From a virus: a stretch of DNA of 64,000 nucleotides. The notes below the pieces were generated by a model. That model worked only from the letters and a program-made list of their open reading frames with translations. It did not search any database and was not told where the DNA came from. A program made the translations under genes and the position numbers. Location of the stretch: the IMG/VR virus record IMGVR_UViG_3300042691_038490, positions 30,860 to 94,859 of that record. The stretch is one strand, 5' to 3'. Position 1 is the stretch's first letter, and each line of letters opens with the position of its first letter. This document shows, one piece after another, positions 1 through 64,000 of the stretch.

Positions 1-249
1 AATGATCAGTATTCTCTTGAAATTCCTCTTGCAGGATTTAAGAAAGAGAATATTGATATTACTACAAATCAAGAATATCTAACTGTTAGGGCAACTAGAA
101 AAGAAGGCAAAGTAAAATATGAAAAGTCTTTTTACTTGCCTAGAAAAGTAGATCTTACCGAAGTTAAAGCAAAGCATGAAGATGGTTTATTGACTATTAC
201 CTTTGGTAAAGAAAATAAAAAACTACAAAATAAAATCAAAATAGACTAA
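1..249 (+). CDS. Small heat-shock protein Hsp20 (5'-truncated by window)
   Basis: Frame 1 reads ...YSLEIPLAGFRKENIDIT...FYLPRKVDLTEVKAKHEDGLLTITF, an alpha-crystallin signature; stop TAA at 247-249. Confidence 0.9.
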   Translation, partial: NDQYSLEIPLAGFKKENIDITTNQEYLTVRATRKEGKVKYEKSFYLPRKVDLTEVKAKHEDGLLTITFGKENKKLQNKIKID

Positions 250-256
250 TAATAAT

Positions 257-287
257 CTTAGCGTCAAGTTCAAACCTTGGCGCTAAG
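257..287 (+). other. 12-bp hairpin capped by a tRNA T-loop-like sequence, downstream of hsp20
   Basis: CTTAGCGTCAAG-TTCAAAC-CTTGGCGCTAAG; no U-tract. Confidence 0.6.
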
Positions 288-368
288 TGTAATACTTTTA
301 TATGACACTAGCTTCTTGGTTAATTTGTGGTGCAGTTTTAGTTTATATACTTTATTTAAAAGAGAGAA

Positions 369-749
369 TTAAATAGCAGATATAGTAACTGTGCCAGACC
401 ACCCGCTCGCCCCATTATAGTTACCTTCTGGTCGAATCGTGGAGAAGTCTGGCGGCCCAACTCCTGAAAATTTAGCAAAGTTCGAAGATCCTCCAGCGAT
501 TAAGCTAATCAACCAAGGGAATCCACTATAGTATAGTTTATAAGTATCTGTCTCATCATAATAAACAGGTTGCCCACTATTGGTTAAACCACTGTCGTAA
601 AATCTTAAATTATTTATATCTGGCGATAGTCCTACGCCAGTAGCTTTGTATAAATAAGTTCTTGCTTGTGAAACAATTGCTTTTTTAGGAATATATAAAT
701 TTATTCCTCTTGTAAATGAACCTAATTGTTTTGTCCCCTTAACTCTCAT
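369..749 (-). CDS. Hypothetical protein, possibly virion-associated
   Basis: 126-aa Gly/Ser/Tyr-rich ORF; GTGTAA motif 10 nt upstream. Confidence 0.6.
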   Translation of the reverse strand: MRVKGTKQLGSFTRGINLYIPKKAIVSQARTYLYKATGVGLSPDINNLRFYDSGLTNSGQPVYYDETDTYKLYYSGFPWLISLIAGGSSNFAKFSGVGPPDFSTIRPEGNYNGASGWSGTVTISAI

Positions 750-766
750 TATTCTTAAATTACACT

Positions 767-1033
767 TTATTTATCAAGGTAGTCTTCTATGTCTTTTATT
801 AATTTTTTTCTTTTTCTACGCTCTAGAACTGTTACTAGTGTCGCTAAAGAGATCGGAAAAAAGAACCTAAGAAAAAATCCCATATGGTGCTCTTTAGTAA
901 GAAGGTCAAAGTGATTAAGGTAAAGATCGCTGAGTCCGTAAATTGTAAACAAAATAGCTGGAATAAAAACAATAAAAAAGAACTTCTCGTAATGTTCAAG
1001 ATTATTCCACCAATTTATTATTTTAGTAAGCAT
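767..1033 (-). CDS. Small two-TM membrane protein
   Basis: Two hydrophobic segments and a basic tail; GTGTAA upstream. Confidence 0.6.
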   Translation of the reverse strand: MLTKIINWWNNLEHYEKFFFIVFIPAILFTIYGLSDLYLNHFDLLTKEHHMGFFLRFFFPISLATLVTVLERRKRKKLIKDIEDYLDK

Positions 1034-1051
1034 ATCATAATTGCTTACACC

Positions 1052-1375
1052 TTAATATGGAGTAGCTTCTGGAGGGTTTGAATTTATATTACTAGAAACT
1101 GGAGGAATTTGAGTATCTATACTAGATTGCTCTGTTCCACTAGCTGTATCTAATTCTAGGCTTAAGGCTTCATCTAGATTTAATTCGCCATCACCAACGT
1201 TATATGTTGTAGATTTTCCATCCATCTCTATAACGATTGGAGTAGATTGACCATTGATACTTAAAATTATTTCACCCTTGTCGTTTCTTTTTATATTCAT
1301 TTTAATTTGATTTTCTGTATAGACATAAGTTGTCATAAGAATCGCGGCTAATATTAATAGTACTAATGTTTTCAT
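1052..1375 (-). CDS. Hypothetical exported protein
   Basis: N-terminal signal/TM; Pro/Ser-rich tail ending PPEATPY; overlaps upstream gene. Confidence 0.6.
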   Translation of the reverse strand: MKTLVLLILAAILMTTYVYTENQIKMNIKRNDKGEIILSINGQSTPIVIEMDGKSTTYNVGDGELNLDEALSLELDTASGTEQSSIDTQIPPVSSNINSNPPEATPY

Positions 1376-1611
1376 TTATTTATTTCTCCTGCTGATGTTT
1401 TAATATCTAAATTATTGTTAGTTTCTTTTAATACAATAGATAATCCACAAACTGCTGCGAGAACTAGTAGTAAAATAGCTAAAAAATTAGTTTTTCTTTC
1501 TTGCTGTTTCTTTGTTCTATATTGATTAAAATTTTGTATGAAAACCTCTGTTTCTTTAGAGGATGGTTCATAGTAATTTTTTTTTAATATTGCTCTCAAC
1601 TTATTATCCAT
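1372..1611 (-). CDS. Single-TM protein resembling small anti-sigma-like proteins
   Basis: MDNKLRAILKKNYYEPS..FIQNF then basic patch and TM; start moved to the MDNK ATG, which overlaps the upstream gene's 3' end. Confidence 0.4.
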   Translation of the reverse strand: MDNKLRAILKKNYYEPSSKETEVFIQNFNQYRTKKQQERKTNFLAILLLVLAAVCGLSIVLKETNNNLDIKTSAGEINK

Positions 1612-2401
1612 TTCTAAACATTCTCCTATAACCAATTACAGAAGATAATCCTATTAATGCTAAAGAAAAAGAAGATGGTTCTGGTATAACGCCTACATCA
1701 ACAAGCGAGTCTGCGACGTATAATTCTTCTACATAAACTGTTGGAGCTGTGGTTGCTGAACCTTGTCTTAAATTAATTGCAGAAATATTTAATGCTGGTT
1801 CTGCGCCTGTTGTTGAATTCCAATTAGATTGAATTTCTGTGGCTAACGATAGCCTATCATTAACGTTAGGATTTACATACAAACTAAAAGTATCATTTGC
1901 TGCTCCAGCTACTATATCCCAAGCAATAACAATTGAATATAAAGTATTTAGATCAAGCACAGAGCTACCCCATACTGTAAGTGATCCCGTTCCAGATGTT
2001 GACATTAATCCTAAATTAAATCCAGAACCAGAAGCTCTTACAAATAATCTTTGATAAAAATTAGAACTTGTTCCTGCTGGGTCTGATAAACTAAAAAAGT
2101 AATCACCATTCGCTTGAGCATTAACTACAGAAAGATCAATTCTTGTATATAAAGTAGAGACATTTGCTTTTACAGCTTGTGTTTGAAAAGATTTCCAGAC
2201 ATCTTGTCCAGTTGAGCCAACTACTATTTTACCATTAAAATATTGAACTGGATTATTACTCGCAGTAGAAGTTTGATTCCACCCGTTTTGTCCTACTAAA
2301 TTTGCATCAATATAATTTGTATTTAAAGTATCAACAAGAAATGTTGCTGCGTTTATATTAGAAGTTATTGCTATAATTAGTGTTGCTATTAGTTTTTTCA
2401 T
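1604..2401 (-). CDS. PEP-CTERM sorting-domain protein
   Basis: Signal peptide; C-terminal VIPEPSSFSLALIGLSSVIGYRR. Confidence 0.92.
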   Translation of the reverse strand: MKKLIATLIIAITSNINAATFLVDTLNTNYIDANLVGQNGWNQTSTASNNPVQYFNGKIVVGSTGQDVWKSFQTQAVKANVSTLYTRIDLSVVNAQANGDYFFSLSDPAGTSSNFYQRLFVRASGSGFNLGLMSTSGTGSLTVWGSSVLDLNTLYSIVIAWDIVAGAANDTFSLYVNPNVNDRLSLATEIQSNWNSTTGAEPALNISAINLRQGSATTAPTVYVEELYVADSLVDVGVIPEPSSFSLALIGLSSVIGYRRMFRNG

Positions 2402-3231
2402 AGATTTTTAATCTTTCTAATTAATATTAATGTTACCGCTCCTATCCCTAGCAGAGATGCAGCTGATGGCTCTGGAATACTAACAGCATCAAATGTTACA
2501 AGACTAAATGGAGCTATACTTTGAGTTCCATTTAATTGCCATACTGAAACCGTAAATGTTTCATTTGCTAGCGCATCAATCTCAAATACCGCCATATCAG
2601 GATTGCCATCTCTAGTTAATAATGAAGAAAAAACTGTTCCTGTTGAAGCGCTAAAAATACCTACGTAGTCTGGTGCATAAGTTCCAGAAGCGGCAGTATC
2701 AACAACTATACCAAATCTAAAAGTTGTTGGCGTACTTATAGTAAAATTAAGCGCAATACCAAAATATCCATTATTTGATCCAGACGGAGTGTTGTAAGCG
2801 CCATTATTGACTGATACAGATAGTGCGCCTTGTCTATATAAAGATGAACCATCTGGTCCTCTAAAAATAGGATACCCACCATAATTTACAAATGTACCTG
2901 CTCCTCCAGTCAATGAACTAACGAAAGACGGAGTTGAACTTAAAGAAGGATAAGAGCTACTATTTGTACCTAATAAATTACCAGATCCAGCTGATTCGCC
3001 TATGTTTGCTGCTCCTGGATCCCAAGGCATAGGACGTATTTGAACATATCCAGAAGAACCATATATGTCGCTTCCTATATCATAAGTTTTAGAAACGCTA
3101 GCATTAGACCAATTTTGAACTGTATAACCATTACTTGCATTTCCTGTTTCAGTTCCTACAAAAGTAATTGCAGACTTGAGGCTACTTGTTAATACTAATG
3201 TAGCTATTGCTATTGTTATTAATTTTTTCAT
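2398..3231 (-). CDS. PEP-CTERM sorting-domain protein
   Basis: Signal peptide; C-terminal SIPEPSAASLLGIGAVTLILIRKIK. Confidence 0.92.
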   Translation of the reverse strand: MKKLITIAIATLVLTSSLKSAITFVGTETGNASNGYTVQNWSNASVSKTYDIGSDIYGSSGYVQIRPMPWDPGAANIGESAGSGNLLGTNSSSYPSLSSTPSFVSSLTGGAGTFVNYGGYPIFRGPDGSSLYRQGALSVSVNNGAYNTPSGSNNGYFGIALNFTISTPTTFRFGIVVDTAASGTYAPDYVGIFSASTGTVFSSLLTRDGNPDMAVFEIDALANETFTVSVWQLNGTQSIAPFSLVTFDAVSIPEPSAASLLGIGAVTLILIRKIKNL

Positions 3232-3957
3232 TTATTTCCTTCTTAAGGCTCTAACTCCAATTAATAGTCCAAAACCTAATAACATTGATGACATTGTTGT
3301 TGGCTCTGGAACGATCTGAAGAGTCATATTATCTACATTAATTGCACCAGAACTATAATTTTGCTGTTGCATTTCTAATCCAAATTGAGCAACTGAAACA
3401 TCATTTGGCACAGTTACTGTGAATTCTCTATATGTCCAAGTATCTAAAGGAGTATTCTTTAAAGATACTAAAACAGATGCCCAATCATAATAATATGAAT
3501 AGTCTGAATTAAAAAACTTAGCATACATAAATGCATCTGTTGTTGTTTGTAATGGATCATAACTTGAGATGTATATATCCATAGAAAATTTAAGTTCTTT
3601 ACCTTGAATATATGGAATCCAGCCATTTGTTGGATCATACCAATCATCGTATATATAACTATTAGATGTTGTTACGTTTCCTGGACCCCAATACAATGGC
3701 CACATTTTACCTAATTTAGAACCACCAGGAGCCACAATATAAGTTCCTGGCTCACCTGTAGCTGGCGCACCATATATTGTATCTCCAGAATTTAATACCG
3801 CTGTATTAGCAGATGGGTATCCACTAAATCCTGTCCATGATCCATCTTCAAAATCTTCAACAAATAATATCTCTGATTTTAAAGAGGTTGCAGACATAAA
3901 AAAAGCCGCAGTTAAAATTGCGGCTGTGCTTCTTAGTATTTTTTTGTATATATTCAT
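3232..3957 (-). CDS. PEP-CTERM sorting-domain protein, possible carbohydrate-binding fold
   Basis: Signal peptide; C-terminal IVPEPTTMSSMLLGFGLLIGVRALRRK. Confidence 0.92.
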   Translation of the reverse strand: MNIYKKILRSTAAILTAAFFMSATSLKSEILFVEDFEDGSWTGFSGYPSANTAVLNSGDTIYGAPATGEPGTYIVAPGGSKLGKMWPLYWGPGNVTTSNSYIYDDWYDPTNGWIPYIQGKELKFSMDIYISSYDPLQTTTDAFMYAKFFNSDYSYYYDWASVLVSLKNTPLDTWTYREFTVTVPNDVSVAQFGLEMQQQNYSSGAINVDNMTLQIVPEPTTMSSMLLGFGLLIGVRALRRK

Positions 3958-4013
3958 AATCCTTGTTCCTTTTTGTTTGTAGACATCTTAAATTTTATTT
4001 TGTTCAAAGTTTT

Positions 4014-4544
4014 TTACTCCTTTATCCATGCTGTGGTTTTTTGATTATCATCATCAATAAGAATACTATTAAATACTATAGCTCTATATTTATCTTCTAT
4101 CCAATTTGTTATTCTTAGATGATATTCATTTTTATTTCCAGCAGCACCAACTGGCATAGTTCCATAATTACTATCGTAAATCCACAACATTCCTTTATAC
4201 TCAAAAACGCATACAGCATGACCATAGAATTTAGGTATGTTTACTGTATATTCAATTTTTGTTTTATCGAACTCTACATCTACTGTAAGATCAGCTTTAT
4301 AATGATATTGAAAAGCATAAATTTGCGCCCATGTATTTTCATTAGATAATATATAATTAGCATTAGAAGCAAAAGTAACAGAATCAACAAAACAAGAATT
4401 AGGCAGCTTAGATATGCTATGGTTTCTAGCTAAATTAAATCCTATTTTGAGTGCATAGTAAGCTATTATCCCATTTATTAAAAGTACTAGTGTTAGTTTA
4501 CTTTTCCATCCAAACCAATTGAATAAATTTTTAAGCTTATTCAC
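4014..4544 (-). CDS. Membrane-anchored transglutaminase/papain-like cysteine protease (putative)
   Basis: N-terminal TM; NSCFVDS...GHAVCVF...WIYD gives the Cys-His-Asp order. Confidence 0.55.
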   Translation of the reverse strand: MNKLKNLFNWFGWKSKLTLVLLINGIIAYYALKIGFNLARNHSISKLPNSCFVDSVTFASNANYILSNENTWAQIYAFQYHYKADLTVDVEFDKTKIEYTVNIPKFYGHAVCVFEYKGMLWIYDSNYGTMPVGAAGNKNEYHLRITNWIEDKYRAIVFNSILIDDDNQKTTAWIKE

Positions 4545-4580
4545 TATCTCCTTGGATTACACGCAGGAGTTGTATTTAAT

Positions 4581-5897
4581 TTATTTTTTATTTTTATAAT
4601 CTTGCAGACAAGATTTAAATTTAGATTTATCGTCGCCTTGTTTGGTAGGAATACATTCTTTTAAAAACTCGTTAAATTTTTGACCTTCAGTGACCATCAT
4701 TCCTTTATACTCTTCATCATCTTCCATATCATATTTTTCTTCTTTTTCATTTTCTGAAGCTTTACTTTTGCAGTGTTGCTTTTGACTAAAACCTTTTGGA
4801 TTATTACAGTCTATACTTCTTTTGTATTTCATGCTCCATTTAGCTTCTATTTTTTGTAATTGAATTTCTGTTTTACCAAGCATATCGCCTTTCTTCCAAG
4901 TAGCGCCATCATTGGTTGCTTCATAAATTACCGCATATCCCATATCTTCTGGAAGTTCACGAATCTCTTTGACGATACCTTCGCTACCATAGTGCTTGCA
5001 TTGAGCATTAACATTTTTTACTTTATCTCCAACTTTAAACATTGTTGCGCCTTCCATCTCTTCCATTTCTTCAGGTTCTTCGTCTTCTTTATTAAACATT
5101 ACATAGTTATGAATTGTAATCATATAGTCTTCTGCTAGGGCAGCCATAGATTGTAAAAATGGTTCAGTAAGATTTTCTTTTACCATTGGATCGTTAACTT
5201 TATCCATTACGTTCTTTGCGTGTTGATAGATAGAATTAATTGAACCAACGATCATGCCATAGAAATCTTCTTTATAATCTTCATATTCGTCTTCGATATC
5301 TTCCACTTCTTCAACTTGAGCAAGTGAAGGATCTAGTTTTAAAAGTTCTTCTTGATCAAATTCTGTTGTTCCGTCCCATTCATATTCTTCTGCTTGAGCT
5401 CTTTTGATCGCTTCTGGACTTGGACGATCTTTAGAACCTTCTGGTGCTGGGCGATAATTTTTACCCATTCTTTTTTTCTTTTGTTGTATATTGTACCAAA
5501 GCCCTTTGCTTTTTGCTTGAATATCTATCTCTAGTAAGGATTCAGTTTCTTTTTCCTCAGAAGATGCGCATCCTGGTTTTCCACAAGATCCTTTTGTATA
5601 TTGAGTAACAGATTTTCCAGCTTCCCACATTTTACAACTCCAGTATCTTGCTTTATACTTTGGACCTGGATTATCATCGCAAGAGTGACGGGAACGAAAA
5701 GCTTTACGACGAGCTGGATCATCACGACGAATCTCCATATTTGGATCACCAAATTTAACCATTACAATATTACCCTTATCGTTCTTTACATAAACACCAA
5801 ATTTCTTTTTGCTTCCTTGTGGAAGGCGGAATGGTTTATTTAATGGAGCTTTGCCCTTTTTAGCTGCTTTTAATTGCTCTGTAAAGTCTATTTCCAT
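4581..5897 (-). CDS. Modular phage protein, putative internal head polyprotein
   Basis: Modules KKFGVYV..VKFGDP..FRSRHSC..ARYWSC, GLWYNI..RP, FKVGDKV, WSMKYKRSIDCNNPKGFSQKQHC joined by acidic linkers. Confidence 0.6.
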   Translation of the reverse strand: MEIDFTEQLKAAKKGKAPLNKPFRLPQGSKKKFGVYVKNDKGNIVMVKFGDPNMEIRRDDPARRKAFRSRHSCDDNPGPKYKARYWSCKMWEAGKSVTQYTKGSCGKPGCASSEEKETESLLEIDIQAKSKGLWYNIQQKKKRMGKNYRPAPEGSKDRPSPEAIKRAQAEEYEWDGTTEFDQEELLKLDPSLAQVEEVEDIEDEYEDYKEDFYGMIVGSINSIYQHAKNVMDKVNDPMVKENLTEPFLQSMAALAEDYMITIHNYVMFNKEDEEPEEMEEMEGATMFKVGDKVKNVNAQCKHYGSEGIVKEIRELPEDMGYAVIYEATNDGATWKKGDMLGKTEIQLQKIEAKWSMKYKRSIDCNNPKGFSQKQHCKSKASENEKEEKYDMEDDEEYKGMMVTEGQKFNEFLKECIPTKQGDDKSKFKSCLQDYKNKK

Positions 5898-5898
5898 A

Positions 5899-6510
5899 TT
5901 ATATTAATGGTTCTTTAGCTAAGTTGGTTCTTTCCCAAGCTATATATCTTGGTGTTTCAGCACTATAAACATTAACATCACCAACGTAAGCTTGATCACT
6001 TAAGCTTCCACCATCTCCTGCATCTTCATAAGAGCAGCCAGCTAGAACAAAGTTAAAACTTGAATTACTTGCAGCACTACTTCCATACTTTACATAAAGT
6101 TTTCCAGTTGCTAAATTTTGTAAAAATAATTCTCTACGATATATATTATAATTTAATACTTTTGTGTTTGATGTTCCTACTGAATAGTTATTTATTCCTG
6201 TGCTTTGTTCTGGGAAATTTGTTACTGCATCAAATTGTTGAGTAAGATCTGCTTGGAAAACAATTGTACCTTGAACTCCCGCTGGATATGGATCGCCAGT
6301 GATAAATAGTTTATTGTCAATGCTTGTTGTTTCAGCTAATATTCCACTTAAATAAGAATTTGGGCCAAATGTTCCAGCTGCTCCAGTTAGTATATCCTCT
6401 ATGCTATCAAGTTTTCTCCAATCAAGACCTTTAAATCCTGTAAATCCAGGTTCTTCTGTGTAAACTTCTACTACATTTTTATTAAAATTTGGATCGTATA
6501 CATTACCCAT
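5899..6510 (-). CDS. Putative virion structural protein
   Basis: Shares N-terminal ~40 aa with 6554-7930; GTGTAA upstream. Confidence 0.55.
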   Translation of the reverse strand: MGNVYDPNFNKNVVEVYTEEPGFTGFKGLDWRKLDSIEDILTGAAGTFGPNSYLSGILAETTSIDNKLFITGDPYPAGVQGTIVFQADLTQQFDAVTNFPEQSTGINNYSVGTSNTKVLNYNIYRRELFLQNLATGKLYVKYGSSAASNSSFNFVLAGCSYEDAGDGGSLSDQAYVGDVNVYSAETPRYIAWERTNLAKEPLI

Positions 6511-6553
6511 AGTAAATATTATTACACTTTAAAAATAAAAAATATATTATAAA

Positions 6554-7930
6554 TTATCTAGTTTCTCGCCATTGTAAGCTTGCTAAGGTATTTGTTGAAG
6601 TATTGTTAGATGTAGACATATTCTTAAGTAAAATAGCAAAAATATTACTATCTGTACTATCTATATTTTGACTAATATAACCTCTCTTGGCAGATGTTAT
6701 ACTTCCTAGGTTTGTGGATGCTGATATTGTATTTCCTTGACCACCAGGAGCAACTGTAGTAAATCCAGCAGAAAACATATTAGCTCCAGCAAGATTATAT
6801 CCTGTTGCATTTATATTATATTCAACTACGCTAGTATCATCTGCGCTAACCCATGATCCACCAATTAATGATGCTCCACTTGGAAGGCGCCAAAATTCAT
6901 AAGAACAAGTTTGACTAACGCTATAAAGTTGTGATGTTCCTAATCTAACTACACTTCTATTTGGTTGACCAAAATATCCGGTTTTTAATCTAATTGCTAT
7001 AACTGGGATTGTAGTATTTTCGACAATATTTCTATAGCCAGTAGTTCTTGCAGCAAAATCTACTCCTGCTTCAGTATATCCACCTTCACTAAAAACTGTA
7101 GCGCAAATTTGATCCATCGAATCTGTACCCATTGAAGATGATCCAGAATAATTTCTAATTTCACAACGAACCGGAAGATTTGGATTGCTAATGTATACTG
7201 AATCTTTTAAATTACTATTATAAAATTCATGAGCTGTTACAAATTTTCCTTCATGAACAAATCCAACTCTTACTCTACCAACTCCAAGCCATTCATAGTC
7301 TGTCCAAAATAGTTGTGTTTTAGTTGGATTTAAATTAAATTGTGAAAATCCGTTTCCATTGCATGTATCAGTATTCCAATTGATTTGTGGAATTAGTTCA
7401 TTATATACATATCCAGAAACATTACTTCTTAATCCAAAATATAAACCTCCATCTCCACTTTGCATGAGGTATATGCCATTTTTATCATCGAATAGTCCAA
7501 TTCTTTTATTTGTTCCAGCTCTATATCCTGTAAAATTAAAACTTTGTAAACTTACTTGACTTTTTCCTGGCATATAGTGATGATACATTCTGCTTTGATG
7601 AATTGTAAAATCATTAGTTCCAGTTCCAACTTGTAATACTGCTTTTGCTTTTAAGATATCAAATGAGATAGAAGAATTATTTCCACTTGTTTTTGTTAAG
7701 AGTTCTGTTTCTTCACCATAAACGTGAGAATAGTCTGCTAGAGTAAATGGTTCTGAAACTCTCATTCTTCCAAATGCATCAATATTTGTTGCGCTAGAAG
7801 AATTTCTTAAAAGAGATTCAATATCATCCAATTTATTCCATTCTAAACCTTTAAATCCAGTGAATCCTGGTTCTTCTGTATAAACCTCAACAACATTTTT
7901 ATTAAAATTTGGATCGTATATGTTAGACAT
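6554..7930 (-). CDS. Putative virion structural (fibre-like) protein
   Basis: DAFGRMRVS and DYEWLGVGRVR motifs recalled from large-phage beta-rich structural proteins. Confidence 0.65.
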   Translation of the reverse strand: MSNIYDPNFNKNVVEVYTEEPGFTGFKGLEWNKLDDIESLLRNSSSATNIDAFGRMRVSEPFTLADYSHVYGEETELLTKTSGNNSSISFDILKAKAVLQVGTGTNDFTIHQSRMYHHYMPGKSQVSLQSFNFTGYRAGTNKRIGLFDDKNGIYLMQSGDGGLYFGLRSNVSGYVYNELIPQINWNTDTCNGNGFSQFNLNPTKTQLFWTDYEWLGVGRVRVGFVHEGKFVTAHEFYNSNLKDSVYISNPNLPVRCEIRNYSGSSSMGTDSMDQICATVFSEGGYTEAGVDFAARTTGYRNIVENTTIPVIAIRLKTGYFGQPNRSVVRLGTSQLYSVSQTCSYEFWRLPSGASLIGGSWVSADDTSVVEYNINATGYNLAGANMFSAGFTTVAPGGQGNTISASTNLGSITSAKRGYISQNIDSTDSNIFAILLKNMSTSNNTSTNTLASLQWRETR

Positions 7931-7935
7931 ATAGA

Positions 7936-8223
7936 TTAATTTGTATGATAAATAATAGAAACCAATCCTGAAGTCTCTACATAGAGGTCATCTCCTCCAC
8001 AATTTACTGTTGCTGGAAGATTATAATTACCTACTCCAACATATAAAATTACTGCACCAGATGCATCTTTTATTTTAAATGTAGAATTTGCTGTGCAACT
8101 AACTCCAAGAAGATAAATATTTTTACCATTTCCTGGAGAGCTTAAAATAACACCATTTCCACTTCTGCTTACAGATAGAGCTTCTGCCTCAAATCCTGTG
8201 TCTCTAAAAAAATACTTTGACAT
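7936..8223 (-). CDS. Hypothetical protein
   Basis: 95-aa beta-rich ORF; GTGTAA upstream. Confidence 0.6.
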   Translation of the reverse strand: MSKYFFRDTGFEAEALSVSRSGNGVILSSPGNGKNIYLLGVSCTANSTFKIKDASGAVILYVGVGNYNLPATVNCGGDDLYVETSGLVSIIYHTN

Positions 8224-8239
8224 ATAAAGCTATTACACT

Positions 8240-8971
8240 TTATTTTTTGCTATCTAGTTCTTCAAATTTTTCAATAATATAGGCTAATATATCATTTCTC
8301 ATAATATCATCTGTGCCAAACTTAAATGTCATAATACCTTTATCAGAACTTTTCTTATCATCAAAAAGGTTATATATTTTTTCAAATCCACTATTTTTAA
8401 TATCTGATTGTCTAATATCACCAATTAATATAAGTTTACTAAATTTACCCATTCTTGTGGTAATTAATAATAAATCATGTATGCTTAAATTTTGGGCTTC
8501 GTCACATATAATATAACTCGCATTAATACTTAGCCCTCGCAAAAATCCTACTGGTAATCCTTTAACTCTTTCCTCCTTCAATAACCTTTCGACTTGTCCC
8601 TTTGGTAATAATTCATGAAGTTTATCCATTAATGGTTGGAGATAAGGGTCTAGTTTACTATGAAGATCACCTTTAAGGAATCCAAGATTGTGGGTAGAAC
8701 TTTCTACTGGATTTCGGATATAAAAAATTTCACCTATCTTTTTACTATTTAAAGCCTGTAAAGCTGCGTATACAGAAAGTAAACTTTTTGCTGTTCCTGC
8801 TGGACCTTTACAGAATACTATTTTTGTATCTTTTGATTGAAGAAGTTGTATAAATTTCTTTTGATTATCTGTCCATTGTAATTCGCGAATATCTAAGAAG
8901 CCTTCAATTTTATCTCTTTGAGGAACTACTGGTGACTTATCTTCTATCTTACGTTTATTTTTTTTAGACAT
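8240..8971 (-). CDS. phoH: PhoH-family ATPase
   Basis: GPAGTAKS Walker A, LGFLKG, FLRG, ICDEAQN, GDIRQSD. Confidence 0.95.
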   Translation of the reverse strand: MSKKNKRKIEDKSPVVPQRDKIEGFLDIRELQWTDNQKKFIQLLQSKDTKIVFCKGPAGTAKSLLSVYAALQALNSKKIGEIFYIRNPVESSTHNLGFLKGDLHSKLDPYLQPLMDKLHELLPKGQVERLLKEERVKGLPVGFLRGLSINASYIICDEAQNLSIHDLLLITTRMGKFSKLILIGDIRQSDIKNSGFEKIYNLFDDKKSSDKGIMTFKFGTDDIMRNDILAYIIEKFEELDSKK

Positions 8972-8993
8972 TATTACTTACTTAAATATTACA

Positions 8994-9773
8994 CTATTTT
9001 ATAATAAAATTGTTTAAATATTCTATATTTTTTAAAGCCATGGGACTATTCTTGGCGTCGCGGATTAAATGTATGTACCCAGTTTTTGAATGTATTTTTA
9101 CATTATAGTCTGTTCTAGAAAAAAGTGTTTTTATTTTTTTATTTAAAATATTACAACTAATAGCAAAATAATATTGTTCACCTATACATGCTTTTAAATC
9201 TGATTTCATATAATAATTTGTTGCCCAAAAATTAGCATTATCTTTATCTAAAATTGTTTTTAATGCTAAGCTTGAATATTTCTCAAAAAAATCTAAATCT
9301 TTTCCTCCTATTATTCCACAATTTGGCGCCCAATTAGATTTAAACTTATCTTCATAAAATTTATTAATACAATATTTTTCGAAAAAATGTAATTGATATC
9401 TTGCATCGCAACCTCTTTCTATAGATTGACAAAATATATCTGAATTAACTAAATCAAATGGTAATTTATTTACTAAAAAAACATCATAATCTAAATGTAA
9501 AAATGGATCTCCATAACTAGCAATCGTTTGATACGCTTTTATTTTACCTAGACTCCAAACATTTTTATATTCTTTCGGTAAAGATTCAAGTTCTGTACTT
9601 ATATTATTCCATTTAAAAATATTTTTTAAGATTTGTTCGCCTTTATAATCTGTTATTAAATTAATTTCATTGTAATGCTGTTTTGCGTAATAAAGGGCTA
9701 CCTTCAATATATTAATAAATTGATATTGTTTAAATGTCTCTTCTTGTGTCCAGAAGGACATATAAACCTTCAT
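8994..9773 (-). CDS. GT-A-fold nucleotide-sugar transferase-like protein (DUF6734-like)
   Basis: WSLGKI, FLHLDYDVF (DxD), NCGIIGG, EQY, YIHL. Confidence 0.65.
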   Translation of the reverse strand: MKVYMSFWTQEETFKQYQFINILKVALYYAKQHYNEINLITDYKGEQILKNIFKWNNISTELESLPKEYKNVWSLGKIKAYQTIASYGDPFLHLDYDVFLVNKLPFDLVNSDIFCQSIERGCDARYQLHFFEKYCINKFYEDKFKSNWAPNCGIIGGKDLDFFEKYSSLALKTILDKDNANFWATNYYMKSDLKACIGEQYYFAISCNILNKKIKTLFSRTDYNVKIHSKTGYIHLIRDAKNSPMALKNIEYLNNFIIK

Positions 9774-9788
9774 AAATTTTTATAAATA

Positions 9789-10082
9789 TTAAACTAGAGC
9801 GTAACCTTTTTTAAATTTTAGATCTAATTCAAATGCATTTACGGCCAAGCCACGATCAAATCTCTTAATAAAGTCTGCGCCTTTTTTTGGCATTTCAGCT
9901 ATAAACATTTTTTTATCAATTTCTAAAATTACTTGAGATGGTAATACAGAAACATTAGTAATTTTTTTCTTCATCTTACTTTTGATTGCTCTAGCGATTG
10001 CACAATTTTGTGGATTAGCTTTTTCGCCTTCGAGAATATTTCTATCTGTTATCTTTAGGTTTTGTTTCATTCTTTTCTCCAT
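9789..10082 (-). CDS. Hypothetical protein
   Basis: ORF track; NCAIARAI motif. Confidence 0.6.
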   Translation of the reverse strand: MEKRMKQNLKITDRNILEGEKANPQNCAIARAIKSKMKKKITNVSVLPSQVILEIDKKMFIAEMPKKGADFIKRFDRGLAVNAFELDLKFKKGYALV

Positions 10083-10443
10083 TTTTGTTTTTATAAACTA
10101 CTTCAAATGCTTTTGCTTTTGAATTTAATAGTTTAAAAGCTGCTTCAGATTCTTTTCTTATATCTTCATCGCTTATTATCCAGAATTTGCACCAACCTTC
10201 TGGATCTATTGGTCCTTGAATTAATTCACATCTTGGCGAACTACCTTCAAGATAATAAAATACGCAATATTCACATTCTAAATTTTGTTCTTTAAATGGA
10301 TTTTGAGCTGCGCTTATATACTGAATTCCATTTGGTCCAAGTCCACGGTCAAAATATCCATATGTTTGTAAATTAGTTACTATTTTAAGATAAAGATCTT
10401 TTTGGCGTTCTATTAATTTAGGAAATATAAGACCTTCGTTCAT
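10042..10443 (-). CDS. Protein with HiPIP-like four-Cys motif
   Basis: CEYCVFY..RCELIQGPIDPEGWCKFW. Confidence 0.6.
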   Translation of the reverse strand: MNEGLIFPKLIERQKDLYLKIVTNLQTYGYFDRGLGPNGIQYISAAQNPFKEQNLECEYCVFYYLEGSSPRCELIQGPIDPEGWCKFWIISDEDIRKESEAAFKLLNSKAKAFEVVYKNKNGEKNETKPKDNR

Positions 10444-11078
10444 TTTATCTCATTTACACCATATTCGTAATTATCAGAATCTTCTGTGACCCACTTAGGA
10501 CAATTTTCCACGCTATAGATATGACTATTAACTTTGCGTTCAATAAGATTTTGGCCTTGTTTAGTAACAAAGTTTGGATCATATAATCTTAATCTATTAT
10601 TTGGTTGGATGGCAAAATTTCCATTGTCCAGTTGTAATACGTGACCACATTTATGCTGACCAGGATTCTCACTAAATCCAAAATTAAGTTCATTATAATC
10701 ACTATGCGCCCAATCAAGTGTGAATAAGTATGTTCCAAAATGTTCTTTACCAGTTCTAGATAAAAATTTTAATTTTTTATTTTGAAATATAGAGAATTTA
10801 GTTACTGCTATATGATAACTAAAACTGTCCCATAATTCTAATTCGTGAATATCTTGTTCTGGAGTTCCTTCTTTTGAGCAAAATGCGCTAATTGGTGCAT
10901 GCCACCAAATCCCACCATCTTCCATAATAAAGTTAAAAAGTGGCGCTTGAGATGGTAATGATGTTATTCCAAATACTAAAACTTGAAAATATTTATCATG
11001 AGAATCTTGCTGATTGCGTAAATAATTTCCTCTTACATAACATTCAATAGGTGGTATATTTGCGTTAAGAAAAGCCAT
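10440..11078 (-). CDS. Conserved phage hypothetical protein
   Basis: MAFLNANIPP...HKCGHVLQLDNGNFAIQPNNR; GTGTAA upstream. Confidence 0.7.
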   Translation of the reverse strand: MAFLNANIPPIECYVRGNYLRNQQDSHDKYFQVLVFGITSLPSQAPLFNFIMEDGGIWWHAPISAFCSKEGTPEQDIHELELWDSFSYHIAVTKFSIFQNKKLKFLSRTGKEHFGTYLFTLDWAHSDYNELNFGFSENPGQHKCGHVLQLDNGNFAIQPNNRLRLYDPNFVTKQGQNLIERKVNSHIYSVENCPKWVTEDSDNYEYGVNEIK

Positions 11079-11092
11079 TTTTCAGAATTACA

Positions 11093-11533
11093 CTAAATAT
11101 AAACACTAAATATACTATCAAATTCAGCTTGAGACAAATACAAGGCTTGACCGTTTTGTGGCTCTATAAATGTAATTTTAATTTCATTATTATCTTCTGT
11201 ATATGCTATATTAATCGCATGACCATTACCATTTGAACGTTTGTAATGTATAACTCCAATTGCAATACTTTCAGCATCACTATCTATATTTTGTTGATAA
11301 TAACCAGAAGAGAATACTTTAAATGCATCTGCAAAATTATCACAATCCCATTTGTGAGACCAATTTAATAGTCTTATAGATCGCAGCCATGTTCTATATT
11401 TTGGATATATTTCATTTTCAATAATATCTTTTTTTGGACAATAATAGCTTCTATCCGCTATTGTAAAATTTTTAGGTATTTTTTGGTTATTATTAAAAAA
11501 TGGCCTAAGTAATTCTTTACCATCAACAATCAT
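11093..11533 (-). CDS. Cysteine-protease-like protein (MOA C-terminal/transglutaminase-like)
   Basis: WDCDNFA...GHAIN...FIEPQ gives a Cys-His-Glu triad. Confidence 0.7.
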   Translation of the reverse strand: MIVDGKELLRPFFNNNQKIPKNFTIADRSYYCPKKDIIENEIYPKYRTWLRSIRLLNWSHKWDCDNFADAFKVFSSGYYQQNIDSDAESIAIGVIHYKRSNGNGHAINIAYTEDNNEIKITFIEPQNGQALYLSQAEFDSIFSVYI

Positions 11534-11568
11534 AAATTATTTTACACTTTATCTGTGTAATATTTTAT

Positions 11569-11778
11569 ATGCCAGCAGGAAAACAACATACATTTATTGG
11601 TAGAACAGTAGAAGGTTTAAATATATTTACAACTTATAAAGGTATATATAATAATTCAACAACTTATAATGTTGGAAATATTGTTAGATATGAGAACAGT
11701 TTTTACATCAGAATAAATAGCTCGGGCGCAGGAAATTTACCAACAGATGCTAATTATTGGTCAGTATATTCACAATAA
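11569..11778 (+). CDS. Small protein with CBM5/12-like carbohydrate-binding motif
   Basis: YNNSTTYNVGNIVRYENSFY...PT...W; GTGTAA 8 nt upstream. Confidence 0.55.
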   Translation: MPAGKQHTFIGRTVEGLNIFTTYKGIYNNSTTYNVGNIVRYENSFYIRINSSGAGNLPTDANYWSVYSQ

Positions 11779-12117
11779 GTAAATCAAAAAGACCTTTTAA
11801 TAAAAATAGCCCCCTGGAAATTTTGACCTTTAAGTATATTCCTTATTATTGATTTTTTATAGATTTCTAAAAAGGGGTAGGGATATACAGTATAAGCTAG
11901 ATAAGATAGATATTAAGCTGTTTATTGTATTATTTAAATAAGGGTTAACATAGAGATAAGTATAGATAAGATAAATAAGTAATATAAATAGTATAATATT
12001 TGATGGAGATTGAAGATAGTACCCCCTCGACGCTTTTGCGATCTCTGTTCGTCTAATTTTTTCAAAAATGGGGTGGTCATATGCAAAATAAAAGGGGATA
12101 GGGTAGCCCAAAAGTCA

Positions 12118-12142
12118 TAAGTCATTGACTATCAATGAAATT
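12118..12142. repeat. Single IHF-like palindromic box (half element) at region boundary
   Basis: TAAGTCATTGA-CTA-TCAATGAAATT. Confidence 0.75.
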
Positions 12143-12193
12143 TAAATGATAAAAATCTCTTGTGCAATCCCTAAAGTGTGATAGATTAAGAGT

Positions 12194-12367
12194 ATGAAAG
12201 TTAAAGCAAACATCAAGTTCGACCTAAACGAAACCATCAAACGACTTGAGGCTATCACGGCAGGATACAAAGCATCCGCCCAACGCCTCGACAACATCGT
12301 GGCAGAAGCCCAAGCTAAGAAGGATGAAGCCCATCAGAAGTATATGGGCGAACCCATCGTAAAATAA
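12194..12367 (+). CDS. Small hypothetical protein (paralog of 13921-14067)
   Basis: MKVKANIKFDLNETIKRLEAITAGY...; -10-like TAGATT just upstream. Confidence 0.75.
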   Translation: MKVKANIKFDLNETIKRLEAITAGYKASAQRLDNIVAEAQAKKDEAHQKYMGEPIVK

Positions 12368-12406
12368 TCATTGACGAAACAACAACCAGAAAGCATACTA
12401 GCTCAA

Positions 12407-12826
12407 ATGAAAAACCAAATCACCATCACTAAACAACCCTTCGGCAACACAACCGCTTTCCTCTTGGAAGGCAACAAAGGTCAGATCGAAAACTTCCATA
12501 ATGCGATGTATAACTACTCCGCAACTAATGGCGAGTTGCACGATATGGGCAACGGCAAAGCGTTCTACTTCTATGCACAGCCCGAGGCCGTGCTAGAAGC
12601 TATGACCAAGGTTGCTCTCTATGCCCTATGCAATAAGATCAAAGCAAAGGGCTTGAAGGGTGGACTACTCTCCCTTGCAAAGCAGAAAGCACAAAGCAAG
12701 TTCGATAGCATCAAAGAAGGACGCTTCCTTCGCACAGCAATCTCTACCGATGTGTTTAATGTGGGAACGATCAGTGCAGAGAAACCTAGCGACTACTGCG
12801 GTGCGATCAGTAGCGGGAGAGACTAA
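12407..12826 (+). CDS. Hypothetical early protein, family A copy 1
   Basis: ATG 7 nt after TTGACG-N17-CATACT; FHNAMYNYSATNGEL..GKAFYFYA. Confidence 0.8.
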   Translation: MKNQITITKQPFGNTTAFLLEGNKGQIENFHNAMYNYSATNGELHDMGNGKAFYFYAQPEAVLEAMTKVALYALCNKIKAKGLKGGLLSLAKQKAQSKFDSIKEGRFLRTAISTDVFNVGTISAEKPSDYCGAISSGRD

Positions 12827-13203
12827 TGACAGCAGAGATACTTGTTATAGCTTTAACACTCTTGGGTGAAGCTCGGGGCGAAGGCTTCGACGGAATGGCG
12901 GGTGTTGCATCAGTCATCCAGACGCGAGCCATTGAACGCAAGCAGACAGCTTCGCAGGTCTGTCTTGCACCAAAGCAGTTCAGCTTCTGGAATGGTGGAG
13001 TTACCGAAGCACAGAAGCAGAAGTTGCTCGCCAACCCTCAAGCACACAACGCTATTCGTCTTGCTAAACTTGTAGCAGAGAAGCGGATGCCTGATGTGGT
13101 GAATGGTGCGAACCACTACCACACCTTCCAAGTGTCGCCCAAGTGGTCAAAGGGTGAGCAAACAGTCGCAGTAATTAAAAATCACAAGTTCTACCGATTG
13201 TAG
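12826..13203 (+). CDS. Cell wall hydrolase, SleB/Hydrolase_2 family
   Basis: GEARGE..GMAGVASVI, QFSFWN, GANHYH, HKFY. Confidence 0.9.
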   Translation: MTAEILVIALTLLGEARGEGFDGMAGVASVIQTRAIERKQTASQVCLAPKQFSFWNGGVTEAQKQKLLANPQAHNAIRLAKLVAEKRMPDVVNGANHYHTFQVSPKWSKGEQTVAVIKNHKFYRL

Positions 13204-13383
13204 GACTTGACAATAAAGAAAGACATGATAAGATAAAACAATGAATAATACCAATGACAAGATCATCGAGTTGGCATCCAACTTGGTGAATATCATCAAA
13301 GACCTAAACAGCAAGCAATACAACCTCACCGCTGGAGTTTACCTCGCAGAGTTGAGCAACCTACTCGAAATGAGGAAGATCTA

Positions 13384-13764
13384 ATGATGGCACGCGCTAT
13401 CCTCATCGACCCATTCACCGAGACTGTCTCACAGGTAACTCTTGTGGACACGAAACTCGAAACTCTCCGCAATCTCATCGAGTGCGAGATCATCACGATG
13501 GCTGGCCTTGCTGATGGTGTGGACATGATCTTAGATGACGAAGGACTCTTGAAAGACTCAAAGTCTCAAGCCTACTTCAAGTTCGGGATCAGCTCTCAAC
13601 CTTTCGCTGGCAAAGCGTTGATCGTTGGCACAGACGAAGAAGGAAACACAGTTTCACTTCCTGAGAGTGTGACAACCGAAAAAGTTTTTGAGAGAGTGAT
13701 CTTTTTCAAACCCTCTGAAAAATATCTGGACGAATCAAAAGAAATTAGAGTTTTGCCCTTTTAA
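13384..13764 (+). CDS. DUF3846-like protein
   Basis: AILIDP..DDEGLL..FAGKALIVG.DEEG. Confidence 0.7.
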   Translation: MMARAILIDPFTETVSQVTLVDTKLETLRNLIECEIITMAGLADGVDMILDDEGLLKDSKSQAYFKFGISSQPFAGKALIVGTDEEGNTVSLPESVTTEKVFERVIFFKPSEKYLDESKEIRVLPF

Positions 13765-13777
13765 AAGTCTCCCTTCG

Positions 13778-13850
13778 TAAGTTGTTATCCATCAACGACT
13801 TACGCAAGGCGGGTCCCTTGCGTCGTAAGTCGTTATCAATCAACGAGAAA
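13778..13850. repeat. 73-bp paired-palindrome element, copy 1
   Basis: TAAGTTGTTAT-CCA-TCAACGACTTA + 23 bp + TAAGTCGTTAT-CAA-TCAACGAGAAA. Confidence 0.92.
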
Positions 13851-13920
13851 TAAATGAAGAAATTTCTTGCAAAAAATGAAAAATGTGATAGATTATAAGT
13901 AGAAAGAAAGAAGAAAAAAA

Positions 13921-14067
13921 ATGAAAACAAAAATCAAAATCAAATTCGACCTCAACGAAACAATTCGCCGCTTGGAAGAAATCTCCAAGGGCTATCAAGA
14001 ATCCGCAAAACGGATGGAAAAAATCATCGTCAAAATGGACGAAATCAAAACTCTTAAGAAAGGATAA
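13921..14067 (+). CDS. Small hypothetical protein (paralog of 12194-12367)
   Basis: MKTKIKIKFDLNETIRRLEEISKGY. Confidence 0.75.
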   Translation: MKTKIKIKFDLNETIRRLEEISKGYQESAKRMEKIIVKMDEIKTLKKG

Positions 14068-14074
14068 TAAAACA

Positions 14075-14275
14075 ATGATAACAATAAATCCAGAACTATA
14101 CGAAAACAAAAACATATTCCGATATGGTAACGAAAAGCTACTCGTGAAGGTGTTCCCTTCCACGATTGGATATAAAACAATGAGTGCAACCGCTGAAATC
14201 CTCGAAGGTGAGGACAAGGGTAAGTGGACAACCATTTATCTTCGCAAAGGTTTGTATCCCGTTGATGCTCAATAA
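14075..14275 (+). CDS. Hypothetical protein
   Basis: ORF track; co-oriented with neighbours. Confidence 0.6.
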   Translation: MITINPELYENKNIFRYGNEKLLVKVFPSTIGYKTMSATAEILEGEDKGKWTTIYLRKGLYPVDAQ

Positions 14276-14319
14276 GAAATAAAGTTTGACAAAATAGAAA
14301 AATCTGATAGGATAAAAAT

Positions 14320-14613
14320 ATGAAAGATAAGAACAAAGCAATCAAACCAGAAATCGGAACCTTCTACCTCTTGACCTACGACAAGACGAAGCATCCTTGG
14401 CTCCCTACCGAAGAAGTCCTCTTTGTGAAGGATAACGAAACCTTCATCAAAATCAGCATCAGCCAAGGTGCTGGTTTTAGCTCTCGTTGGGATTGGGCAA
14501 CCGAAAAAGCGGTGACCATTACCAAGCTCGCAAAAAATCAGCAGCTTGTGGACAAACTCAACCTCTCGGTAGAAATTGGCAGAGACATCGCCAAGGCCGA
14601 ACTTGGAAAATAA
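14320..14613 (+). CDS. Hypothetical protein
   Basis: TTGACA..TAGGAT promoter ends 6 nt before the ATG. Confidence 0.7.
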   Translation: MKDKNKAIKPEIGTFYLLTYDKTKHPWLPTEEVLFVKDNETFIKISISQGAGFSSRWDWATEKAVTITKLAKNQQLVDKLNLSVEIGRDIAKAELGK

Positions 14614-14749
14614 AATGAAAAAAATCCTTTTCAAAATAAATAAAAAAACTTACAGGCTCGCCGTGAAAAATGGTGAAGAAAAAAACTTTCTGCGAGAGAG
14701 ATTTTTCTACTATGTTTCTGCGAGTTGCTTGCATCTTCGAGACCTGCTC

Positions 14750-14822
14750 TAAGTAACTCAGCATCAACGAGTTACGCTCGCAGGGAGGCCGATCCCATAA
14801 ATGCTTAATAATCAATGCTTTA
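14750..14822. repeat. 73-bp element, copy 2
   Basis: TAAGTAACTCA-GCA-TCAACGAGTTA + 23 bp + TAAATGCTTAA-TAA-TCAATGCTTTA. Confidence 0.9.
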
Positions 14823-14909
14823 TAAATTCATGATCTTAGACTAAAACCTGATGAAATGCTTAAAATCAAAAACGATCTTTGAACAAAACCTAATGGAAGG
14901 CAAAAAATC

Positions 14910-14982
14910 TAAAGTCTTGAGTATCAAAGACTTACGCAACCAACTCCCCCGCGCGCGCAAACCCTTGACTATCAACAACTTG
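14910..14982. repeat. 73-bp element, copy 3
   Basis: TAAAGTCTTGA-GTA-TCAAAGACTTA + 23 bp + CAAACCCTTGA-CTA-TCAACAACTTG. Confidence 0.9.
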
Positions 14983-15022
14983 CAACGCTTGACAAAACAA
15001 AAATCTCTGATATCCTCTTTTT

Positions 15023-15385
15023 ATGCAAAACAAAATAAAAATATTTAGCGAACCCTTTGGCCCTAACCTCGCCTATTTGATAGAAGCTGATTTCCTATCT
15101 GCTGAAAGATTTTATAATGCAATTTACAATTTCGGTGGGACGAATTACAAATTGCAAGATCGTGGAAGTGGGAAAGCATTTTACTTTTATGCAGAGCCAG
15201 CGAAGTTTCGCAGAGCTTTAGCTCTCGCTCTCTCAAACAATCTTGAATCATCTTTTGGTGATGGCAACTGGGACTCTCACGGAGAAGCCCTAGCAGACCA
15301 AATCATTTCAGAAATAAAACCATCATCTTTTGTAAGGCGTTCAGTATCAACAGAATATTCTTGCAGAAAATCTTTGACAGAATAG
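15023..15385 (+). CDS. Hypothetical early protein, family A copy 2
   Basis: FYNAIYNFGGTNYKL..GKAFYFYA. Confidence 0.8.
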   Translation: MQNKIKIFSEPFGPNLAYLIEADFLSAERFYNAIYNFGGTNYKLQDRGSGKAFYFYAEPAKFRRALALALSNNLESSFGDGNWDSHGEALADQIISEIKPSSFVRRSVSTEYSCRKSLTE

Positions 15386-15576
15386 TAATCTGTGATACAT
15401 TAGTCGTATGAACAACAACGACATCTCATACCTCGCCTCGATTAACTGCACCGAAGCCTTTGCTGATGCGGAGGCTTTCTTCGACTACATCAATTCCCCT
15501 GATGTAATCAACGAAATGCTGGATAAGATGGCTCCCAGCTTCGATGAAGCTGATACCATCGTGGAGGTCAAATAAT

Positions 15577-15846
15577 ATGGACTACAAAGCCTCTCTCAAG
15601 GAGTGGATGAGCCAGCATATGCTGGGCGCTCAGGATGTGCGTGACATCCTCAATGAGATGCGTGAGGATGATCGCCTCGCTCTCTCTAAATCGTCAGATC
15701 TTTCTGATGTGGACGATTCGATGGATGGCGACTTTGATTCTGCTATGGCATCGGCTGGCCATGGCACAGACGAAGACTATGGTGGCGGGTGCTATCAGAT
15801 GGAAGACTTCGGCTGGGCTGGTGACGAAAACTTCTGTGGAGAATAA
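15577..15846 (+). CDS. Highly acidic hypothetical protein
   Basis: MDYKASL...DDSMDGDFDSAMASAGHGTDEDYG; internal ATG chosen after the upstream small ORF's stop. Confidence 0.6.
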   Translation: MDYKASLKEWMSQHMLGAQDVRDILNEMREDDRLALSKSSDLSDVDDSMDGDFDSAMASAGHGTDEDYGGGCYQMEDFGWAGDENFCGE

Positions 15847-15958
15847 TTATGATTGAAAAATATATACTCGCAATCGCTGGGCCTGGAATTTTTTTCCTTG
15901 CTCTCGCAACATTAGAAACTCTTATCAACTTTGCTGTCTGGTTTTGGGAGCAAAAACA

Positions 15959-16031
15959 TAAGTAGTTAACTATCAACGAGTTACGTCGGCGGGGCCTCGC
16001 CTTACGTAACTACTTGATAATCAAAGACTTC
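15959..16031. repeat. 73-bp element, copy 4
   Basis: TAAGTAGTTAA-CTA-TCAACGAGTTA + 23 bp + TAACTACTTGA-TAA-TCAAAGACTTC. Confidence 0.9.
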
Positions 16032-16249
16032 TAAAGCTTACATACTAGCTCGCCAACCTTCAAAATCTTCTTCCATCTCTCTTTGCCATTGAACAAAATT
16101 TTTGTTTGCATCTAGTGGAGGATTTTCAGTATCAGTCCACGGATAAAAAGTTTCTAAGTTTTCGTCTAGTAGTTTTTCAATGTTCATAAAAATAAAATTC
16201 CTAAAATAATTCCAAGTAAAATTAAGATAATTGTTTCCATTGGGACATC

Positions 16250-16885
16250 TTAATGCTTTTTGTAGTTAATTGCAAACTGATTTTTGTCCCAGCACGCACG
16301 ACAATCAGCACACTTGTTGCCTTGTTTAGAGCTAGGGCAATTAAAGTTTCCAACCTTGCTTGCACCGCTAACGCACAAACCAAGGCGTTGAGCGATACCA
16401 ACAGGAGCAGGGCCATCCATCATAAGAGCAGAGAGACGAATAGTTAAATTGGAAGGCACTTCTCCGCCTTTCTCAATATACTCTGAAACGAAAGCATACT
16501 CCCGAGTTGGCAACCAAAAGGAAATATGCGGAAGGTTTTTAGCAACCTGCACAATCTTTTGAAGATGCCATACGCCTTGGATGTCTCCCGAATCATGCCA
16601 TCTGAAATGGGGGTTTTTAACTTTGCCGATCAAATAGGACATAGCCTCAACCCAAAGATCATTGGTAAGAGAAGCAAAACGCTTTTCCATCGCCTCTTGA
16701 ACATTCTTAAAAACATAACGCCCTTTGAGAGCATAGCAGAACGCACAAATACTTCCTGCAACCTTACGCATTTTTTGCCCGATAAGACAACGCTTTGCTG
16801 GCGTTGAGTAGGCATAACCTGGCATCTTCGAAGGTTTAGATAGTGTGCCGACAATAGCTTCGGCTTGCTTTTTGTTTTTGAACAT
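16250..16885 (-). CDS. GP88-family protein (radical-SAM-like Cys motifs)
   Basis: LSKPSKMPG, C..G..ICAFCYA, FRWHDSGD, WLPTRE, CP..CADCRACW. Confidence 0.8.
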   Translation of the reverse strand: MFKNKKQAEAIVGTLSKPSKMPGYAYSTPAKRCLIGQKMRKVAGSICAFCYALKGRYVFKNVQEAMEKRFASLTNDLWVEAMSYLIGKVKNPHFRWHDSGDIQGVWHLQKIVQVAKNLPHISFWLPTREYAFVSEYIEKGGEVPSNLTIRLSALMMDGPAPVGIAQRLGLCVSGASKVGNFNCPSSKQGNKCADCRACWDKNQFAINYKKH

Positions 16886-16935
16886 AAAATAAATCTAACA
16901 TAATTTTTTCTTGTGACAAGTTTTTTTTACAGTTA

Positions 16936-17008
16936 AATCTCGTTGAATATCAATGACTTACAACCGCAGGGAGGTCGCCTCTGTAAGTCGTTAATGCTTA
17001 AGCAGTTG
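16936..17008. repeat. 73-bp element, copy 5 (overlaps ardC stop codon)
   Basis: AATCTCGTTGA-ATA-TCAATGACTTA + 23 bp + TAAGTCGTTAA-TGC-TTAAGCAGTTG. Confidence 0.88.
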
Positions 17009-17834
17009 CAGTTTCTGCTTCTGGAATCTCTTCGCTTTCTTTTTTACCAATGAAAGCGTCAAATCTTTTTTGAGCTTTACTAGAAGCTGAAATAATAAAA
17101 TTCATATCCTTTTTTAATACTTGGAGCCAACTAGAAAGATAACTCGCAGAATTGTTAAAACATTTTTCAGAATCAATTCCGCAGAAGTTAAGACAGAGAC
17201 TAGCAAAAATCTCTGCGGTCAATTCTTCTTTGCTATAATTCTGTGAACCAAATCCGTTCTTCACTTCATCATTAGTCGCCTTGTGCATAGCGTGACCAAT
17301 CTCGTGAAACGCAGTGGAGTAATACTCCTCAACGCTGTTGAAGTTTTCTTTTGGAGGAAGGTCGATCTTATGTTCCTGCGGATAATAACAGGCACGACTT
17401 CCGCCGTGCTTAATCTTAATAATGCACTTGTTAATCAACTTCTCTGCTTCTTCTACTGGAGAAAAATCGAGTTTCTTAACTTCGGGTTGTTTCCACTTGA
17501 TGTTCTCGACATCACTTAACCCAAAAACTTTGTAATATCTCATCATAGGAAACCCAGTGCTTTCGTCATCTTTGTTTTTTAGGAGCTTGTAATAAACTAC
17601 CAGATGAGCTTTGGCACCTTTCTTGATGTTTCCGCCAAGTTCTTTGATCTGGTTAAAGGTAAAGAAAAAGTCATCAGAGGAAACCATACGAAGCAAAAAT
17701 TGGTTTATGCCCCTATAATTCTTTTTTGAAATGCCGTTGCAAAGATCAAAAACTTTCCAAGGCTTCTGCCAAGGGCAAGTTCCATTGTTGAGGGCTTCGA
17801 TGAATTTTTCAGTGATAATTTCGTTTACTTTCAT
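16998..17834 (-). CDS. ardC: ArdC-family antirestriction protein (ssDNA-binding plus zincin domain)
   Basis: PWQKPW, YRGIN, TFNQ, FHEIGH, YSKEELTAE, SASYLSSW. Confidence 0.9.
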   Translation of the reverse strand: MKVNEIITEKFIEALNNGTCPWQKPWKVFDLCNGISKKNYRGINQFLLRMVSSDDFFFTFNQIKELGGNIKKGAKAHLVVYYKLLKNKDDESTGFPMMRYYKVFGLSDVENIKWKQPEVKKLDFSPVEEAEKLINKCIIKIKHGGSRACYYPQEHKIDLPPKENFNSVEEYYSTAFHEIGHAMHKATNDEVKNGFGSQNYSKEELTAEIFASLCLNFCGIDSEKCFNNSASYLSSWLQVLKKDMNFIISASSKAQKRFDAFIGKKESEEIPEAETATA

Positions 17835-17874
17835 AGCTTAAATATATCACTTTTTTTCTTTTTGTCTACAAATA

Positions 17875-17947
17875 AATCTCATTCACCATCAACAACTTAC
17901 AACTGCAGGGAGGTTGCCTTTGTAACTCTCTAATAATCAATAGAATA
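17875..17947. repeat. 73-bp element, copy 6
   Basis: AATCTCATTCA-CCA-TCAACAACTTA + 23 bp + TAACTCTCTAA-TAA-TCAATAGAATA. Confidence 0.85.
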
Positions 17948-18145
17948 AAAATGTTGACATAAAACAAAAATATGATAATCTATAAAAAGAAAAGAGGTAA
18001 TAAAATGATGCACGATATATTTGATGACGAAATAACCTTGAAAATCTGGGCTAAAAAAATGCTCGATGATCAAGCTATGGAAAGAGCATTAGAGACTCAA
18101 GCAGAACTCGATGCTGACCATATGCGTGATATGGGCGAGAGTTAA

Positions 18146-18218
18146 TAACTCGCTCATTATCAATAACTTATAACCGCAGGGAGGTCGCTTGCGTAAACCT
18201 TTGATAATCAAGTGCTTA
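18146..18218. repeat. 73-bp element, copy 7 (abuts tRNA-Glu 3' end)
   Basis: TAACTCGCTCA-TTA-TCAATAACTTA + 23 bp + TAAACCTTTGA-TAA-TCAAGTGCTTA. Confidence 0.9.
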
Positions 18219-18288
18219 GGGCTAAACGGATTCGAACCGATACACCCTCATTGAAAGCGAGGAGTCCTAACCATTAGACGATAGCCCC
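18217..18288 (-). tRNA. trnE: tRNA-Glu(TTC)
   Basis: Cloverleaf GGGGCTA...TAGCCCT; anticodon loop CTTTCAA; GTTCGAATC. Confidence 0.9.
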
Positions 18289-18380
18289 AAAATATAGTAT
18301 TTAACTTATTATATTAGGTATTTTTGTATTTATCAATTAGTATTTGCTATTTAGTGTAATCTCTTTTAGAATTGTATTAG

Positions 18381-18584
18381 ATGAAAAGCAAAACTGAGAT
18401 GGATCAAGTATTCAAAAACTCAAAGTTATATCAAGAATTCCTCAAAGAGCGTGAGGAAATATTAAAACACAAATGGCTTGAAAGCGAGAAAGCTGGTAAG
18501 GATGTAGGATTCGAATGGGCACTTCTTGATTGGAACTTTCATCACCGCACAGGTTGGAAAAGCGAACACAGTAATTTCTTCTAA
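18381..18584 (+). CDS. DUF4032-like small protein
   Basis: LYQEFLKEREEILKHKWLESEKAGKDVGFEWALLDW. Confidence 0.75.
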   Translation: MKSKTEMDQVFKNSKLYQEFLKEREEILKHKWLESEKAGKDVGFEWALLDWNFHHRTGWKSEHSNFF

Positions 18585-18593
18585 AAAATTTTA

Positions 18594-18721
18594 GCTCTTC
18601 CGCTCTCTCTATTCTAGAACTAGAGAAAATATAATACCCACCTTTACCTGCCTCAGACTCTGGGCATTGGGGCTTCAAGGGCTCTTAATGGGAGAGTCAC
18701 TCCACACCTTGCGGAAAGAAC
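18594..18721 (-). ncRNA. Candidate ~128-nt structured small RNA
   Basis: TTGCAC-N16-TAAGAT promoter points into it; 5' GTTCTTTCCGC pairs with 3' GCGGAAGAGC; internal GACTCT/AGAGTC stem. Confidence 0.45.
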
Positions 18722-18757
18722 TATAGTTATCTTACCATACTTTTGTTTTAGTGCAAT

Positions 18758-18786
18758 AAAAAAGGCGAGATTTTTTAGGTCTCGCC
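18758..18786 (-). terminator. Intrinsic terminator
   Basis: GGCGAGA/TCTCGCC stem followed by T6 on the minus strand. Confidence 0.75.
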
Positions 18787-18811
18787 CTTTCTATAAATAA
18801 TCTCTCTGTTT

Positions 18812-19072
18812 TTAGACTGGCGAGAGACCTCCAGCAATCCGATCATAACGGAACTGACGATGTCCGAATCCGTCACGACCAGAGAAGCACCAAGAGATGA
18901 AAAGCTTTTTTCCAGCCTTGGAAATATAATGAGTGGTAGGAACGCCAACGATGTAAGTATAAGTCTCGGTTCCATTGTAAGGCTTATAGTTGATGATATA
19001 CCGCTGTCCTAGCACGAACCAGAACAGACCCTTAATCATCTCCCACAGGGTGATGTTGTTTTGTTTCTTCAT
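18812..19072 (-). CDS. Small WYL/SH3-like protein
   Basis: INYKPYNG...SWC..RDG..RQFRYDRI. Confidence 0.5.
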   Translation of the reverse strand: MKKQNNITLWEMIKGLFWFVLGQRYIINYKPYNGTETYTYIVGVPTTHYISKAGKKLFISWCFSGRDGFGHRQFRYDRIAGGLSPV

Positions 19073-19112
19073 TTAATAATCATACCATAACTTCATTTTT
19101 CTGCAAGAAAAG

Positions 19113-19185
19113 AATCTCGTTGATAGTCAATGACTTACGCGGCGAAAGTCCCCGCCGCTGTAACTACTTAATACTCAACAACTTA
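19113..19185. repeat. 73-bp element, copy 8
   Basis: AATCTCGTTGA-TAG-TCAATGACTTA + 23 bp + TAACTACTTAA-TAC-TCAACAACTTA. Confidence 0.9.
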
Positions 19186-19585
19186 TAAAAATTAAATTAT
19201 TCTTCTGATTCTTTCCAATTAGGATGCGCTTTAGCCCATTTAACAAAAACAACTTCGAGCTCTGCTAAGTACTTATCTATTTGAGATATGAGTTTAGGAT
19301 CTTCATCCTTGAGGATTCTTTTTTCTAGTATTTTACTGATCCTATTTTCACTTTTCATATATAGTATTTTACAGTGCAGTGAGAAATAATTCAATTATTA
19401 TTTTTGGGATAAGTGATTTTAGGAAAAAATTATTTTAAATGTGTAATTATAATTTTCGCTAACTCGATTATTGCTCCCCACGAAATACTTCCCACCATCA
19501 TTAAAATAAAAATCCAAATAAAATTCTTTTCGTACCATCTCACATAAAATGTTTACATAAGAAAAAATCTTTTGGGAAAAATTCT

Positions 19586-19659
19586 CGCTTTCAGCAGGGA
19601 TCGAACCTGCAACCTACGGATTAGAAATCCGTTGCTCTATCCAATTGAGCTATGAAAGC
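19586..19659 (-). tRNA. trnR: tRNA-Arg(TCT)
   Basis: GCTTTCA acceptor; ACGGA-TTTCTAA-TCCGT. Confidence 0.92.
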
Positions 19660-19665
19660 GATATG

Positions 19666-19738
19666 TCGCCTAGGTCGGACTCGAACCGACACTCGAACGA
19701 TTTTAAGTCGTTTGTCTCTGCCATTGGACTACTAGGCG
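19666..19738 (-). tRNA. trnL: tRNA-Leu(TAA), short variable loop
   Basis: AACGA-CTTAAAA-TCGTT; 5-nt variable loop. Confidence 0.88.
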
Positions 19739-19744
19739 GATCTT

Positions 19745-20140
19745 TTAGCTGTCAGTATCTAACTTTTCAGCCGAAACTTGTCCGAGAGAATAAGTAGGCT
19801 CAATCTGTGCTGTGCGAACAAAATTCTCAACAGGAATCTTGCTGATAGTATTCTTAACTCGATTCATAACAACCTGCTTCATTCCACCTTTTAGTCCAGT
19901 AAACTTTTTACCAAACTTATCTGTCATACCATTCATAACATACTTAAACATCACACGCTCTAACTTCTCAAGGGTAATCCAGAAATAAGCAAAGTCATCT
20001 GCCATCCATTGAAGTTCACCATTAGTGCCGCCCCAATTATAGACGCGATTATGAAATTGCTCGATGCGGTCTTTAGAACCTTTAATTCCAATAACCCAAT
20101 TTGCTCCGAGGTTTTGTTTGAATAATTTGATTTGTCTCAT
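19745..20140 (-). CDS. Hypothetical early protein, family A copy 3
   Basis: IEQFHNRVYNWGGTNGEL. Confidence 0.8.
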   Translation of the reverse strand: MRQIKLFKQNLGANWVIGIKGSKDRIEQFHNRVYNWGGTNGELQWMADDFAYFWITLEKLERVMFKYVMNGMTDKFGKKFTGLKGGMKQVVMNRVKNTISKIPVENFVRTAQIEPTYSLGQVSAEKLDTDS

Positions 20141-20196
20141 AGTTTTTTTAGTTTAACAGGGTTTGATTTTTTGTCAAGGGTTTTGTTGAAATTTTT

Positions 20197-20268
20197 TGGA
20201 CCGCGTAGGACTCGAACCTACAACCAATTGGTTAAAAGCCAACTGCTCTACCATTGAGCTAGCAGTCC
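20197..20268 (-). tRNA. trnK: tRNA-Lys(TTT)
   Basis: GTTGG-CTTTTAA-CCAAT. Confidence 0.92.
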
Positions 20269-20276
20269 GAAAATCT

Positions 20277-20349
20277 TGGGCATACTAGGATTCGAACCTA
20301 GGACCAAGGCATTATGAGTGCCCTGCTCTAACCGCTGAGCTATACGCCC
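20277..20349 (-). tRNA. tRNA-CAT, probably Ile2 (lysidine type)
   Basis: GGGCA-CTCATAA-TGCCT; body resembles ileX-type tRNAs. Confidence 0.8.
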
Positions 20350-20646
20350 AATACTTTAACCAGAGCAAATCTCCGTAGGAAATTCGCTAGGTTCGGGAAC
20401 TAGCTTAAAGGCAACATTAAAAGCCTTGCTGATCCTATAAAGATCCTGCAAGGAATAAGTGTTCTGCCTTGCTGCTTCTCTGATTCTGCTGTCCATAATA
20501 TAAGCCCTACGCTCACCAAAGATAACTCTGGTGTAGTAAGGTGTCCATTGAGGTGTTTTGTTTGTCATAGGTTTAATATACAATAGTTTGATAAATAGTC
20601 AATAAAAATAATTGGTTAAACATCAAGAGTTTACATATAATAAGAT

Positions 20647-20740
20647 TGGTACGAGGGGCAGGATTCGAACCTGCATTTTGCCCAAATCTAGAGCGACCAC
20701 ATTATAAGTGTGGGGTCTTAACCAGTTAGACGACCCTCGC
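20647..20740 (-). tRNA. trnI: tRNA-Ile(TAT) with long variable arm and encoded CCA
   Basis: CCACA-CTTATAA-TGTGG; ~22-nt variable region; ends ACCA. Confidence 0.85.
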
Positions 20741-20939
20741 ATCAGCTCCGTAGCTAGTATCGGCCTCCGCTTTTAGGCTTTTCTATCCGAGCCAATCTTT
20801 TTAATCACGACCTTCGTGCCGTCTGGCCATGCACGGATAACCTTTTTCCAAAAGTCAGCCTCTGCTTCAGCTTCTTTTAGATCGGTGTGCATATCCTCGC
20901 TAACACGAATCCCATCACGCAAAACGATATATCTTACAT

Positions 20940-21170
20940 TCATTCTTCTACCTCCGCAACGATTTCGTTGTCAAATAATGAGCCACCATCAACCTTGTCG
21001 CAAATAACGATGTCATTACTGCCATCATCACCAGCATACACGGCACGAAGTTTCCTTACTTGACTATATTCTTTTTTAGTCCATTGACTCTCTGGAACGC
21101 CAAGGACTTGCAGAGCCTCGACTCTCTCTGGAGGGATCGCCTCACCACTTACTGCACAATGATAGGTCAT
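20940..21170 (-). CDS. TraR/DksA-like protein (degenerate zinc finger)
   Basis: YHCAVSGEAIPPERVEAL. Confidence 0.6.
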   Translation of the reverse strand: MTYHCAVSGEAIPPERVEALQVLGVPESQWTKKEYSQVRKLRAVYAGDDGSNDIVICDKVDGGSLFDNEIVAEVEE

Positions 21171-21201
21171 AGTTGTGATTGTAATATGTTTTTATATTCT
21201 G

Positions 21202-21561
21202 TCAAGCAATTTTGCGGGGACGGCCTCGACCACGCTTTTCACCACTAGGCAGAATAGATGTTGCATTGTAGTTTGTTAGTTTCTCCTGCAAATAATCAAA
21301 ACGCTTGTTAGCATCCTCGATTGAATTGCAAGTGAAAGCCCAATCACCCCATTGACTATCGCTAGGATACATTTCTGCTGGGGGCATCTTTACCCCTGCG
21401 ATCTCATATCCATTGTGCTTTTTGATAGCAATAACTTCATAATGATAGTTTTCACTTTCGGGGTCATCTAATTGCTTTTTGTAAATAGCGATGTCACCAT
21501 CACGCTTTACCTGCTGAAGTTTGAATCCCTTGCTAGTAAAAGATTCTTCAAGAATTTTCAA
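21202..21561 (-). CDS. Hypothetical protein with C-terminal AT-hook
   Basis: EMYPSDSQWG; KRGRGRPRK. Confidence 0.65.
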   Translation of the reverse strand: MKILEESFTSKGFKLQQVKRDGDIAIYKKQLDDPESENYHYEVIAIKKHNGYEIAGVKMPPAEMYPSDSQWGDWAFTCNSIEDANKRFDYLQEKLTNYNATSILPSGEKRGRGRPRKIA

Positions 21562-21728
21562 TCTTCACTCCTTCTGGAAGCCAGCCTTTAGGGTCAAGGT
21601 TTTCACCCATATAGCCGACTTGAGTTTCTTGTTTAGTTTTAGGGTCAATAGAAAAGAGAGCATAGCCACCTTCAGCCAGCTTCTTTACTTTAGTGATGTT
21701 CATATGATAATTATAGTATGCTTTTAGA

Positions 21729-22070
21729 TTAATTCAAGACAAAAATATCACGACCAATAACACCTGCCCACTTTGCTTTATATACAGGCTTTTTAGTATC
21801 AGAATAAACAAAGCTCTTATACTTATAAGGATTGTAAGTCACCTTGCGTTCTAGTTGATCAATAGGCCATCCTTCATCCCTATGCCCACAAACAAATGCG
21901 TGAACATTCTTACGCTTCTCTCTAAGAACCCTGGAGCGACCTGCTTGACTCACTCGAAATTCTACATCTTTCAAAAAGAACTCTGAACTATGCTCTAATA
22001 CTTTTCCTTTGAGCATAATGCTTAAACAATGTTTATGTAAATTGTAATAGACTTTGTGTTTTGCTTTCAC
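21729..22070 (-). CDS. Conserved phage hypothetical protein
   Basis: VYYNLHK..FRVSQAGR.RVLREKRKNVHAF..YNPY. Confidence 0.75.
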   Translation of the reverse strand: MKAKHKVYYNLHKHCLSIMLKGKVLEHSSEFFLKDVEFRVSQAGRSRVLREKRKNVHAFVCGHRDEGWPIDQLERKVTYNPYKYKSFVYSDTKKPVYKAKWAGVIGRDIFVLN

Positions 22071-22111
22071 TCCCTTAACTATAAGATAAATTCTAAAAAT
22101 GTCAAGAGATA

Positions 22112-22184
22112 TAAGTGCTTGATAATCAAAGAGTTACGCAAGCCGAGCCCCCGCATGCGTAAATCCTTGGTAGTCAATGACTTA
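22112..22184. repeat. 73-bp element, copy 9
   Basis: TAAGTGCTTGA-TAA-TCAAAGAGTTA + 23 bp + TAAATCCTTGG-TAG-TCAATGACTTA. Confidence 0.92.
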
Positions 22185-22203
22185 TAATCCATCAAATCTA
22201 AGC

Positions 22204-22233
22204 AAAAAAATGCGAGGGGGTTTGCCCCTCGCA
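22204..22233 (-). terminator. Intrinsic terminator of the DUF932 gene
   Basis: TGCGAGGGG/CCCCTCGCA stem then T7 on the minus strand. Confidence 0.85.
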
Positions 22234-22255
22234 CTTGTTAAGGTTTCGTTTTAGT

Positions 22256-23113
22256 TTAGGCGACCAGTTTCAAGAGGTCTTCGTCACGAGTTTTGCCCGA
22301 GAAGACTTTGAGTAGGTCACGGTTGACTCGCTCGCTGTACTCGTAGCGCTCTTGCGAGACATTGCGAGTAAGGAATTGCGTTGCCGCATTGTAGAGGTTG
22401 TACAGATTGCGATCCGTATCCTCCTCGTACTGCGGATTGCGCCAAACAGCCTCGATCCCTTCGCGCACCTTGCCAGAGATAACGTCTTTCTCTTCCAGCT
22501 TGGTGAGCAGGTTCAAGCCCTGTTCGTCAGTGAGCGCCCGTTGCGCCAGTTTGTTGAAAACTTGCGCTTGAGACTCAACGCTATCACACGCACGAGCCAA
22601 CGCATCACCAACAAAGTCCAGATTGACCGCAAGCGTGTGGCGCTTAGTCATGCTGAACTCCTTGGAGAGCGAGGTCATGCCGTTGGTGCAAACGAGACGC
22701 AGGAAGCCTAGGGACAACGAAACACGGCAGGAGCGGTCATAACTATTGTTAACGACCAGTCGCAAGCCGAGAATGTCACCCTTGGCGCGCTTGCCCATGG
22801 GCTTCAACTCCGTTTTGAAATCGGGGAAGTCATAGGAAGCGTAGAAGCGAGAACCGTCACGCACAACAAACTTCTTCGAATTGTAATTCGAGAGCTTGCC
22901 ATGAGTGGCGAGGTTGCTTTCCACCATCTCGATGAGGTCTGCATTCTTCACCACACCATACTGCTCGGTGCAAACTCCGAGCGTAATGGGTTCGGCGGTG
23001 TCACGGCGCACCATGCCGAAGTATCCTGTCCTCTTGCCGTCAGTTGTGAGGAGTGGCTCTTGATGTACATCAAAATCGTATACATCTTGAGCGGGTTTGG
23101 TTGTTCTAGCCAT
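22256..23113 (-). CDS. DUF932-family protein
   Basis: NNSYDRS, RLVCTNGM, RH, NLYNLYNAATQ. Confidence 0.85.
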   Translation of the reverse strand: MARTTKPAQDVYDFDVHQEPLLTTDGKRTGYFGMVRRDTAEPITLGVCTEQYGVVKNADLIEMVESNLATHGKLSNYNSKKFVVRDGSRFYASYDFPDFKTELKPMGKRAKGDILGLRLVVNNSYDRSCRVSLSLGFLRLVCTNGMTSLSKEFSMTKRHTLAVNLDFVGDALARACDSVESQAQVFNKLAQRALTDEQGLNLLTKLEEKDVISGKVREGIEAVWRNPQYEEDTDRNLYNLYNAATQFLTRNVSQERYEYSERVNRDLLKVFSGKTRDEDLLKLVA

Positions 23114-23212
23114 AGATTAATAGTACCACACTTTTATAATCTGACAAGATTTTTTTTCATGTCAGAAGATAATGGCCTTAAAGGTTTTACGTAATGTGAA
23201 TAACTTTTTTTA

Positions 23213-23285
23213 AAAGGTGTTGAATATCAACGACTTACGCGCGCGGGGGGCGCGCCCCTATAACTCCTTAATAATAAGCAACTTA
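23213..23285. repeat. 73-bp element, copy 10
   Basis: AAAGGTGTTGA-ATA-TCAACGACTTA + 23 bp + TAACTCCTTAA-TAA-TAAGCAACTTA. Confidence 0.88.
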
Positions 23286-23286
23286 C

Positions 23287-23742
23287 TTAAACCACACTAA
23301 ATTTAATATTATTCTTTCTGTACTCTCTTACTTTCCTCATAGCATATAAAGAGGCATCTACTTCACTTAATTTAGCTCTAGTTCCCATGTTATATTTTCT
23401 TATTTTCTTAACTCCATGATAAAATTTCCTTTTCTTGTATTGCCAAATATGTCTTACTTCATGGGCAATTAATTCAATTAATGATTCTTCCCAGCTATAA
23501 GTTTTAACAGGTAAATATCCCCTCATACCACCGCTAATATATGGCTTAATATACTTTGAATAAGCTGGAACAGCAATATGCGCCCTCATGCTTCCACTCC
23601 AAGCCCTACCATGCCAACCTAATTTAGTATTACCAAAATCTATTTTTCGGATATCTTTAAGGTGCAACCCTTGGGGCAAGCACCATTTAACCATCTCTTT
23701 TAATTTATCTGAACATAATTTAGTAGTGTTGATGAGCTTCAT
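23287..23742 (-). CDS. Putative zinc metallopeptidase
   Basis: LIAHEVRHIWQ...EVDA. Confidence 0.7.
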   Translation of the reverse strand: MKLINTTKLCSDKLKEMVKWCLPQGLHLKDIRKIDFGNTKLGWHGRAWSGSMRAHIAVPAYSKYIKPYISGGMRGYLPVKTYSWEESLIELIAHEVRHIWQYKKRKFYHGVKKIRKYNMGTRAKLSEVDASLYAMRKVREYRKNNIKFSVV

Positions 23743-23957
23743 ACTCTCAACTATAATCTAAATTAATCTAAAGTCAATTAATATCTGGCGGTAATTACAG
23801 GATGTCCTTCGTCTAAAACATCACAGGATTCATCAGTAAATAATAAAGTGGCTCTACGATATTCGTTATCAGTATCTATAATAGTAATATCACTATTTAA
23901 TTGGCTCTCATTCATATTCTTAAGTTTATTTAAGAGGTCTCTATAAGTATTTGTCAT

Positions 23958-25790
23958 TTAATTAAATATCCTATATTGTTTAGCGGCCTTAATTAATTTT
24001 TTTCTAATACTCTCATTATTAACATTAACTGTTCCGCCCCATTCTATTTTCTTTATTTCTCTGCCACATATTTCATTATTTCCATCAAAGGATTCAACAA
24101 CATAGTATTTATTATCACCTATTTGGAAATCATAGGATATTTTAACATTTCTAGATATTAAATTAACATCAGCTTTAGAAGATGCGGGATGTGTTAGGCT
24201 CATATATTTACTATATATTAAATTCTTATTTAGTCAATTTATTTTTCTTCTTTTTCTTATCAGACTTAAGCCACTCTTTAGACCATTGAATAAAGATCTT
24301 ATAGTTATTCTTTTTACCTTTTTGATGTCCAAAGCGAAAGCTCATATTATTTCCAGTCTAAAACAAAATGATTTTTAAGATTTTCCGCTAGTTCTTTTGC
24401 TTTTTGTTCATTTTCTGCTTCTACTTGAAGATATGCAGAACACATTTTTTCTACTTTAACAAAATACATCTTTTTATGTAAGAACCTTTCAATCTCATCT
24501 GATGGTGCAATTCCGCTAAAATTCATTTTGCTTCTTGTATATTATTTACTTTGTTTTCTATTTGCTCTAGCAGAGCAGGATCTAGAATTGTAAAGCCTTC
24601 CTGTGTTTGCAGGTAAGCATCAATAATAGTATAGTCCTCATCAATGTGTTCTTTATATACTATATTATCATTATATCCTTCTGCTTCAATAACATAAGTA
24701 TCTACTGTTATTGTCTGGGACTTTTTGCTAATTATTTTAATATCACTCATAATTAAAGTTTAACCCAAGTTGCGCCAATTCCTTTGAGGAAACTCCTTAC
24801 GCTCTTGTAAGTTGTCCAATAGCTAGACTCATCACAAGGAGGATTGATTCTACGAGCTTTCCAAACCTTCTTGCGGTGATAGGATTTAATCCTGTCGCCA
24901 AAGAGGTATGGGTTGTAATTCGTGACTGCCATAACTTCATAATGTGGGTTCATTCTATGAATATACCCTAGATTAATTTATTGTCAATAGTGATTCAAAT
25001 AAATATAAATAGCCGCAAAAGCTATAATAAGAAAAGATAATATTGTATCGCCAGTAATCATTTCTTTGTTTCTCCAAAATAGATATAATGATATTTACCA
25101 GTATAATCTTTATGTATAGAGTATAGTCTACCTTGTCTGACTTCGTGCTGGGGACAGCATCTAGTATGAATATCCTCTGCTCTTGCAAGTGGAGCAATAA
25201 CCCCATACATCACAAGCATAAGAGCCCAAAACAATAAGAACTTAACTATCATTTCGCTCATATAATTTGTATATTAGACTATCATAGCAAATAATATCTT
25301 TGAATCTTAGAATCTCTAGACTAAAGCTCACGCCTCGTCCTCATCATCAGATTCAATATTAATAATATCAAAGTGATAATCAACTTCATCGAAGTTAGCA
25401 TCGCAATCTTCTGCTCGCTCTAGTGCAAGCTCCTCTGCTTCTGCTAGAGTCTCTGCCTCGACTTCGATCTCAGCTTCGGCGATTTGATTTCTTTGAATTG
25501 TGATTGTGTATTTTTTTAAGGTGTCGCTCATAATCTAAATATACTGGAAATTCTTTTGATGTCAAGTCCTTGTGATCTGTTCCAGGATAACGACTTACCA
25601 ATTCTGCTTTAAAAAAGTCTGCTTCGAATCCTGTCACATCTTTGATAGCTTGAGCGCCTCTGCAATTTAGATTACCAAAACCTATATCAGCTTTGTATTT
25701 ACTTAAGTCTACTATAATACTATTTGGCAAAGTGCCATTAATAATGCCGTTGGGTTGTTTGTATTTGATATCGTATAATCTGTATTTCAT
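23958..25790 (-). CDS. Cluster of small hypothetical ORFs (e.g. 23958-24203, 24523-24750, 24753-24953, 25058-25261, 25328-25531, 25470-25790)
   Basis: Short co-oriented ORFs, several with their own TTGAC..TATA promoters; 25328-25531 has EVEAET.AEA (DpnD/PcfM-like). Confidence 0.55.
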
Positions 25791-25798
25791 ATTTAATG

Positions 25799-25870
25799 AG
25801 CCAGAAATCGGATTCGAACCGATGACCTACGGTTTACAAAACCGTTGCACTACCGCTGTGCTATTCTGGC
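25799..25870 (-). tRNA. trnT: tRNA-Thr(TGT)
   Basis: ACGGT-TTTGTAA-ACCGT. Confidence 0.92.
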
Positions 25871-26212
25871 AACTTGCCCTGTATTTAATATTATTAAAGG
25901 ATTATTTCTTTTTGTCAAGAATATTCTCTTCATTTACCCATTGAGCATAAACTAAATCAACATAAATATAATATCTAATAGAATAATCCCAATTGTATTT
26001 TGCTTCTCTTATATCTGTTATTTCACCGGTAGCTTGTTCATTTTTATACTTACAAAAGAATAATACTTTATCGCCTATTTTATATTTTGGTTTGTTCATA
26101 GACCAATTAGATATTTAGCAATAGCAAATATTATGATACCAATAATTAAAGTATAAACGTATTCCATACCATCTTTCACACCTAAAATTACACTAAAATA
26201 AAAAGAAAAATA

Positions 26213-26555
26213 TGGTTTCGGCGACACCAAAAAACGCTCACAGGATATATGGTTACAGCAGGGTTCCGCTTTGCTATAACGTCCAATCTGTGATCTTCTG
26301 CGGAAAGCTTTCCACTAGCATTTCAGCACCCTAATGTGCATCTCGTCTAGTGATTCGGTTAGTACAACCATTTTCTATTGAGGGATCATCCACGGCTCGC
26401 CAAATACGAGGCGATATTTATTCCTTGGTTTGGGTTGGATAACCCTTAATTAACCCCCATTGATATCAAAGAACTGCGGGGGACGAAGGTCCAATAGGAG
26501 ATCAACCCTACCATAACCTTCATTACATCCTCTCGCACCCGAGAGTTTGCCCCGC
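26213..26555 (-). ncRNA. Candidate ~340-nt structured ncRNA with GEMM/c-di-GMP-I-like 5' domain
   Basis: No ORF of 60 aa or more, GC-rich, multiple stems, TTGACG-N17-TAATAT promoter, terminal hairpin plus U-tract. Confidence 0.55.
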
Positions 26556-26847
26556 ATAATTATATATTAATTGTTTTTTTATTTTTCGTCAAGTTTTTTT
26601 TCTACATCACCCACTCCCAATAGATCGCCAAGCAAAGCCCCGAAAAAATTAAAACAATCTCCATATGATAAATTTTTCTCCATTTCTTTTTTGCTCATAC
26701 AAGTATTATACATCAAATACAATATTTTGTAGAACAGTTTTTTTTAAAACAGCGGAAGTTTTTCGATACTTCCAAACGATTCACTTATTACGGAAGTGAC
26801 CACCGATGACCTCACCATCACCTCACACAACAAATCTAAATGAGAGT

Positions 26848-27201
26848 CTATGCTGGATTTAATTCCACATCAAGTTTCTTTGTTTTGCCCATCCAACTTT
26901 CTGGCATAATATTCTTAAACCAGTCTTGCATAGAGGGGATTCGTCCCAAATCTTCCATCACGTGTTGTTCGCCAATCCAGCGAGTAGGAATAAGTTTGCC
27001 GTTAGTGGATAGTCTGATCGTGTGACCAAATATCCTCTCACACATAAATATTCCCTCTGCGTGATGTCGCAAAGCTCTGTGGCGAAAATCTGCCATCATC
27101 ATTTTGCTCTCATCAAACCAATCGTGAATAGCTTGATAATCTGATGGAACTCCACCCCACTTCTTGACCGAGGACAACGAGTGATGATAAGGATTAGCCA
27201 T
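26848..27201 (-). CDS. DUF6915-like protein
   Basis: MANPYHHSLSSVKKWGG..IHDWFDESK..HRALRHH..GEQHV.ED. Confidence 0.75.
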   Translation of the reverse strand: MANPYHHSLSSVKKWGGVPSDYQAIHDWFDESKMMMADFRHRALRHHAEGIFMCERIFGHTIRLSTNGKLIPTRWIGEQHVMEDLGRIPSMQDWFKNIMPESWMGKTKKLDVELNPA

Positions 27202-27710
27202 TAGAATGTCTCCGAAGAAGAACGAACACTCTCTACTCGTTCATTAAACTCAAGTTCAATCTTGCGATTAAGAACATCAAAGTTAAATGTTCCGTAGCTA
27301 CCTTCGTTGATCTCCCAACCTCCGTGATATGCCCCTAATCTATCATAGCATATTTCTTCAACAATCGCACTAACATCACCTTCGCCTCCACCAACTTCAA
27401 CAAACTCTTTCTTCTTTTCGTCCCACTGATGTTGATGTCCTAGGTGAGAACCTTTAACAACTAGTTTTGGACAAGACAGCTCTTTGTCTCTGTGGTCTTT
27501 GAAGATAATATCATTGATTTGGCCACTATCTCCACACCCATCAAAAGTGACTTCGATAGAAACTACCCTTGTATCAGCTAAAGTATCAAATAGTGCTTTA
27601 GCATTAACTTTAGATTTTTCTGCTTTCTTTTCTTGACTCTTACGGATTTCCTCCATAATGTCCTTCATATCAATTTTTTTGGTTTTGCTCATAAGAAGAG
27701 CATACCACAC
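27201..27710 (-). CDS. DUF6878-like protein
   Basis: FDGCGDSGQI...GWEINEGSYG. Confidence 0.75.
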   Translation of the reverse strand: MWYALLMSKTKKIDMKDIMEEIRKSQEKKAEKSKVNAKALFDTLADTRVVSIEVTFDGCGDSGQINDIIFKDHRDKELSCPKLVVKGSHLGHQHQWDEKKKEFVEVGGGEGDVSAIVEEICYDRLGAYHGGWEINEGSYGTFNFDVLNRKIELEFNERVESVRSSSETF

Positions 27711-27907
27711 ACTTAATCTGTGTCAAGACCTACGGCGACTTTTCTTTTTCTTCTTAAAAATATTAAAGATATCACACTTATAATTATAAAGTGTTGAGCA
27801 GGCCCAATTGATGCTGTACATTATAACCCATAATAGGAAAACTAATCCAAGTACTCTTATTTCAGAGGATTCAATTAATTTTTCAGTTACTATAAGAAAC
27901 ATATTAT

Positions 27908-30900
27908 TTAGCTCACTCTTGTTTGTTTATATTTGGTTGCAACGCGACCAAGCATCTCCTCTAGACGCTTAACTTCTTCTTCGTAACCATACTTTTGCCA
28001 TTCCTTAAGATGGGAGATCTGATCAACAATACAATCTTGAATTAATCCCCAATCACTACTGGTAAAATTCTTGTCTGTGTAGTCGCTCATATGATCAATA
28101 TATTTTATTTATTTAGATTAGTCAATTACTTATTTAAAATTTCTATAAGATGATCAATAGTAGGATGCTGAGATGGATCTACTGATTGTTTCGATGCAAT
28201 AAGAGCATAAAGTAATATACTAAGTTCTTCTCTATTAAAAACAAATGTTCTCATTTATTTAATATTCCACCTATTTAATTTATAATCATTCCTAGCACGA
28301 GAAACAGACAATCTATTAATCTTATTTAAAGATAAGTTCTTCCTATTTCGCTTTTTAAAAGTCCTATATCTTTTCTTTGTTTTTTGTTTCTTATTTAGCC
28401 AATAGTGAATCGGCTTTGTATCAATATAGTAATATTTTGCTCTTATATATCCAATAATAGGTATAGTGGCGAAAACAATCGCACAGATTAAAAAAGAATA
28501 AGCTAATATTTGATTCATATTTATCTATTTTCCTCTAGTTTATTTAAGATGTCAATTACAATATTTTTATGTTCGTCTTTTAAATTTGAACTATATTTAT
28601 TTAGTATTATTTGAATACTATTATTTCTGAAACTTTTAATAGTATTTATGCTCATCTCATAAGGCATATTTAGCCTTTCCCATTCACTATTTAAACAAAA
28701 GAACAAATAAGATAGTTCATCCTCAGACAAAACTTTAATTTGATTATTTGTTATCATTTGAATACTTTTTTATTATTTCCATCTCTTATTGCAGGAAATA
28801 TGTCTGGATTATTTGGGCTAGTGCCGTGCTTAAATTCAGTATAATCATCATAGCCATCACCATCAGAATCCACAAGATCACTAGCTGATTTTGCTGGCGT
28901 ATAATTATTTGTTTTACAGATCCATCGTTTATCTACCCAATACCTTTGATCTTTTATTTCTGACTTATTTAGAGCAACAGCTTTTCTATCTTCAATTTCA
29001 CTTTGATATCTTGCTTCTGCTTCGTTAGCAGACTCGTATCCAGATTGATTGTAATTATCTATAATTTTAGTCGCTTTATTTACAAGTCCAATAGTTTCAT
29101 TTAAAGTATCAAAGAATTCTTGAGAGTAACTATTTAGTGTTAATAATATAAGAAACAATGTGGTTTTTGCTAGTCGAAAGGGGTCTAAACTCCTAGCGGG
29201 TTCACCACCAACCAGTCCTTGGGTCACGGCTTCCAAGATATCTTTATTATAATGTTTATTTCCCATAAAATCAATAATAAATCTAAAATAACTTAAAATC
29301 AACCAAAATATTCTAAATCTTCTTTAGCTTTCTTGTCTAGTTTAAAACCAAGAAGTTCTATTATTTCTTTATTTGTCATAGGTTTGGCCGCATTTCCTTT
29401 ATATATGTAATTTTTGTCTACTGCAATAAGATCCCACTCTTTTATATTTAGTTCATATTCATTATTTGTTATTTTTATGGCTACAAAGTTAAGAGTAATC
29501 TTAATTACTATATGTTTGCTTTTATTTTCTAATAGTATTATCTTTTCATCCTCATAAGAGTATATATCATTGACGCTAGTTAGCTTTATTTTCTTTAAAC
29601 TATTAAATAATTCAAGATCAATTATTGCCCAATTCTTTATTATTTTAGGAGGACTCTTTAGCCTATCATAGTATAACTCTAATTTATCTTGTAAAGATTT
29701 AAACTTCACATTATTTATTATACTATAAATTCGCCACTAATTATAGTTTTATTAGTTCTCTTATCATTTCAATAGCTAGTAATATCCATAGTATATAAAT
29801 AGCTCTTTTTAGCCATTTTTCTGCTCTATTATTTAGATATTTTAGTTTTTTAAGTATGTAGTTCACACCTTATACTACACAAGAAGAAAAGAATATAATT
29901 TATTTTAAATATTTCTCTTGACTTATTTAGATATATAAAAGAAAATCATACCCATTTTATACCATTATCTTTATTATTACTCTTATGTTTCTTTAGTTCT
30001 TTTATGCTCTCTAACAGAGTATTTTTAATATATAAGTAACAATAAACTATTAGTAAAGGAATACATAAAGCTATAAAGAGTAATATCCCTAAACAGAGTA
30101 AAATAGGCTTAATTTCAAGGTTTCCAATACTCATTTCTATACCTAACAAAGACCTAATATAGTTTTTCATAGCTCTTTTTAATATATCCTTTCTATTTAT
30201 CGCCTCTACGCTTAATATACCTTCTAATCTTATTTAAAGCAATACAAATATATACAGATAGCCCCAAAGTTCCCATAACCAAAGCGGTAATACTGATAGC
30301 TATAATCAATAATACTATTGTGCCTTCTAAACTAGAACCATAATAAAAATACATATTATTTCTTGCCTCCAACAATAAAAACAATAAAATTACATATACC
30401 AATTATTACAAAGGTCGCTAAATTATAGACCCATTCTAAAAATCTCATATCATTTACCAATATACATATACCCCAAAATGCTCAAGAGTATCATAGATAT
30501 ACCCATTAGTTGATGAAATTCACTCATACTTATTTGTGGTAATATGCCATAACCATAACACCAAAGATCATCAAAATAACAAATAAAATGTGCCAATTAT
30601 TCATAGTTTCTTTAGTATATCCTTTATATCTTGTTTTGAAAAGCCAAATTTTAGAATGTTGCTTAATACAGCAAAAAGGTAATGCTTCTCTGATTTCTTT
30701 AGCTTACTACCTTTTTTCTTGAATTTAGCCACGACCTAGCCTCTTATTTTGTATCCGTTTTTTCCTGTGCTAATTTACGCTCAAAATCTTTAATTTCTTT
30801 GGCAATATCGTCCGCTTCTTCTTCTAGCAATTCACGCCTATAATCTTCAATTTCTTTAATAGTATCGTCTGCTGGCATATACTCAAAGAGCATATCTACC

Positions 30901-31899
30901 AACTCATCTACCGAGGCGTTATAATACAAATCATAGATATACTCTTGTTCATCTTCCGATAGAGTTTCCATATACTCTTTAAGATTTTTAAATTGGCTCA
31001 TATAAGGATTCTATTTGATTTTTATGTTTTGTCAATCTTGAGTTTTTTCCAACGGCTTTTCTTATTTTTACTTATAGTTCTTACTTGAATCTGATGAATA
31101 CCTTTTCTAGCCTCTTGAAACTCATCAATACTATCATATCCATCGCCAGTATGGTCATCAAACCAAGTAGCAATACAACTCTCTAGTTTAAAAAGACTTG
31201 AACCAAACTCTAAAGTCTTTTCACTTGGGTCGTCTAAACAAATAATCCTATATTCGTTTTTCATACATTATACCACGGCGTTTTATGATATAATTCAATT
31301 TTCCAGTTTTTAGTAATCCAACTAGTAATTTGATCTGTCCAATAGCTAGTTGTAATCTGCCAAAGGTCACGCTCGATACGGATTCTATCAAAGCTATAAT
31401 AGATATATTGATTAACTAGCTCACCATTATTAAAATCTACAACATCAATTTTAATATTAGTTAAAGTCTTGGGAATTGAAACACGAATCTTACCGCCAAC
31501 CGCATATTCACCGATCTTGAATGTTTTTGTCATAAGACCGAATATAATTTGAATTTAAATTACGATCAAGAATTATTATTTGAAATCAGATAAACAAACC
31601 AAAGAAAAAATGCTGTGATAGCTAATGGAACAATTAATCCCATATCAGTAAATATTTTCTACGAAATGGATAGCTTCTTCTCTAATATACCAATCCCAAG
31701 ATTCTCCTACCAAAACGCAATAATGTTCACTATTAGGAACGCTGGTAATTTTACCATAGAATTGAGTTCCATCTATTTGAAACATAACTTGACGACCAAT
31801 ATTTTTTTCCATATTAACTATCTTTGCTTTATCATTAGTAGAAGTATCCGCAGTTGGTGGATATTTCGCATCATAGTCTAACGGATTTGCATTGTTCAT
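27908..31899 (-). CDS. Cluster of small hypothetical ORFs
   Basis: Co-oriented short ORFs; 28754-29302 carries a DSDGDGYDD..E..GTSP Ca-binding repeat. Confidence 0.5.
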
Positions 31900-32231
31900 C
31901 TTTTATCTCCGCTTCCTTTTATTTTACCTCTATTCATACGATCTTGCAATTTACTTAAATTAAGTTTAGCGACATCTCCAAGATTAACGCCAATCTCATC
32001 TGCGATTGTAGCACAATACCAAAGAACATCGCCAAGTTCATCAAAGATTTCCGCTTTAGCTTTCTCATCTAAATTGCCATTATTATCTCTCATAACCTTC
32101 TTGACTTTATTAGCGACTTCTCCTGCTTCACCAGCAAGTCCTAAAGCAGTATAATACAACCCTTGATTCTTAAATACTTTTGGGTAAAAAGCGGTTCTAC
32201 TAGCATTAGTCTGATAATTGTCAAATGTCAT
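31896..32231 (-). CDS. mazG: MazG-like NTP pyrophosphohydrolase
   Basis: LGLAGEAGEV..KK..ELGDVLWY..N..KL..R. Confidence 0.9.
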   Translation of the reverse strand: MTFDNYQTNASRTAFYPKVFKNQGLYYTALGLAGEAGEVANKVKKVMRDNNGNLDEKAKAEIFDELGDVLWYCATIADEIGVNLGDVAKLNLSKLQDRMNRGKIKGSGDKR

Positions 32232-33229
32232 TTCTTTTTAGAGATTTTAATTGTGTCCAAGCCTTTGAGTAAAGCATTATTAAAACCAATATTTATATAC
32301 TGGTCATCAGTAATTGTTTCTTTACCAAAGTTAATAAAGTAATCTCTCATAGCATCGCCCATATCTACTTTAAGATCATAGTGAGCTTTCTTAAGAAACT
32401 TACCTACTTTAAGATAGTAAGGGTCTTGCTTCTTCTTCTTCACGCTCTTATCCTACGCTCTTTTCCCTTTTGAGTCAAGAGCAATTTGCTTCTCATCTTC
32501 TCAAACTTTTTAATTATAATTGGATTCTCTACATTTCTTAAAGCCATATCAATAGCATAGATAAGAGAAATCTTATCATCGAAACCTAGTTGATTTAGTT
32601 GAGGAGTTTGCTTATACATTTTATTCTTTATTACCTTTAGTTTTATACGAAAATATCTTTTTTGTCCAGTCAAAATTTTTAGCTGGATAACCTTTGATAT
32701 TTAAAGTAGAAGGTTTATTAAATAAAGCAATCGCTTCATCCAACTTCTTCTCCATACGCTCTAGAATGTCATTCACTTCTTTTAATTGCTCTAACTCTTT
32801 TTTTGAATATGCCATATTAAAATTCCTTTCTAAAGACCTTTACATTCATATTAGGATCATTTTTTCCGTTGTCAAGAGTGTTATATTTACTATTGTAAAA
32901 ACTTTGATTATCTTCATCCATACCAACAGGAAACCAACCCTCTTTTTCTTGGACTTGATCTACACTTGCACATCCAATAAAAAAGAAAGTGAGAAAAATC
33001 CAAGCAATTACTATCATAACAAAAGCAACTGCTTTACGAAAATTAAACGCCATCTCTTAACCTAATTGTTTGCGAGATTATTTTATTTTCTTTAACTTCG
33101 ATAACTTCTGCAACGCTCAACCTTGCGTCTTGGCAAGGAGAAAAATTACAGAACCAAGCTATGAAAAATATGTCTATTGGCGACCACATAATTTTATTTT
33201 AAATGTTTTTTATTTTATGTCAAATTTTA

Positions 33230-33262
33230 AATAGGGCATTGGACTTGAACCAATACCCTATT
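33230..33262 (-). other. 13-bp hairpin with T-loop (GTTCAAGTC) after a small basic ORF
   Basis: AATAGGGTATTGG-TTCAAGT-CCAATGCCCTATT. Confidence 0.55.
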
Positions 33263-34639
33263 ATTAATTACTTGGCCGAGACAGAAACTACTGAACCACC
33301 AGTTTTGTTAGCGAAACGCTTACTGGCGATCTTTGCACCACGAAGGGTAGGGTAGCTCTTTGGAGCTACAACTACTTGTCCGCTGGTAGCTTTTACTGAC
33401 CAAGTATATTGGGTTTGAGTTGTATTCATATTGTTATATTAATATATATATTGGATAATGTCAATATATTATTTATTATTTTTTCTTAAATTTTTCTTCA
33501 ACTACTTCGGGGTTAGCATCTTCTTTATTAAAGATTCTGCTTTTAGGAGCTTTGACTCTCTTTCCTGTAATATCTACTCCACGCTTTAGGTTTCCCCAAG
33601 GGTTCATACCAGAGTTTTTAAGGTTATTTTGAAATACCCTAATGTCTTTTAGTTCTTGTTTTGTTAATGCCATAGTTAGTATATACTAACTGAATTTAAA
33701 ATTTAGATCAAGTTATTTTTTATATTTACAAGCAGAACACCCACAACCCAACTTAATACCAAGCAACCACTTAAACGCTTTTTTTAGCTTTTTTAGCACT
33801 TTTCTTTTTAGCTTTCTTTTTCTTTGGTTTAACTTCAATTTCTTCTATTAATTCTTCTTTGTCCCACTCTGCGTCAATAGCTTTTAATTCTTTATGAAGC
33901 GTAATCTTATCTTGAATAGCCCAAACTGCATCTTCAATTTTCCACTTAATACTATCAAAGATATTTAGTAGCCAGTTCATACGAACCTAACTCCAAAAAT
34001 ACTACCAAGGATGAAACAGCTTGAAATGATTAAAAGTTCCATAATTTCCTTATTTCTATTTACACCTAGTTTTTAGGCTTTTCCTTGGATTTTTTATTAT
34101 GCTCTAGAACATCATCTAGGTATTTATTAATCATATTACGAATAGTTCTTTCCTTCTCTAAATCTTTATGGAAATAGGTTTTTTCTAATTTTAATAATTC
34201 ATCTCGCCAATGATTAAGAGAAGCTATATGTTCAGTTAAAAATTCAATTTTATTAGATTTCTTGGGTGGCATTTTTTACCTCTCTTTTCCATATATTAAC
34301 AATTTTTTCTGTATCTGCAACATCATAATACTCATTACTTCTTAAAAGATAAAATGTTTTTTCCGCTGATTCTATCCTATCAGAGATTTTCCTAAAGCCT
34401 TGTTTTAGTTCTTCTTTATCTCTATAATGATAGCTTTGCATATATGGATTTTGACTTTCTTTACTCATAATACTTTGAGTCAGAAGATAGCCATTATGTT
34501 CATCTTTTTGACAAAGAATAACATTTTTATATTTTTCTTTTGAATAAAGATCAGCAAATTCCTTTGATAAGTTTAAATGAAATATACAATTATGATAATA
34601 TACGCCAAAGAAACTGACACTATCATCAATAATCATATA

Positions 34640-35119
34640 CTATATTCTATCAAAAACTTTAACTTTTACAATCTTTGGATGAGTATTAGCGAATCTTATT
34701 GCGTCTTTCTTGTTAAGAAAAAATACATCAATAACTGGATATTTACCACCACTAGCCTTCTTTCTTATAACTGCTGTGCCAGTATCGTGAGCATATCTAA
34801 ATCCAAGATTAGGAATATAAATTCTACTAAAATAAGGAATAATACGAGGATCAACGGCTACTGAAATATTAGGTTTAAGTGTCACACCAGTAGAGCTTTG
34901 ACGCTTTGCACTCCAACTATCTGTATCACCACCTTTTGCCCAATAGGTAGTGATACGAACCTTAATTTCTTTTTTAGGAAGATTAGCTTTTAAGAAGCGA
35001 TCAGTCTTGACACATCTTTCAGAAATCTCTTTGTAAGATGATGATGGTGCGATAATTTCTGGTTTAAATAAAAACCAGATACCACATAACAACACGGATA
35101 AACGGCATAGTATTTGCAT
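34640..35119 (-). CDS. 3D-domain protein (MltA-like peptidoglycan-acting)
   Basis: TTYW, AVDPRIIP, AHDTG, VIDVF. Confidence 0.85.
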   Translation of the reverse strand: MQILCRLSVLLCGIWFLFKPEIIAPSSSYKEISERCVKTDRFLKANLPKKEIKVRITTYWAKGGDTDSWSAKRQSSTGVTLKPNISVAVDPRIIPYFSRIYIPNLGFRYAHDTGTAVIRKKASGGKYPVIDVFFLNKKDAIRFANTHPKIVKVKVFDRI

Positions 35120-35486
35120 AACTTGTCCTCCTTGAATTAAATTTAATTTAAATTGAAAAAAATGTCAAGCCAGATTAGCTTCTTCTGGCGACCACGAAAC
35201 TCCTATTATAATTATTAGACTTCATAACAAATAGATTACACCCATAACTCGGTATTTTCACCGAATTAAGGGTGGAATCGTATTATACTTATTTCGTTAC
35301 TAGGACTGAATTACGGAGCTTGGTGGTTAATTTACGCTTATCAAAAGAACGCCAATGACGAGCGTGTTGATTAACCTTGTCAAGAACCTTACTCTCACTA
35401 ATGGTAAATGTGCCATCAGTATTATCAGTCATCTTAACGAAGTATGTTTTAGGTCTAATTGCCATAATGATTATATTAATTGATAT

Positions 35487-35900
35487 TTAAGGGTTTGTCA
35501 AATTTAATTTATCGAATTTACCTTGAGCATTACTAAAATAGACATTCTTAAAATTTAATTGTTTAATCATATCACAGCATCCAGAGCAAGGAGCAGAGAA
35601 ATCTAGCATATTATTTCTGTTAATCCTTGTATTTACAAGAGTTAGGCGAGAGCAATCTTCTTCGCCAAGTCTAATTACTGCACTTAATTCACTATGAGTT
35701 CCAACAATATTTGAAATCTTTTCGTTATTTTTATTAACATAATTGTATTTAAGATTAAGAGGATGAGTTTTCGGTGAGTTTAATCCAATACTTATAATAC
35801 GATTACGGTCAAGAATAAAACTAAAATGACGACAACGCAAATCTGCATTATGCTTATTGATAAGAGCATAACTAACCTCAATGATTTTATTAAAATTCAC
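35487..35900 (-). CDS. Cytidine/deoxycytidylate deaminase-like protein
   Basis: HSE...PCSGC zinc motif. Confidence 0.75.
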   Translation of the reverse strand: MNFNKIIEVSYALINKHNADLRCRHFSFILDRNRIISIGLNSPKTHPLNLKYNYVNKNNEKISNIVGTHSELSAVIRLGEEDCSRLTLVNTRINRNNMLDFSAPCSGCCDMIKQLNFKNVYFSNAQGKFDKLNLTNP

Positions 35901-38882
35901 TAGGTCTTTTTATACTATTTATATTTACTTTTGTAAAGTATTTTTTATATATTCCAAATGATTATCTTTACCTAGTGTTGCATCTAAATAATTACAAATA
36001 TTATCCCATCTCTTATATGATTGATACGCTTTTATCGTGCGATCTAAATTTTTACCAGTAAAGAATCCAAAAAAGAATACAAGACAAAATACTATTATTG
36101 TTTTACTCTTTGTCATCCTTTCTTTTGTCCATATTTTCGTATTCTTGTTCAATCTTTTTTCCTTCTTGATCTAATTCATCTTGAAAGTCTTTTAAATATT
36201 GGTCAATCTTGTCTAAGTCTGGAGCTTTTGGAGAGTAAATATTGCTAACATAATTTGTATTACTATTGCCAAACAGGATACGAGCGATAGTATAAGCACC
36301 AAGAATCTGCAAGAAAGAAAAATGCAAATCGTAAAGTGGAGCAAAAAGAAAATTCCAAATAACCCAAATAACACCACTATAAACAAAACCAAAGAAAAGA
36401 TAAGTGGTAGCTAAATTAAGCCAATCTACTTTATATTTCATTAAATTGTATGGATAAACATTGGGGTAAATTCCCCAACATAAGCACCACGAATATTAAA
36501 TTCAAAGTAATCAATCGCATCTGTTTCTGGATCTTCTTCATCCTCAAATTGTTCTGCAAGAATATTTAAACATTTCTCGATAGAATAAATTGTGACAGGA
36601 TTACCCTGTGAATTTTCTCCAACGCCAAGGAAAGCCTCGTCAAATCCATCTGCGAGTAAAATTTTGTCTACATAATCTGGATATGTAGTTTCAATAAAGT
36701 CGGTAATCTTTTTGCTATGTTTGCTTAATTTCATAATTGCTAATGTATATGGTGTCCTCTTAACCTTACTTATACTCACATTTTAACTTACACGCAAGTA
36801 TTTTTTTAGTTAATCCAAAGTCTATTGATAATCTCCTCTGATTTTTTGTGGGAAACTTTAGAAAGACAAAAGAAAAACTTGCTGACGCTCAATGAAATAG
36901 AGCTAAAAACAGAGAGAATCATTTGATAAGCAAAAAGCACAATCAAAGATAAGTCTGCAAGAATCTCTGATGTTAAAGGTCTTGCAAAAGAAAATAAACC
37001 TTTAATACTTTTAAAGGTTTCAGAAACAACATAACTTGCTGTCATAAGAGCAAGAAAAGCGAAACCAAAAATAGTATTAATAAAATCTGAAACAAATCTC
37101 ATCTTTTGAAATGCTTTTTCAGTTTCTTTACAAGACCTTCTACCTTATCGAGTTCTTTCCAATTTACGCCAGCAATATGCTTGTGGTTTTCATCGTGCCA
37201 TTTGATTAAAGTTTTAATATCTTCTTCAAGATCAACAAGGTCTTTGTTTAAGTGCGATACTAATGTTTTTGCATTTTCCATAGATTTATCCTAAAAATTT
37301 TCTCAAGTAATCATTCATTTCTTCTTCTTGCTCAATGATATATTTAAACTTAACATAAAACTCGTGGAGTTTATCCGTTGGCATTTCTTCTCTTTTTTCA
37401 TACCACGCAACAAATTCTTTCATTGTGCGAAGTGCCTTAACTGGTTCTTCCATACAAAAGATAATATACTAGATTTATTTTTTCTTCAACTTTAATTTTG
37501 CGTGATCTGCGAATAACTTTGGGTCGTCTTTATATATTTTTTCAAGACAACTTTTCGTAAATTCTCTTAAATCTTTTTCGTCTTTAATCGCATCTACAAT
37601 TTTTTTAGCCATAGCAGAAAAAGTCTTTTCTTCTTTTTCTATTTCTTTTACTATTCTAGGTTTTTCTTTCTTTGCCATACTTCTAATTACACATTAGAAA
37701 TTAAATTCAAACTGCTCTGCTATATATTTTGGATTAGTCTCAAACTTTTCCGAGTATCTTTGGCAGAGTTCATAGTCCGAAAGATGAACATAAAACTCCA
37801 TAACTCTATCCACAAGAGTAGCTTGATCTTCTTTTAGATAGGCTTTCTTTAAGCTATTTAAAATCATATCTCTAGGATTTGTATGTCTAATAACACTATT
37901 CATTTTCTTTCTCCAATAAAAATTCTGGAATCATATCTTCTTTTGCGTTCTTATCTTCAATAACATCAATCCAGTTCGATAGATTTCCATACTTTACGCC
38001 TTGCATCAAATCTTCATAAAGACATTCAACGGCTCTTTCAACCATTTCTTGATTATCCATATCTACAATATAATTTAAATCTAAACAGACTCGTCCTAGT
38101 TTCATTGTGTATTTTTATACTCCTTTACAAATTCACTAGCTTCCTCAAGAGCATTATTAAAGTGCATTGTCCTACAATCGTGAGGACAATCTTCGTCAGC
38201 TTGATTAACAAGCTCCTCTAGAAGTCTAATTGCTTTTTCCATATCTTTATTTTGCCTTCTTTTCATCTTTTGTCAAACCAAATCCTAACTTTGGTCTTTC
38301 ATCTTCGCTAAACAATTCTATAACACGAATGTTACTTACCAAATGCCAGTCACTATTAATTTTCATACACATCTTTGCTGGTGAAATTTCTGTGACCTTG
38401 CCTTCTTGAATTGCATATTTATTAATAGGATAATTCAAGTAAAGAATCTTGCGATCAACTAAATCTTCTAGTTTCATTTATCCTCCGCTTTCATATCGTT
38501 AAAATAAAACTCTATCTTTTCTACCAATTTAATATACTTATCGGTAGCATCATAAGATATAGATATTTCTTCCAAGAAATCTTTATCAGTTAAAAGATCA
38601 CCAAGAAGTTTCATACCTATCTCAATTTCGCCGTCTGTAAAATAAGAAGATGCTTTCATAATTAGTTTATATGATTTTTATTGTATATAGTCAATTCAAA
38701 AATTGTCCAGTTTAAAACTATGAGAGAAAAGTTTAGCTTTGGATTATGGTCTGCTTCATAAAAGTCTGTATTAACATTTAAGTCAAAGAAAGTTATACCA
38801 TCTTCTGCTTTTCTTATTTGATAAAAAACACAAAAGTCTATTGCATAATTCTTTGATATAGAAAAAGAAATACAAGGAATCA

Positions 38883-39557
38883 TTAGAAAGGTTTTAGAAC
38901 ATAGCCCCAATAATCGCTATCTGCTTGCTTCTGAATATCATCCCACATAAGACAACGGACGATATAAGATGGAACACCTAACTTATCACAATTATCAATC
39001 CAATGCTTTTCCATCGCTTTGTATTTCATAGCACCAATCTTTGACTTGGTATATTTTAAATTCTCCATACCATAGAAGCGAAGATGGTGAACATCACCAC
39101 ATACAACTTTGGTATGATTAGGATTAATCATCTCCAGAGCAAAGCTAACTTTAGCATAACTCAATCCACGAATACGCTCAACAAGACTATCACGAACCTT
39201 TACATAATGTTTCTTGTTATAGCAAGCGAAGTCTTGAGGGTTCTGCCAAAAATCTTTTGCAAAATCCCAAATATAATCTGTGCGTTCATTCTGACAACCA
39301 ACGCCAGAGCGAGTAAGACGCTTCAACAATTCTTTGCGGTTGTATCTCCAATAAATAAAATCACGAATAGCAAGATAGCCCTTGATATTACCTTCCCAAG
39401 TAGTATGAACAGAGCAGAAAGCAAAAAGCCAACGCCTAAAAATATCTTCATTATTAGTGGGCTTTAGGGTTTCCCAATACTGCTTGTATGCTTCGACCTT
39501 GTGAGCGTGAAGCTCGTTAAAGGTAGCAAAAAACTGATCTGGTTTAGCTGTGTCCAT
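38883..39557 (-). CDS. HhH DNA glycosylase-like protein (OGG-like)
   Basis: LVERIRGLSYAKVSFAL...CGDVH. Confidence 0.55.
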   Translation of the reverse strand: MDTAKPDQFFATFNELHAHKVEAYKQYWETLKPTNNEDIFRRWLFAFCSVHTTWEGNIKGYLAIRDFIYWRYNRKELLKRLTRSGVGCQNERTDYIWDFAKDFWQNPQDFACYNKKHYVKVRDSLVERIRGLSYAKVSFALEMINPNHTKVVCGDVHHLRFYGMENLKYTKSKIGAMKYKAMEKHWIDNCDKLGVPSYIVRCLMWDDIQKQADSDYWGYVLKPF

Positions 39558-42500
39558 AGATCAAATATAATTTAAATTTAATTTAAGTCAAAGAAAATTA
39601 TTGAATAATCCAAACAACTTCGTCAAAGTGCTTACCATCAATGTCTAATACTTCTTGGTGATTGCCATAATACCATTCAGAATTTCTATCTTTTAAGATT
39701 TTCGCTTTTCTTATTACATCAACATAGTTCACTCCATCTTCATATCCTTTCACACAAATACGAGTATCTGGAGATAGAGTTTGAAGATGCTCAATAAGTT
39801 CTTTTGCTGTCATTTTCCATCCAATTTCTTGCGTGATAAGGAGTTGCAAAAGTTTTTACTATCTTTGCGTCCTTAAAAACCCAATTACCTTTAGGAGTAA
39901 TTTGTTCTTCATAGACCGCCCATTTATTCATAGGTTCACCAAACTCATCTTCAAGTTCTTTAATATAACGAATTACTTTCATTTATTAATTAATTTATCT
40001 AGATAGGCTTGTGCTTGTTTTACTGATTCAAATTGCTTTAGAATCTTTACAGACATTAAAGGTTTTTCTCCTATGTTTTCAAGGGTAATAGTTTTTTCAT
40101 AAACTCCCCAAGAAAGAAGTAGATTGCCGTATTGATCTTTGATTTGATCTATGTATTGATATGTAGTTTTCATTATACTACAATATTAATTTTAGCATTA
40201 AGTTTATAAACTTTATCGCCCTGCTGTTCATCGGGGTCGTTTATAGTATTACGCTTTTTATCACTAAAGTTAAATACTTTGCCATCGTCAAGATTAACAA
40301 TGTTATTTGTTCCATTCTTGATTTTCATAAAAACAGAATGATTGCCTCGTTGGACTGATTCGGGGTCAAAGAAAGAGAAAACTTCTCCTTCTTTTACAGA
40401 ATCAAAGTCTACCATAGCTTCTTTATCTCTTGATGTTATTGTGTATTTCATAAATTTAAAATGGTCTAAAGTTATACATCCTTTCAGCTATCTTACTAAT
40501 ATTTGTTTTGTTTGTCAAACTGAATCCATACTTTTTCTTAAATTTTTCTAGAGCAGTTTTATTAATATTCTCTTTGCCAAAGTCTCCAATAATACTTTCG
40601 TCAGTAATAAGATACTCGCCCCTTTTTAAATTAAATAAACTCATTATTTCTTCAACTTGGTAATGATACTTGTCCACTACTTGAGTATCTGCAAACTCAA
40701 TAATTTGACCATCCATTGAAATTAATTTACCCTTATTAAAGTCAAATCTAGGCTTCATCTGTCGTATTGACACTCAAAAATATGCCCTAACCAATTAACT
40801 CCACATATACTAAAATATTTACTATTAACATTGTAAAATCTTGGAAGCCAATTAAATTTACAAGAATTTAAAATATAAAACGAACCTACCTTACCAAAAG
40901 ATAATCGTTTAATAACTTTACTAATAAAGATATTATTATCATTCGCCCACTTCTCATATTCTTCACTCGTCATTTTCTTTATTTTCTTTTATAATTTGTT
41001 TTGTTAGTTTATCAAAGTTTTCTGCAAGAGAATAGAGTGATTGATCTATTCCTTGTAAAACACCTTTAATCTGTAATAGTATTCTTGTATTATTATTGTC
41101 CATAAATTAATCCCATAAATCTTTGAAATAAAGTCCAAGCAAAAGAAAACCATTTCTTTGACGCTCATAGGCTTTATTTAGTTTTGTATAATCTGGTTGA
41201 ATATCTCCTCTAGAATCAAACTCTACAAGATAATCTCCACTATCTTGTTTTGTAAGAAACATTTTTCTATCACGAATAGGGTCATAATTAAGTGGATAAA
41301 CTTCATAGAGCTTATCAATCTGACCTTCGGGGTCATCTTCAAGAAGCAAAAATTCAAGTGCAAAAATAATCTCATCTAAAACATTTTCATATTCTTCTTT
41401 GCTCAAAGAATTAGATAAGCCATTCGACTTATCAATAAAGTCTTTCTTTTCTTCATTGTATTCTAAATTGTTTTGATCTGGATTATATGCGACAACCTCT
41501 CCATTAACAATTAAATGATGACGATTAGAAAGGCTTTTAAAGTTCTTGCGAAGATGTTTAATTCGTGGAAGCATAAACTTTGCGGTAGCTTGTGGAAGAT
41601 TCCAACAATCACTATCAGAATAGCCTCTGAAAAGTTTTTGTAATTTATTCTTTAAACCCCACTTAACATTAAAATAAGTATGAGAGTAATAATTAAACTC
41701 ACCAAGAAACCAATTTAAAATAGGATTCTTGTGAAACCTAAAACTTCTCATCAATTCTTCTAATGTTTGTCTATCGCTCATAGTTTGCTAATAACTTCTT
41801 TACAATAATTTACCGCATCAGTAACATCTTGCATAGAATAACTTTTATTACATACGCCACCATTAAATACTATATGGCTTTTGCCATTCACAACTGATAC
41901 CATTAATTTACTTCCCGCCACTTGATAAGGATTTCCTTGCCAATCTTTGTGAGTTTCAGCTTTACCATAAAAATAAGCTGTGCCATTAAGATTTTGACTA
42001 TTGATATCTCTCAAACGAATAGTAATGGCATCCATAGGAAATTGATCTGTGCTACTTTTTGGCACAATCTTTGCTGGATTAATTAAACTAGAGCTTTTAA
42101 CTCTTGAATTGTTTTCCCAATAAATTTTATCTATAACTGGATTCATAAACCTTCCTCCTTACATTTGTCCTCGTATGCTTTAACTTCTTTGTATTCTTCC
42201 CAACGACCTGCGTTAGCAAGAACATTACTAGTTAAAAGGACTCTGTGTTCATCTTCATTTTTAATATTCTTTTCGTCCCAAGTCAAGAGAATAACGCCAA
42301 GACCAAAATTATCATAATCTTCAATTTTTAATTCTACCCCATCGTTTTCTTCTTGATCTAATACAGATTCAACTGCTCTAGTGCAAGCCTCATTATACCA
42401 ATCAGATTTATTGATCTTCTTGGTATCAATATCAACTTTCGCTGACCAATTATGTCCACTTACATAAATATTCATTAGAATGGTAGATCATCCTCCTCAT

Positions 42501-43096
42501 CATCTTCTTCTATAAAGTCTAAAACTTTTTCATTTTCTTCCGCTGAACGAAACCAAAGAATAGTATTATCACCAACCTTTTGAGCATCTTGATATTCCAA
42601 AGGACATTTTGCTAAACGCTCTTTTACAATATCTACAAAACGATTTGAAAGACGAATAAACAAACTCTCATCGCCTTCAATCCACTCGTAGGATTCAGCA
42701 AACTCCTCACAAATCATTTTTACTTTTGGATGTAATTTCATAGATTGTTTAGATCAACTTTCTCTGGCTCTCCTTCTTGACAAAGAAGTTGTCCTTTAAT
42801 GTGCGTAAGAGCTTCAACGGCAGAATCTAAATCATACTCTGATGTATCGCTAGTATCAAAGTCAATAGACTCTTGCAACTCAAGAATATCTTGAATAATT
42901 AAATCAATCTTATCAATTTGTTTTTTGTTCATTTATCATCTCCTGTGTTAGAGTATCTAGCCTTTTTGCGTCAATGTCAAGAGCAGAAGGATGAATACTC
43001 AAAGTCATATCTAGATGAGGAATAAAGCAATAGAATAGTTTTGCTGTGGAATCGTATGACAAGATTTCCATAGGAGTTCCACGCTTGCTTCTGACT

Positions 43097-44035
43097 TTAA
43101 CTCTTTTCACTCAAATGTTCCTTATGATAATCGTGACCTTTCTTTGTCAAAGCACGACCAGTAGGTTTGATTTCAATAAGATGATTTCTCATCAAATATA
43201 ATTCCACATTTCTCTGTAACATATCTTTGGTAAGATTAGTTTTAGCTGAAAGATTGGTAAGTCTCAACTCTCCATATTCCTTGAGCAATTTAATTACATT
43301 AAGTTCAATTTCTGTGAGGCCGAGAGGATAGATAGACAATCTATCTTTAATCTCTAGCCAACCAGTTTTATCTAGTTCTTTGGAATTTTTAGATGCCAAA
43401 TAAGACGAAACTTGATTTGCCATAGATTGAGCTTGGCGAGCATTACCACGGCACACGCTGGCAACTTCATTTAAAATTGATTCGTGAACGCTTTGATTTT
43501 TAGTTTTTAAATTACCGCTAATAATCTTACCAAGATCAATATAAGAATAATCCTCAAGATCAATTCTATAAAGACGATCAAGAAGTGCGTGAAAAATCTT
43601 TTGAGCTTCAGTAGTGCAAAATATAAAACTATTTTGATTAAAACGGAAAGTATAAGTTCCCTCATCAAAAGTAAAATCATTTTGATTTGTGCTATTAGGA
43701 TTTAGTATTGTAAGAAGTGCCATAGTTACATCTCTAGGTAACTCACTTGCTTCATCAAAGATAATCGTAGTGTCCTTATCATAAACATAGGGTAACATAA
43801 TTTGATTAAAGAAACTCTTTACATTTTTAATAGTAGAACAATTAACGATTAGACTCTTTTCTCTTTTCATAAGATTAGCAGTCTTTTGAGCAATAAGAGT
43901 TTTACCACATCCTCTTGGAGCAACAAAAAGAAGATGGGGCATAATCCTCGTTTGATTATATCCATCTAAAAGAAAGTTTAACTTCTTTTTAATTTTATCC
44001 TGTCCTACGATCTCTGAATAGTTTTCTTGCGACAT
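43097..44035 (-). CDS. ruvB: RuvB-like AAA+ ATPase
   Basis: IVGQ, HLLF.APRGCGKT, FDEA, RGNARQA, GL...E.YL...I..TGR winged-helix tail. Confidence 0.75.
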   Translation of the reverse strand: MSQENYSEIVGQDKIKKKLNFLLDGYNQTRIMPHLLFVAPRGCGKTLIAQKTANLMKREKSLIVNCSTIKNVKSFFNQIMLPYVYDKDTTIIFDEASELPRDVTMALLTILNPNSTNQNDFTFDEGTYTFRFNQNSFIFCTTEAQKIFHALLDRLYRIDLEDYSYIDLGKIISGNLKTKNQSVHESILNEVASVCRGNARQAQSMANQVSSYLASKNSKELDKTGWLEIKDRLSIYPLGLTEIELNVIKLLKEYGELRLTNLSAKTNLTKDMLQRNVELYLMRNHLIEIKPTGRALTKKGHDYHKEHLSEKS

Positions 44036-44705
44036 AGTAGTTTTATATACCAGTTTAAAAGTAAGATCAAGTTTAATTTACTTGAAAATCAATCTGTTCT
44101 TCTAAACTATTATATGTTTTAGTATTGACTTCTTTTTCGATTCCTCTTATGTTTAAATTGTCGAGGAATTTCTTTGATACGATAACAACAGCATCTTGCT
44201 TTAATACTTTGTTAAGTTCGCTCAATGGAATCATTGAGAAACAAAACGAACCTTTTTTGCGACCACGACTAGATTTCATCTTCATTATCCTTTCCGCTTT
44301 CTACCATAGCATTTAATAAATCAAACTTTAATGACTCTAAAACTCCAATAACTTGATAAGCGGTCATATCGCTTTCGTGAGCATATCTTAATATATCTTT
44401 ATATAAGACTTGCCTTAATTGATTTCCAGCGTGACAATTAAAATTTTCTTCACTCATTTGATTTTTATATTGTATTTAGATATTGTAAATCCTAAACCGA
44501 ATATAGCAAATGTAAAGATTTTTCCATATTCGTATGATTCAAATGAAATGTCTGTCTTTAATTTTAATTTAAATCCAAACCATTTATCATCATAATCATC
44601 AATGTAACCTAGACTAGTGGCTGGTAAGATAACGCCGATTGCCCAATCTTTGCTCTTACCAAACCACCAATCTTTGAAGGCTGGAATTTGTATTCCAAAT
44701 TTCAT

Positions 44706-45626
44706 TTAGCTTTTGATGAATCTCCCTGTTTTTGGGTCACGCTTGTTATGATAATTAACAGAGGATTGCATAGTGCCATCGTTGGCATAATCATTATCCT
44801 CATCTTCATCATCATAATCGCCATCATCTTCATCTTCATATCCAAGCATTTCTTCCATAGCTTCTCTAGCTTCTGGACGATAAGGGTGAATATAATTACC
44901 ATAAGCAATATCGTAAAGGTCTTTATCTAGCGACTTGCGATATAGTGCAACAACTTCTAGCTTGGATGCACGAAGTTTTTGGCAATCACAATCATTAGGC
45001 ACAGAAACAACATCAGCAGGGTTGATCTTAACAATCACAAGATTACCACCGCCATTGAATCCCTTTGCATATTCTTCTGAACCAGCGTGATAACCTTCAG
45101 AACAACCAATCTCTGCATTATCGCAAACTTGATTACGAGGCATCTCACGAACTTGTCCAATAGCGAAGTTATGCTTTCCGCTATACCAATCAGTAAAATC
45201 TGATCGAACACTCTTGTATGCAAGGAAATCGCCGTCTGGAGTTAGAGGCATCTTCTTATGCTCCAAGAATTTGTAAAGCTCATTAACTGCTCTGCGAGAA
45301 GGATTCTCCATTAGCTTGTCAAGAAACTTAACAAGAGGCTCATAAGGCAAACCATTCTTAATAAAGTTGAGGATTCGATCTACAACAATATTATGAATCT
45401 CCTCGCCAGCATAAGTCACAATGCCATCACGAACATCAATCTTGCCGTGAGAGAATCGAACAATAGCTTTGCTCTTGTCTAGAATATCTGGAAGGGCATC
45501 AAATCGTCCTTCACGAATTGCGGTGATAGCGTCTTTCCATACTGGATTTTCGCTAGTAATAGTCTTTGGCTCATCGTTCAATACGATGGTAAGACTACGA
45601 TCTGTTAATATATATGGTATCTTCAT
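44706..45626 (-). CDS. rIIB: rIIB-like protein
   Basis: NPS..AVNELY.FL, TPDG.FLAYK.V, EMPRNQV, CSEGYH, INPADVVSVP; C-terminal RDPKTGRF. Confidence 0.9.
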   Translation of the reverse strand: MKIPYILTDRSLTIVLNDEPKTITSENPVWKDAITAIREGRFDALPDILDKSKAIVRFSHGKIDVRDGIVTYAGEEIHNIVVDRILNFIKNGLPYEPLVKFLDKLMENPSRRAVNELYKFLEHKKMPLTPDGDFLAYKSVRSDFTDWYSGKHNFAIGQVREMPRNQVCDNAEIGCSEGYHAGSEEYAKGFNGGGNLVIVKINPADVVSVPNDCDCQKLRASKLEVVALYRKSLDKDLYDIAYGNYIHPYRPEAREAMEEMLGYEDEDDGDYDDEDEDNDYANDGTMQSSVNYHNKRDPKTGRFIKS

Positions 45627-45647
45627 ATTGATAGTTTTACTCCTTTT

Positions 45648-47864
45648 TTAGTTTTTGTCAATAAGATTTATGTAATCTACTACTTTTTGTAGTTCAGATT
45701 TGCTATCGTATTTCCATCCATAGCTGTCTGGCACAAACACATCTAGCAAACCATACTTCTCTCTAACATCTTTCATTAACTTTAATAGATTATAAGTTGG
45801 CTCTACATCTTTGAATTTAATATCAAAATGTGCGTTCTTTAAAAAGTCTTGCACCTCTGATACTTTCTTAAAGTCTGATTTTGTATAAAACATTACTGCA
45901 CTCAAATATTGAGAGAATGAATCGTTGGTATCTTCAATGGATTCGTGAAGTTTATGCTTTTGAATCCTTTGTGCAAGTTCAACAAAATCATCGCCATCAC
46001 TCTCATTCTGATGCTGTTGCCAATGTTTTGCGTCAATAATCTTTTGAGCAGTTTTATCAAACTCCTCTTGAAGTTTATCTTGCATATAGTCCCAAAGATT
46101 AACAAGGTTTTTATTCTTTTTAATAACCTTCTTTTTGGAAACAAAAGTCTTGCTTTTAATTCCATAAAGCTCTGTGATCTTATCGCCAGTAAATGTCTCA
46201 TACTGATCGAGAGCATCCTTCAAAGAACCATTCCCTAAATTGTGCAGACCATCTTTTGATACTGCTTCGAAAGCGTTGATCTCTACATAGATAGCTTTAT
46301 CATTAGCAAGATCAATACTCATAGTCTCCCAATTAGAAGATTTTGTTCCCCAATTACGAGCATCATCACGCTTAAACTTAAAGATTTGAGAAGAATGTTT
46401 TGGATTCTTACTTACGATTGAATTACCAGAAGTGACTTTTTGAATCTCAATCTTTTCGTAATCAGAGAGTTTGAGATAATTCTTCTCAAGTAATCCAATC
46501 TCTTTGTCAAAAAGATTTTTAGTCGCATCGTCCTTGAAAGCAAAAACATAAGCACCTTCAATCTGCTCGCCAAGTTGATTCCAAAGTGTTGCTAGTCTTA
46601 AAGTTACGCCCATAGCTGAACCAGTATCATTGACTAGAATCTTGTGAGTTTTCTCACAAACAATTCGTGTTTCTTCTGATTCTGAAACTAGCTTGGAGCT
46701 TCTGCGAGATTTAGAATAAAATCTTGCTGTAAGTTTTCCAGTAGAGATTAGATTGCGAACCTTATCTCCAAGAGGAATAATCTGATCGTTAATAACCTTG
46801 CCATTCCAAGTAACTTTGTTATTCAACGAATCACGAATAACATATCCAAGACTACCATAAGTTCCAAACACTTGATGATACAACGCCTTGGCATCAAAGA
46901 CATTATCACAAGTCTTGAATTGATTAGAAATAGATTCTGCGATTTCTTCTTTGATCTTCTTAAACTTTGCTCTGATAGCTTTCTTGGTCTTATCAGTATA
47001 TTCTAGACTCTCACGGCTTGCAGTAATATCAAGTTCGCCAAGAGTAAAGTCTACTTCAAATCCTTGATTGCAAAGACTTTCTAATGTGTCATCTTTGAAA
47101 CCAACATCGCTAGAATCAATATCATATCCAACACCCATAACTGCAATCGAGCTACTACTATGATAATAAGACCTATCATTAGAACCATAATAACGCCAGC
47201 AACTACCTTCAAAAACTGGCTTGCGATCATAGACTGATGCAATATCTTCTTTTCTTGCACCAGTAATTTTAGGCTTGTTCTTGAAATATTTAAATAGCTC
47301 TACTGCGGTCTTGAGAAAAGTCTCGGTATCTTCTTCACGAATTGGCACAGATACAACTACGCCAGTAGGCTCTGAAGATTTTTCTTCTTTGAGCTTTACG
47401 ATCTTACCAATTTTAGTCTCATCAATAAAAGCGTTGTAAGTAGTTTTCTTGCCGTTATGATATGAAATTAAAACAAAGTTATCTCCGTAGCTGAAAGGAG
47501 CAAACTTACCAATACCATAATAACCAATAGCAGAATTACTTTCACGCTTTGTAGATTCACCATAGTAGCAGTAAAGATTTTTAATATCATCGGGCGAAAG
47601 ACCATTACCAAAATCTCTAATAGTTAAAGTAGGGTCTAGCTTGCTAGGAAGTTTAACTTCAATAGGACGCTTGCTACCAGCTTCGATATTCGCATCTTGA
47701 GCATTACAAGCGATCTCACGCAAAACTGCAAGAGGCTTGTTGGAATACAACTGATTGCGAAGAATGTTAAAGATATAAGGAAGTCCAGATTGCTTGATTC
47801 CAAAACTTACTGAATCAAAACTATCAGACTCTACGACTTTGATGGGCTTTTCGATTAATTTCAT
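45648..47864 (-). CDS. rIIA: rIIA-like protein (GHKL ATPase N-terminus)
   Basis: LYSNKPLAVLRE..NAQDA, IRDFGNGL, STKR, GYYGIGK, SRESL. Confidence 0.9.
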   Translation of the reverse strand: MKLIEKPIKVVESDSFDSVSFGIKQSGLPYIFNILRNQLYSNKPLAVLREIACNAQDANIEAGSKRPIEVKLPSKLDPTLTIRDFGNGLSPDDIKNLYCYYGESTKRESNSAIGYYGIGKFAPFSYGDNFVLISYHNGKKTTYNAFIDETKIGKIVKLKEEKSSEPTGVVVSVPIREEDTETFLKTAVELFKYFKNKPKITGARKEDIASVYDRKPVFEGSCWRYYGSNDRSYYHSSSSIAVMGVGYDIDSSDVGFKDDTLESLCNQGFEVDFTLGELDITASRESLEYTDKTKKAIRAKFKKIKEEIAESISNQFKTCDNVFDAKALYHQVFGTYGSLGYVIRDSLNNKVTWNGKVINDQIIPLGDKVRNLISTGKLTARFYSKSRRSSKLVSESEETRIVCEKTHKILVNDTGSAMGVTLRLATLWNQLGEQIEGAYVFAFKDDATKNLFDKEIGLLEKNYLKLSDYEKIEIQKVTSGNSIVSKNPKHSSQIFKFKRDDARNWGTKSSNWETMSIDLANDKAIYVEINAFEAVSKDGLHNLGNGSLKDALDQYETFTGDKITELYGIKSKTFVSKKKVIKKNKNLVNLWDYMQDKLQEEFDKTAQKIIDAKHWQQHQNESDGDDFVELAQRIQKHKLHESIEDTNDSFSQYLSAVMFYTKSDFKKVSEVQDFLKNAHFDIKFKDVEPTYNLLKLMKDVREKYGLLDVFVPDSYGWKYDSKSELQKVVDYINLIDKN

Positions 47865-47916
47865 ATATTGAATTTAAATTGAATTTTAATTCGGGTCAAG
47901 TGTTTTCTTATTAAAT

Positions 47917-48171
47917 TTATTCAAACTTCCTACATCCTTGATGCTCAAAGGTTAATAGACCGCATCTGTGACTCTGCGGGTTTGAGCATACTCCCCAATC
48001 AGCACCAAGTTCACCATCTAATTTATTAAAGTATTTGCATCCCATAGAGCAATCTGGATAATGTTCTGATTCGTTTTCCCAACGAATTACTTTGCCAAAA
48101 GGTTCATAATCTTCTTCTTTTTTTATTACTACTTTTAGTAGGTGATTGTGATTATTCATTATGGTTCGCAA
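47917..48171 (-). CDS. Cys-rich small protein (DUF3027-like)
   Basis: CSMGCKYF..L.G..GADWGVC.N. Confidence 0.5.
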   Translation of the reverse strand: MRTIMNNHNHLLKVVIKKEEDYEPFGKVIRWENESEHYPDCSMGCKYFNKLDGELGADWGVCSNPQSHRCGLLTFEHQGCRKFE

Positions 48172-48730
48172 CTTTTTTACAAAAAGTTATAAACTCTTCA
48201 TCACCAAGGGCTTGCTTCATAAAATTTATTTTCTTATGAACCCATTGAACATTGTCTTTTGTATAACCTTTAGAAGAATCAATCCTATCTAGGGATGCGG
48301 TTTGATCTTTATGATTCCTAAAATTTCTTACAAAGCAAATATCCAAACCAGACAAAGCACATTTTTTATTTTGTTTAATAAATAATTCCCAAACATATTT
48401 GGGAGAAAGGCTCCATTTAATTTTCCTATAACCAGCTTTTCTTCGTAAATTATGAAAATATCTCAAGTGCATCTCTCCATAACTTTTTAACCTGCAATTT
48501 ACGCATCCTCCTTTATTTTTTTTCTTGTTTAATCCTGCACCACTTATAACTTTTTCCAAGCCACAAACGCATCTACACTTCCATTTTGGAACACCCCATT
48601 TAGATTTACCTACATATCCTATAATTGTATATCCACCAAATTTTTGACCTATTTTATTTTTAATTAAATTTGAATTATGTTGTTTTCCTTCGCATATTTT
48701 ATTGTCTTTTGTATCTAACCAATTATTCAT
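48152..48730 (-). CDS. HNH homing-endonuclease-like protein
   Basis: WKCRCVCG; CALSG; SLDRIDSSKGYTKDNVQW..IN.MK. Confidence 0.85.
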   Translation of the reverse strand: MNNWLDTKDNKICEGKQHNSNLIKNKIGQKFGGYTIIGYVGKSKWGVPKWKCRCVCGLEKVISGAGLNKKKNKGGCVNCRLKSYGEMHLRYFHNLRRKAGYRKIKWSLSPKYVWELFIKQNKKCALSGLDICFVRNFRNHKDQTASLDRIDSSKGYTKDNVQWVHKKINFMKQALGDEEFITFCKKVANHNE

Positions 48731-48774
48731 ATAATTATATACACGAAAGAAACAACTAATGGAAACAGGATAAC

Positions 48775-49887
48775 CTATTCGTAGCTTTCTCTGTCAATCG
48801 CTATCACATAGCCAAATCTAGGCACTTGATCTGGCGTATAATTAAAGAATTTTATTGTAGCTTTTTTGCCAACCAGTTTATTTTTATCTTTAAGTAGTTG
48901 AGCTAAATAAGTAAAGTCGCCTTTGATGTTGCTCTTAAAGTTTCTGCCGTGTTTATTTTTGAACACCATATAACCAGCAGTTCCTTTTCTATTGCCTTCA
49001 CCCTCAACAACTTCTAGGATTTCAAATTCTGCGTCCATAAAGTCTTTTCTTTTAAGAAGGTGCTTGCTTCTTTTATTTTCGTAAGTTCTGTCTAGTCTAA
49101 CCATTTGACCTTCATAGCCTTGCTCCATATACATTTCGTATGCTTGGTCTAATTCTTTCTCGTTACTAACTTTTAGAGTTGTTACAACAACAATACTTAT
49201 GTATTTTCTTTTAGTAAGAGCATCAGAAAGTAGTTCGTATCTTTTATAAAAAGAATCACTTTGATCTAGTATTCCAATTCTAGGTGCATCATATACCCAA
49301 TACTGAATATTATCTGCACTTTCCTCTAGTTCTTCATCAGTAGGTTTTGTTCTTTTTACGAGAGAACAAATCTTATTAAAGTCATTCGCAAACTTATCAC
49401 AATATAGCTCGCCGTCTAAAATTGCATTTGGATAATCTTTAAAAAACTTTTCTAGGTTTTCTCGGATATGAGGAGCAGAGATAATTGCTTTGCCGTTTCT
49501 GCTAAACATACCATCTTTTGTAACAATACAACGAATACCATCTAATTTAGGTTGAGATAAAACTGGATAGTTAATATCGTGATCTTCATACTTTTGAGCA
49601 AGCATAGGCTCAAAGTATTGAGTTTTATTAATATCTTTTACATCTTCGAAATAACCAGACTCAAGTTTCTTCTTACGCTTTGCTTCTGCTTCTTTGATCG
49701 CTTGTTCTTCTGGAGTAGTAGCATTAGCTCTGCCAGCGTTCTTTACTTTGCAATCTGTCCACTCATTTGTAATCTTTTCGCCATCTGTTTGACCAGAGAT
49801 TGTGCGATATTGATTTCCTTTGACTTCAATAGTCCACTCTTGAATTTTTCCACTTTTTGTCTTTTTATAAATAGTAGGAAGTTTCAT
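48775..49887 (-). CDS. lig: ATP-dependent DNA ligase
   Basis: QPKLDGIRC, LDGELY, YEGQMVR, LLKRK, PRF. Confidence 0.95.
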   Translation of the reverse strand: MKLPTIYKKTKSGKIQEWTIEVKGNQYRTISGQTDGEKITNEWTDCKVKNAGRANATTPEEQAIKEAEAKRKKKLESGYFEDVKDINKTQYFEPMLAQKYEDHDINYPVLSQPKLDGIRCIVTKDGMFSRNGKAIISAPHIRENLEKFFKDYPNAILDGELYCDKFANDFNKICSLVKRTKPTDEELEESADNIQYWVYDAPRIGILDQSDSFYKRYELLSDALTKRKYISIVVVTTLKVSNEKELDQAYEMYMEQGYEGQMVRLDRTYENKRSKHLLKRKDFMDAEFEILEVVEGEGNRKGTAGYMVFKNKHGRNFKSNIKGDFTYLAQLLKDKNKLVGKKATIKFFNYTPDQVPRFGYVIAIDRESYE

Positions 49888-49929
49888 AAAACGAATATAG
49901 TTTAAATTTTATTTTATATCAATCTATTT

Positions 49930-50766
49930 TTATTTTTCAGTCTGCGGTAAAGCAGTAATAAGTTTAAGTCTTTTATAGAAAGCATCTTCTTCTATTATCT
50001 CATATTTCGCTGGACTCCATTCCGAAAAATATTTTGATAATAGTTTATTTTTTTTTGCTAGTTTCCATTTTTCTCCTTCGGAAAATCCATTCTTTAATAT
50101 TTTCTCTGAATATTTTAAATTTTTTACTCTTTCTTCGTTGCTGTGAGGAATATGATAAATATATTTACTTATATTAAAAAAGATAATTCTTTCCAATCCA
50201 ATCCAATCCTTACACCCTTTACCATTATCTTCATAAGATTGAATCTTTTGAGAGGAAAGGGATTTTGTTTTAATTCTTTCAATTAAATCTATATCTTCAA
50301 ATCCCCATACTGACTCTAAATTTTCATTATAACCTTCTCCAAAATCTTTTTTATTAACCAAAAGAAAACCTAGTGAGTAAGGATAAAATTGGCTAGAACC
50401 AGTAATAAAATAATTATCCAAACATTTTCTATTCCCCGCAATCTTTAGGCAATCAATCCAGCCGTCATCAAGATTTAAATAATCTACATCTAGTTTTAGA
50501 AGAATTTGATTTTCGTAATTAGTATTTTGAAAACCAAGATTCCAAGCTAAACAACGATAAAAATATTTTTGATTATCAACTCTTATTATTTTTATATTTT
50601 TATATCTTTTTATTTGATCTTGAACAATAACATTATTTATAATAGGTTTTTGAGAACTCCAATCAACGATGACAAAGTCTTTTATTTTTTCTATTTTTGT
50701 CCAAGTGGGAAGCATTTTCTCCAATGCCTCCTCTCTATTCATTACCGCTATAATACAAGAAATCAT
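49930..50766 (-). CDS. Glycosyltransferase (GT2/GT7-like)
   Basis: VMNRE, IVDWSS, KLDVD, GYNE..WGFEDID. Confidence 0.85.
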   Translation of the reverse strand: MISCIIAVMNREEALEKMLPTWTKIEKIKDFVIVDWSSQKPIINNVIVQDQIKRYKNIKIIRVDNQKYFYRCLAWNLGFQNTNYENQILLKLDVDYLNLDDGWIDCLKIAGNRKCLDNYFITGSSQFYPYSLGFLLVNKKDFGEGYNENLESVWGFEDIDLIERIKTKSLSSQKIQSYEDNGKGCKDWIGLERIIFFNISKYIYHIPHSNEERVKNLKYSEKILKNGFSEGEKWKLAKKNKLLSKYFSEWSPAKYEIIEEDAFYKRLKLITALPQTEK

Positions 50767-50801
50767 TTATAATTCCAGTCTATACTGGATGAGCCAGAAA
50801 G

Positions 50802-50990
50802 TCAAATTTTGTTTTTTTTTGATTCTAAAGGATTTGCAACTCTTAATAAAGAAAAAGTGCCGTCTTTATTGTCGTGCCAATCAATCGTATCACCGATTTT
50901 CCAACCAACTTTTTTCAAGAGAGATTTAGGCAATTCAATATATTGATAGCCGTTTTTTTCTTTTATTTCAATATAATGAGGCTTCTTCAT
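50802..50990 (-). CDS. AbrB/MazE-type DNA-binding protein
   Basis: IELPKSLLKKVGWKIGDTI. Confidence 0.75.
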   Translation of the reverse strand: MKKPHYIEIKEKNGYQYIELPKSLLKKVGWKIGDTIDWHDNKDGTFSLLRVANPLESKKNKI

Positions 50991-51637
50991 CTTGGCGTTA
51001 AGAAAGTTATAACTTTTCTAATACCAGTAAATCTAACCCATTCAACTAATCGTGTGACACTATATAGTTTTCTAGTAAGATGCCATCCAAACTTATCAAG
51101 GGGTTTAACATAATAATTAAAATAAGTTCTATAAACTGGACATTTCATTTTTTTATTGTGAGTTTCTAATTCTTTATCCCATTCTATTTGTTGCTCGATT
51201 CTATCTCTAGATGATAGCTTTGTATAATTAGGAATTATAGTTAATTCTTTTACTTCTCCATTAACTACAACACATCTCCAATCTGGATAAAAGTCGGTAG
51301 CGTCAATAGTATCTCCATAAATAACGCATCCAAAAGAGAATGTGCCAGTATAATTTTCTCGCCAAACTTCTTTGCTACTATCTTTTACATATTTTCTATC
51401 CCAAAATAAACCAAATTTACTATCATCTTCTTTTTGTTTTTCTGGAGAAACTTCTTCAAAGTGACCTTCTTCTACAAGTTCAAAAAGTTTATTATCACGA
51501 AGAACATAAGTAACCATAGTATTATCTTCTAATTCTTTTGTCTGATATTCTTCATCACGCCAATTATGATTTAGCGTTTTGAGAGTAGCGTCAAGAGGAA
51601 GCTCTTGTTCTACTTTAAGATAATTAAATAATCCCAT
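50987..51637 (-). CDS. Hypothetical protein
   Basis: MGLFNY..YQTKEL motif. Confidence 0.65.
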   Translation of the reverse strand: MGLFNYLKVEQELPLDATLKTLNHNWRDEEYQTKELEDNTMVTYVLRDNKLFELVEEGHFEEVSPEKQKEDDSKFGLFWDRKYVKDSSKEVWRENYTGTFSFGCVIYGDTIDATDFYPDWRCVVVNGEVKELTIIPNYTKLSSRDRIEQQIEWDKELETHNKKMKCPVYRTYFNYYVKPLDKFGWHLTRKLYSVTRLVEWVRFTGIRKVITFLTPR

Positions 51638-51651
51638 AGTAGTATTATAAT

Positions 51652-52311
51652 TTATAATTTTATTAAGTCAATCTTGTTTTTATTATTTATAATTATAAAA
51701 GAAGCTCTTTCTTCGCAAAAACTTCCAGTATTAATATACTTATCAGAGTATTCAGATATATGAGAATGACCGCAAATTACTTTATCATAATTATTATTTT
51801 GAATATATTTTAAAGCATTTCTTTTCATATCAGAGCTTTTTTCTATAAAATCATTTGTTCTGTTCTTAAATAATCTAAAGAAATCGTCTGCAAAAGGAGT
51901 ATAATGTCTAAAGATGTAATACAATTTAATAATAAAATTTGTTATATATTTAAATCTAGAAAAATAAATATCAAAAATATCGCCGTGAACAACAAGAATC
52001 TTTTGGTCTTTTAATTCTATGATAAATTCGTCTTTACAATCGAAGCCGAGAAGAATACTCATAAACTCTGCTTTGAGAAAACAATGATTGCCAATAAGAT
52101 AAATTACTTTCTGTTTCTTTGATAATTTTCTTAATTTAGATAAGACTTTCCAATGACTACCTTTTAAACGATTTAAATTATGATGGTCAAAAAGATCACC
52201 AGCAATTATAATTGTTTTTGCTTTGTATTTTTTTAAAACCTTTAAAAGTTCATCAGTTTTACAATCTTTATCTCCGAGGTGAATATCTGAAACAATAAGA
52301 TATTTATTCAT
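51652..52311 (-). CDS. Metallophosphoesterase (LpxH-like)
   Basis: SDIHLG, GDLFD, GNH, HGD, CGHSH. Confidence 0.88.
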   Translation of the reverse strand: MNKYLIVSDIHLGDKDCKTDELLKVLKKYKAKTIIIAGDLFDHHNLNRLKGSHWKVLSKLRKLSKKQKVIYLIGNHCFLKAEFMSILLGFDCKDEFIIELKDQKILVVHGDIFDIYFSRFKYITNFIIKLYYIFRHYTPFADDFFRLFKNRTNDFIEKSSDMKRNALKYIQNNNYDKVICGHSHISEYSDKYINTGSFCEERASFIIINNKNKIDLIKL

Positions 52312-53083
52312 ACTTCCCAATATGGTCGAATGGGTCGTCTGTGTTTATATTATCATTTTTTGTATTTAATCTTTTATATTTTTGTTTTGATTTTGATTTT
52401 CTTCTTTCCATTTTTCTTTGAATATCCGCTTGTTCTTTTTGATATTCTTCGGTCTTTTCTACTGCTTCTTGAATCATTTGATCTAAAAATAATTCATTTT
52501 CATCTATCTTATCTAATGCTTTTTCTGGAAAATTATTTAAATGTCCATACCTATCTAAAAACATTTGTATTATGTATTCATTTCTACAATTTACTGCTAA
52601 TATTTCTGAAATAAAACCTTTTTGATTAATTCTAGTTCTATCTACATTCGCCCAATAATATCCATATCTAAAAACAATTCCACGAAACTTTCCAGAATTA
52701 TTTGCCACATTCCATCTATTATGAAAAGAATCCGATTCTCTTAAATTACTTATAGCATTTGGATATTGAATATTACTTTCTATATGATCTACTTTTTCTG
52801 GTATCCTTCCAGTATGTGCATAATAAATTAATCTATGGATAAGAACATCCGTAAATCCTCTAGACCATATATGCGTATGATCTGGACAAGGAATATCTAC
52901 TCTAATATAAAATCCATCACCTTTTCTTGATCTTCCAAGGGGATTTCTTTTTCCCATTTCCCAATCTTGGCGATTATAAACTTGTCCTCTATAAAAATCA
53001 ATATAAAAATGTTTAAATATATCCTTGTGATTATCGTAAATTATTTTTAACTTATCCTCGCTTTCTTTAAATTCTTTTTTCAT
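52304..53083 (-). CDS. HNH endonuclease
   Basis: IHRLIY..VDHI..NAISNLRE. Confidence 0.8.
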   Translation of the reverse strand: MKKEFKESEDKLKIIYDNHKDIFKHFYIDFYRGQVYNRQDWEMGKRNPLGRSRKGDGFYIRVDIPCPDHTHIWSRGFTDVLIHRLIYYAHTGRIPEKVDHIESNIQYPNAISNLRESDSFHNRWNVANNSGKFRGIVFRYGYYWANVDRTRINQKGFISEILAVNCRNEYIIQMFLDRYGHLNNFPEKALDKIDENELFLDQMIQEAVEKTEEYQKEQADIQRKMERRKSKSKQKYKRLNTKNDNINTDDPFDHIGKYE

Positions 53084-53125
53084 ACTAGAGATTATATTAG
53101 TTTATATCTTTTAATTAAAAAGTTT

Positions 53126-54025
53126 TTATAAGTTAGCGAAAGATTGCTCTTTCATTTTTAATTCAAAATCTACATCTATATTATGTCCGTATGTATTTGG
53201 TAAGCGAGTAGCATAATCAGCGTGTTTGCGTGGATTCTTGTGTCCAGCAATACTTTCTGAATAATGGAATAAGGGAATATGATTGCCCCAAGTAATTCGT
53301 GCAAGATGAAACGCTTGTTCTTCTGATAGATTATCTGGATGACATTTGTGATGAAGATAATCGAAAGTAATTGGAATATTAGATACAGAATGAAAATGCT
53401 TCATAAGTTTCTTAATAGACCAGCAAGTATCTTTGTCATCATTCTCAATAACTAGTCTGGACTTTACATCTTGTGATAACCTATCAAAGTTGCTCATAAA
53501 CTTTTTGACGATACTATTTAGATCGCCTTTTGCATTATGTATGTGCATATTCATAGGTGCATCATAGTTAAGTGGACAACCAATCTGCGTCATAAACCAA
53601 CCATAGTGATTTAATTCTTTGATTGTTTTATCTACTGCGTTATCATTGTCACTAGCAAGAACATTGTATTCACTAGGATGACAAGAGACTCTAACATTAG
53701 TAGATTGTATTAGCTTCTTGATACTATCAAATGATACTAGGATTCTATTATAGTCTGGTAAATCTTCTAGCTTTACATTAGCTTTATCATAAGTAATAAG
53801 AGGAAATAAGTCTGATGAAATTCTGTATGTATGGTTATGGTCAGCACAATATTTGATATAGTGATATGTAGTCAGCATATTGTTTAGTATTCTAGAAGAA
53901 AGAGTAGATAGTGCTTCTTGTCTAGACATAGCAGAGAAACGAGCATAAGTCATTGTATTAAACTTAATAGGCTCATCTCTCTCTGCTAGAGATAAAACAA
54001 TACAGCACACTCCTTTTCTGTTCAT
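53126..54025 (-). CDS. uvsE: UV-damage endonuclease UvsE
   Basis: YRISSDLFP, HP.EY.VL, IENDDK, FDYLHH, HYSE, HAD, ELKMKE. Confidence 0.92.
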   Translation of the reverse strand: MNRKGVCCIVLSLAERDEPIKFNTMTYARFSAMSRQEALSTLSSRILNNMLTTYHYIKYCADHNHTYRISSDLFPLITYDKANVKLEDLPDYNRILVSFDSIKKLIQSTNVRVSCHPSEYNVLASDNDNAVDKTIKELNHYGWFMTQIGCPLNYDAPMNMHIHNAKGDLNSIVKKFMSNFDRLSQDVKSRLVIENDDKDTCWSIKKLMKHFHSVSNIPITFDYLHHKCHPDNLSEEQAFHLARITWGNHIPLFHYSESIAGHKNPRKHADYATRLPNTYGHNIDVDFELKMKEQSFANL

Positions 54026-54066
54026 ATTAACATCTTAATAGAAGATACAAGAATAGTCAAGAGATA

Positions 54067-54447
54067 TTACTCTACCCTGTCAAAAAATCCATTTGAGTTT
54101 AACCTTGCTGTTCCCAAACACTTATACTTAAAAGTAAAATCATCTGGATGAATAATAGAAAGAAATCTTCTGCCTTCATCTGTTTCATATAGATAATAGT
54201 CTTGACCTATAACGCACTCTATTCTGCACTCAAAAGTATCTACAAAATTATTCCAATTATTAAGAGACACAAGGCTATTGTATTCTGCTTGAAGCTCTTG
54301 TAACCTTGTTTGGATTTTTTTATTTAGATTTAAATGCCTAAGTTCTTGTAGGCCATTAAGATCCGCAAGCTCTATTTTGGGAGCAGAGTATTCTGCTATG
54401 TATGAAGAACTTGCACGATTTTCTAAAGCTCTTTTAAAGTCTGTCAT
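54067..54447 (-). CDS. DUF2452-like protein
   Basis: APKI..VIGQDYYLY..FLSII.P. Confidence 0.65.
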   Translation of the reverse strand: MTDFKRALENRASSSYIAEYSAPKIELADLNGLQELRHLNLNKKIQTRLQELQAEYNSLVSLNNWNNFVDTFECRIECVIGQDYYLYETDEGRRFLSIIHPDDFTFKYKCLGTARLNSNGFFDRVE

Positions 54448-54598
54448 TTGTAAATATATGTAGATGAGCCATTTTGCTTTTTTAATTCTTTTTTAATCAA
54501 CGACTTTTGATTTTCCTCTGACCAGTTTATCGTATCATAGTTTTGTTTAAACCTGTGAGAGAAACAATTTCTTGGTGAATCACCTTTTCCAGCTTCTT

Positions 54599-54730
54599 TA
54601 TTTGGCGTTTTTTCGTTCACAAATATGGCTATTTATTTGGCGTTTTGGTGTTAGCAAATATAGTTATTTATTTGCAAAAATCCTGTTAGCAAATATGAGT
54701 TTATATTTGGGATTTTTTTATTAGTAAATA
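54599..54730. repeat. Four tandem 27-bp TATTTG-N15-(C/T)AAATA units with 8-bp gaps (35-bp period)
   Basis: Units start at 54599, 54634, 54669 and 54704. Confidence 0.88.
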
Positions 54731-55024
54731 TTACTTTTTAAAATCACCAAGATCACGATCAAAAGAAAACTTACCAGTTTTCTCTACGAGACCTTCGTAA
54801 GTTTCTTCTGTGCATCCTGCCATCTCTGTAAATGGTGCTACTACTGCGAAAATTCCAAATGCTCCAATAGTCGCTGCAGTTGAAATTGGGCGAACAACTA
54901 CTAGATCACCAGTAGCTAAAAAACCATCCGCTACTGGAGTAGTTTCTGTTTGTGTTCCTGTATCAGCAAAGCCTAAAGAGGCTGAGATTAGAAAGACTAA
55001 TATTAGAGTTTTAATTTTATTCAT
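54731..55024 (-). CDS. Small exported/membrane protein
   Basis: Signal peptide; GDLVVVRP..F.RDLG. Confidence 0.65.
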   Translation of the reverse strand: MNKIKTLILVFLISASLGFADTGTQTETTPVADGFLATGDLVVVRPISTAATIGAFGIFAVVAPFTEMAGCTEETYEGLVEKTGKFSFDRDLGDFKK

Positions 55025-55065
55025 ATTCTATATATTATATATGAGTATTATTATATTGTCAATTA

Positions 55066-55092
55066 TATTTGGCATTTTCTTGTTAGCAAATC
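55066..55092. repeat. Isolated 27-bp unit (5th copy)
   Basis: TATTTGGCATTTTCTTGTTAGCAAATC. Confidence 0.8.
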
Positions 55093-55109
55093 TTGTCTTA
55101 TCTTATATC

Positions 55110-55901
55110 TTAAATCATCTCTACTCTAATATAATTTCCTTGATCTTCTATTACTCGATGCTTTCTTGGTTTCCAGGTCTTTTCTTCAGCTGCAATTTTA
55201 GCGTTCTTCCTAGAGGAAGCGTATAACTTCTCTTTAGAAAAATTATTTTCAGAATTAAACAAATCTTTATAATTTTGTTCATTAATTGCTCTATATTCAT
55301 CTGGATGATCTATATGGTATATATGATTTTTTATATTAAAAAATATAATGTGCCTAACCCCGGGCCATTCATTTGCACTAAATTTTGTATATTTTGGTTG
55401 AGATTTTTCTAATCTTTTGATTAAATCTTGATCCTCATATCCCCAAATTGGAAGTAAGTTTTCGTTATATCCATCTTTAAAATCTCTTTTATTTACAACC
55501 AAAAATCCTAAAGAATTTTCATAAAATTTATATGATCCTGTTATAAAATAATTATCTAAGCTACCATCTTCTTGTAGACACAGGGAATCCATCCAATTTT
55601 CATTTGTGTTTACATAATCTATATCTAATTTCAATAAAATTTGAAAGTTTAAATTAGTATACGTATATCCTAAATTCCAAGCTAAACATCTATTGAAATA
55701 TTTTTCATTTTCTACTCTTATTATCTTTAATTTATTAAATTTTTTCATTTGGTCTTTGACAATTTCATTTTCTATAATTGGTTTACTTGAACTCCAATCG
55801 ACTATTATAAAATCTTTTATTTTATCTATCTTACTCCAAGAAGGAAGCATTTTTTCCAAGTGTTTCTCTCTGTTCATTACTGTTGTGACGCAAGAGATCA
55901 T
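55110..55901 (-). CDS. Glycosyltransferase (paralog of 49930-50766)
   Basis: MISC..VMNRE, DWSS, KLDID, WGYED. Confidence 0.85.
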   Translation of the reverse strand: MISCVTTVMNREKHLEKMLPSWSKIDKIKDFIIVDWSSSKPIIENEIVKDQMKKFNKLKIIRVENEKYFNRCLAWNLGYTYTNLNFQILLKLDIDYVNTNENWMDSLCLQEDGSLDNYFITGSYKFYENSLGFLVVNKRDFKDGYNENLLPIWGYEDQDLIKRLEKSQPKYTKFSANEWPGVRHIIFFNIKNHIYHIDHPDEYRAINEQNYKDLFNSENNFSKEKLYASSRKNAKIAAEEKTWKPRKHRVIEDQGNYIRVEMI

Positions 55902-55903
55902 TT

Positions 55904-56938
55904 TTATTTATAAATTAAATTTTCTATTACATATTTATTATGTAATCTGATATTTTCTTTAACTATATCAAAATTCTTAATCATTTTTTCATATTCATTT
56001 TCATTTATATTTACAGCTTTTGAAAAAGCTATGGGAAATTCTGCTTCTGAAGAATATAAAAAAGATGGAAATGGATATATCAAATTTGAAAGTTTGCAAT
56101 TTATTGCTGGTTTTCTAAAAGAAAATATATGATTATAATTTGAGCTTGTACAGTCTGTAAAATATCCTCTGATATGGGTTGAAGATAATAAATTCAAAAT
56201 AAAATCAGTTTTATATATCTGTTCGTAAAAATCAATTTCATTTAGATCAGACTTATAAATAATCCTATTACTATCATCAATATGATTCTTCATATTGTCT
56301 GCTGTTTCTCCGAGTATTACGATTTCATAATCTCTTTTCACAAATATATTTTGAGACAAAAATTTATTCAATAATTGAAAATCTCTATATCCCCATTGAA
56401 ATCTTCCTAAAATTGTAAATCTAACTTTTGAGTTATCTGTCAAATGATGTTTAATTGGAAAAGAATTTGCTATAGGATTTTCTGACAATAATATATAATT
56501 TAAACCTATTTGTTGAGAAAAAGGAGATAAACCTACAAATTTAGGATTTTTAAATAAATATTCTTTAGCATATGTTATAAACTTTTCATTTATAGAAGGT
56601 CTATGAAGTAAAAGTATCATATTTTCTATAAAATCTTTTATAATAATATTTTTATATCCTTCAGGTTCACATGGTGAATTTTGATTCTTCTGATCTTTTG
56701 ATCCATTAATAGGAGTAATTAAAAATGCTTTTTTAAAATTTATTCTCAGATCTGGGCTGTATTCTTTTATATAGTTGATATTGTATTTATCACATAAATC
56801 CAACAAGCCATAATCTTTTTCAGAATATATTGTATAAATATATGGCTCAAAATTCAACAGGTCTAATGACCCATATAAAGAAAGAGCAGTTTCAGAATGA
56901 TAAGGCGTATTAAGGATAATCAAAATTTTATCTCTCAT
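55904..56938 (-). CDS. Putative GT-B glycosyltransferase
   Basis: YHSET; ILGR..RDF; SSNY..FSFRKP. Confidence 0.5.
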   Translation of the reverse strand: MRDKILIILNTPYHSETALSLYGSLDLLNFEPYIYTIYSEKDYGLLDLCDKYNINYIKEYSPDLRINFKKAFLITPINGSKDQKNQNSPCEPEGYKNIIIKDFIENMILLLHRPSINEKFITYAKEYLFKNPKFVGLSPFSQQIGLNYILLSENPIANSFPIKHHLTDNSKVRFTILGRFQWGYRDFQLLNKFLSQNIFVKRDYEIVILGETADNMKNHIDDSNRIIYKSDLNEIDFYEQIYKTDFILNLLSSTHIRGYFTDCTSSNYNHIFSFRKPAINCKLSNLIYPFPSFLYSSEAEFPIAFSKAVNINENEYEKMIKNFDIVKENIRLHNKYVIENLIYK

Positions 56939-56941
56939 ATA

Positions 56942-57598
56942 TTAATATTCTTTAAATATTATAAGTTTTTGATATACATATTTATAAATTTTAAAATTTT
57001 TATTTTTTAATAAAAATTCATCTACAGCTTGAGTTACGCCTATCCCATGGATTGGGCTATCTTTAAATTCTTGATAATAATTTTTATAATCATCAATTAT
57101 TATAAATCCATCTTTACAAATGATGTTTGCTGCATTTTTTAGATCAATATCACAAGTTTCTTTGTCGTGTCCACCATCAATATAAATTATCCTATAAGGT
57201 AATTTATTATTTACAAAACTTAAATATATATGTGGATTTAATATTTTAGAGTCTGATCTAATTAAATTAAATTTTAAGGCAATATTTTTATATTCTAAAA
57301 GATATACTTTTTTTAAATTCTCTATAACTCCAGATTTTGAGCAAGGAAGTCCGCTATTACTAGTATTAAATATTTGATCATCAAAACAATCAACTCCTAT
57401 TATACTTTCTTCTTCTCCTAATAAAAAAGATAAGGGAATAAATGATTTACCTAAATAAACCCCTATTTCTAATAAGTTTCCTTTTACATTAGATTTTTTA
57501 TGAATCTCATTTAATTCTTGTAGGATATATAAAAATTCAAAGTTAAACCATCCAGGAATTTTATCAAAAGCTTCTTTGTATCTATCAATTAGAGCCAT
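56942..57598 (-). CDS. Class I SAM methyltransferase (Methyltransf_24-like)
   Basis: LEIGVYLGKS, IYIDGGH, IIIDDY, GV..AV. Confidence 0.88.
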   Translation of the reverse strand: MALIDRYKEAFDKIPGWFNFEFLYILQELNEIHKKSNVKGNLLEIGVYLGKSFIPLSFLLGEEESIIGVDCFDDQIFNTSNSGLPCSKSGVIENLKKVYLLEYKNIALKFNLIRSDSKILNPHIYLSFVNNKLPYRIIYIDGGHDKETCDIDLKNAANIICKDGFIIIDDYKNYYQEFKDSPIHGIGVTQAVDEFLLKNKNFKIYKYVYQKLIIFKEY

Positions 57599-57835
57599 GT
57601 TATATATTTTTTTGAGGAATAAAATTTACTAAAGCTTCATCTCCGTAGACTTTAAATGATTTTAATTTATAGTTCTTTCTTTCAAGCATATTTTTTAATT
57701 CATTGATATATTCACTTTTCATATAGACTACTATGCTTTGGCCATCTTCTATATCTACGCCATATTCATCAGCAAACTCTGAACATATAGCAAGGGCTTC
57801 GCCTTCATTATTCATAATATAGATTACACTATATA

Positions 57836-57862
57836 TATTTGGCATTTTTCTTTTAGTAAATA
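57836..57862. repeat. Isolated 27-bp unit (6th copy) between divergent GTGTAA motifs
   Basis: TATTTGGCATTTTTCTTTTAGTAAATA. Confidence 0.75.
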
Positions 57863-57885
57863 AGATGGTGTAAATTATACTAATT

Positions 57886-58518
57886 ATGTCTGATAGATAT
57901 ATTTATTCTATTACATTAGAAACTAACCCACTTAATCCAACTCCAGAAAGTAAAAAAACTTTTACTAGGAGTTCTGCTGGACTAACTCCATTTTATACTT
58001 CTAATGGTTTAGAAATAATCATTTGGGAGACTTATTTTAATCCTTTTACAGAGGAAAATGAAACAAAATGGAGAAAACGCGCAACAAATAATCCAAGTGG
58101 CGGAGGATTTGTTTCTTTAAATTTAGTTGATTGGTATATTCAACCAGGATATGTATCATTTGCTGGACTTGTGTTTATTAGTTTAGGATACAGGAATAGA
58201 AATTTAATAAAAGGCGATGGTGGAACTGGAAAATTAATTGGTAAATCTTTTATTAGAAAAGTAATCCTGACTGGGGGTTTTGGCGGTGGAGGAGGGAGCG
58301 GACTTGGAAGTTTAATGAATGGAACTTATATTAGAAATAAAGAAAATGAAGACTTTATTCAAATTGAACATACTAATTATAGTATTGTTTTTATAGATCT
58401 TTGGTATTTACTTGAAAATGGTATTGAAGTTTGTGTTTCATCAGATTTAATTAATTGGCAAAACTCCTCTGGAGAAGTACTCACACCTCCAATTGGTCAA
58501 ATATTTTATAAACCATAA
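57886..58518 (+). CDS. Hypothetical protein, possibly virion-associated
   Basis: 210-aa Gly-rich ORF; GTGTAA 12 nt upstream. Confidence 0.6.
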   Translation: MSDRYIYSITLETNPLNPTPESKKTFTRSSAGLTPFYTSNGLEIIIWETYFNPFTEENETKWRKRATNNPSGGGFVSLNLVDWYIQPGYVSFAGLVFISLGYRNRNLIKGDGGTGKLIGKSFIRKVILTGGFGGGGGSGLGSLMNGTYIRNKENEDFIQIEHTNYSIVFIDLWYLLENGIEVCVSSDLINWQNSSGEVLTPPIGQIFYKP

Positions 58519-58522
58519 AAAT

Positions 58523-58610
58523 CGGAACGAGTAGGATTCGAACCTACGGATGATATTAAACCATCGGCGGTTTAGTAAACCGCTGCTTTAGACCGCTCAG
58601 CCATCGTTCC
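58523..58610 (-). tRNA. trnS: tRNA-Ser(ACT)
   Basis: GGAACGA acceptor, long variable arm, G73; GCGGT-TTACTAA-ACCGC. Confidence 0.88.
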
Positions 58611-58612
58611 AT

Positions 58613-58684
58613 CTGCCTAACTAGGATTCGAACCTAGAACATCCTCGTTAACAGCGAGGCGCACTACCGTTGTGCTATTAGGCA
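58613..58684 (-). tRNA. trnN: tRNA-Asn(GTT)
   Basis: CCTCG-CTGTTAA-CGAGG. Confidence 0.9.
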
Positions 58685-58687
58685 AAA

Positions 58688-59302
58688 TCATTTCAACCAA
58701 ACAGAAGTTGGATTATAAGCTTCTGTATCAAGAAAATCCCACACTTGCCAATCTTTTTCATCTTTTGCATACTTAATAATATTAGAAAGAAAAGCTTGTA
58801 AATCTTCAATATGCCAAACATCATCAAGAAGTTTTTTACCGAGATATCGTGACTGATGAGCTACGTGGTCTGCGTAGCTATATGCAAAAGCAGAGAATGG
58901 AGGAAGAACACATCCCATAGAACAAAGAACTCCTTGCATTCGTGATGCTACTTCTTTGCCACCAACTGAATGCATCGTTACAATAACTCCCGCTGGCTTG
59001 CCAAGAAGATGTTTCTTTCCTTCTATCTCCGTCATCTTTTCAAAAAGTTGTTGCATATTTGATCCCCAAGAGTCCCAATATGTTCCAGTGCAAAATATAA
59101 GAGCATCGCTCTCTTTAATAATATGTCTAACTTTAGGCCAAAAAAAATCTTTATGAAGATGAAGAATTTTAATTTTTATATTTGGGTCAATCTTATTAAT
59201 TTTTTTTCTTATCTTTTTGATAAGAGATCCAGTATTACCATTCTTACCACCGATAGAACCATTAATTATAGTAAGAGTTATTTTCTTTTCTGGCGAGTTC
59301 AT
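58688..59302 (-). CDS. Flavodoxin-like NAD(P)H-dependent FMN reductase
   Basis: INGS..GNT; SDALIFCTGTYW; GKPAG. Confidence 0.8.
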   Translation of the reverse strand: MNSPEKKITLTIINGSIGGKNGNTGSLIKKIRKKINKIDPNIKIKILHLHKDFFWPKVRHIIKESDALIFCTGTYWDSWGSNMQQLFEKMTEIEGKKHLLGKPAGVIVTMHSVGGKEVASRMQGVLCSMGCVLPPFSAFAYSYADHVAHQSRYLGKKLLDDVWHIEDLQAFLSNIIKYAKDEKDWQVWDFLDTEAYNPTSVWLK

Positions 59303-59943
59303 CTATGTGATCCTTTATTATATTATATATTCTTACTTCTTCTGGATTAGCTTCTCTTTCAACTTCATCAAAATTATAAAATACATACTCTTTTAGTTGA
59401 TGATGTTTGAATCTATGTATGCCTTTTCTGTCGTCATCTCTAACAAAGATATACCTAAATGGAAGTGCTTCGTTTTTTAATTTATAAAGATTACCATATT
59501 TGGGATAAAGCGGTTCGCTTTTATCGAGAAAATTTAATATCTTTTTAAAGATCATAAAATTCCAAAAACTTTAAGTAATACTAAAGAGGATACTGTAGCT
59601 CCAATAAGACTGCTACAAGTTCTAATAATTTCTAGCTTATGATTGTGATGATCTACCCATATCTCGAAAGGATCTCTTAGTTTACCTTTAGCAAGAAGTT
59701 TTCTTCTTTGTTTTTTACTTAACTTTAAATTAGATATGTCTTTTAGTGTTATCATTTTTTCTTTTTTCTAGATTTGACAGATTTCCAGACTTTATGTTCA
59801 GTATCTAAATCAACACTCCACATCATAACTTTGCTATATATAGAATACCCAAACCCATTAAACCACTGCATTGTGGTTCTGCTTATTATATCACCTATAT
59901 AATATAATAAATATACTGAAAATAATTTCATATTATATAATAT

Positions 59944-60936
59944 TTATATATTTTCTTTATTTCCAGAAAAAGTTATTTCTAATGCTTCGGATAATATATG
60001 ATTTAATTGACTCCTTATAAAGGACTCCATGCTTTGTAGAGTATTAAATTTATAAAGATTGTTATTTTGAAATAGTTTATAGATATGTAGCTTCTCTAGG
60101 ATATCGCATTTATTAATAATTAACCTATTAGTTCCAGAAATCTTTATTGCATCTATGAGTTTATTTAAATTTAACCAATTGACGATTCTGCGTCTACCAG
60201 TAGTTGACCCAAATTCTTGCCCTAATTCTATAAGCATATTTAGTTCTGGATCTTGCCAAAGTGACTCTGGAAAAAGAGGATCAACACCACTCTTTGTATC
60301 ATAAATTTTTGCCACGCCAATGATATCTTTTATCTTTTTGGGCGAAAATCCTAGTGAGCAAGCTGAATATGGTAGAGTTTCGCTACTCGTAACATAAGGA
60401 TAATCACCATAATTAATATCTAACCAAAAACTTTGCGCTCCTTCACAAAGAATATTTCCATAAAGTTCACCATCCCAAAGATATTGTTTATCAATATAAT
60501 CTCTAGCAAGTTTACCAATCCTTAACATTTTATCTCCATAAGCAGGAGCAATACCTTGTCCAGTTGTACCTAGTTTCTTTTTTAGAACTTCAAGATCATA
60601 CTGAATATGCTTCTCAGTAATAATATGAGTTTTTGGACTAACCTTAATTAAAGAAGTATCAAAACCTTCTTTTTTAAGATAGTCTATTTCATCAAAAAAT
60701 TTGTCAACATTAATTACGCAATTAGGACCAATAATACTAAGTTTATTTTGAAAGACTCCACATGGAATTATATGTGTTTTATATTTTTTATCTCCTAGAT
60801 AAACTGTATGACCAGCATTTGGACCACCATTCCAGCGACAAACTATATCATAATTCTTAGATATAGCATTACTTATCTTTCCTTTACCTTCATCTCCCCA
60901 TGCTAGTCCAAATATAATATCAACATAGTTTATCAT
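59944..60936 (-). CDS. purA: Adenylosuccinate synthetase (short form)
   Basis: WGDEGKGK, GGPNAGHT, GTTGQGI, EGAQ, YPYVTSS, TTGRRR. Confidence 0.93.
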   Translation of the reverse strand: MINYVDIIFGLAWGDEGKGKISNAISKNYDIVCRWNGGPNAGHTVYLGDKKYKTHIIPCGVFQNKLSIIGPNCVINVDKFFDEIDYLKKEGFDTSLIKVSPKTHIITEKHIQYDLEVLKKKLGTTGQGIAPAYGDKMLRIGKLARDYIDKQYLWDGELYGNILCEGAQSFWLDINYGDYPYVTSSETLPYSACSLGFSPKKIKDIIGVAKIYDTKSGVDPLFPESLWQDPELNMLIELGQEFGSTTGRRRIVNWLNLNKLIDAIKISGTNRLIINKCDILEKLHIYKLFQNNNLYKFNTLQSMESFIRSQLNHILSEALEITFSGNKENI

Positions 60937-60990
60937 TAGCTAAAAGATTATAGTCAAAATATAAAGGAAATACAAGTGTAAATTATTTGT

Positions 60991-61968
60991 ATGTTTAAAT
61001 ATATTTTAGGCTTTTCTGCTTTTATATTAGCTTCTTGTGCAGCTTTCTTTTCTGTAAAAGGAATAGCGCTTCTTTTTGCTGCAAGTTTCTGGAGTGTTGC
61101 TATTATGGCTGGAAGTCTTGAGTTAGCTAAATTAATATCTGCAAGTTATCTTTATCGTTATTGGAAAGAAACAAACAAGATTCTTAAAAACTATATGTTG
61201 GGCGCAGTTATATTATTGATGAGTATTACTAGTCTTGGTATATTTGGATTCTTATCTGACGCATTTCAACGAAATTTTTCTCAATATAGCCTTAACTTAA
61301 ATAAAATAAATAGTCTTAAAAACCAACAGATATTCATAACCTCTCAAATAGATTTTAATAAAAATAAATTAAAAGATCTTATAGAATTACAAAAGACATA
61401 TCAATTCTCTCTTGATAACGCTGTCAAACAAGATGTAACTACAACAAAAACGACTAGTGGCGGATTATTTTCCTCTGGTAAAACAGAAAAAGTTACAGAT
61501 CAAAAATTATTAGATAGTAAAAATAAAATAGTAGAAAGTTCACAACAAAATATTAATTCTTTATTCACTCAAATATCTACTGTTAGCTCAGATCTTCAAA
61601 ACCAAGAGAAACAAAATTCAGATATCTCTCAAGAGATGATTAAGCTAGAAGCTGATAATACTAAAGGAGAAATTGGAACATTTAAATTTGTAGCAGAAGC
61701 TTTTGGAATGAATATAGAGACTGCTGTTAGGATATTTATCATACTTATAGTAATTGTATTTGATCCTTTAGCTGTTTGTCTTGTTATAGCTTACAACTCA
61801 ATAACAAAAAAACAAGAAAAGGTAGAGCAAAAGCAAATAACTCAAGATCAAAAAATAGAAAAAATTATAGAGAAACCAATCGAAAAACTAAAAGTTATTT
61901 ACCGAGACTTTAAAAGAGGAACAAAAAACCAACATAATCCAGACCTCGCTGATCCTAATATTTCTTGA
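60991..61968 (+). CDS. Membrane protein with coiled-coil region
   Basis: Three N-terminal TMs, ITSLGIFGFLS, coiled coil, IVFDPLAV. Confidence 0.75.
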   Translation: MFKYILGFSAFILASCAAFFSVKGIALLFAASFWSVAIMAGSLELAKLISASYLYRYWKETNKILKNYMLGAVILLMSITSLGIFGFLSDAFQRNFSQYSLNLNKINSLKNQQIFITSQIDFNKNKLKDLIELQKTYQFSLDNAVKQDVTTTKTTSGGLFSSGKTEKVTDQKLLDSKNKIVESSQQNINSLFTQISTVSSDLQNQEKQNSDISQEMIKLEADNTKGEIGTFKFVAEAFGMNIETAVRIFIILIVIVFDPLAVCLVIAYNSITKKQEKVEQKQITQDQKIEKIIEKPIEKLKVIYRDFKRGTKNQHNPDLADPNIS

Positions 61969-62093
61969 TTTTATAATTTTTATTAGATGGATCTATTTTT
62001 AGAATATGAGCTTTAGCTTTAGATAAGCCATCTTTTGAAGGAGGAAAAACTCCATGAAGAAAATTATCAGTCTTACTAAAGACAGCGTAATAC

Positions 62094-62360
62094 TTATGTT
62101 TTAGTTTCTTCTGTTTCTGTACTATTTTTTTGCTCTTCTTGTTTTTCATTTACTAATTTCATTAAATGCTCTTTTAGAGCATCTCTAGCTTTATCACAAA
62201 AATCTTGTCCCATTTGTCCACAGCAATTTTTAAATTTTTTACCACTATGTGGACATATAGTATTTCTAGAAATTTTTGGATATATTCTCACTATTGGACT
62301 AAACTCTGTAGCTCTAGCGTATTCTATAGCTGTTAATTTATCTACGTTTTCTTTATCCAT
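62094..62360 (-). CDS. SEC-C motif protein
   Basis: SRNTICPHSGKKFKNCC. Confidence 0.75.
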   Translation of the reverse strand: MDKENVDKLTAIEYARATEFSPIVRIYPKISRNTICPHSGKKFKNCCGQMGQDFCDKARDALKEHLMKLVNEKQEEQKNSTETEETKT

Positions 62361-62389
62361 AATAGATTATATGTTATTAATAATATAAA

Positions 62390-63508
62390 TCAAATCTTTC
62401 CATGAGCAAAGCCTTCATACATACTATTAGGACTATTTCTTACTGCTTGAATTTTATTAGTCCAAAGTCCACCACGCATATCTTTAAGATCTCTAAATCC
62501 TAAGTAGCTCATAGCACTTCTTAAGCCATTAGCAAAATCATAAACTACATCTTCTAGAGATTTATTTTCTATAATTGGGATTAAGGTGTTGTCTCCTTCT
62601 ACAAAAAGATTCTTTTTCGTACCATCATAGAGTTCATAATCTTCTACAACATCTCTGCTAGCCATACCTCTATATTTAGCAAATCTTTTGCCATCTTTTT
62701 CAACGATATCTTCATCATCAATAACATCATATAATCCAGCAAAAATTCGTCCACAGATAACTGCATCACAACCGCTGGCTATAGCTTTTACTAAATCTTT
62801 AGGATATCTAATTCCACCATCAGTTAAAATACTTGGTCTATTAGATGGATCTGGTTGATTTGAGTCAGAATGAAATAAGTCAACTTGAGATAGCTCCCAA
62901 TTTCTAACAGCTTTCCAAGCATAGTAATTCCCAGTTAGACTTGGACATCCTATGCCCGTTTTTACTTGAGTTAAACACATACTTCCAGGACCAATTAAAT
63001 GTCTGAATCCATCAGCTTTTAGGTTGGCTAATCTATATACGCTTTGTTTTGTTAATGTATTACCAACGATTATATCCTGCCTAAATCCAGCTGTTTTATA
63101 CCATCTAAGAAAATCTTCCACATTTTTTGCTAATCCATTTGCTGTATCAAGAAAATATATATCTGTATATGTACTAGAAGCTCTTATCCTATCGTCAGCA
63201 TCTTTAAGACCAATAGCTGTAACACAGAAATTACTTTGATCCTTAATAAATTTAGCTTTTGTAGCTTGATCTTGAACAGACATAAATCTATGTATAACTC
63301 CCGCCCCACCTAGTTTATTAATCTTAACGCAGGATTTTACAGAAGATACTGTGTCCATTGGAGACAAGATAATTGGTATATTAATCTCAAAATTCTTGGA
63401 AATTTTAGTTTTCGTACTGACTTCTTTTCTGGAGTTAATATCTGAAAAATTTGGTAAAAGTGAAATATCATCGTAACTTAGGGCTTCTTTAAATTCTTGT
63501 TTTTGCAT
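62390..63508 (-). CDS. guaB: IMP dehydrogenase/GMP reductase family (no CBS domains)
   Basis: LSYDD, SPMDTV, IGPGSMCLT, DGGI, YRGMAS, GLRSAMSY. Confidence 0.88.
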   Translation of the reverse strand: MQKQEFKEALSYDDISLLPNFSDINSRKEVSTKTKISKNFEINIPIILSPMDTVSSVKSCVKINKLGGAGVIHRFMSVQDQATKAKFIKDQSNFCVTAIGLKDADDRIRASSTYTDIYFLDTANGLAKNVEDFLRWYKTAGFRQDIIVGNTLTKQSVYRLANLKADGFRHLIGPGSMCLTQVKTGIGCPSLTGNYYAWKAVRNWELSQVDLFHSDSNQPDPSNRPSILTDGGIRYPKDLVKAIASGCDAVICGRIFAGLYDVIDDEDIVEKDGKRFAKYRGMASRDVVEDYELYDGTKKNLFVEGDNTLIPIIENKSLEDVVYDFANGLRSAMSYLGFRDLKDMRGGLWTNKIQAVRNSPNSMYEGFAHGKI

Positions 63509-63650
63509 TTGACTATATTAGTAATTTTTTTAAAAAAAATCAAGCCAAATCTTGACTATGATATAAAAAACTTATATAATCACTAAATGATTCAAACATT
63601 CATATGCGTTTTACTTGGTCTTGTGCTATTAATGTATTGGCAATATAAAG

Positions 63651-64000
63651 ATGCAAAATAATAGAATTTCATTTATCGAAGCTGCTATGTTAACTGCCAC
63701 TATATGGTCTCATAGATCTGAGGATTTACATAAAAAAGTTGGAGCATGTATCCTGAATGAGGAGGGCAGAGTATTGTCTGTTGGTTATAACGGTCTAACT
63801 TCAAAATTGAATAAAGATATTTCATTTTGGGAAAATAGAGATAATAGACGAGACTATGTAGTGCATGCAGAAGTTAATGCTTTAGCACTAATAAAAAAAC
63901 AAGATAATCCATACTTAATTGCTACTACTCTTTTACCATGCTCTCATTGTGCAACTAATATAGCTTGCTATAATATTAAAAAGTAGTATATACTGAAGAG
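63651..64000 (+). CDS. dCMP deaminase (apparent frameshift near the 3' end)
   Basis: RSED..KVGA, GYNG, HAEVNA, PCSHC; the -1 frame continues KKVVYTEE. Confidence 0.88.

Follow-up and report, generated by a model that had tools for sequence, protein, structure and literature searches.

The window is the whole analysed stretch of 64,000 nucleotides. It contains a locus with three tandem genes for PEP-CTERM proteins (PEP1, PEP2 and PEP3), together with four further genes and a GTGTAA element:

4557..4562, minus strand: GTGTAA element; the GTG start of the 176-aa gene lies 12 nt downstream of it
4014..4544, minus strand: gene for a protein of 176 aa in which an N-terminal TM helix precedes a predicted papain/transglutaminase-like domain
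3232-3957, minus strand: PEP3 gene, 241 aa (ORF listing)
2398-3231, minus strand: PEP2 gene, 277 aa (ORF listing)
1604-2401, minus strand: PEP1 gene, 265 aa (ORF listing)
1372..1611, minus strand: gene for a type II membrane protein of 79 aa; forms the conserved border downstream of the PEP genes
1052..1375, minus strand: last gene of the unit; its 107-aa product has a signal-peptide-like start
767..1033, minus strand: gene, with its own GTGTAA at 1045-1050, for a protein of 88 aa that has two TM segments and a charged C-terminus

The PEP2 stop and the PEP1 start overlap as ATGA. The ATG of the 79-aa gene sits within the last codons of PEP1 (AATGGATAA), which creates an 8-nt overlap, and its Shine-Dalgarno (SD) sequence (AGGAGA) coincides with Arg-Arg codons of the PEP1 tail. 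As read from the nucleotide sequence, the last PEP gene (PEP1) is translationally coupled to the 79-aa TM protein, which becomes 87 aa when read from the TTG at 1635. The 107-aa gene overlaps the preceding 79-aa gene by 4 nt; its product has a C-terminus rich in Ser, Pro and Asn, lacks a PEP-CTERM tail and has homologues in the related loci L004, L009, L010 and L011. The preliminary description treated positions 1052-4562 as an operon of PEP-CTERM proteins. This is correct for PEP1-PEP3; the 107-aa, 79-aa and 176-aa products are not PEP-CTERM proteins, though they belong to the same unit.

The GTGTAA that had been placed at 4557 is indeed present at 4557-4562. As a bare hexamer the motif is not over-represented (23 found versus 26 expected). 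The contig carries 27 minus-strand and ten plus-strand copies, and 19 of the 27 minus-strand copies lie at most 25 nt upstream of an ORF start, compared with a random expectation of 1.2 and a random maximum of 6. Because the copy at 4557-4562 is the only one between 4562 and 1050, it marks the head of a six-gene unit that runs from 4544 down to 1052, and we infer that it acts as a promoter.

PEP1, PEP2 and PEP3 each start with a Lys-rich segment followed by a hydrophobic stretch, as in a signal peptide, and end with (V/I)PEP, about 18-20 hydrophobic residues and a basic cluster. Outside the tails they are not paralogues and contain unrelated beta-rich domains. The ORF listing and the HMM searches agree with the earlier reading of three tandem genes with signal peptides, differing domains and PEP-TM-basic tails. 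PF07589 (cut-off 20.7) scores PEP3 at 22.3 bits, PEP1 at 20.6 and PEP2 at 14.0, while a DNA search with TIGR02595 gives 19.7 bits for PEP2, 17.5 for PEP3 and 13.1 for PEP1 (cut-off 16). PEP3 thus passes both tail models and PEP2 one, and PEP1 falls 0.1 bit short of the Pfam cut-off. In some searches PEP1 and PEP2 are at or below the curated cut-offs. Homologues of PEP1 and PEP3 carry the NCBI name PEP-CTERM protein.

The PEP3 domain is a CBM_4_9/DUF642-like beta domain (a weak CBM_4_9 match, besides NF038126, TIGR02595 and other matches), and its leader is of the type found in the first gene of the cassette described below. Its homologues comprise a group at 65-95% identity and then a group at 41-50% that includes a PEP-CTERM protein from a Verrucomicrobia MAG. 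In PEP2, a beta-sandwich (jelly-roll-like) domain lies between the signal peptide and the PEP-CTERM tail. The protein has 406 metagenomic homologues; its AF2 model (pLDDT 66.7) gives weak matches to CBM35, CBM6 and lectin jelly rolls, with TM-scores of 0.2-0.27 on the query. PEP1 consists of a signal peptide, a beta-rich domain that is possibly ConA/LamG-like and a PEP-CTERM tail ending in RNG, the type found in the last cassette gene. Its 85 homologues include named PEP-CTERM proteins from Pirellulales and Planctomycetota. Atlas matches, which serve as leads only, place clusters with CBM_4_9, DUF642 and Laminin_G_3 near the cargo: the neighbours of PEP3 are Verrucomicrobiota clusters with PEP-CTERM and CBM_4_9, and PEP1 lies near PEP-CTERM clusters of Verrucomicrobiota, with Laminin_G_3 ranked 13th. 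The lectin-like fold assignments of the PEP proteins, which derive from such matches and models, are weak.

The cassette is flanked by genes for a virion structural protein (phrog_1645, 8e-93), PhoH, rIIA, rIIB, a clamp loader and a ligase. A passive or artefactual origin, either a host-phage chimeric assembly or recently captured, decaying host genes of no use to the phage, has in its favour that cellular PEP-CTERM homologues exist and that the contig, assembled from a metagenome, is rated 58% complete. The GC3 of the PEP genes (0.128-0.182) equals that of neighbouring phage genes (0.126-0.223) and is far from that of the Verrucomicrobia homologue (0.52), whose genome fragments have 52-58% GC; the AT-richness noted earlier is thus that of the phage. 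The PEP genes are under purifying selection, with dN/dS ratios of 0.21-0.25 for PEP3 and 0.18-0.26 for PEP2 (0.18-0.26 for window pairs overall, 0.16-0.30 among relatives). Tight coding junctions (the ATGA and the 8-nt overlap with its shared SD), a phage-specific element at the head of the unit and a slot that is filled in 28 independent viral contigs from many samples argue in the same direction. The GC3, the dN/dS and the 28 loci exclude the chimeric host fragment that the preliminary description had considered, and we regard a passive or artefactual origin of either kind as extremely improbable. Flanking phage genes, phage composition and synteny in many independent viral contigs establish that the genes are phage-borne.

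The slot was surveyed in IMG/VR loci found via the 176-aa gene, which 75 loci carry and which forms the conserved upstream border; the small 79-aa TM protein flanks the slot on the other side, its homologues coming after the last PEP gene in 28 loci. Across 28 independent loci the slot holds one to four cargo genes, 44 in total, of which 39 encode PEP within the last 45 residues and 27 the strict PEP/TM/basic pattern. Strict PEP tails occur in 38 of the 1228 ORFs of at least 100 aa in the surveyed loci, and 27 of these 38 are in the slot. Two loci without PEP genes have the 79-aa homologue directly after the 176-aa gene, and ten lack the whole insert, so that the 176-aa gene is followed by a 91-aa homologue of the 88-aa protein. 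About one third of the relatives with the 176-aa gene carry no cargo, which makes the module dispensable. The cargo of relatives includes small lectin-like, PATR beta-repeat adhesin-like and pseudopilin-like proteins, the dominant class being PATR beta-repeat proteins of 553-985 aa.

The ends of the cargo genes follow position in the cassette and not the cargo domain, for the signal peptide as well as for the tail type. In L049 and L072, PEP2 starts with the 'first gene' leader MK(I/M)NLLK..., whereas in the window and L075 it has MKK(L/T)IT..., the leader of a 'later gene'. The NG-ending tail is always on the last gene, because AATGGATAA contains the ATG of the next gene. Within the same loci a 438-aa neighbour is 66-79% identical and the cargo 69-79%, the 176-aa protein only 36-41%; the closest relatives of the 176-aa protein (71-82%) are mostly without the cassette. 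Judged from this comparison, the locus is a swappable accessory cassette with presence/absence polymorphism, which occupies the same fixed site in this phage and in at least 28 related phage contigs. Several cargo proteins in L070, L072 and L075 have a conserved variant of the PEP tail with neither TM helix nor basic cluster, which a simple exosortase model does not explain.

In the alignment of the 176-aa protein Cys51, His109 and Asp124 are invariant. The best Foldseek matches of its AF2 model (pLDDT 80.8) are vasohibins (probability 1.0, E-value 0.013, rmsd 3.3-4.5 over 116-124 columns), and VIA Z scores are 6.6 for AvrPphB, 6.0 for vasohibin, 5.8 for SseI, 5.8 for PaJOS and 5.4 for CPR-C4. 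These structural scores are modest, with all Z values below 8. The catalytic order Cys, His, Asp is that of papain-like and transglutaminase-like cysteine peptidases (vasohibins, the AvrPphB/YopT family C58, SseI and Josephin-like PaJOS), and in both the Cys is at a helix N-terminus and the His and Asp are on successive strands. Unlike these peptidases, the 176-aa protein has an N-terminal TM anchor and is phage-specific, and it has no sequence-level family match. Only 15 relatives were found among 1.8 billion representatives. The model points to a papain fold for this membrane-anchored, phage-specific protein.

Such a fold, with its Cys-His-Asp triad and N-terminal TM helix, could also belong to a signal-anchored cell-wall or envelope hydrolase. 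The locus would then be an envelope or lysis module that works without exosortase: the PEP-CTERM tail would be a mere membrane anchor for periplasmic glycan- or peptidoglycan-binding domains, and the proteins would time or complete lysis together with the 176-aa protein, the type II TM protein and the two-TM, holin-like protein. Endolysin and holin genes are often adjacent. The insert lies between the 176-aa gene and the two-TM 88-aa gene, which adjoin directly in the ten relatives mentioned above, and the coupling of the last PEP gene to a small TM protein fits this reading as well. In the closest relatives a hairpin is possible in which an upstream arm pairs with the SD of the 176-aa gene and the loop contains GTGTAA, but in the window this hairpin is weak (5 bp, z -1.17). 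Moreover, none of these proteins matches a PHROG, Pfam or NCBIfam lysis family, and in structure the 176-aa protein comes closest to proteases or deamidases, not to NlpC/P60 or CHAP wall hydrolases. The strict PEP motif across unrelated cargo domains argues for a PEP-reading enzyme over mere anchoring. On balance a lysis module seems improbable.

That enzyme would have to be the host's. The preliminary description found no exosortase in the window, and extending the search to the whole contig yields none either. Two relatives rated 100% complete by CheckV (229.7 and 171.9 kb, with four and one PEP-CTERM tails) likewise have none. PEP3 is 43% identical to the protein of the Verrucomicrobia MAG, which encodes an exosortase (143 bits) and at least 19 PEP-CTERM tails that are frequently arranged in tandem. 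The PEP1 family is matched in 15 of 401 Verrucomicrobiota genomes (E ≤ 1e-8); among the matches listed, ten (from nine genomes) span most of the profile, five of them in stand-alone ORFs of 249-296 aa and four inside proteins of 716-1497 aa. The same 401 species genomes contain no real homologue of PEP2, so at least one cargo family may be phage-specific. The nearest cellular homologues are Verrucomicrobiota PEP-CTERM proteins and the atlas neighbours are mostly from this phylum, which the preliminary description named as rich in PEP-CTERM tails. As host, a bacterium of the PVC group is most likely, probably one of the Verrucomicrobiota. Candidate Verrucomicrobiota genomes have 52-66% GC, the phage 32%.

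The PEP-CTERM tag is known to be processed only by a host enzyme (exosortase), and the phage therefore probably redecorates the surface of the infected cell. We favour the view, as a better than even prospect, that a virulent-type T4-like freshwater phage (∼165 kb) carries this locus as an exchangeable accessory module and uses it to remodel the host surface, perhaps by receptor masking. The unit headed by GTGTAA would supply a Cys-His-Asp papain-fold membrane protein, three secreted proteins with different lectin-like beta-sandwich domains and two small coupled envelope proteins. The secreted proteins would be exported by Sec via their signal peptides and first be held in the inner membrane by the PEP-CTERM helix; the host exosortase would then handle them and deliver them to the cell surface or the exopolysaccharide layer. 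There they would most likely bind surface glycans and alter what the infected cell and post-lysis debris present to other phages, giving superinfection exclusion or preventing progeny from adhering to debris. Should GTGTAA be a late promoter, surface proteins made so late in lytic growth would have little time for classical superinfection exclusion, and shielding progeny from debris would fit better. By recombination, related phages swap the cargo lying between the conserved leader and tail, so that each has a different set. Grazing avoidance, adhesion or titration are other conceivable benefits, though none of the results points to titration.

A link to receptor recognition is suggested by two neighbourhoods. 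Two virion genes 1.3 kb from the cassette share a 45-aa N-terminal module (76% identity) and differ in their C-terminal parts. In L012 a homologue of the PEP2 domain (41% identity) that lacks both signal peptide and tail is encoded after tail-fibre and minor-tail genes. The gene of the T5 exclusion lipoprotein Llp adjoins the receptor-binding protein gene, and Llp also stops adsorption to lysed-cell fragments (PMC9586334). The cargo could instead serve adhesion or aggregation, an auxiliary role in which infected cells stick to particles, polysaccharide or neighbouring hosts, so that progeny are freed beside new hosts or the cell keeps access to substrate. In bacteria, the formation of flocs and the aggregation of cells have been associated with PEP-CTERM proteins (Gao et al. 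2018, as cited in PMC12642866); the PATR proteins that dominate in relatives are of adhesin type, and PEP3 has CBM-like signals. Sequence data alone cannot separate adhesion from receptor masking, but the closeness to virion and receptor-binding-like genes and the PEP2 homologue in a tail-fibre module favour a phage-phage or phage-receptor role, and the dispensability of the module also speaks against adhesion, which we hold to be rather unlikely.

Our literature search found no published example of a PEP-CTERM protein in a phage, nor any paper describing the cassette; the nearest published case comes from virus-like IME1 elements of Dehalococcoides, which encode a protein with a PEP-CTERM domain. 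Substrates of the bacterial PEP-CTERM/exosortase system (EpsH, Xrt) have a domain that varies widely and shows little homology; a signal peptide precedes it, and a PEP motif, TM helix and basic cluster follow it (Haft et al. 2006, PMC1569441; TIGR02595, PF07589). PEP1-PEP3 have the same architecture, cellular homologues bearing this name are 32-50% identical to PEP3 and PEP1, and tandem PEP-CTERM genes of 200-280 aa are also found in the candidate host MAG. Here, however, the genes are in a T4-like phage without exosortase and have phage composition, the PEP2 family is not found in the 401 genomes, and the cargo is swapped in cassette fashion while its leader and tail ends stay fixed. Bacterial PEP-CTERM genes are mostly single-gene operons with large upstream regions (Haft et al., PMC1569441), whereas the phage genes overlap and are packed in one unit.

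T5 Llp and the Cor lipoproteins of T1/phi80-like phages are phage-encoded envelope proteins that block the phage receptor (PMC9586334). Like them, the PEP proteins are small, predicted to be sent to the envelope by a host sorting pathway and encoded near receptor-binding or virion genes, and the proposed benefit is likewise exclusion and avoidance of adsorption to lysed-cell fragments. Llp and Cor follow the lipobox/Lol route, whereas PEP1-PEP3 lack a lipobox Cys; the two groups have no sequence or fold relation, and up to four cargo genes are swapped among relatives here. A second parallel is found in morons. Lambda Bor is a lipoprotein next to lysis genes, lambda Lom is an outer-membrane protein and SasX is an LPXTG sortase substrate on a staphylococcal prophage; all three are temperate-phage genes that act during lysogeny. 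As with these, the PEP genes are phage-carried accessories, present or absent among relatives, whose products would rely on a host envelope-sorting machine and reach the cell surface; as for Bor, the genes may lie beside lysis-like genes. In contrast to Bor, Lom and SasX, the PEP cassette is in a T4-like, presumably virulent phage and its sorting signal is PEP-CTERM.

The minus strand of the window is densely coding between 1 and 12,000 in the ORF listing, and the features discussed first are as follows.

4557–4562, minus strand: GTGTAA motif, 12 nt before the start of the 176-aa gene
4014–4544, minus strand: 176-aa gene, encoding a protein with an N-terminal TM helix (AF2 pLDDT 80.8)
3232–3957, minus strand: PEP3, 241 aa, PEP/TM/basic tail
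2398–3231, minus strand: PEP2, 277 aa, PEP/TM/basic tail
1604–2401, minus strand: PEP1, 265 aa, PEP/TM/basic tail
1372–1611, minus strand: small TM gene
1052–1375, minus strand: 107-aa gene
1045–1050, minus strand: next copy of GTGTAA, before the 88-aa gene
767–1033, minus strand: 88-aa gene, two TM segments

Judged by the anatomy of their sequences, PEP1, PEP2 and PEP3 are PEP-CTERM proteins (as defined in PMC1569441). Read from the ORFs, each C-terminal tail (VIPEPSS...YRRMFRNG, SIPEPSA...IRKIKNL and IVPEPTT...VRALRRK) consists of (V/I)PEP followed by about 18–20 hydrophobic residues, predicted to form a TM helix, and a terminal basic cluster. By inspection the leaders resemble signal peptides, with two or three lysines in the first six residues and then 12–18 hydrophobic residues; their cleavage sites can be placed only with low confidence. 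In the AF2 model of PEP2, one helix covers residues 2–17 of the leader and another residues 257–276 of the tail region. PF07589 (24 positions, cut-off 20.7) scores PEP3 at 22.3, PEP1 at 20.6 and PEP2 at 14.0. TIGR02595 (24 positions, cut-off 16) gives 19.7 for PEP2, 17.5 for PEP3 and 13.1 for PEP1 on DNA; the range for PEP3 is 17.0–17.5, and PEP2 reaches 15.5 on protein versus 19.7 on DNA. PEP3 is thus above the curated cut-off of both models, and several PEP-CTERM subfamily models also match the C-terminal thirds. The ORF listing and HMM scores agree with the preliminary description, which had reported three tandem genes with a signal peptide, differing Ser/Thr/Asn-rich domains and a PEP-TM-basic tail. 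Paralogy of the three is ruled out, as alignments are confined to the tails and the remainder is unrelated.

The genes are closely packed. The stop codon of PEP3 (3232–3234) directly adjoins the ATG of PEP2, which ends at 3231, and the PEP2 stop and PEP1 start overlap as ATGA. The PEP1 stop region AATGGATAA holds the ATG of the small TM gene, for which AGGAGA, encoding the Arg-Arg of the PEP1 tail, is the Shine–Dalgarno sequence. No GTGTAA lies between the copies at 4557–4562 and 1045–1050, so that the six genes between 4544 and 1052 form one unit. The GTGTAA previously noted at 4557 is present. On the contig the motif occurs 27 times on the minus strand and ten times on the plus strand. For 19 of the minus-strand copies an ORF start follows within 25 nt, where 1.2 would be expected. 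It is this bias in strand and position that is significant; over-representation of the bare hexamer was rejected (23 found versus 26 expected). Minus-strand copies in the window (760–765, 1045–1050, 4557–4562, 6522–6527, 8233–8238, 8989–8994, 11088–11093 and 11542–11547) are located 8–17 nt before start codons. Virion genes are also preceded by the motif, and a late-promoter-like role is plausible from this distribution. An A-rich run usually stands before GTGTAA and T/A after it, and most leaders downstream of it have no Shine–Dalgarno sequence. Transcripts would have almost no leader if the motif acts as a −10-like late promoter.

The IMG/VR record measures 94,859 bp with a CheckV completeness of 58%, and the window (30860–94859) is its 3′ two-thirds. 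Two of the neighbouring genes are the following.

6554–7930, minus strand: virion structural protein (phrog_1645, 8e-93; 42% identity to cyanophage S-RIM32)
8240–8971: PhoH, a flanking phage gene

Further flanking genes encode rIIA (2.4e-102), rIIB (4.6e-66), a clamp loader and a DNA ligase, and the contig contains nine tRNA genes. With rIIA, rIIB, clamp loader, ligase and PhoH as T4-type core genes, together with a virion structural protein common to T4-like cyanophages, the phage is by these genes a T4-like myovirus of the Straboviridae/Kyanoviridae type.

The locus is phage DNA and not a host fragment. PEP1–PEP3 were described at the outset as AT-rich like the phage, and their GC3 of 0.128–0.182 against 0.126–0.223 for the structural genes bears this out; the closest cellular PEP3 homologue has a GC3 of 0.52 and fragments of its genome have 52–58% GC. 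Between the PEP genes and their homologues in other viral contigs dN/dS is 0.18–0.26, which indicates that the genes are maintained. A chimeric host fragment, the scenario that had been raised against a phage origin, is contradicted by the phage flanks, the phage-like GC3, the dN/dS of around 0.2 and the same gene order in other viral contigs, and an artefact or a decaying capture of host genes is hardly credible. In the virion region, the products of the minus-strand genes 5899–6510 and 6554–7930 have a common 45-residue N-terminal module (76% identity, E 4e-22) and unrelated C-terminal parts. This pattern resembles alternative fibre or receptor-binding proteins docking on one site, and relatives have one, both or neither of the two genes.

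Eight further IMG/VR contigs carry PEP3/PEP2 homologues in the same order: the 438-aa gene, the 176-aa gene, cargo, the small TM gene and the 88-aa gene. The cargo, mostly genes with PEP-CTERM tails, varies among them. A search with the 176-aa family found 75 loci in IMG/VR, in which the slot was delimited by the 176-aa gene on one side and the small TM gene on the other. It is occupied in 28 loci (1–4 cargo genes each, 44 in total) and without cargo in two, and in ten the whole insert is absent, the 176-aa gene being followed directly by a homologue of 767–1033. PEP is found in the last 45 residues of 39 of the 44 cargo genes, and 27 have the strict PEP/TM/basic pattern. Among all 1228 ORFs of at least 100 aa in the 75 loci, 38 have the strict pattern; the remaining 11, located elsewhere than in the slot, are tandem PEP-CTERM genes of more distant phages. 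Such phages, which also carry the 176-aa family, have two or three of these genes on the opposite strand and in another position (L079/L081 at 15765–18459, L073 at 10322–12906 and L084 at 10281–13583). They include a 229.7-kb genome rated 100% complete, and some of the genes have a PEP3-like C-terminal region. After removal of leader and tail, the cargo falls into these classes.

PATR beta-repeat: 29 genes, 553–985 aa, matches to PF12951 and TIGR02601
PEP3 family and PEP2 family: three locus genes each, four each counting the window copy
Prepilin-type, pseudopilin-like: four genes, TIGR02532 above cut-off
Singletons: six, namely PEP1 of the window and five locus genes

Leader and tail type are set by the position in the cassette and not by the cargo. 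The PEP2 leader is of the 'first gene' type in loci L049 and L072 and of the 'later gene' type in the window and L075, and tails that end in NG are always those of the last cargo gene because they overlap the start of the next gene. Within the same loci the cargo is 69–79% and the 438-aa neighbour 66–79% identical, the 176-aa gene only 36–41%, and the closest 176-aa relatives (71–82% identity) are mostly without the cassette. With position-bound leaders and tails and incongruent similarities as its signature, the slot is best described as a hot spot of recombinational exchange.

The prepilin-type proteins in the slot (219–222 aa; L043:6597–7256, L052:11736–12404, L070:10256–10924 and L082:12000–12668) have a GFTLVEM N-terminal methylation motif, a GspG-like N-terminus and a C-terminal H-x9-DG. 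The H-X9-DG family, which we took to be a candidate identity, finds no support in NCBIfam; the matches are to the prepilin N-terminal domain and, weakly, to Verru_Chthon cassette protein D. These proteins are a second kind of envelope cargo that depends on host machinery.

The absence of an exosortase from the window, as stated in the preliminary description, extends to the whole 94.9-kb contig (no PF09721 or TIGR04178 match) and to four long relatives, in which the exosortase models are unmatched. Two of these are 100% complete according to CheckV, with four PEP-CTERM tails in the 229.7-kb and one in the 171.9-kb genome. PEP-CTERM genes and an exosortase do not co-occur in these phage sequences, and the exosortase would have to be that of the host. 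In one-genome-per-species GTDB contigs, the only match to the PEP3 family is from a Verrucomicrobia MAG (43% identity), which encodes an exosortase (143 bits) and no fewer than 19 PEP-CTERM tails, often as tandem triplets. Of 401 Verrucomicrobiota genomes, 15 are matched by the PEP1 profile at E ≤ 1e-8; among the matches listed, ten in nine genomes cover most of the profile, some as stand-alone proteins of PEP-CTERM size and some as domains of large proteins. Named PEP1 homologues are also from Planctomycetota. PEP2 has 406 metagenomic homologues, some on contigs of 63–115 kb, and no real homologue in the 401 Verrucomicrobiota genomes; its family may be largely phage-borne. A tblastn search with PEP3 gave no match among 50,697 GenBank phage records, so no isolated phage in that collection carries it, and a viral scan restricted to exact PEP1 peptides gave none either. 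Going by the cellular homologues, the host is probably a PVC bacterium and most likely a member of the Verrucomicrobiota.

The best reading, which we hold to be fairly probable, is that the cargo would be exported by Sec, retained by the PEP-CTERM helix and handled by the host exosortase, and that glycan-binding or adhesin-like proteins would thereby be displayed on the surface or slime layer of the infected cell. The most likely benefit would be receptor masking, either as superinfection exclusion or by keeping progeny from adsorbing to debris. Display by exosortase leaves one conserved feature unexplained, a PEP tail variant without TM helix or basic cluster (for example the non-hydrophobic PEPT.LELIT.PWQ.LKALC.MQAEF...). 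It is found in L070:7145–10102, L072:1384–3159 and 3163–5208, L075:7238–9007 and 4057–4782, and L053/L059:9505–11475, and its conservation across loci argues against simple decay. An envelope or lysis module independent of exosortase, with the tail as an anchor only, we judge quite unlikely.

PEP3 matches CBM_4_9 weakly, and in the atlas it is surrounded by PEP-CTERM clusters that carry CBM_4_9 or DUF642. PEP1 has Verrucomicrobiota PEP-CTERM clusters as its atlas neighbours and a ConA-like/Laminin_G_3 cluster further down the ranking. PEP2 is modelled by AF2 as a beta-sandwich (pLDDT 66.7) with weak structural matches to CBM35, CBM6, viral lectin domains and BclA-type jelly rolls. Sequence-profile searches of the PDB with PEP3 and the 176-aa protein returned chance-level rows only, and PHROGs has no family for PEP1–PEP3, the 176-aa protein or the small envelope proteins. 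With low confidence, the three domains look like small lectin or CBM-type beta-sandwiches. A rival reading, cargo for adhesion or aggregation, we consider unlikely. A PEP2-domain homologue of 240 aa (41% identity) without signal peptide or PEP tail is encoded on a 113-kb IMG/VR viral contig (L012:7947–8669), where it is immediately preceded by a 1110-aa tail-fibre-like gene (phrog_5481) and a minor-tail-like gene. The cassette and a probable virion or receptor-recognition module thus have one cargo domain in common.

The unit is headed by the 176-aa protein, in which Cys51, His109 and Asp124 are invariant in 11 aligned sequences. In the model Cys51 is at the start of helix 50–69, and His109 and Asp124 are on strands 107–116 and 119–124, a papain-order Cys-His-(Asp/Asn) triad on a helix and beta-sheet core. 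The best Foldseek match is vasohibin (probability 1.0, a modest E of 0.013), and VIA gives modest Z scores of 5.4–6.6 for AvrPphB, vasohibin, SseI, PaJOS and CPR-C4. The modelled domain thus best matches papain/transglutaminase-like cysteine peptidases, at modest scores; NlpC/P60 and CHAP are not among the matches listed, which does not exclude either for this protein. The family is phage-specific (15 relatives among 1.8 billion representatives), and its occurrence in phages without cargo makes the protein independent of the cargo. Comparison of the window copy with those of L004–L011 and L020–L036 shows two deeply diverged types, one 71–82% and the other 33–41% identical to it, on backbones with neighbour genes 66–79% identical, and dN/dS between them is 0.3–0.5. 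The divergence points to allelic replacement or to rapid change in the gene itself. A hairpin hiding the Shine–Dalgarno sequence of the gene in the window (4536–4585, minus strand) has a stem of only 5 bp and is not significant (z −1.17). Its conservation seems better in the closest relatives (L020–L034, around 8950–9010), in which TCTCCTA, upstream, could form a stem with the Shine–Dalgarno sequence TAGGAGA and leave GTGTAA in the loop; the variants in L031, L035 and L036 have lost both the Shine–Dalgarno sequence and the left arm.

It is conceivable, and in our view very unlikely, that the 176-aa protein acts on PEP-CTERM proteins, for example as a sheddase that strips the host PEP-CTERM coat or cuts cargo loose at the tail; equipped with swappable cargo, the phage would thereby substitute a surface layer of its own for the exosortase-dependent one of its host. 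Some of the structural neighbours (vasohibin and the YopT/AvrPphB family) are enzymes that trim or cleave proteins close to the C-terminus or to a membrane anchor, an analogy that is only a lead. If correct, this would be the first non-exosortase enzyme tied to PEP-CTERM processing.

What is new is a slot with defined borders in a T4-like lineage, in which it may be full, empty or absent, the coupling of cargo to small envelope proteins, a Cys-His-Asp protein at the head of the unit and a PEP2 homologue in a tail-fibre module. The last of these suggests a direct tie of surface cargo to receptor recognition. Twenty years after the signal was described, the action of exosortase on PEP-CTERM proteins and the purpose of those proteins are still largely unknown, and large lytic phages that keep hot-swappable cargo under purifying selection without an exosortase are a natural experiment. 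The cargo genes are small portable substrates with one fixed leader and one fixed tail, expressible in exosortase-bearing bacteria. Because a suitable host needs both an exosortase and an outer membrane, PEP-CTERM tails may aid host prediction for uncultured phages; almost no phage–host biology exists for PVC-type freshwater bacteria.

In the literature we found no description of phage-encoded PEP-CTERM cargo or exosortase substrates; the nearest published case is a PEP-CTERM-domain protein in the virus-like IME1 elements of Dehalococcoides. Lambda Bor and Lom are phage morons that exploit sorting pathways of the host, and so are LPXTG proteins of prophages. The PEP cargo would work in the same manner as such morons, among them the lipoproteins Llp and Cor, and if this is true it would represent a third host sorting route for changing the cell surface, after the lipoprotein and LPXTG/sortase routes. 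Llp, the exclusion lipoprotein of phage T5, keeps progeny from adsorbing to debris, and its gene adjoins that of the receptor-binding protein (PMC9586334). The likeness is functional and positional only: Llp and Cor have a lipobox cysteine, whereas PEP1–PEP3 have no cysteine near the end of the leader.

Follow-up and report, generated by a model that had tools for sequence, protein, structure and literature searches.

Paired IHF-like palindromes as candidate boundary and promoter modules in an accessory-gene island of uncultured large phages

The DNA analysed here, referred to as the window, is a stretch of 64,000 nucleotides from an uncultured phage of approximately 165 kb (G000). This phage is not T4-like, its terminase being at most 28% identical to that of any cultured phage. 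Part of the window forms an accessory-gene island with genes for ArdC, DUF932, GP88, DUF3846 and a cell-wall hydrolase, an L5 gp82-like gene and seven tRNAs (Table 1).

Table 1. Features of the accessory-gene island, with positions counted from the first nucleotide of the window
Feature	Position	Strand	Context
Accessory-gene island	12100..23300		GC 0.37-0.44 vs about 0.30; holds all elements; many small promoter-driven genes
Lone box	12118..12142		17 nt upstream of -35 (12160) of first + strand gene; divergence point of the island
Paired element	13778..13850		After stop of gene 13384-13764; promoter (-35 at 13867) starts 16 nt past box 2
Degenerate lone box (3 mismatches)	14255..14279		Inside end of gene 14075-14275; 6 nt upstream of -35 at 14286; box at same place in relatives
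Paired element	14750..14822		First TAA is stop codon of small ORF ending 14752
Paired element	14910..14982		Promoter TTGACA at 14989, 6 nt past box 2, for leaderless gene 15023-15385
Lone box	15333..15357		Inside end of gene 15023-15385; -35 (15374) lies 16 nt downstream; box kept in relatives
Paired element	15959..16031		Where + strand and - strand blocks converge; without adjacent promoter
Paired element	16936..17008		Box 2 overlaps ArdC stop; box 1 is 16 nt from promoter of GP88-like gene (TTGTCA at 16919, - strand)
ArdC-like anti-restriction gene	16998..17834	-	30% identity to R388 ArdC over full length
Paired element	17875..17947		Divergent promoters, each 6 nt from a box: ArdC promoter 17868 (-), 17954 (+)
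Paired element	18146..18218		From stop of gene 17972-18145 to 3' end of tRNA-Glu (18216-18289, -)
Paired element	19113..19185		Box 1 is 6 nt from promoter of gene 18812-19072 (TTGCAG at 19106, - strand)
Lone box	20609..20633		6 nt upstream of - strand -35 (TTGACT at 20602) of leaderless gene 20356-20583
Paired element	22112..22184		Box 1 is 6 nt from a promoter (TTGACA at 22105, - strand); DUF932 terminator just past box 2
Canonical intrinsic terminator	22208..22236	-	12-bp stem then T-run; between DUF932 and element 22112
Paired element	23213..23285		Flanked by stop of gene 23287-23742 and DUF932 gene; DUF932 promoter not adjacent

A search of the window for the pattern TAAN4TTGAN3TCAAN4TTA with at most two mismatches returned 22 matches, compared with 2.4 +/- 1.6 in shuffled sequences, and 22 or more matches were reached in none of 100 shuffles. 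Eighteen of the 22 fell within 12118-23237, and all were reported on the + strand. Outside the island the window held four unpaired matches only, which is the chance level, and the other 31 kb of the contig gave no paired match. Ten paired elements described in a first-pass annotation were confirmed at their coordinates; each is a 73-base module (25-23-25 bp) of two boxes around a 23-bp spacer, with box starts exactly 48 bp apart in all ten. Five of the 20 paired boxes (13826, 16984, 17875, 17923 and 23261) were recovered only with a looser pattern or with three to four mismatches. The lone boxes listed at 12118 and 20609 are likewise real; the box at 15333-15357 and the degenerate one at 14255-14279 had been missed.

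The spacers had been described as GC-rich and variable between copies, and both hold (67% GC), yet they are not free in sequence, since a G-run is followed by a C-run at a fixed offset. In particular, GGGAGG always lies at offset 8 and its complement always at offset 9, with GGG(N)CCC centred. All copies further carry a TTA-CG-GC core, in which the IHF-type repeat directly adjoins a G/C-rich hairpin, as in MOBF (IncW-type) oriT. As judged from column information over the element copies, conservation is stronger in the arm beside the spacer than in the outer one. Close pairs among the relatives were distributed by box-to-box distance as 48 bp (n=231), 47 bp (n=19) and 51 bp (n=5), so the fixed spacing of the ten window elements is not universal. 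All five 51-bp pairs come from a close relative, L042, in which five of six elements have 26-bp spacers. These spacers shift the helical phase by approximately 100 degrees, which argues against one fixed geometry, and the earlier proposal of a single conserved protein-DNA geometry is weakened to that extent.

Altogether, 196 distinct copies of the element were found across more than 70 uncultured viral contigs. No copy was found in cultured phages, and none in 185,579 prokaryote species genomes except in one phage scrap. The primary sequence of the element is kept across phages that have few detectable genes in common. In G000, in a 100%-complete relative of 172 kb (G001) and in an 86%-complete relative, the elements are restricted to one island. 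This bears out the confinement that had been suggested, but not a location near a terminus: in the complete contig, where no terminal repeats were found, the island occupies an internal stretch (124-136 kb of 172 kb), although contig ends need not be the real genome ends. A physical role had also been proposed, in which the elements ratchet or anchor the DNA that enters first during injection, or form a roadblock to translocating defence enzymes. Their clustering in one island of early-type, anti-restriction-type genes is consistent with such a role, and bent IHF complexes could in principle stall translocases. However, no support was found for a ratchet, an anchor or first entry, the island being internal, and the strict promoter register described below points to transcription instead. 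Physical roles of this kind are considered very unlikely.

The half-site of the box had been matched to the IHF consensus, and this identification is supported: the box can be read as WATCAANNNNTTR on both strands, mirrored about a shared central W. Box columns 13-25, and columns 13-1 on the other strand, fit this consensus, and information is highest (1.2-2.0 bits) at exactly those columns that form ATCAA and TTA. IHF sites in nature are asymmetric. The IHF consensus does not include a further conserved A/T pair, found at box columns 5 and 21. Mirroring about the shared W places TT/AA steps, which we take to be the exact kink steps after the 1IHF structure, 9 bp apart, and would be compatible with a two-kink IHF geometry. 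The two kinks made by IHF enclose WATCAR and are separated by 9 bp (10.1101/382655). Both box arms are near perfect in the cleanest clade, L097, and such boxes also fit any symmetric dimer. No HU/IHF gene (PF00216) was found in G000, G001 or G002; given its absence from the 100%-complete relative, the binder would have to be host-encoded.

A counterpart of the box occurs in the oriT of plasmid R388 (IncW), where one box, GAAGTCATTGTAAATCAATGACTTA, about 22/25 identical to the phage box, is followed by CG and the IR2 hairpin (16123-16165). The first plasmid BLAST matches were borderline (E 0.01 and 0.1). With a weight matrix built from phage half-elements, the R388 box scored 22 bits and the next best site in 34 kb scored 3.6; the box in the oriT of Bordetella BPP5P1 scored 36 bits, the median of genuine phage copies. 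According to one account of the R388 oriT, TrwC binds IR2, IHF binds IR3 and TrwA binds IR4 (PMC4814116). Judging by how the inverted repeats follow one another along the oriT, we infer that the repeat resembling the phage box is IR3, the one published as IHF-bound. Since the phage box is nearly identical to this putative IHF site, the modules probably fold DNA at gene-unit boundaries. Further, only the IR2-proximal arm of the R388 box is full consensus, which matches the better-conserved spacer-side arm of the phage boxes.

The phage elements have in common with the oriT of R388, R7K and BPP5P1 a near-identical 25-bp box whose IHF-consensus arm points at CG and a G/C-rich hairpin. Similarly, the oriT of F and R1 has an analogous IHFa site beside the relaxase repeat, and the R388 leading region shares ArdC with the phage island (30% identity). 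In contrast, R388-type plasmids have one box per replicon, followed by the relaxase site and nic, whereas the phage has ten mirror-duplicated copies with differing spacers and no relaxase. The phage element is without the conserved relaxase-binding arm and nic, its second box standing where R388 has TATTGTCT/ATAG, and no match to a TrwC-family relaxase was found in G000, G001 or G002. Very little credence is given to a scenario in which the elements are domesticated, mirror-duplicated oriT cores (IHF site plus relaxase-type hairpin), acquired with ArdC-type leading-region genes from MOBF conjugative plasmids. Two IHF U-turns would then extrude the central G/C hairpin during infection, and this hairpin would either give an unrecognised cassette-exchanging enzyme a place to enter or nick, or be a decoy that captures parts of the relaxosome of resident plasmids.

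Around 387 element sides, 70 strong promoters were found at up to 60 nt, and 52 of them start at 6, 7 or 16 nt. For leaderless genes, the distance from the box edge to the start of the sigma70-type promoter is 6-7 or 16 nt; these two offsets differ by one helical turn and centre the box near -54 or -64. The distance rule of the elements also holds for all four lone boxes (measured spacings 6, 16 and 17 nt). The register is clade-specific, since in the L097 clade about 90 nt separate the box from the sense promoter. The strict sigma70 promoter register was absent from the first-pass annotation. The early promoters lambda pL and Mu Pe are stimulated by IHF at single asymmetric sites, where helical phase matters. 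As in these phages, an IHF-type site lies upstream of strong early sigma70 promoters, but the sites described here are symmetric, many are paired, their distances differ, and a box is present at 12 of the 18 strong promoters of the island, with about a third of these promoters lacking one.

The elements might instead act as RNA, with hairpin clusters terminating, stabilising or being processed (e.g. by RNase III) in early transcripts. They are placed at gene ends, some copies fold well (z down to -5.9), and the spacers show a weak hairpin bias (-6.4 vs -4.75 kcal/mol). However, there was no covariation: over 196 copies, in the boxes and in the whole element, complementarity equals the column-composition expectation at every symmetric pair, which indicates that pairing is not under selection and that the palindromes are protein sites and not hairpins. 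RNAalifold found no consensus structure, single folds disagreed, there was no Rfam match and no U-tract follows the spacer. Canonical terminators adjoin elements at 22208-22236 and throughout the L097 clade, and the separate terminator beside element 22112 shows that this element is not itself the terminator. The conservation of primary sequence across phages with few detectable common genes also speaks against an RNA role, which is judged extremely improbable.

A protein other than IHF might bind the boxes. They could be operators of a symmetric dimeric regulator, encoded by phage or host, that switches the early cassettes together, with two dimers binding cooperatively at a pair. Models for such a regulator are P1 C1, the stoperators of cluster A mycobacteriophages and the Aca repressors of anti-defence operons. 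This is a possible reading, although we hold it to be doubtful. The near-perfect 12-1-12 palindromes of the cleanest clade, the lack of base-pair covariation in the boxes, the fixed box-promoter register, the sufficiency of single boxes and the extra conserved position outside the IHF consensus are all in keeping with it, and the 26-bp spacer in five of six elements of one lineage resembles co-evolution with a lineage-specific partner. On the other hand, HTH_3 and ParB both went undetected in G000, as did HU/IHF in G000, G001 and G002. Pfam scans of the window (102 ORFs) and of the complete relative (134 small ORFs) matched 41 and 58 families, and no repressor-type family was among the 25 listed. 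Box centres at -54/-64, upstream of -35, would be an unusual position for a repressor, and a dedicated regulator leaves unexplained the better-conserved inner arms and the equality with an oriT repeat published as IHF-bound.

Shuffling of gene cassettes had also been suggested, and genes have indeed been gained, lost or moved between relatives, with junctions inside elements. ArdC and gene 17972 are absent from L001, gene 17972 is absent from L042 and moved in L003, and gene order is rearranged in L044. Between close relatives, the elements are local minima of identity (34-80% vs 90-100% in genes). Elements 14750 and 14910 form an empty pair 87 bp apart, where the only ORF of at least 40 aa runs across element 14910. 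These observations would suit selected recombination sites bounding mobile cassettes, which a site-specific enzyme would excise and insert, as in integron attC. However, no serine or tyrosine recombinase (PF00239, PF00589) or TrwC-type relaxase was found in G000, G001 (100% complete) or G002, so shuffling looks like a by-product of repeated homology. Further, the differing spacers do not share a crossover core, hybrid elements do not simply join a left part to a right part, and lone boxes stand at promoters inside cassettes. Selection as recombination sites thus appears improbable. A comparable arrangement is found in the promoter-early stem-loop (PeSL) cassettes of T4-type phages, which combine a promoter with an RNA stem-loop recognised by RNA polymerase (PMC2839356, PMC4122927). 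In both cases, regulatory modules that use host sigma70-type promoters recur between small early or accessory genes, and relatives differ by cassette indels or swaps at the modules. Unlike in PeSLs, the conserved part here is a pair of protein-site palindromes with neither covariation nor a consensus stem, promoters adjoin only some elements, and the phage is not T4-like.

The explanation that we favour, with about even confidence, is that the elements are architectural boundary and promoter modules of host-IHF type, with cassette shuffling as a by-product. Each 25-bp box would be a symmetrised candidate site for a host DNA-bending protein of the IHF family, and one IHF dimer per box would bend the DNA sharply. 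In a paired element, a stiff G/C-rich core carrying a weak GGG(N)CCC dyad would be flanked by two such bends, spaced 48 bp, and the whole would form a compact nucleoprotein knot separating transcription units. Such a knot may constitute a topological and transcriptional boundary between dense, strongly transcribed and often convergent units. Simulations in one study indicate that IHF is able to pin plectonemes and to partition DNA into topological domains (PMC9519438). At promoters 6-7 or 16 nt from a box, the bend may wrap upstream DNA onto RNA polymerase, tuning transcription of early leaderless cassettes. Because the modules are repeated, they would also be hot spots of homologous exchange, from which cassette shuffling could follow. 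Both the binding of IHF and its effects on transcription and topology are put forward here as a proposed interpretation of this arrangement.

Escherichia coli contains BIMEs of the RIP/RIB type, chromosomal repetitive extragenic palindromes with an IHF site, in which GC palindromes flank the central IHF site. Like these, the phage elements are repeated extragenic modules that combine IHF-type sites with G/C-rich imperfect palindromes at the ends of transcription units, and similar roles in topology and transcript boundaries have been proposed for both. However, the order is reversed in the phage elements, where IHF-type boxes lie outside the G/C core, and these elements are found in phages only, with a rigid geometry and a promoter register.

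Should host IHF bind these modules, the island of anti-defence and early genes in a whole clade of abundant uncultured large phages would be organised by a repeated architectural unit. This unit would set promoter geometry and unit boundaries, with modular gene exchange as a side effect, and would be a phage counterpart of BIME/RIP elements and T4 PeSLs, with a component of plasmid oriT as its building block. Several ideas thereby become testable without culturing the phage: that IHF sites can be symmetric, that IHF can mark a domain boundary, and that genes flow into phages from the leading regions of plasmids.

The 94,859-bp IMG/VR virus record, of which the window forms bases 30860-94859, has a CheckV completeness of 58%. 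Within the window, the 25-bp IHF-type palindrome (box) is matched 22 times at two or fewer mismatches, compared with 2.4 +/- 1.6 times in shuffled sequence, a count reached by 0 of 100 shuffles, and 18 of these matches fall within 12118-23237. The first-pass annotation described ten 73-bp elements, each with two boxes around an invariant 23-bp spacer, and in every one of the ten printed elements the box starts are indeed exactly 48 bp apart, five boxes among them being degenerate. Its two lone boxes, at 12118 and 20609, are both present but are not the only ones, as further copies lie at 15333 and, in degenerate form, at 14255. No paired match was found elsewhere in the record by pattern scan. 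The island that holds the elements has a GC content of 0.37-0.44, compared with about 0.30 in the remainder of the window, and encodes ArdC-like, DUF932, GP88, L5-gp82-like and DUF3846 proteins, a cell-wall hydrolase, tRNAs and many small ORFs. The spacers are 67% GC, with the G-run before the C-run in 88 copies and the opposite order in 2; GGGAGG occurs at offset 8 and its complement at offset 9, both without exception, and GGG(N)CCC is centred, these motifs together making up a weak core of fixed position. The spacer-adjacent arm of the box is more conserved than the outer arm. A likeness to T7-type promoters (ACGACT...GGGAG) did not stand up to inspection by eye: the spacing is 2-3 nt off and a G/C-rich stretch precedes the GGG.

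At least 114 IMG/VR loci match the paired geometry. Among the matches listed, 79 loci carry at least one pair at three or fewer mismatches per box. The loci listed contain 239 paired elements in all, which represent 196 distinct copies. The spacing is not universal in relatives: the box-to-box distance is 48 bp for 231 close pairs, 47 bp for 19 and 51 bp for 5, the last all belonging to L042 (IMGVR_UViG_3300007735_000750), a close relative with protein identity mostly of 90-100%. Five of the six elements of this locus have 26-bp spacers, flanked by genes 90-100% identical, and represent a shift in geometry across the whole lineage. An apparent 58-bp class is spurious, consisting of a lone box and a chance match within a promoter. 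Confinement was also seen in the relatives: every match in the 100%-complete 172-kb genome G001 and the 86%-complete genome G002 lies inside one GC-richer island of about 10 kb, and the reversed control pattern gave zero matches in either. Among 185,579 prokaryotic species (one genome each), 64 stretches were returned; the only one that appears genuine is a MAG scrap of 1 kb whose sequence is that of phage copies. When the island and a clean element were compared by BLAST with 50,697 phage records, only tRNAs gave matches, and terminase identity to known phages is 28% or less. Word searches of the literature for the box found nothing relevant.

Palindromes of this kind could in principle act as folded RNA. 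Among the 196 distinct copies, no covariation was found within the boxes, within the spacer or across the whole 73 bp, and the fraction of complementary pairs at each symmetric position of box 1, box 2 and the whole element equals the expectation from column composition. RNAalifold gave no pairs and no consensus structure, single-sequence folds disagree, Rfam at a permissive threshold matched tRNAs and no element, and the spacer has only a slight hairpin bias. Since complementarity equals the composition expectation and there is no consensus fold, the palindromes reflect a preference for symmetric sequence, as in a protein site, rather than selection for pairing; an RNA role of the elements is poorly supported.

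Columns 13-25 of the box read W-ATCAA-NNNN-TTA, and columns 13 to 1 read identically on the opposite strand; the box thus amounts to two mirror-image copies of the IHF consensus that have the central W in common. The two kinks that IHF introduces into DNA are separated by 9 bp, with WATCAR lying between (10.1101/382655), and the TT and AA steps within the box have this 9-bp spacing too. A BLAST search of plasmids with a clean element led to Bordetella plasmid BPP5P1 and from there to IncW plasmids including R388. The single box of R388 is in its oriT, as GAAGTCATTGTAAATCAATGACTTA; CG, the hairpin GCGCACCGAAAGGTGCG (IR2) and then the nic region come immediately after it. On a weight matrix derived from phage half-elements, this oriT box scores 22 bits and no other site in the plasmid exceeds 3.6, while the copy in BPP5P1, at 36 bits, equals the median for genuine phage copies. 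In R388, IR2 and nic are bound by TrwC, IR3 by IHF and IR4 by TrwA (PMC4814116). The inverted repeats towards trwA run IR2, box, TGTAGTG/CACTACA, and by this order the oriT box should be the IHF-bound IR3. Similarly, an IHF site adjoins the relaxase repeat in the oriT of F and R1. The phage and R388 ArdC proteins share 30% identity (E 9e-37). A box-like GCGTTGAAAATCAACGAGTTA followed by CGCG occurs in Hymenobacter swuensis plasmid pHsw3 directly after four 19-bp direct repeats, which look like candidate replication iterons.

Coordinates of features in the window and in other loci
Feature	Sequence	Positions	Remark
Extended -10 promoter examples	Window	12186-12196, 16886-16892, 20584-20602	Within 12160-24240
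Family 12371/15023/19745	Window	12371-12826, 15023-15385, 19745-20140	Uncharacterised, 120-150 aa
Paralogs 12194 and 13921	Window	12194-12367, 13921-14067	48-57 aa, MK.K.KIKFDLNETI.RLE...
Insert between elements 14750 and 14910	Window	14823-14909	87 bp
tRNA-Ile(TAT)	Window	20647-20740	ARAGORN; 94 nt, unusually long
tRNA-Ser(ACT)	Window	58522-58611	ARAGORN; 90 nt
Elements with 26-bp spacers	L042	2546, 3659, 8660, 9599, 10581	
Seven near-perfect elements	L097	400-8500	42% GC clade; also L007, L065, L096
Box-like sequence and direct repeats	pHsw3 (L191)	780-925	

A serious rival to a host IHF-family protein as the box binder is a dedicated symmetric regulator. It would account for the palindromes being perfect in one clade and for the shift to 26-bp spacers across the L042 lineage, and we consider it possible though rather improbable. 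Six-frame searches for HU/IHF in the phage's own contig, G001 and G002 found none, nor did those for HTH_3 and ParB, which covered the phage's own contig; no repressor-type Pfam family is among the 25 listed for 102 window ORFs and 134 small ORFs of G001. The most widespread protein family of element-bearing loci (31 of 79, among the matches listed) is that of paralogs 12371, 15023 and 19745. Its AlphaFold model (pLDDT 77) is beta-beta-alpha-beta-alpha-alpha, with no significant match in the PDB by sequence or fold. The small paralogs 12194 and 13921 are each the first gene downstream of a box promoter of the 16-17-nt class; they resemble RHH proteins by eye, but this assignment was rejected, there being no Pfam match and 13921, the one compared, being unlike TrwA. 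The small ORFs of G001 include two sigma70 region-2 proteins (sigma70_r2), two HNH_3 endonucleases, endonuclease VII (EndoVII), DUF736, ThyX and PhoH. The nine phage tRNAs all read codons ending in A/U, an indication that the host may be higher in GC than the phage.

Many elements stand beside sigma70-type promoters (TTGnnn, 16-17 nt, TGnTAnnnT). Up to 60 nt from 387 element sides there are 70 strong promoters; their distance from the box edge is 6 nt in 21, 7 nt in 5 and 16 nt in 26, the 16-nt class having a conserved A/T-rich filler. Of the 18 strong promoters in the window, 12 lie 6 or 16-17 nt from a box, and these boxes include all four lone ones. Most island genes, in the relatives as well, have their own promoter of this type, with an extended -10 usually ending 6-7 nt before the ATG. 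By this distance the mRNAs are predicted to be leaderless and to lack a Shine-Dalgarno sequence. In 21 cases the upstream gene takes its stop codon from the outer TAA of a box. Elements 15959 and 18146 lie promoterless between convergent gene ends, a canonical terminator adjoins element 22112, and in the L097 clade a gene is followed by a canonical terminator, then the element and, about 90 nt further on, a promoter. The element is therefore neither a terminator nor a constant promoter part, but a boundary module. The injection ratchet or anchor and the roadblock to defence enzymes, both suggested in the first-pass annotation, are poorly supported.

Each L097 element is preceded by an identical canonical terminator (GCCCACCC..GGGTGGGC and a T-run on the gene strand) and followed by a conserved segment of about 70 nt, with motifs TATAACAA and TTGTCAA, and then the promoter; the repeated unit of this clade is thus far longer than 73 bp. 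An apparent promoter aimed into these elements was judged weak because of its poor -10.

Cassette exchange was the remaining proposal, and gene order in the relatives does differ by whole cassettes with elements as bounds. The related locus L001 lacks ArdC and gene 17972, and both flanking alignments overlap within its single element. Gene 17972 is also missing from L042, where the junction extends from the box 1 end in element 17875 to the spacer of 18146, and it is relocated in L003. Between the window and L042, the elements are local minima of identity (34-80%, versus 90-100% in genes). Six-frame searches of the phage's own contig, G001 and G002 found no serine or tyrosine recombinase and no TrwC relaxase, and a role as selected recombination sites is poorly supported. 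The double element 14750/14910 recurs in L001, L059, L058, L045 and L003, about 159 bp start to start. The insert between its members carries mutually facing promoter-like hexamers, and its only ORF of 40 aa or more runs across element 14910; possible readings of the insert are an emptied cassette and a small RNA gene.

Overall, judging from sequence, we give about even odds to a reading in which a host IHF-family protein, the candidate binder, would occupy each box, the paired module would serve as an architectural boundary and promoter element, and the repeated homology of these modules may bring about cassette shuffling as a by-product.
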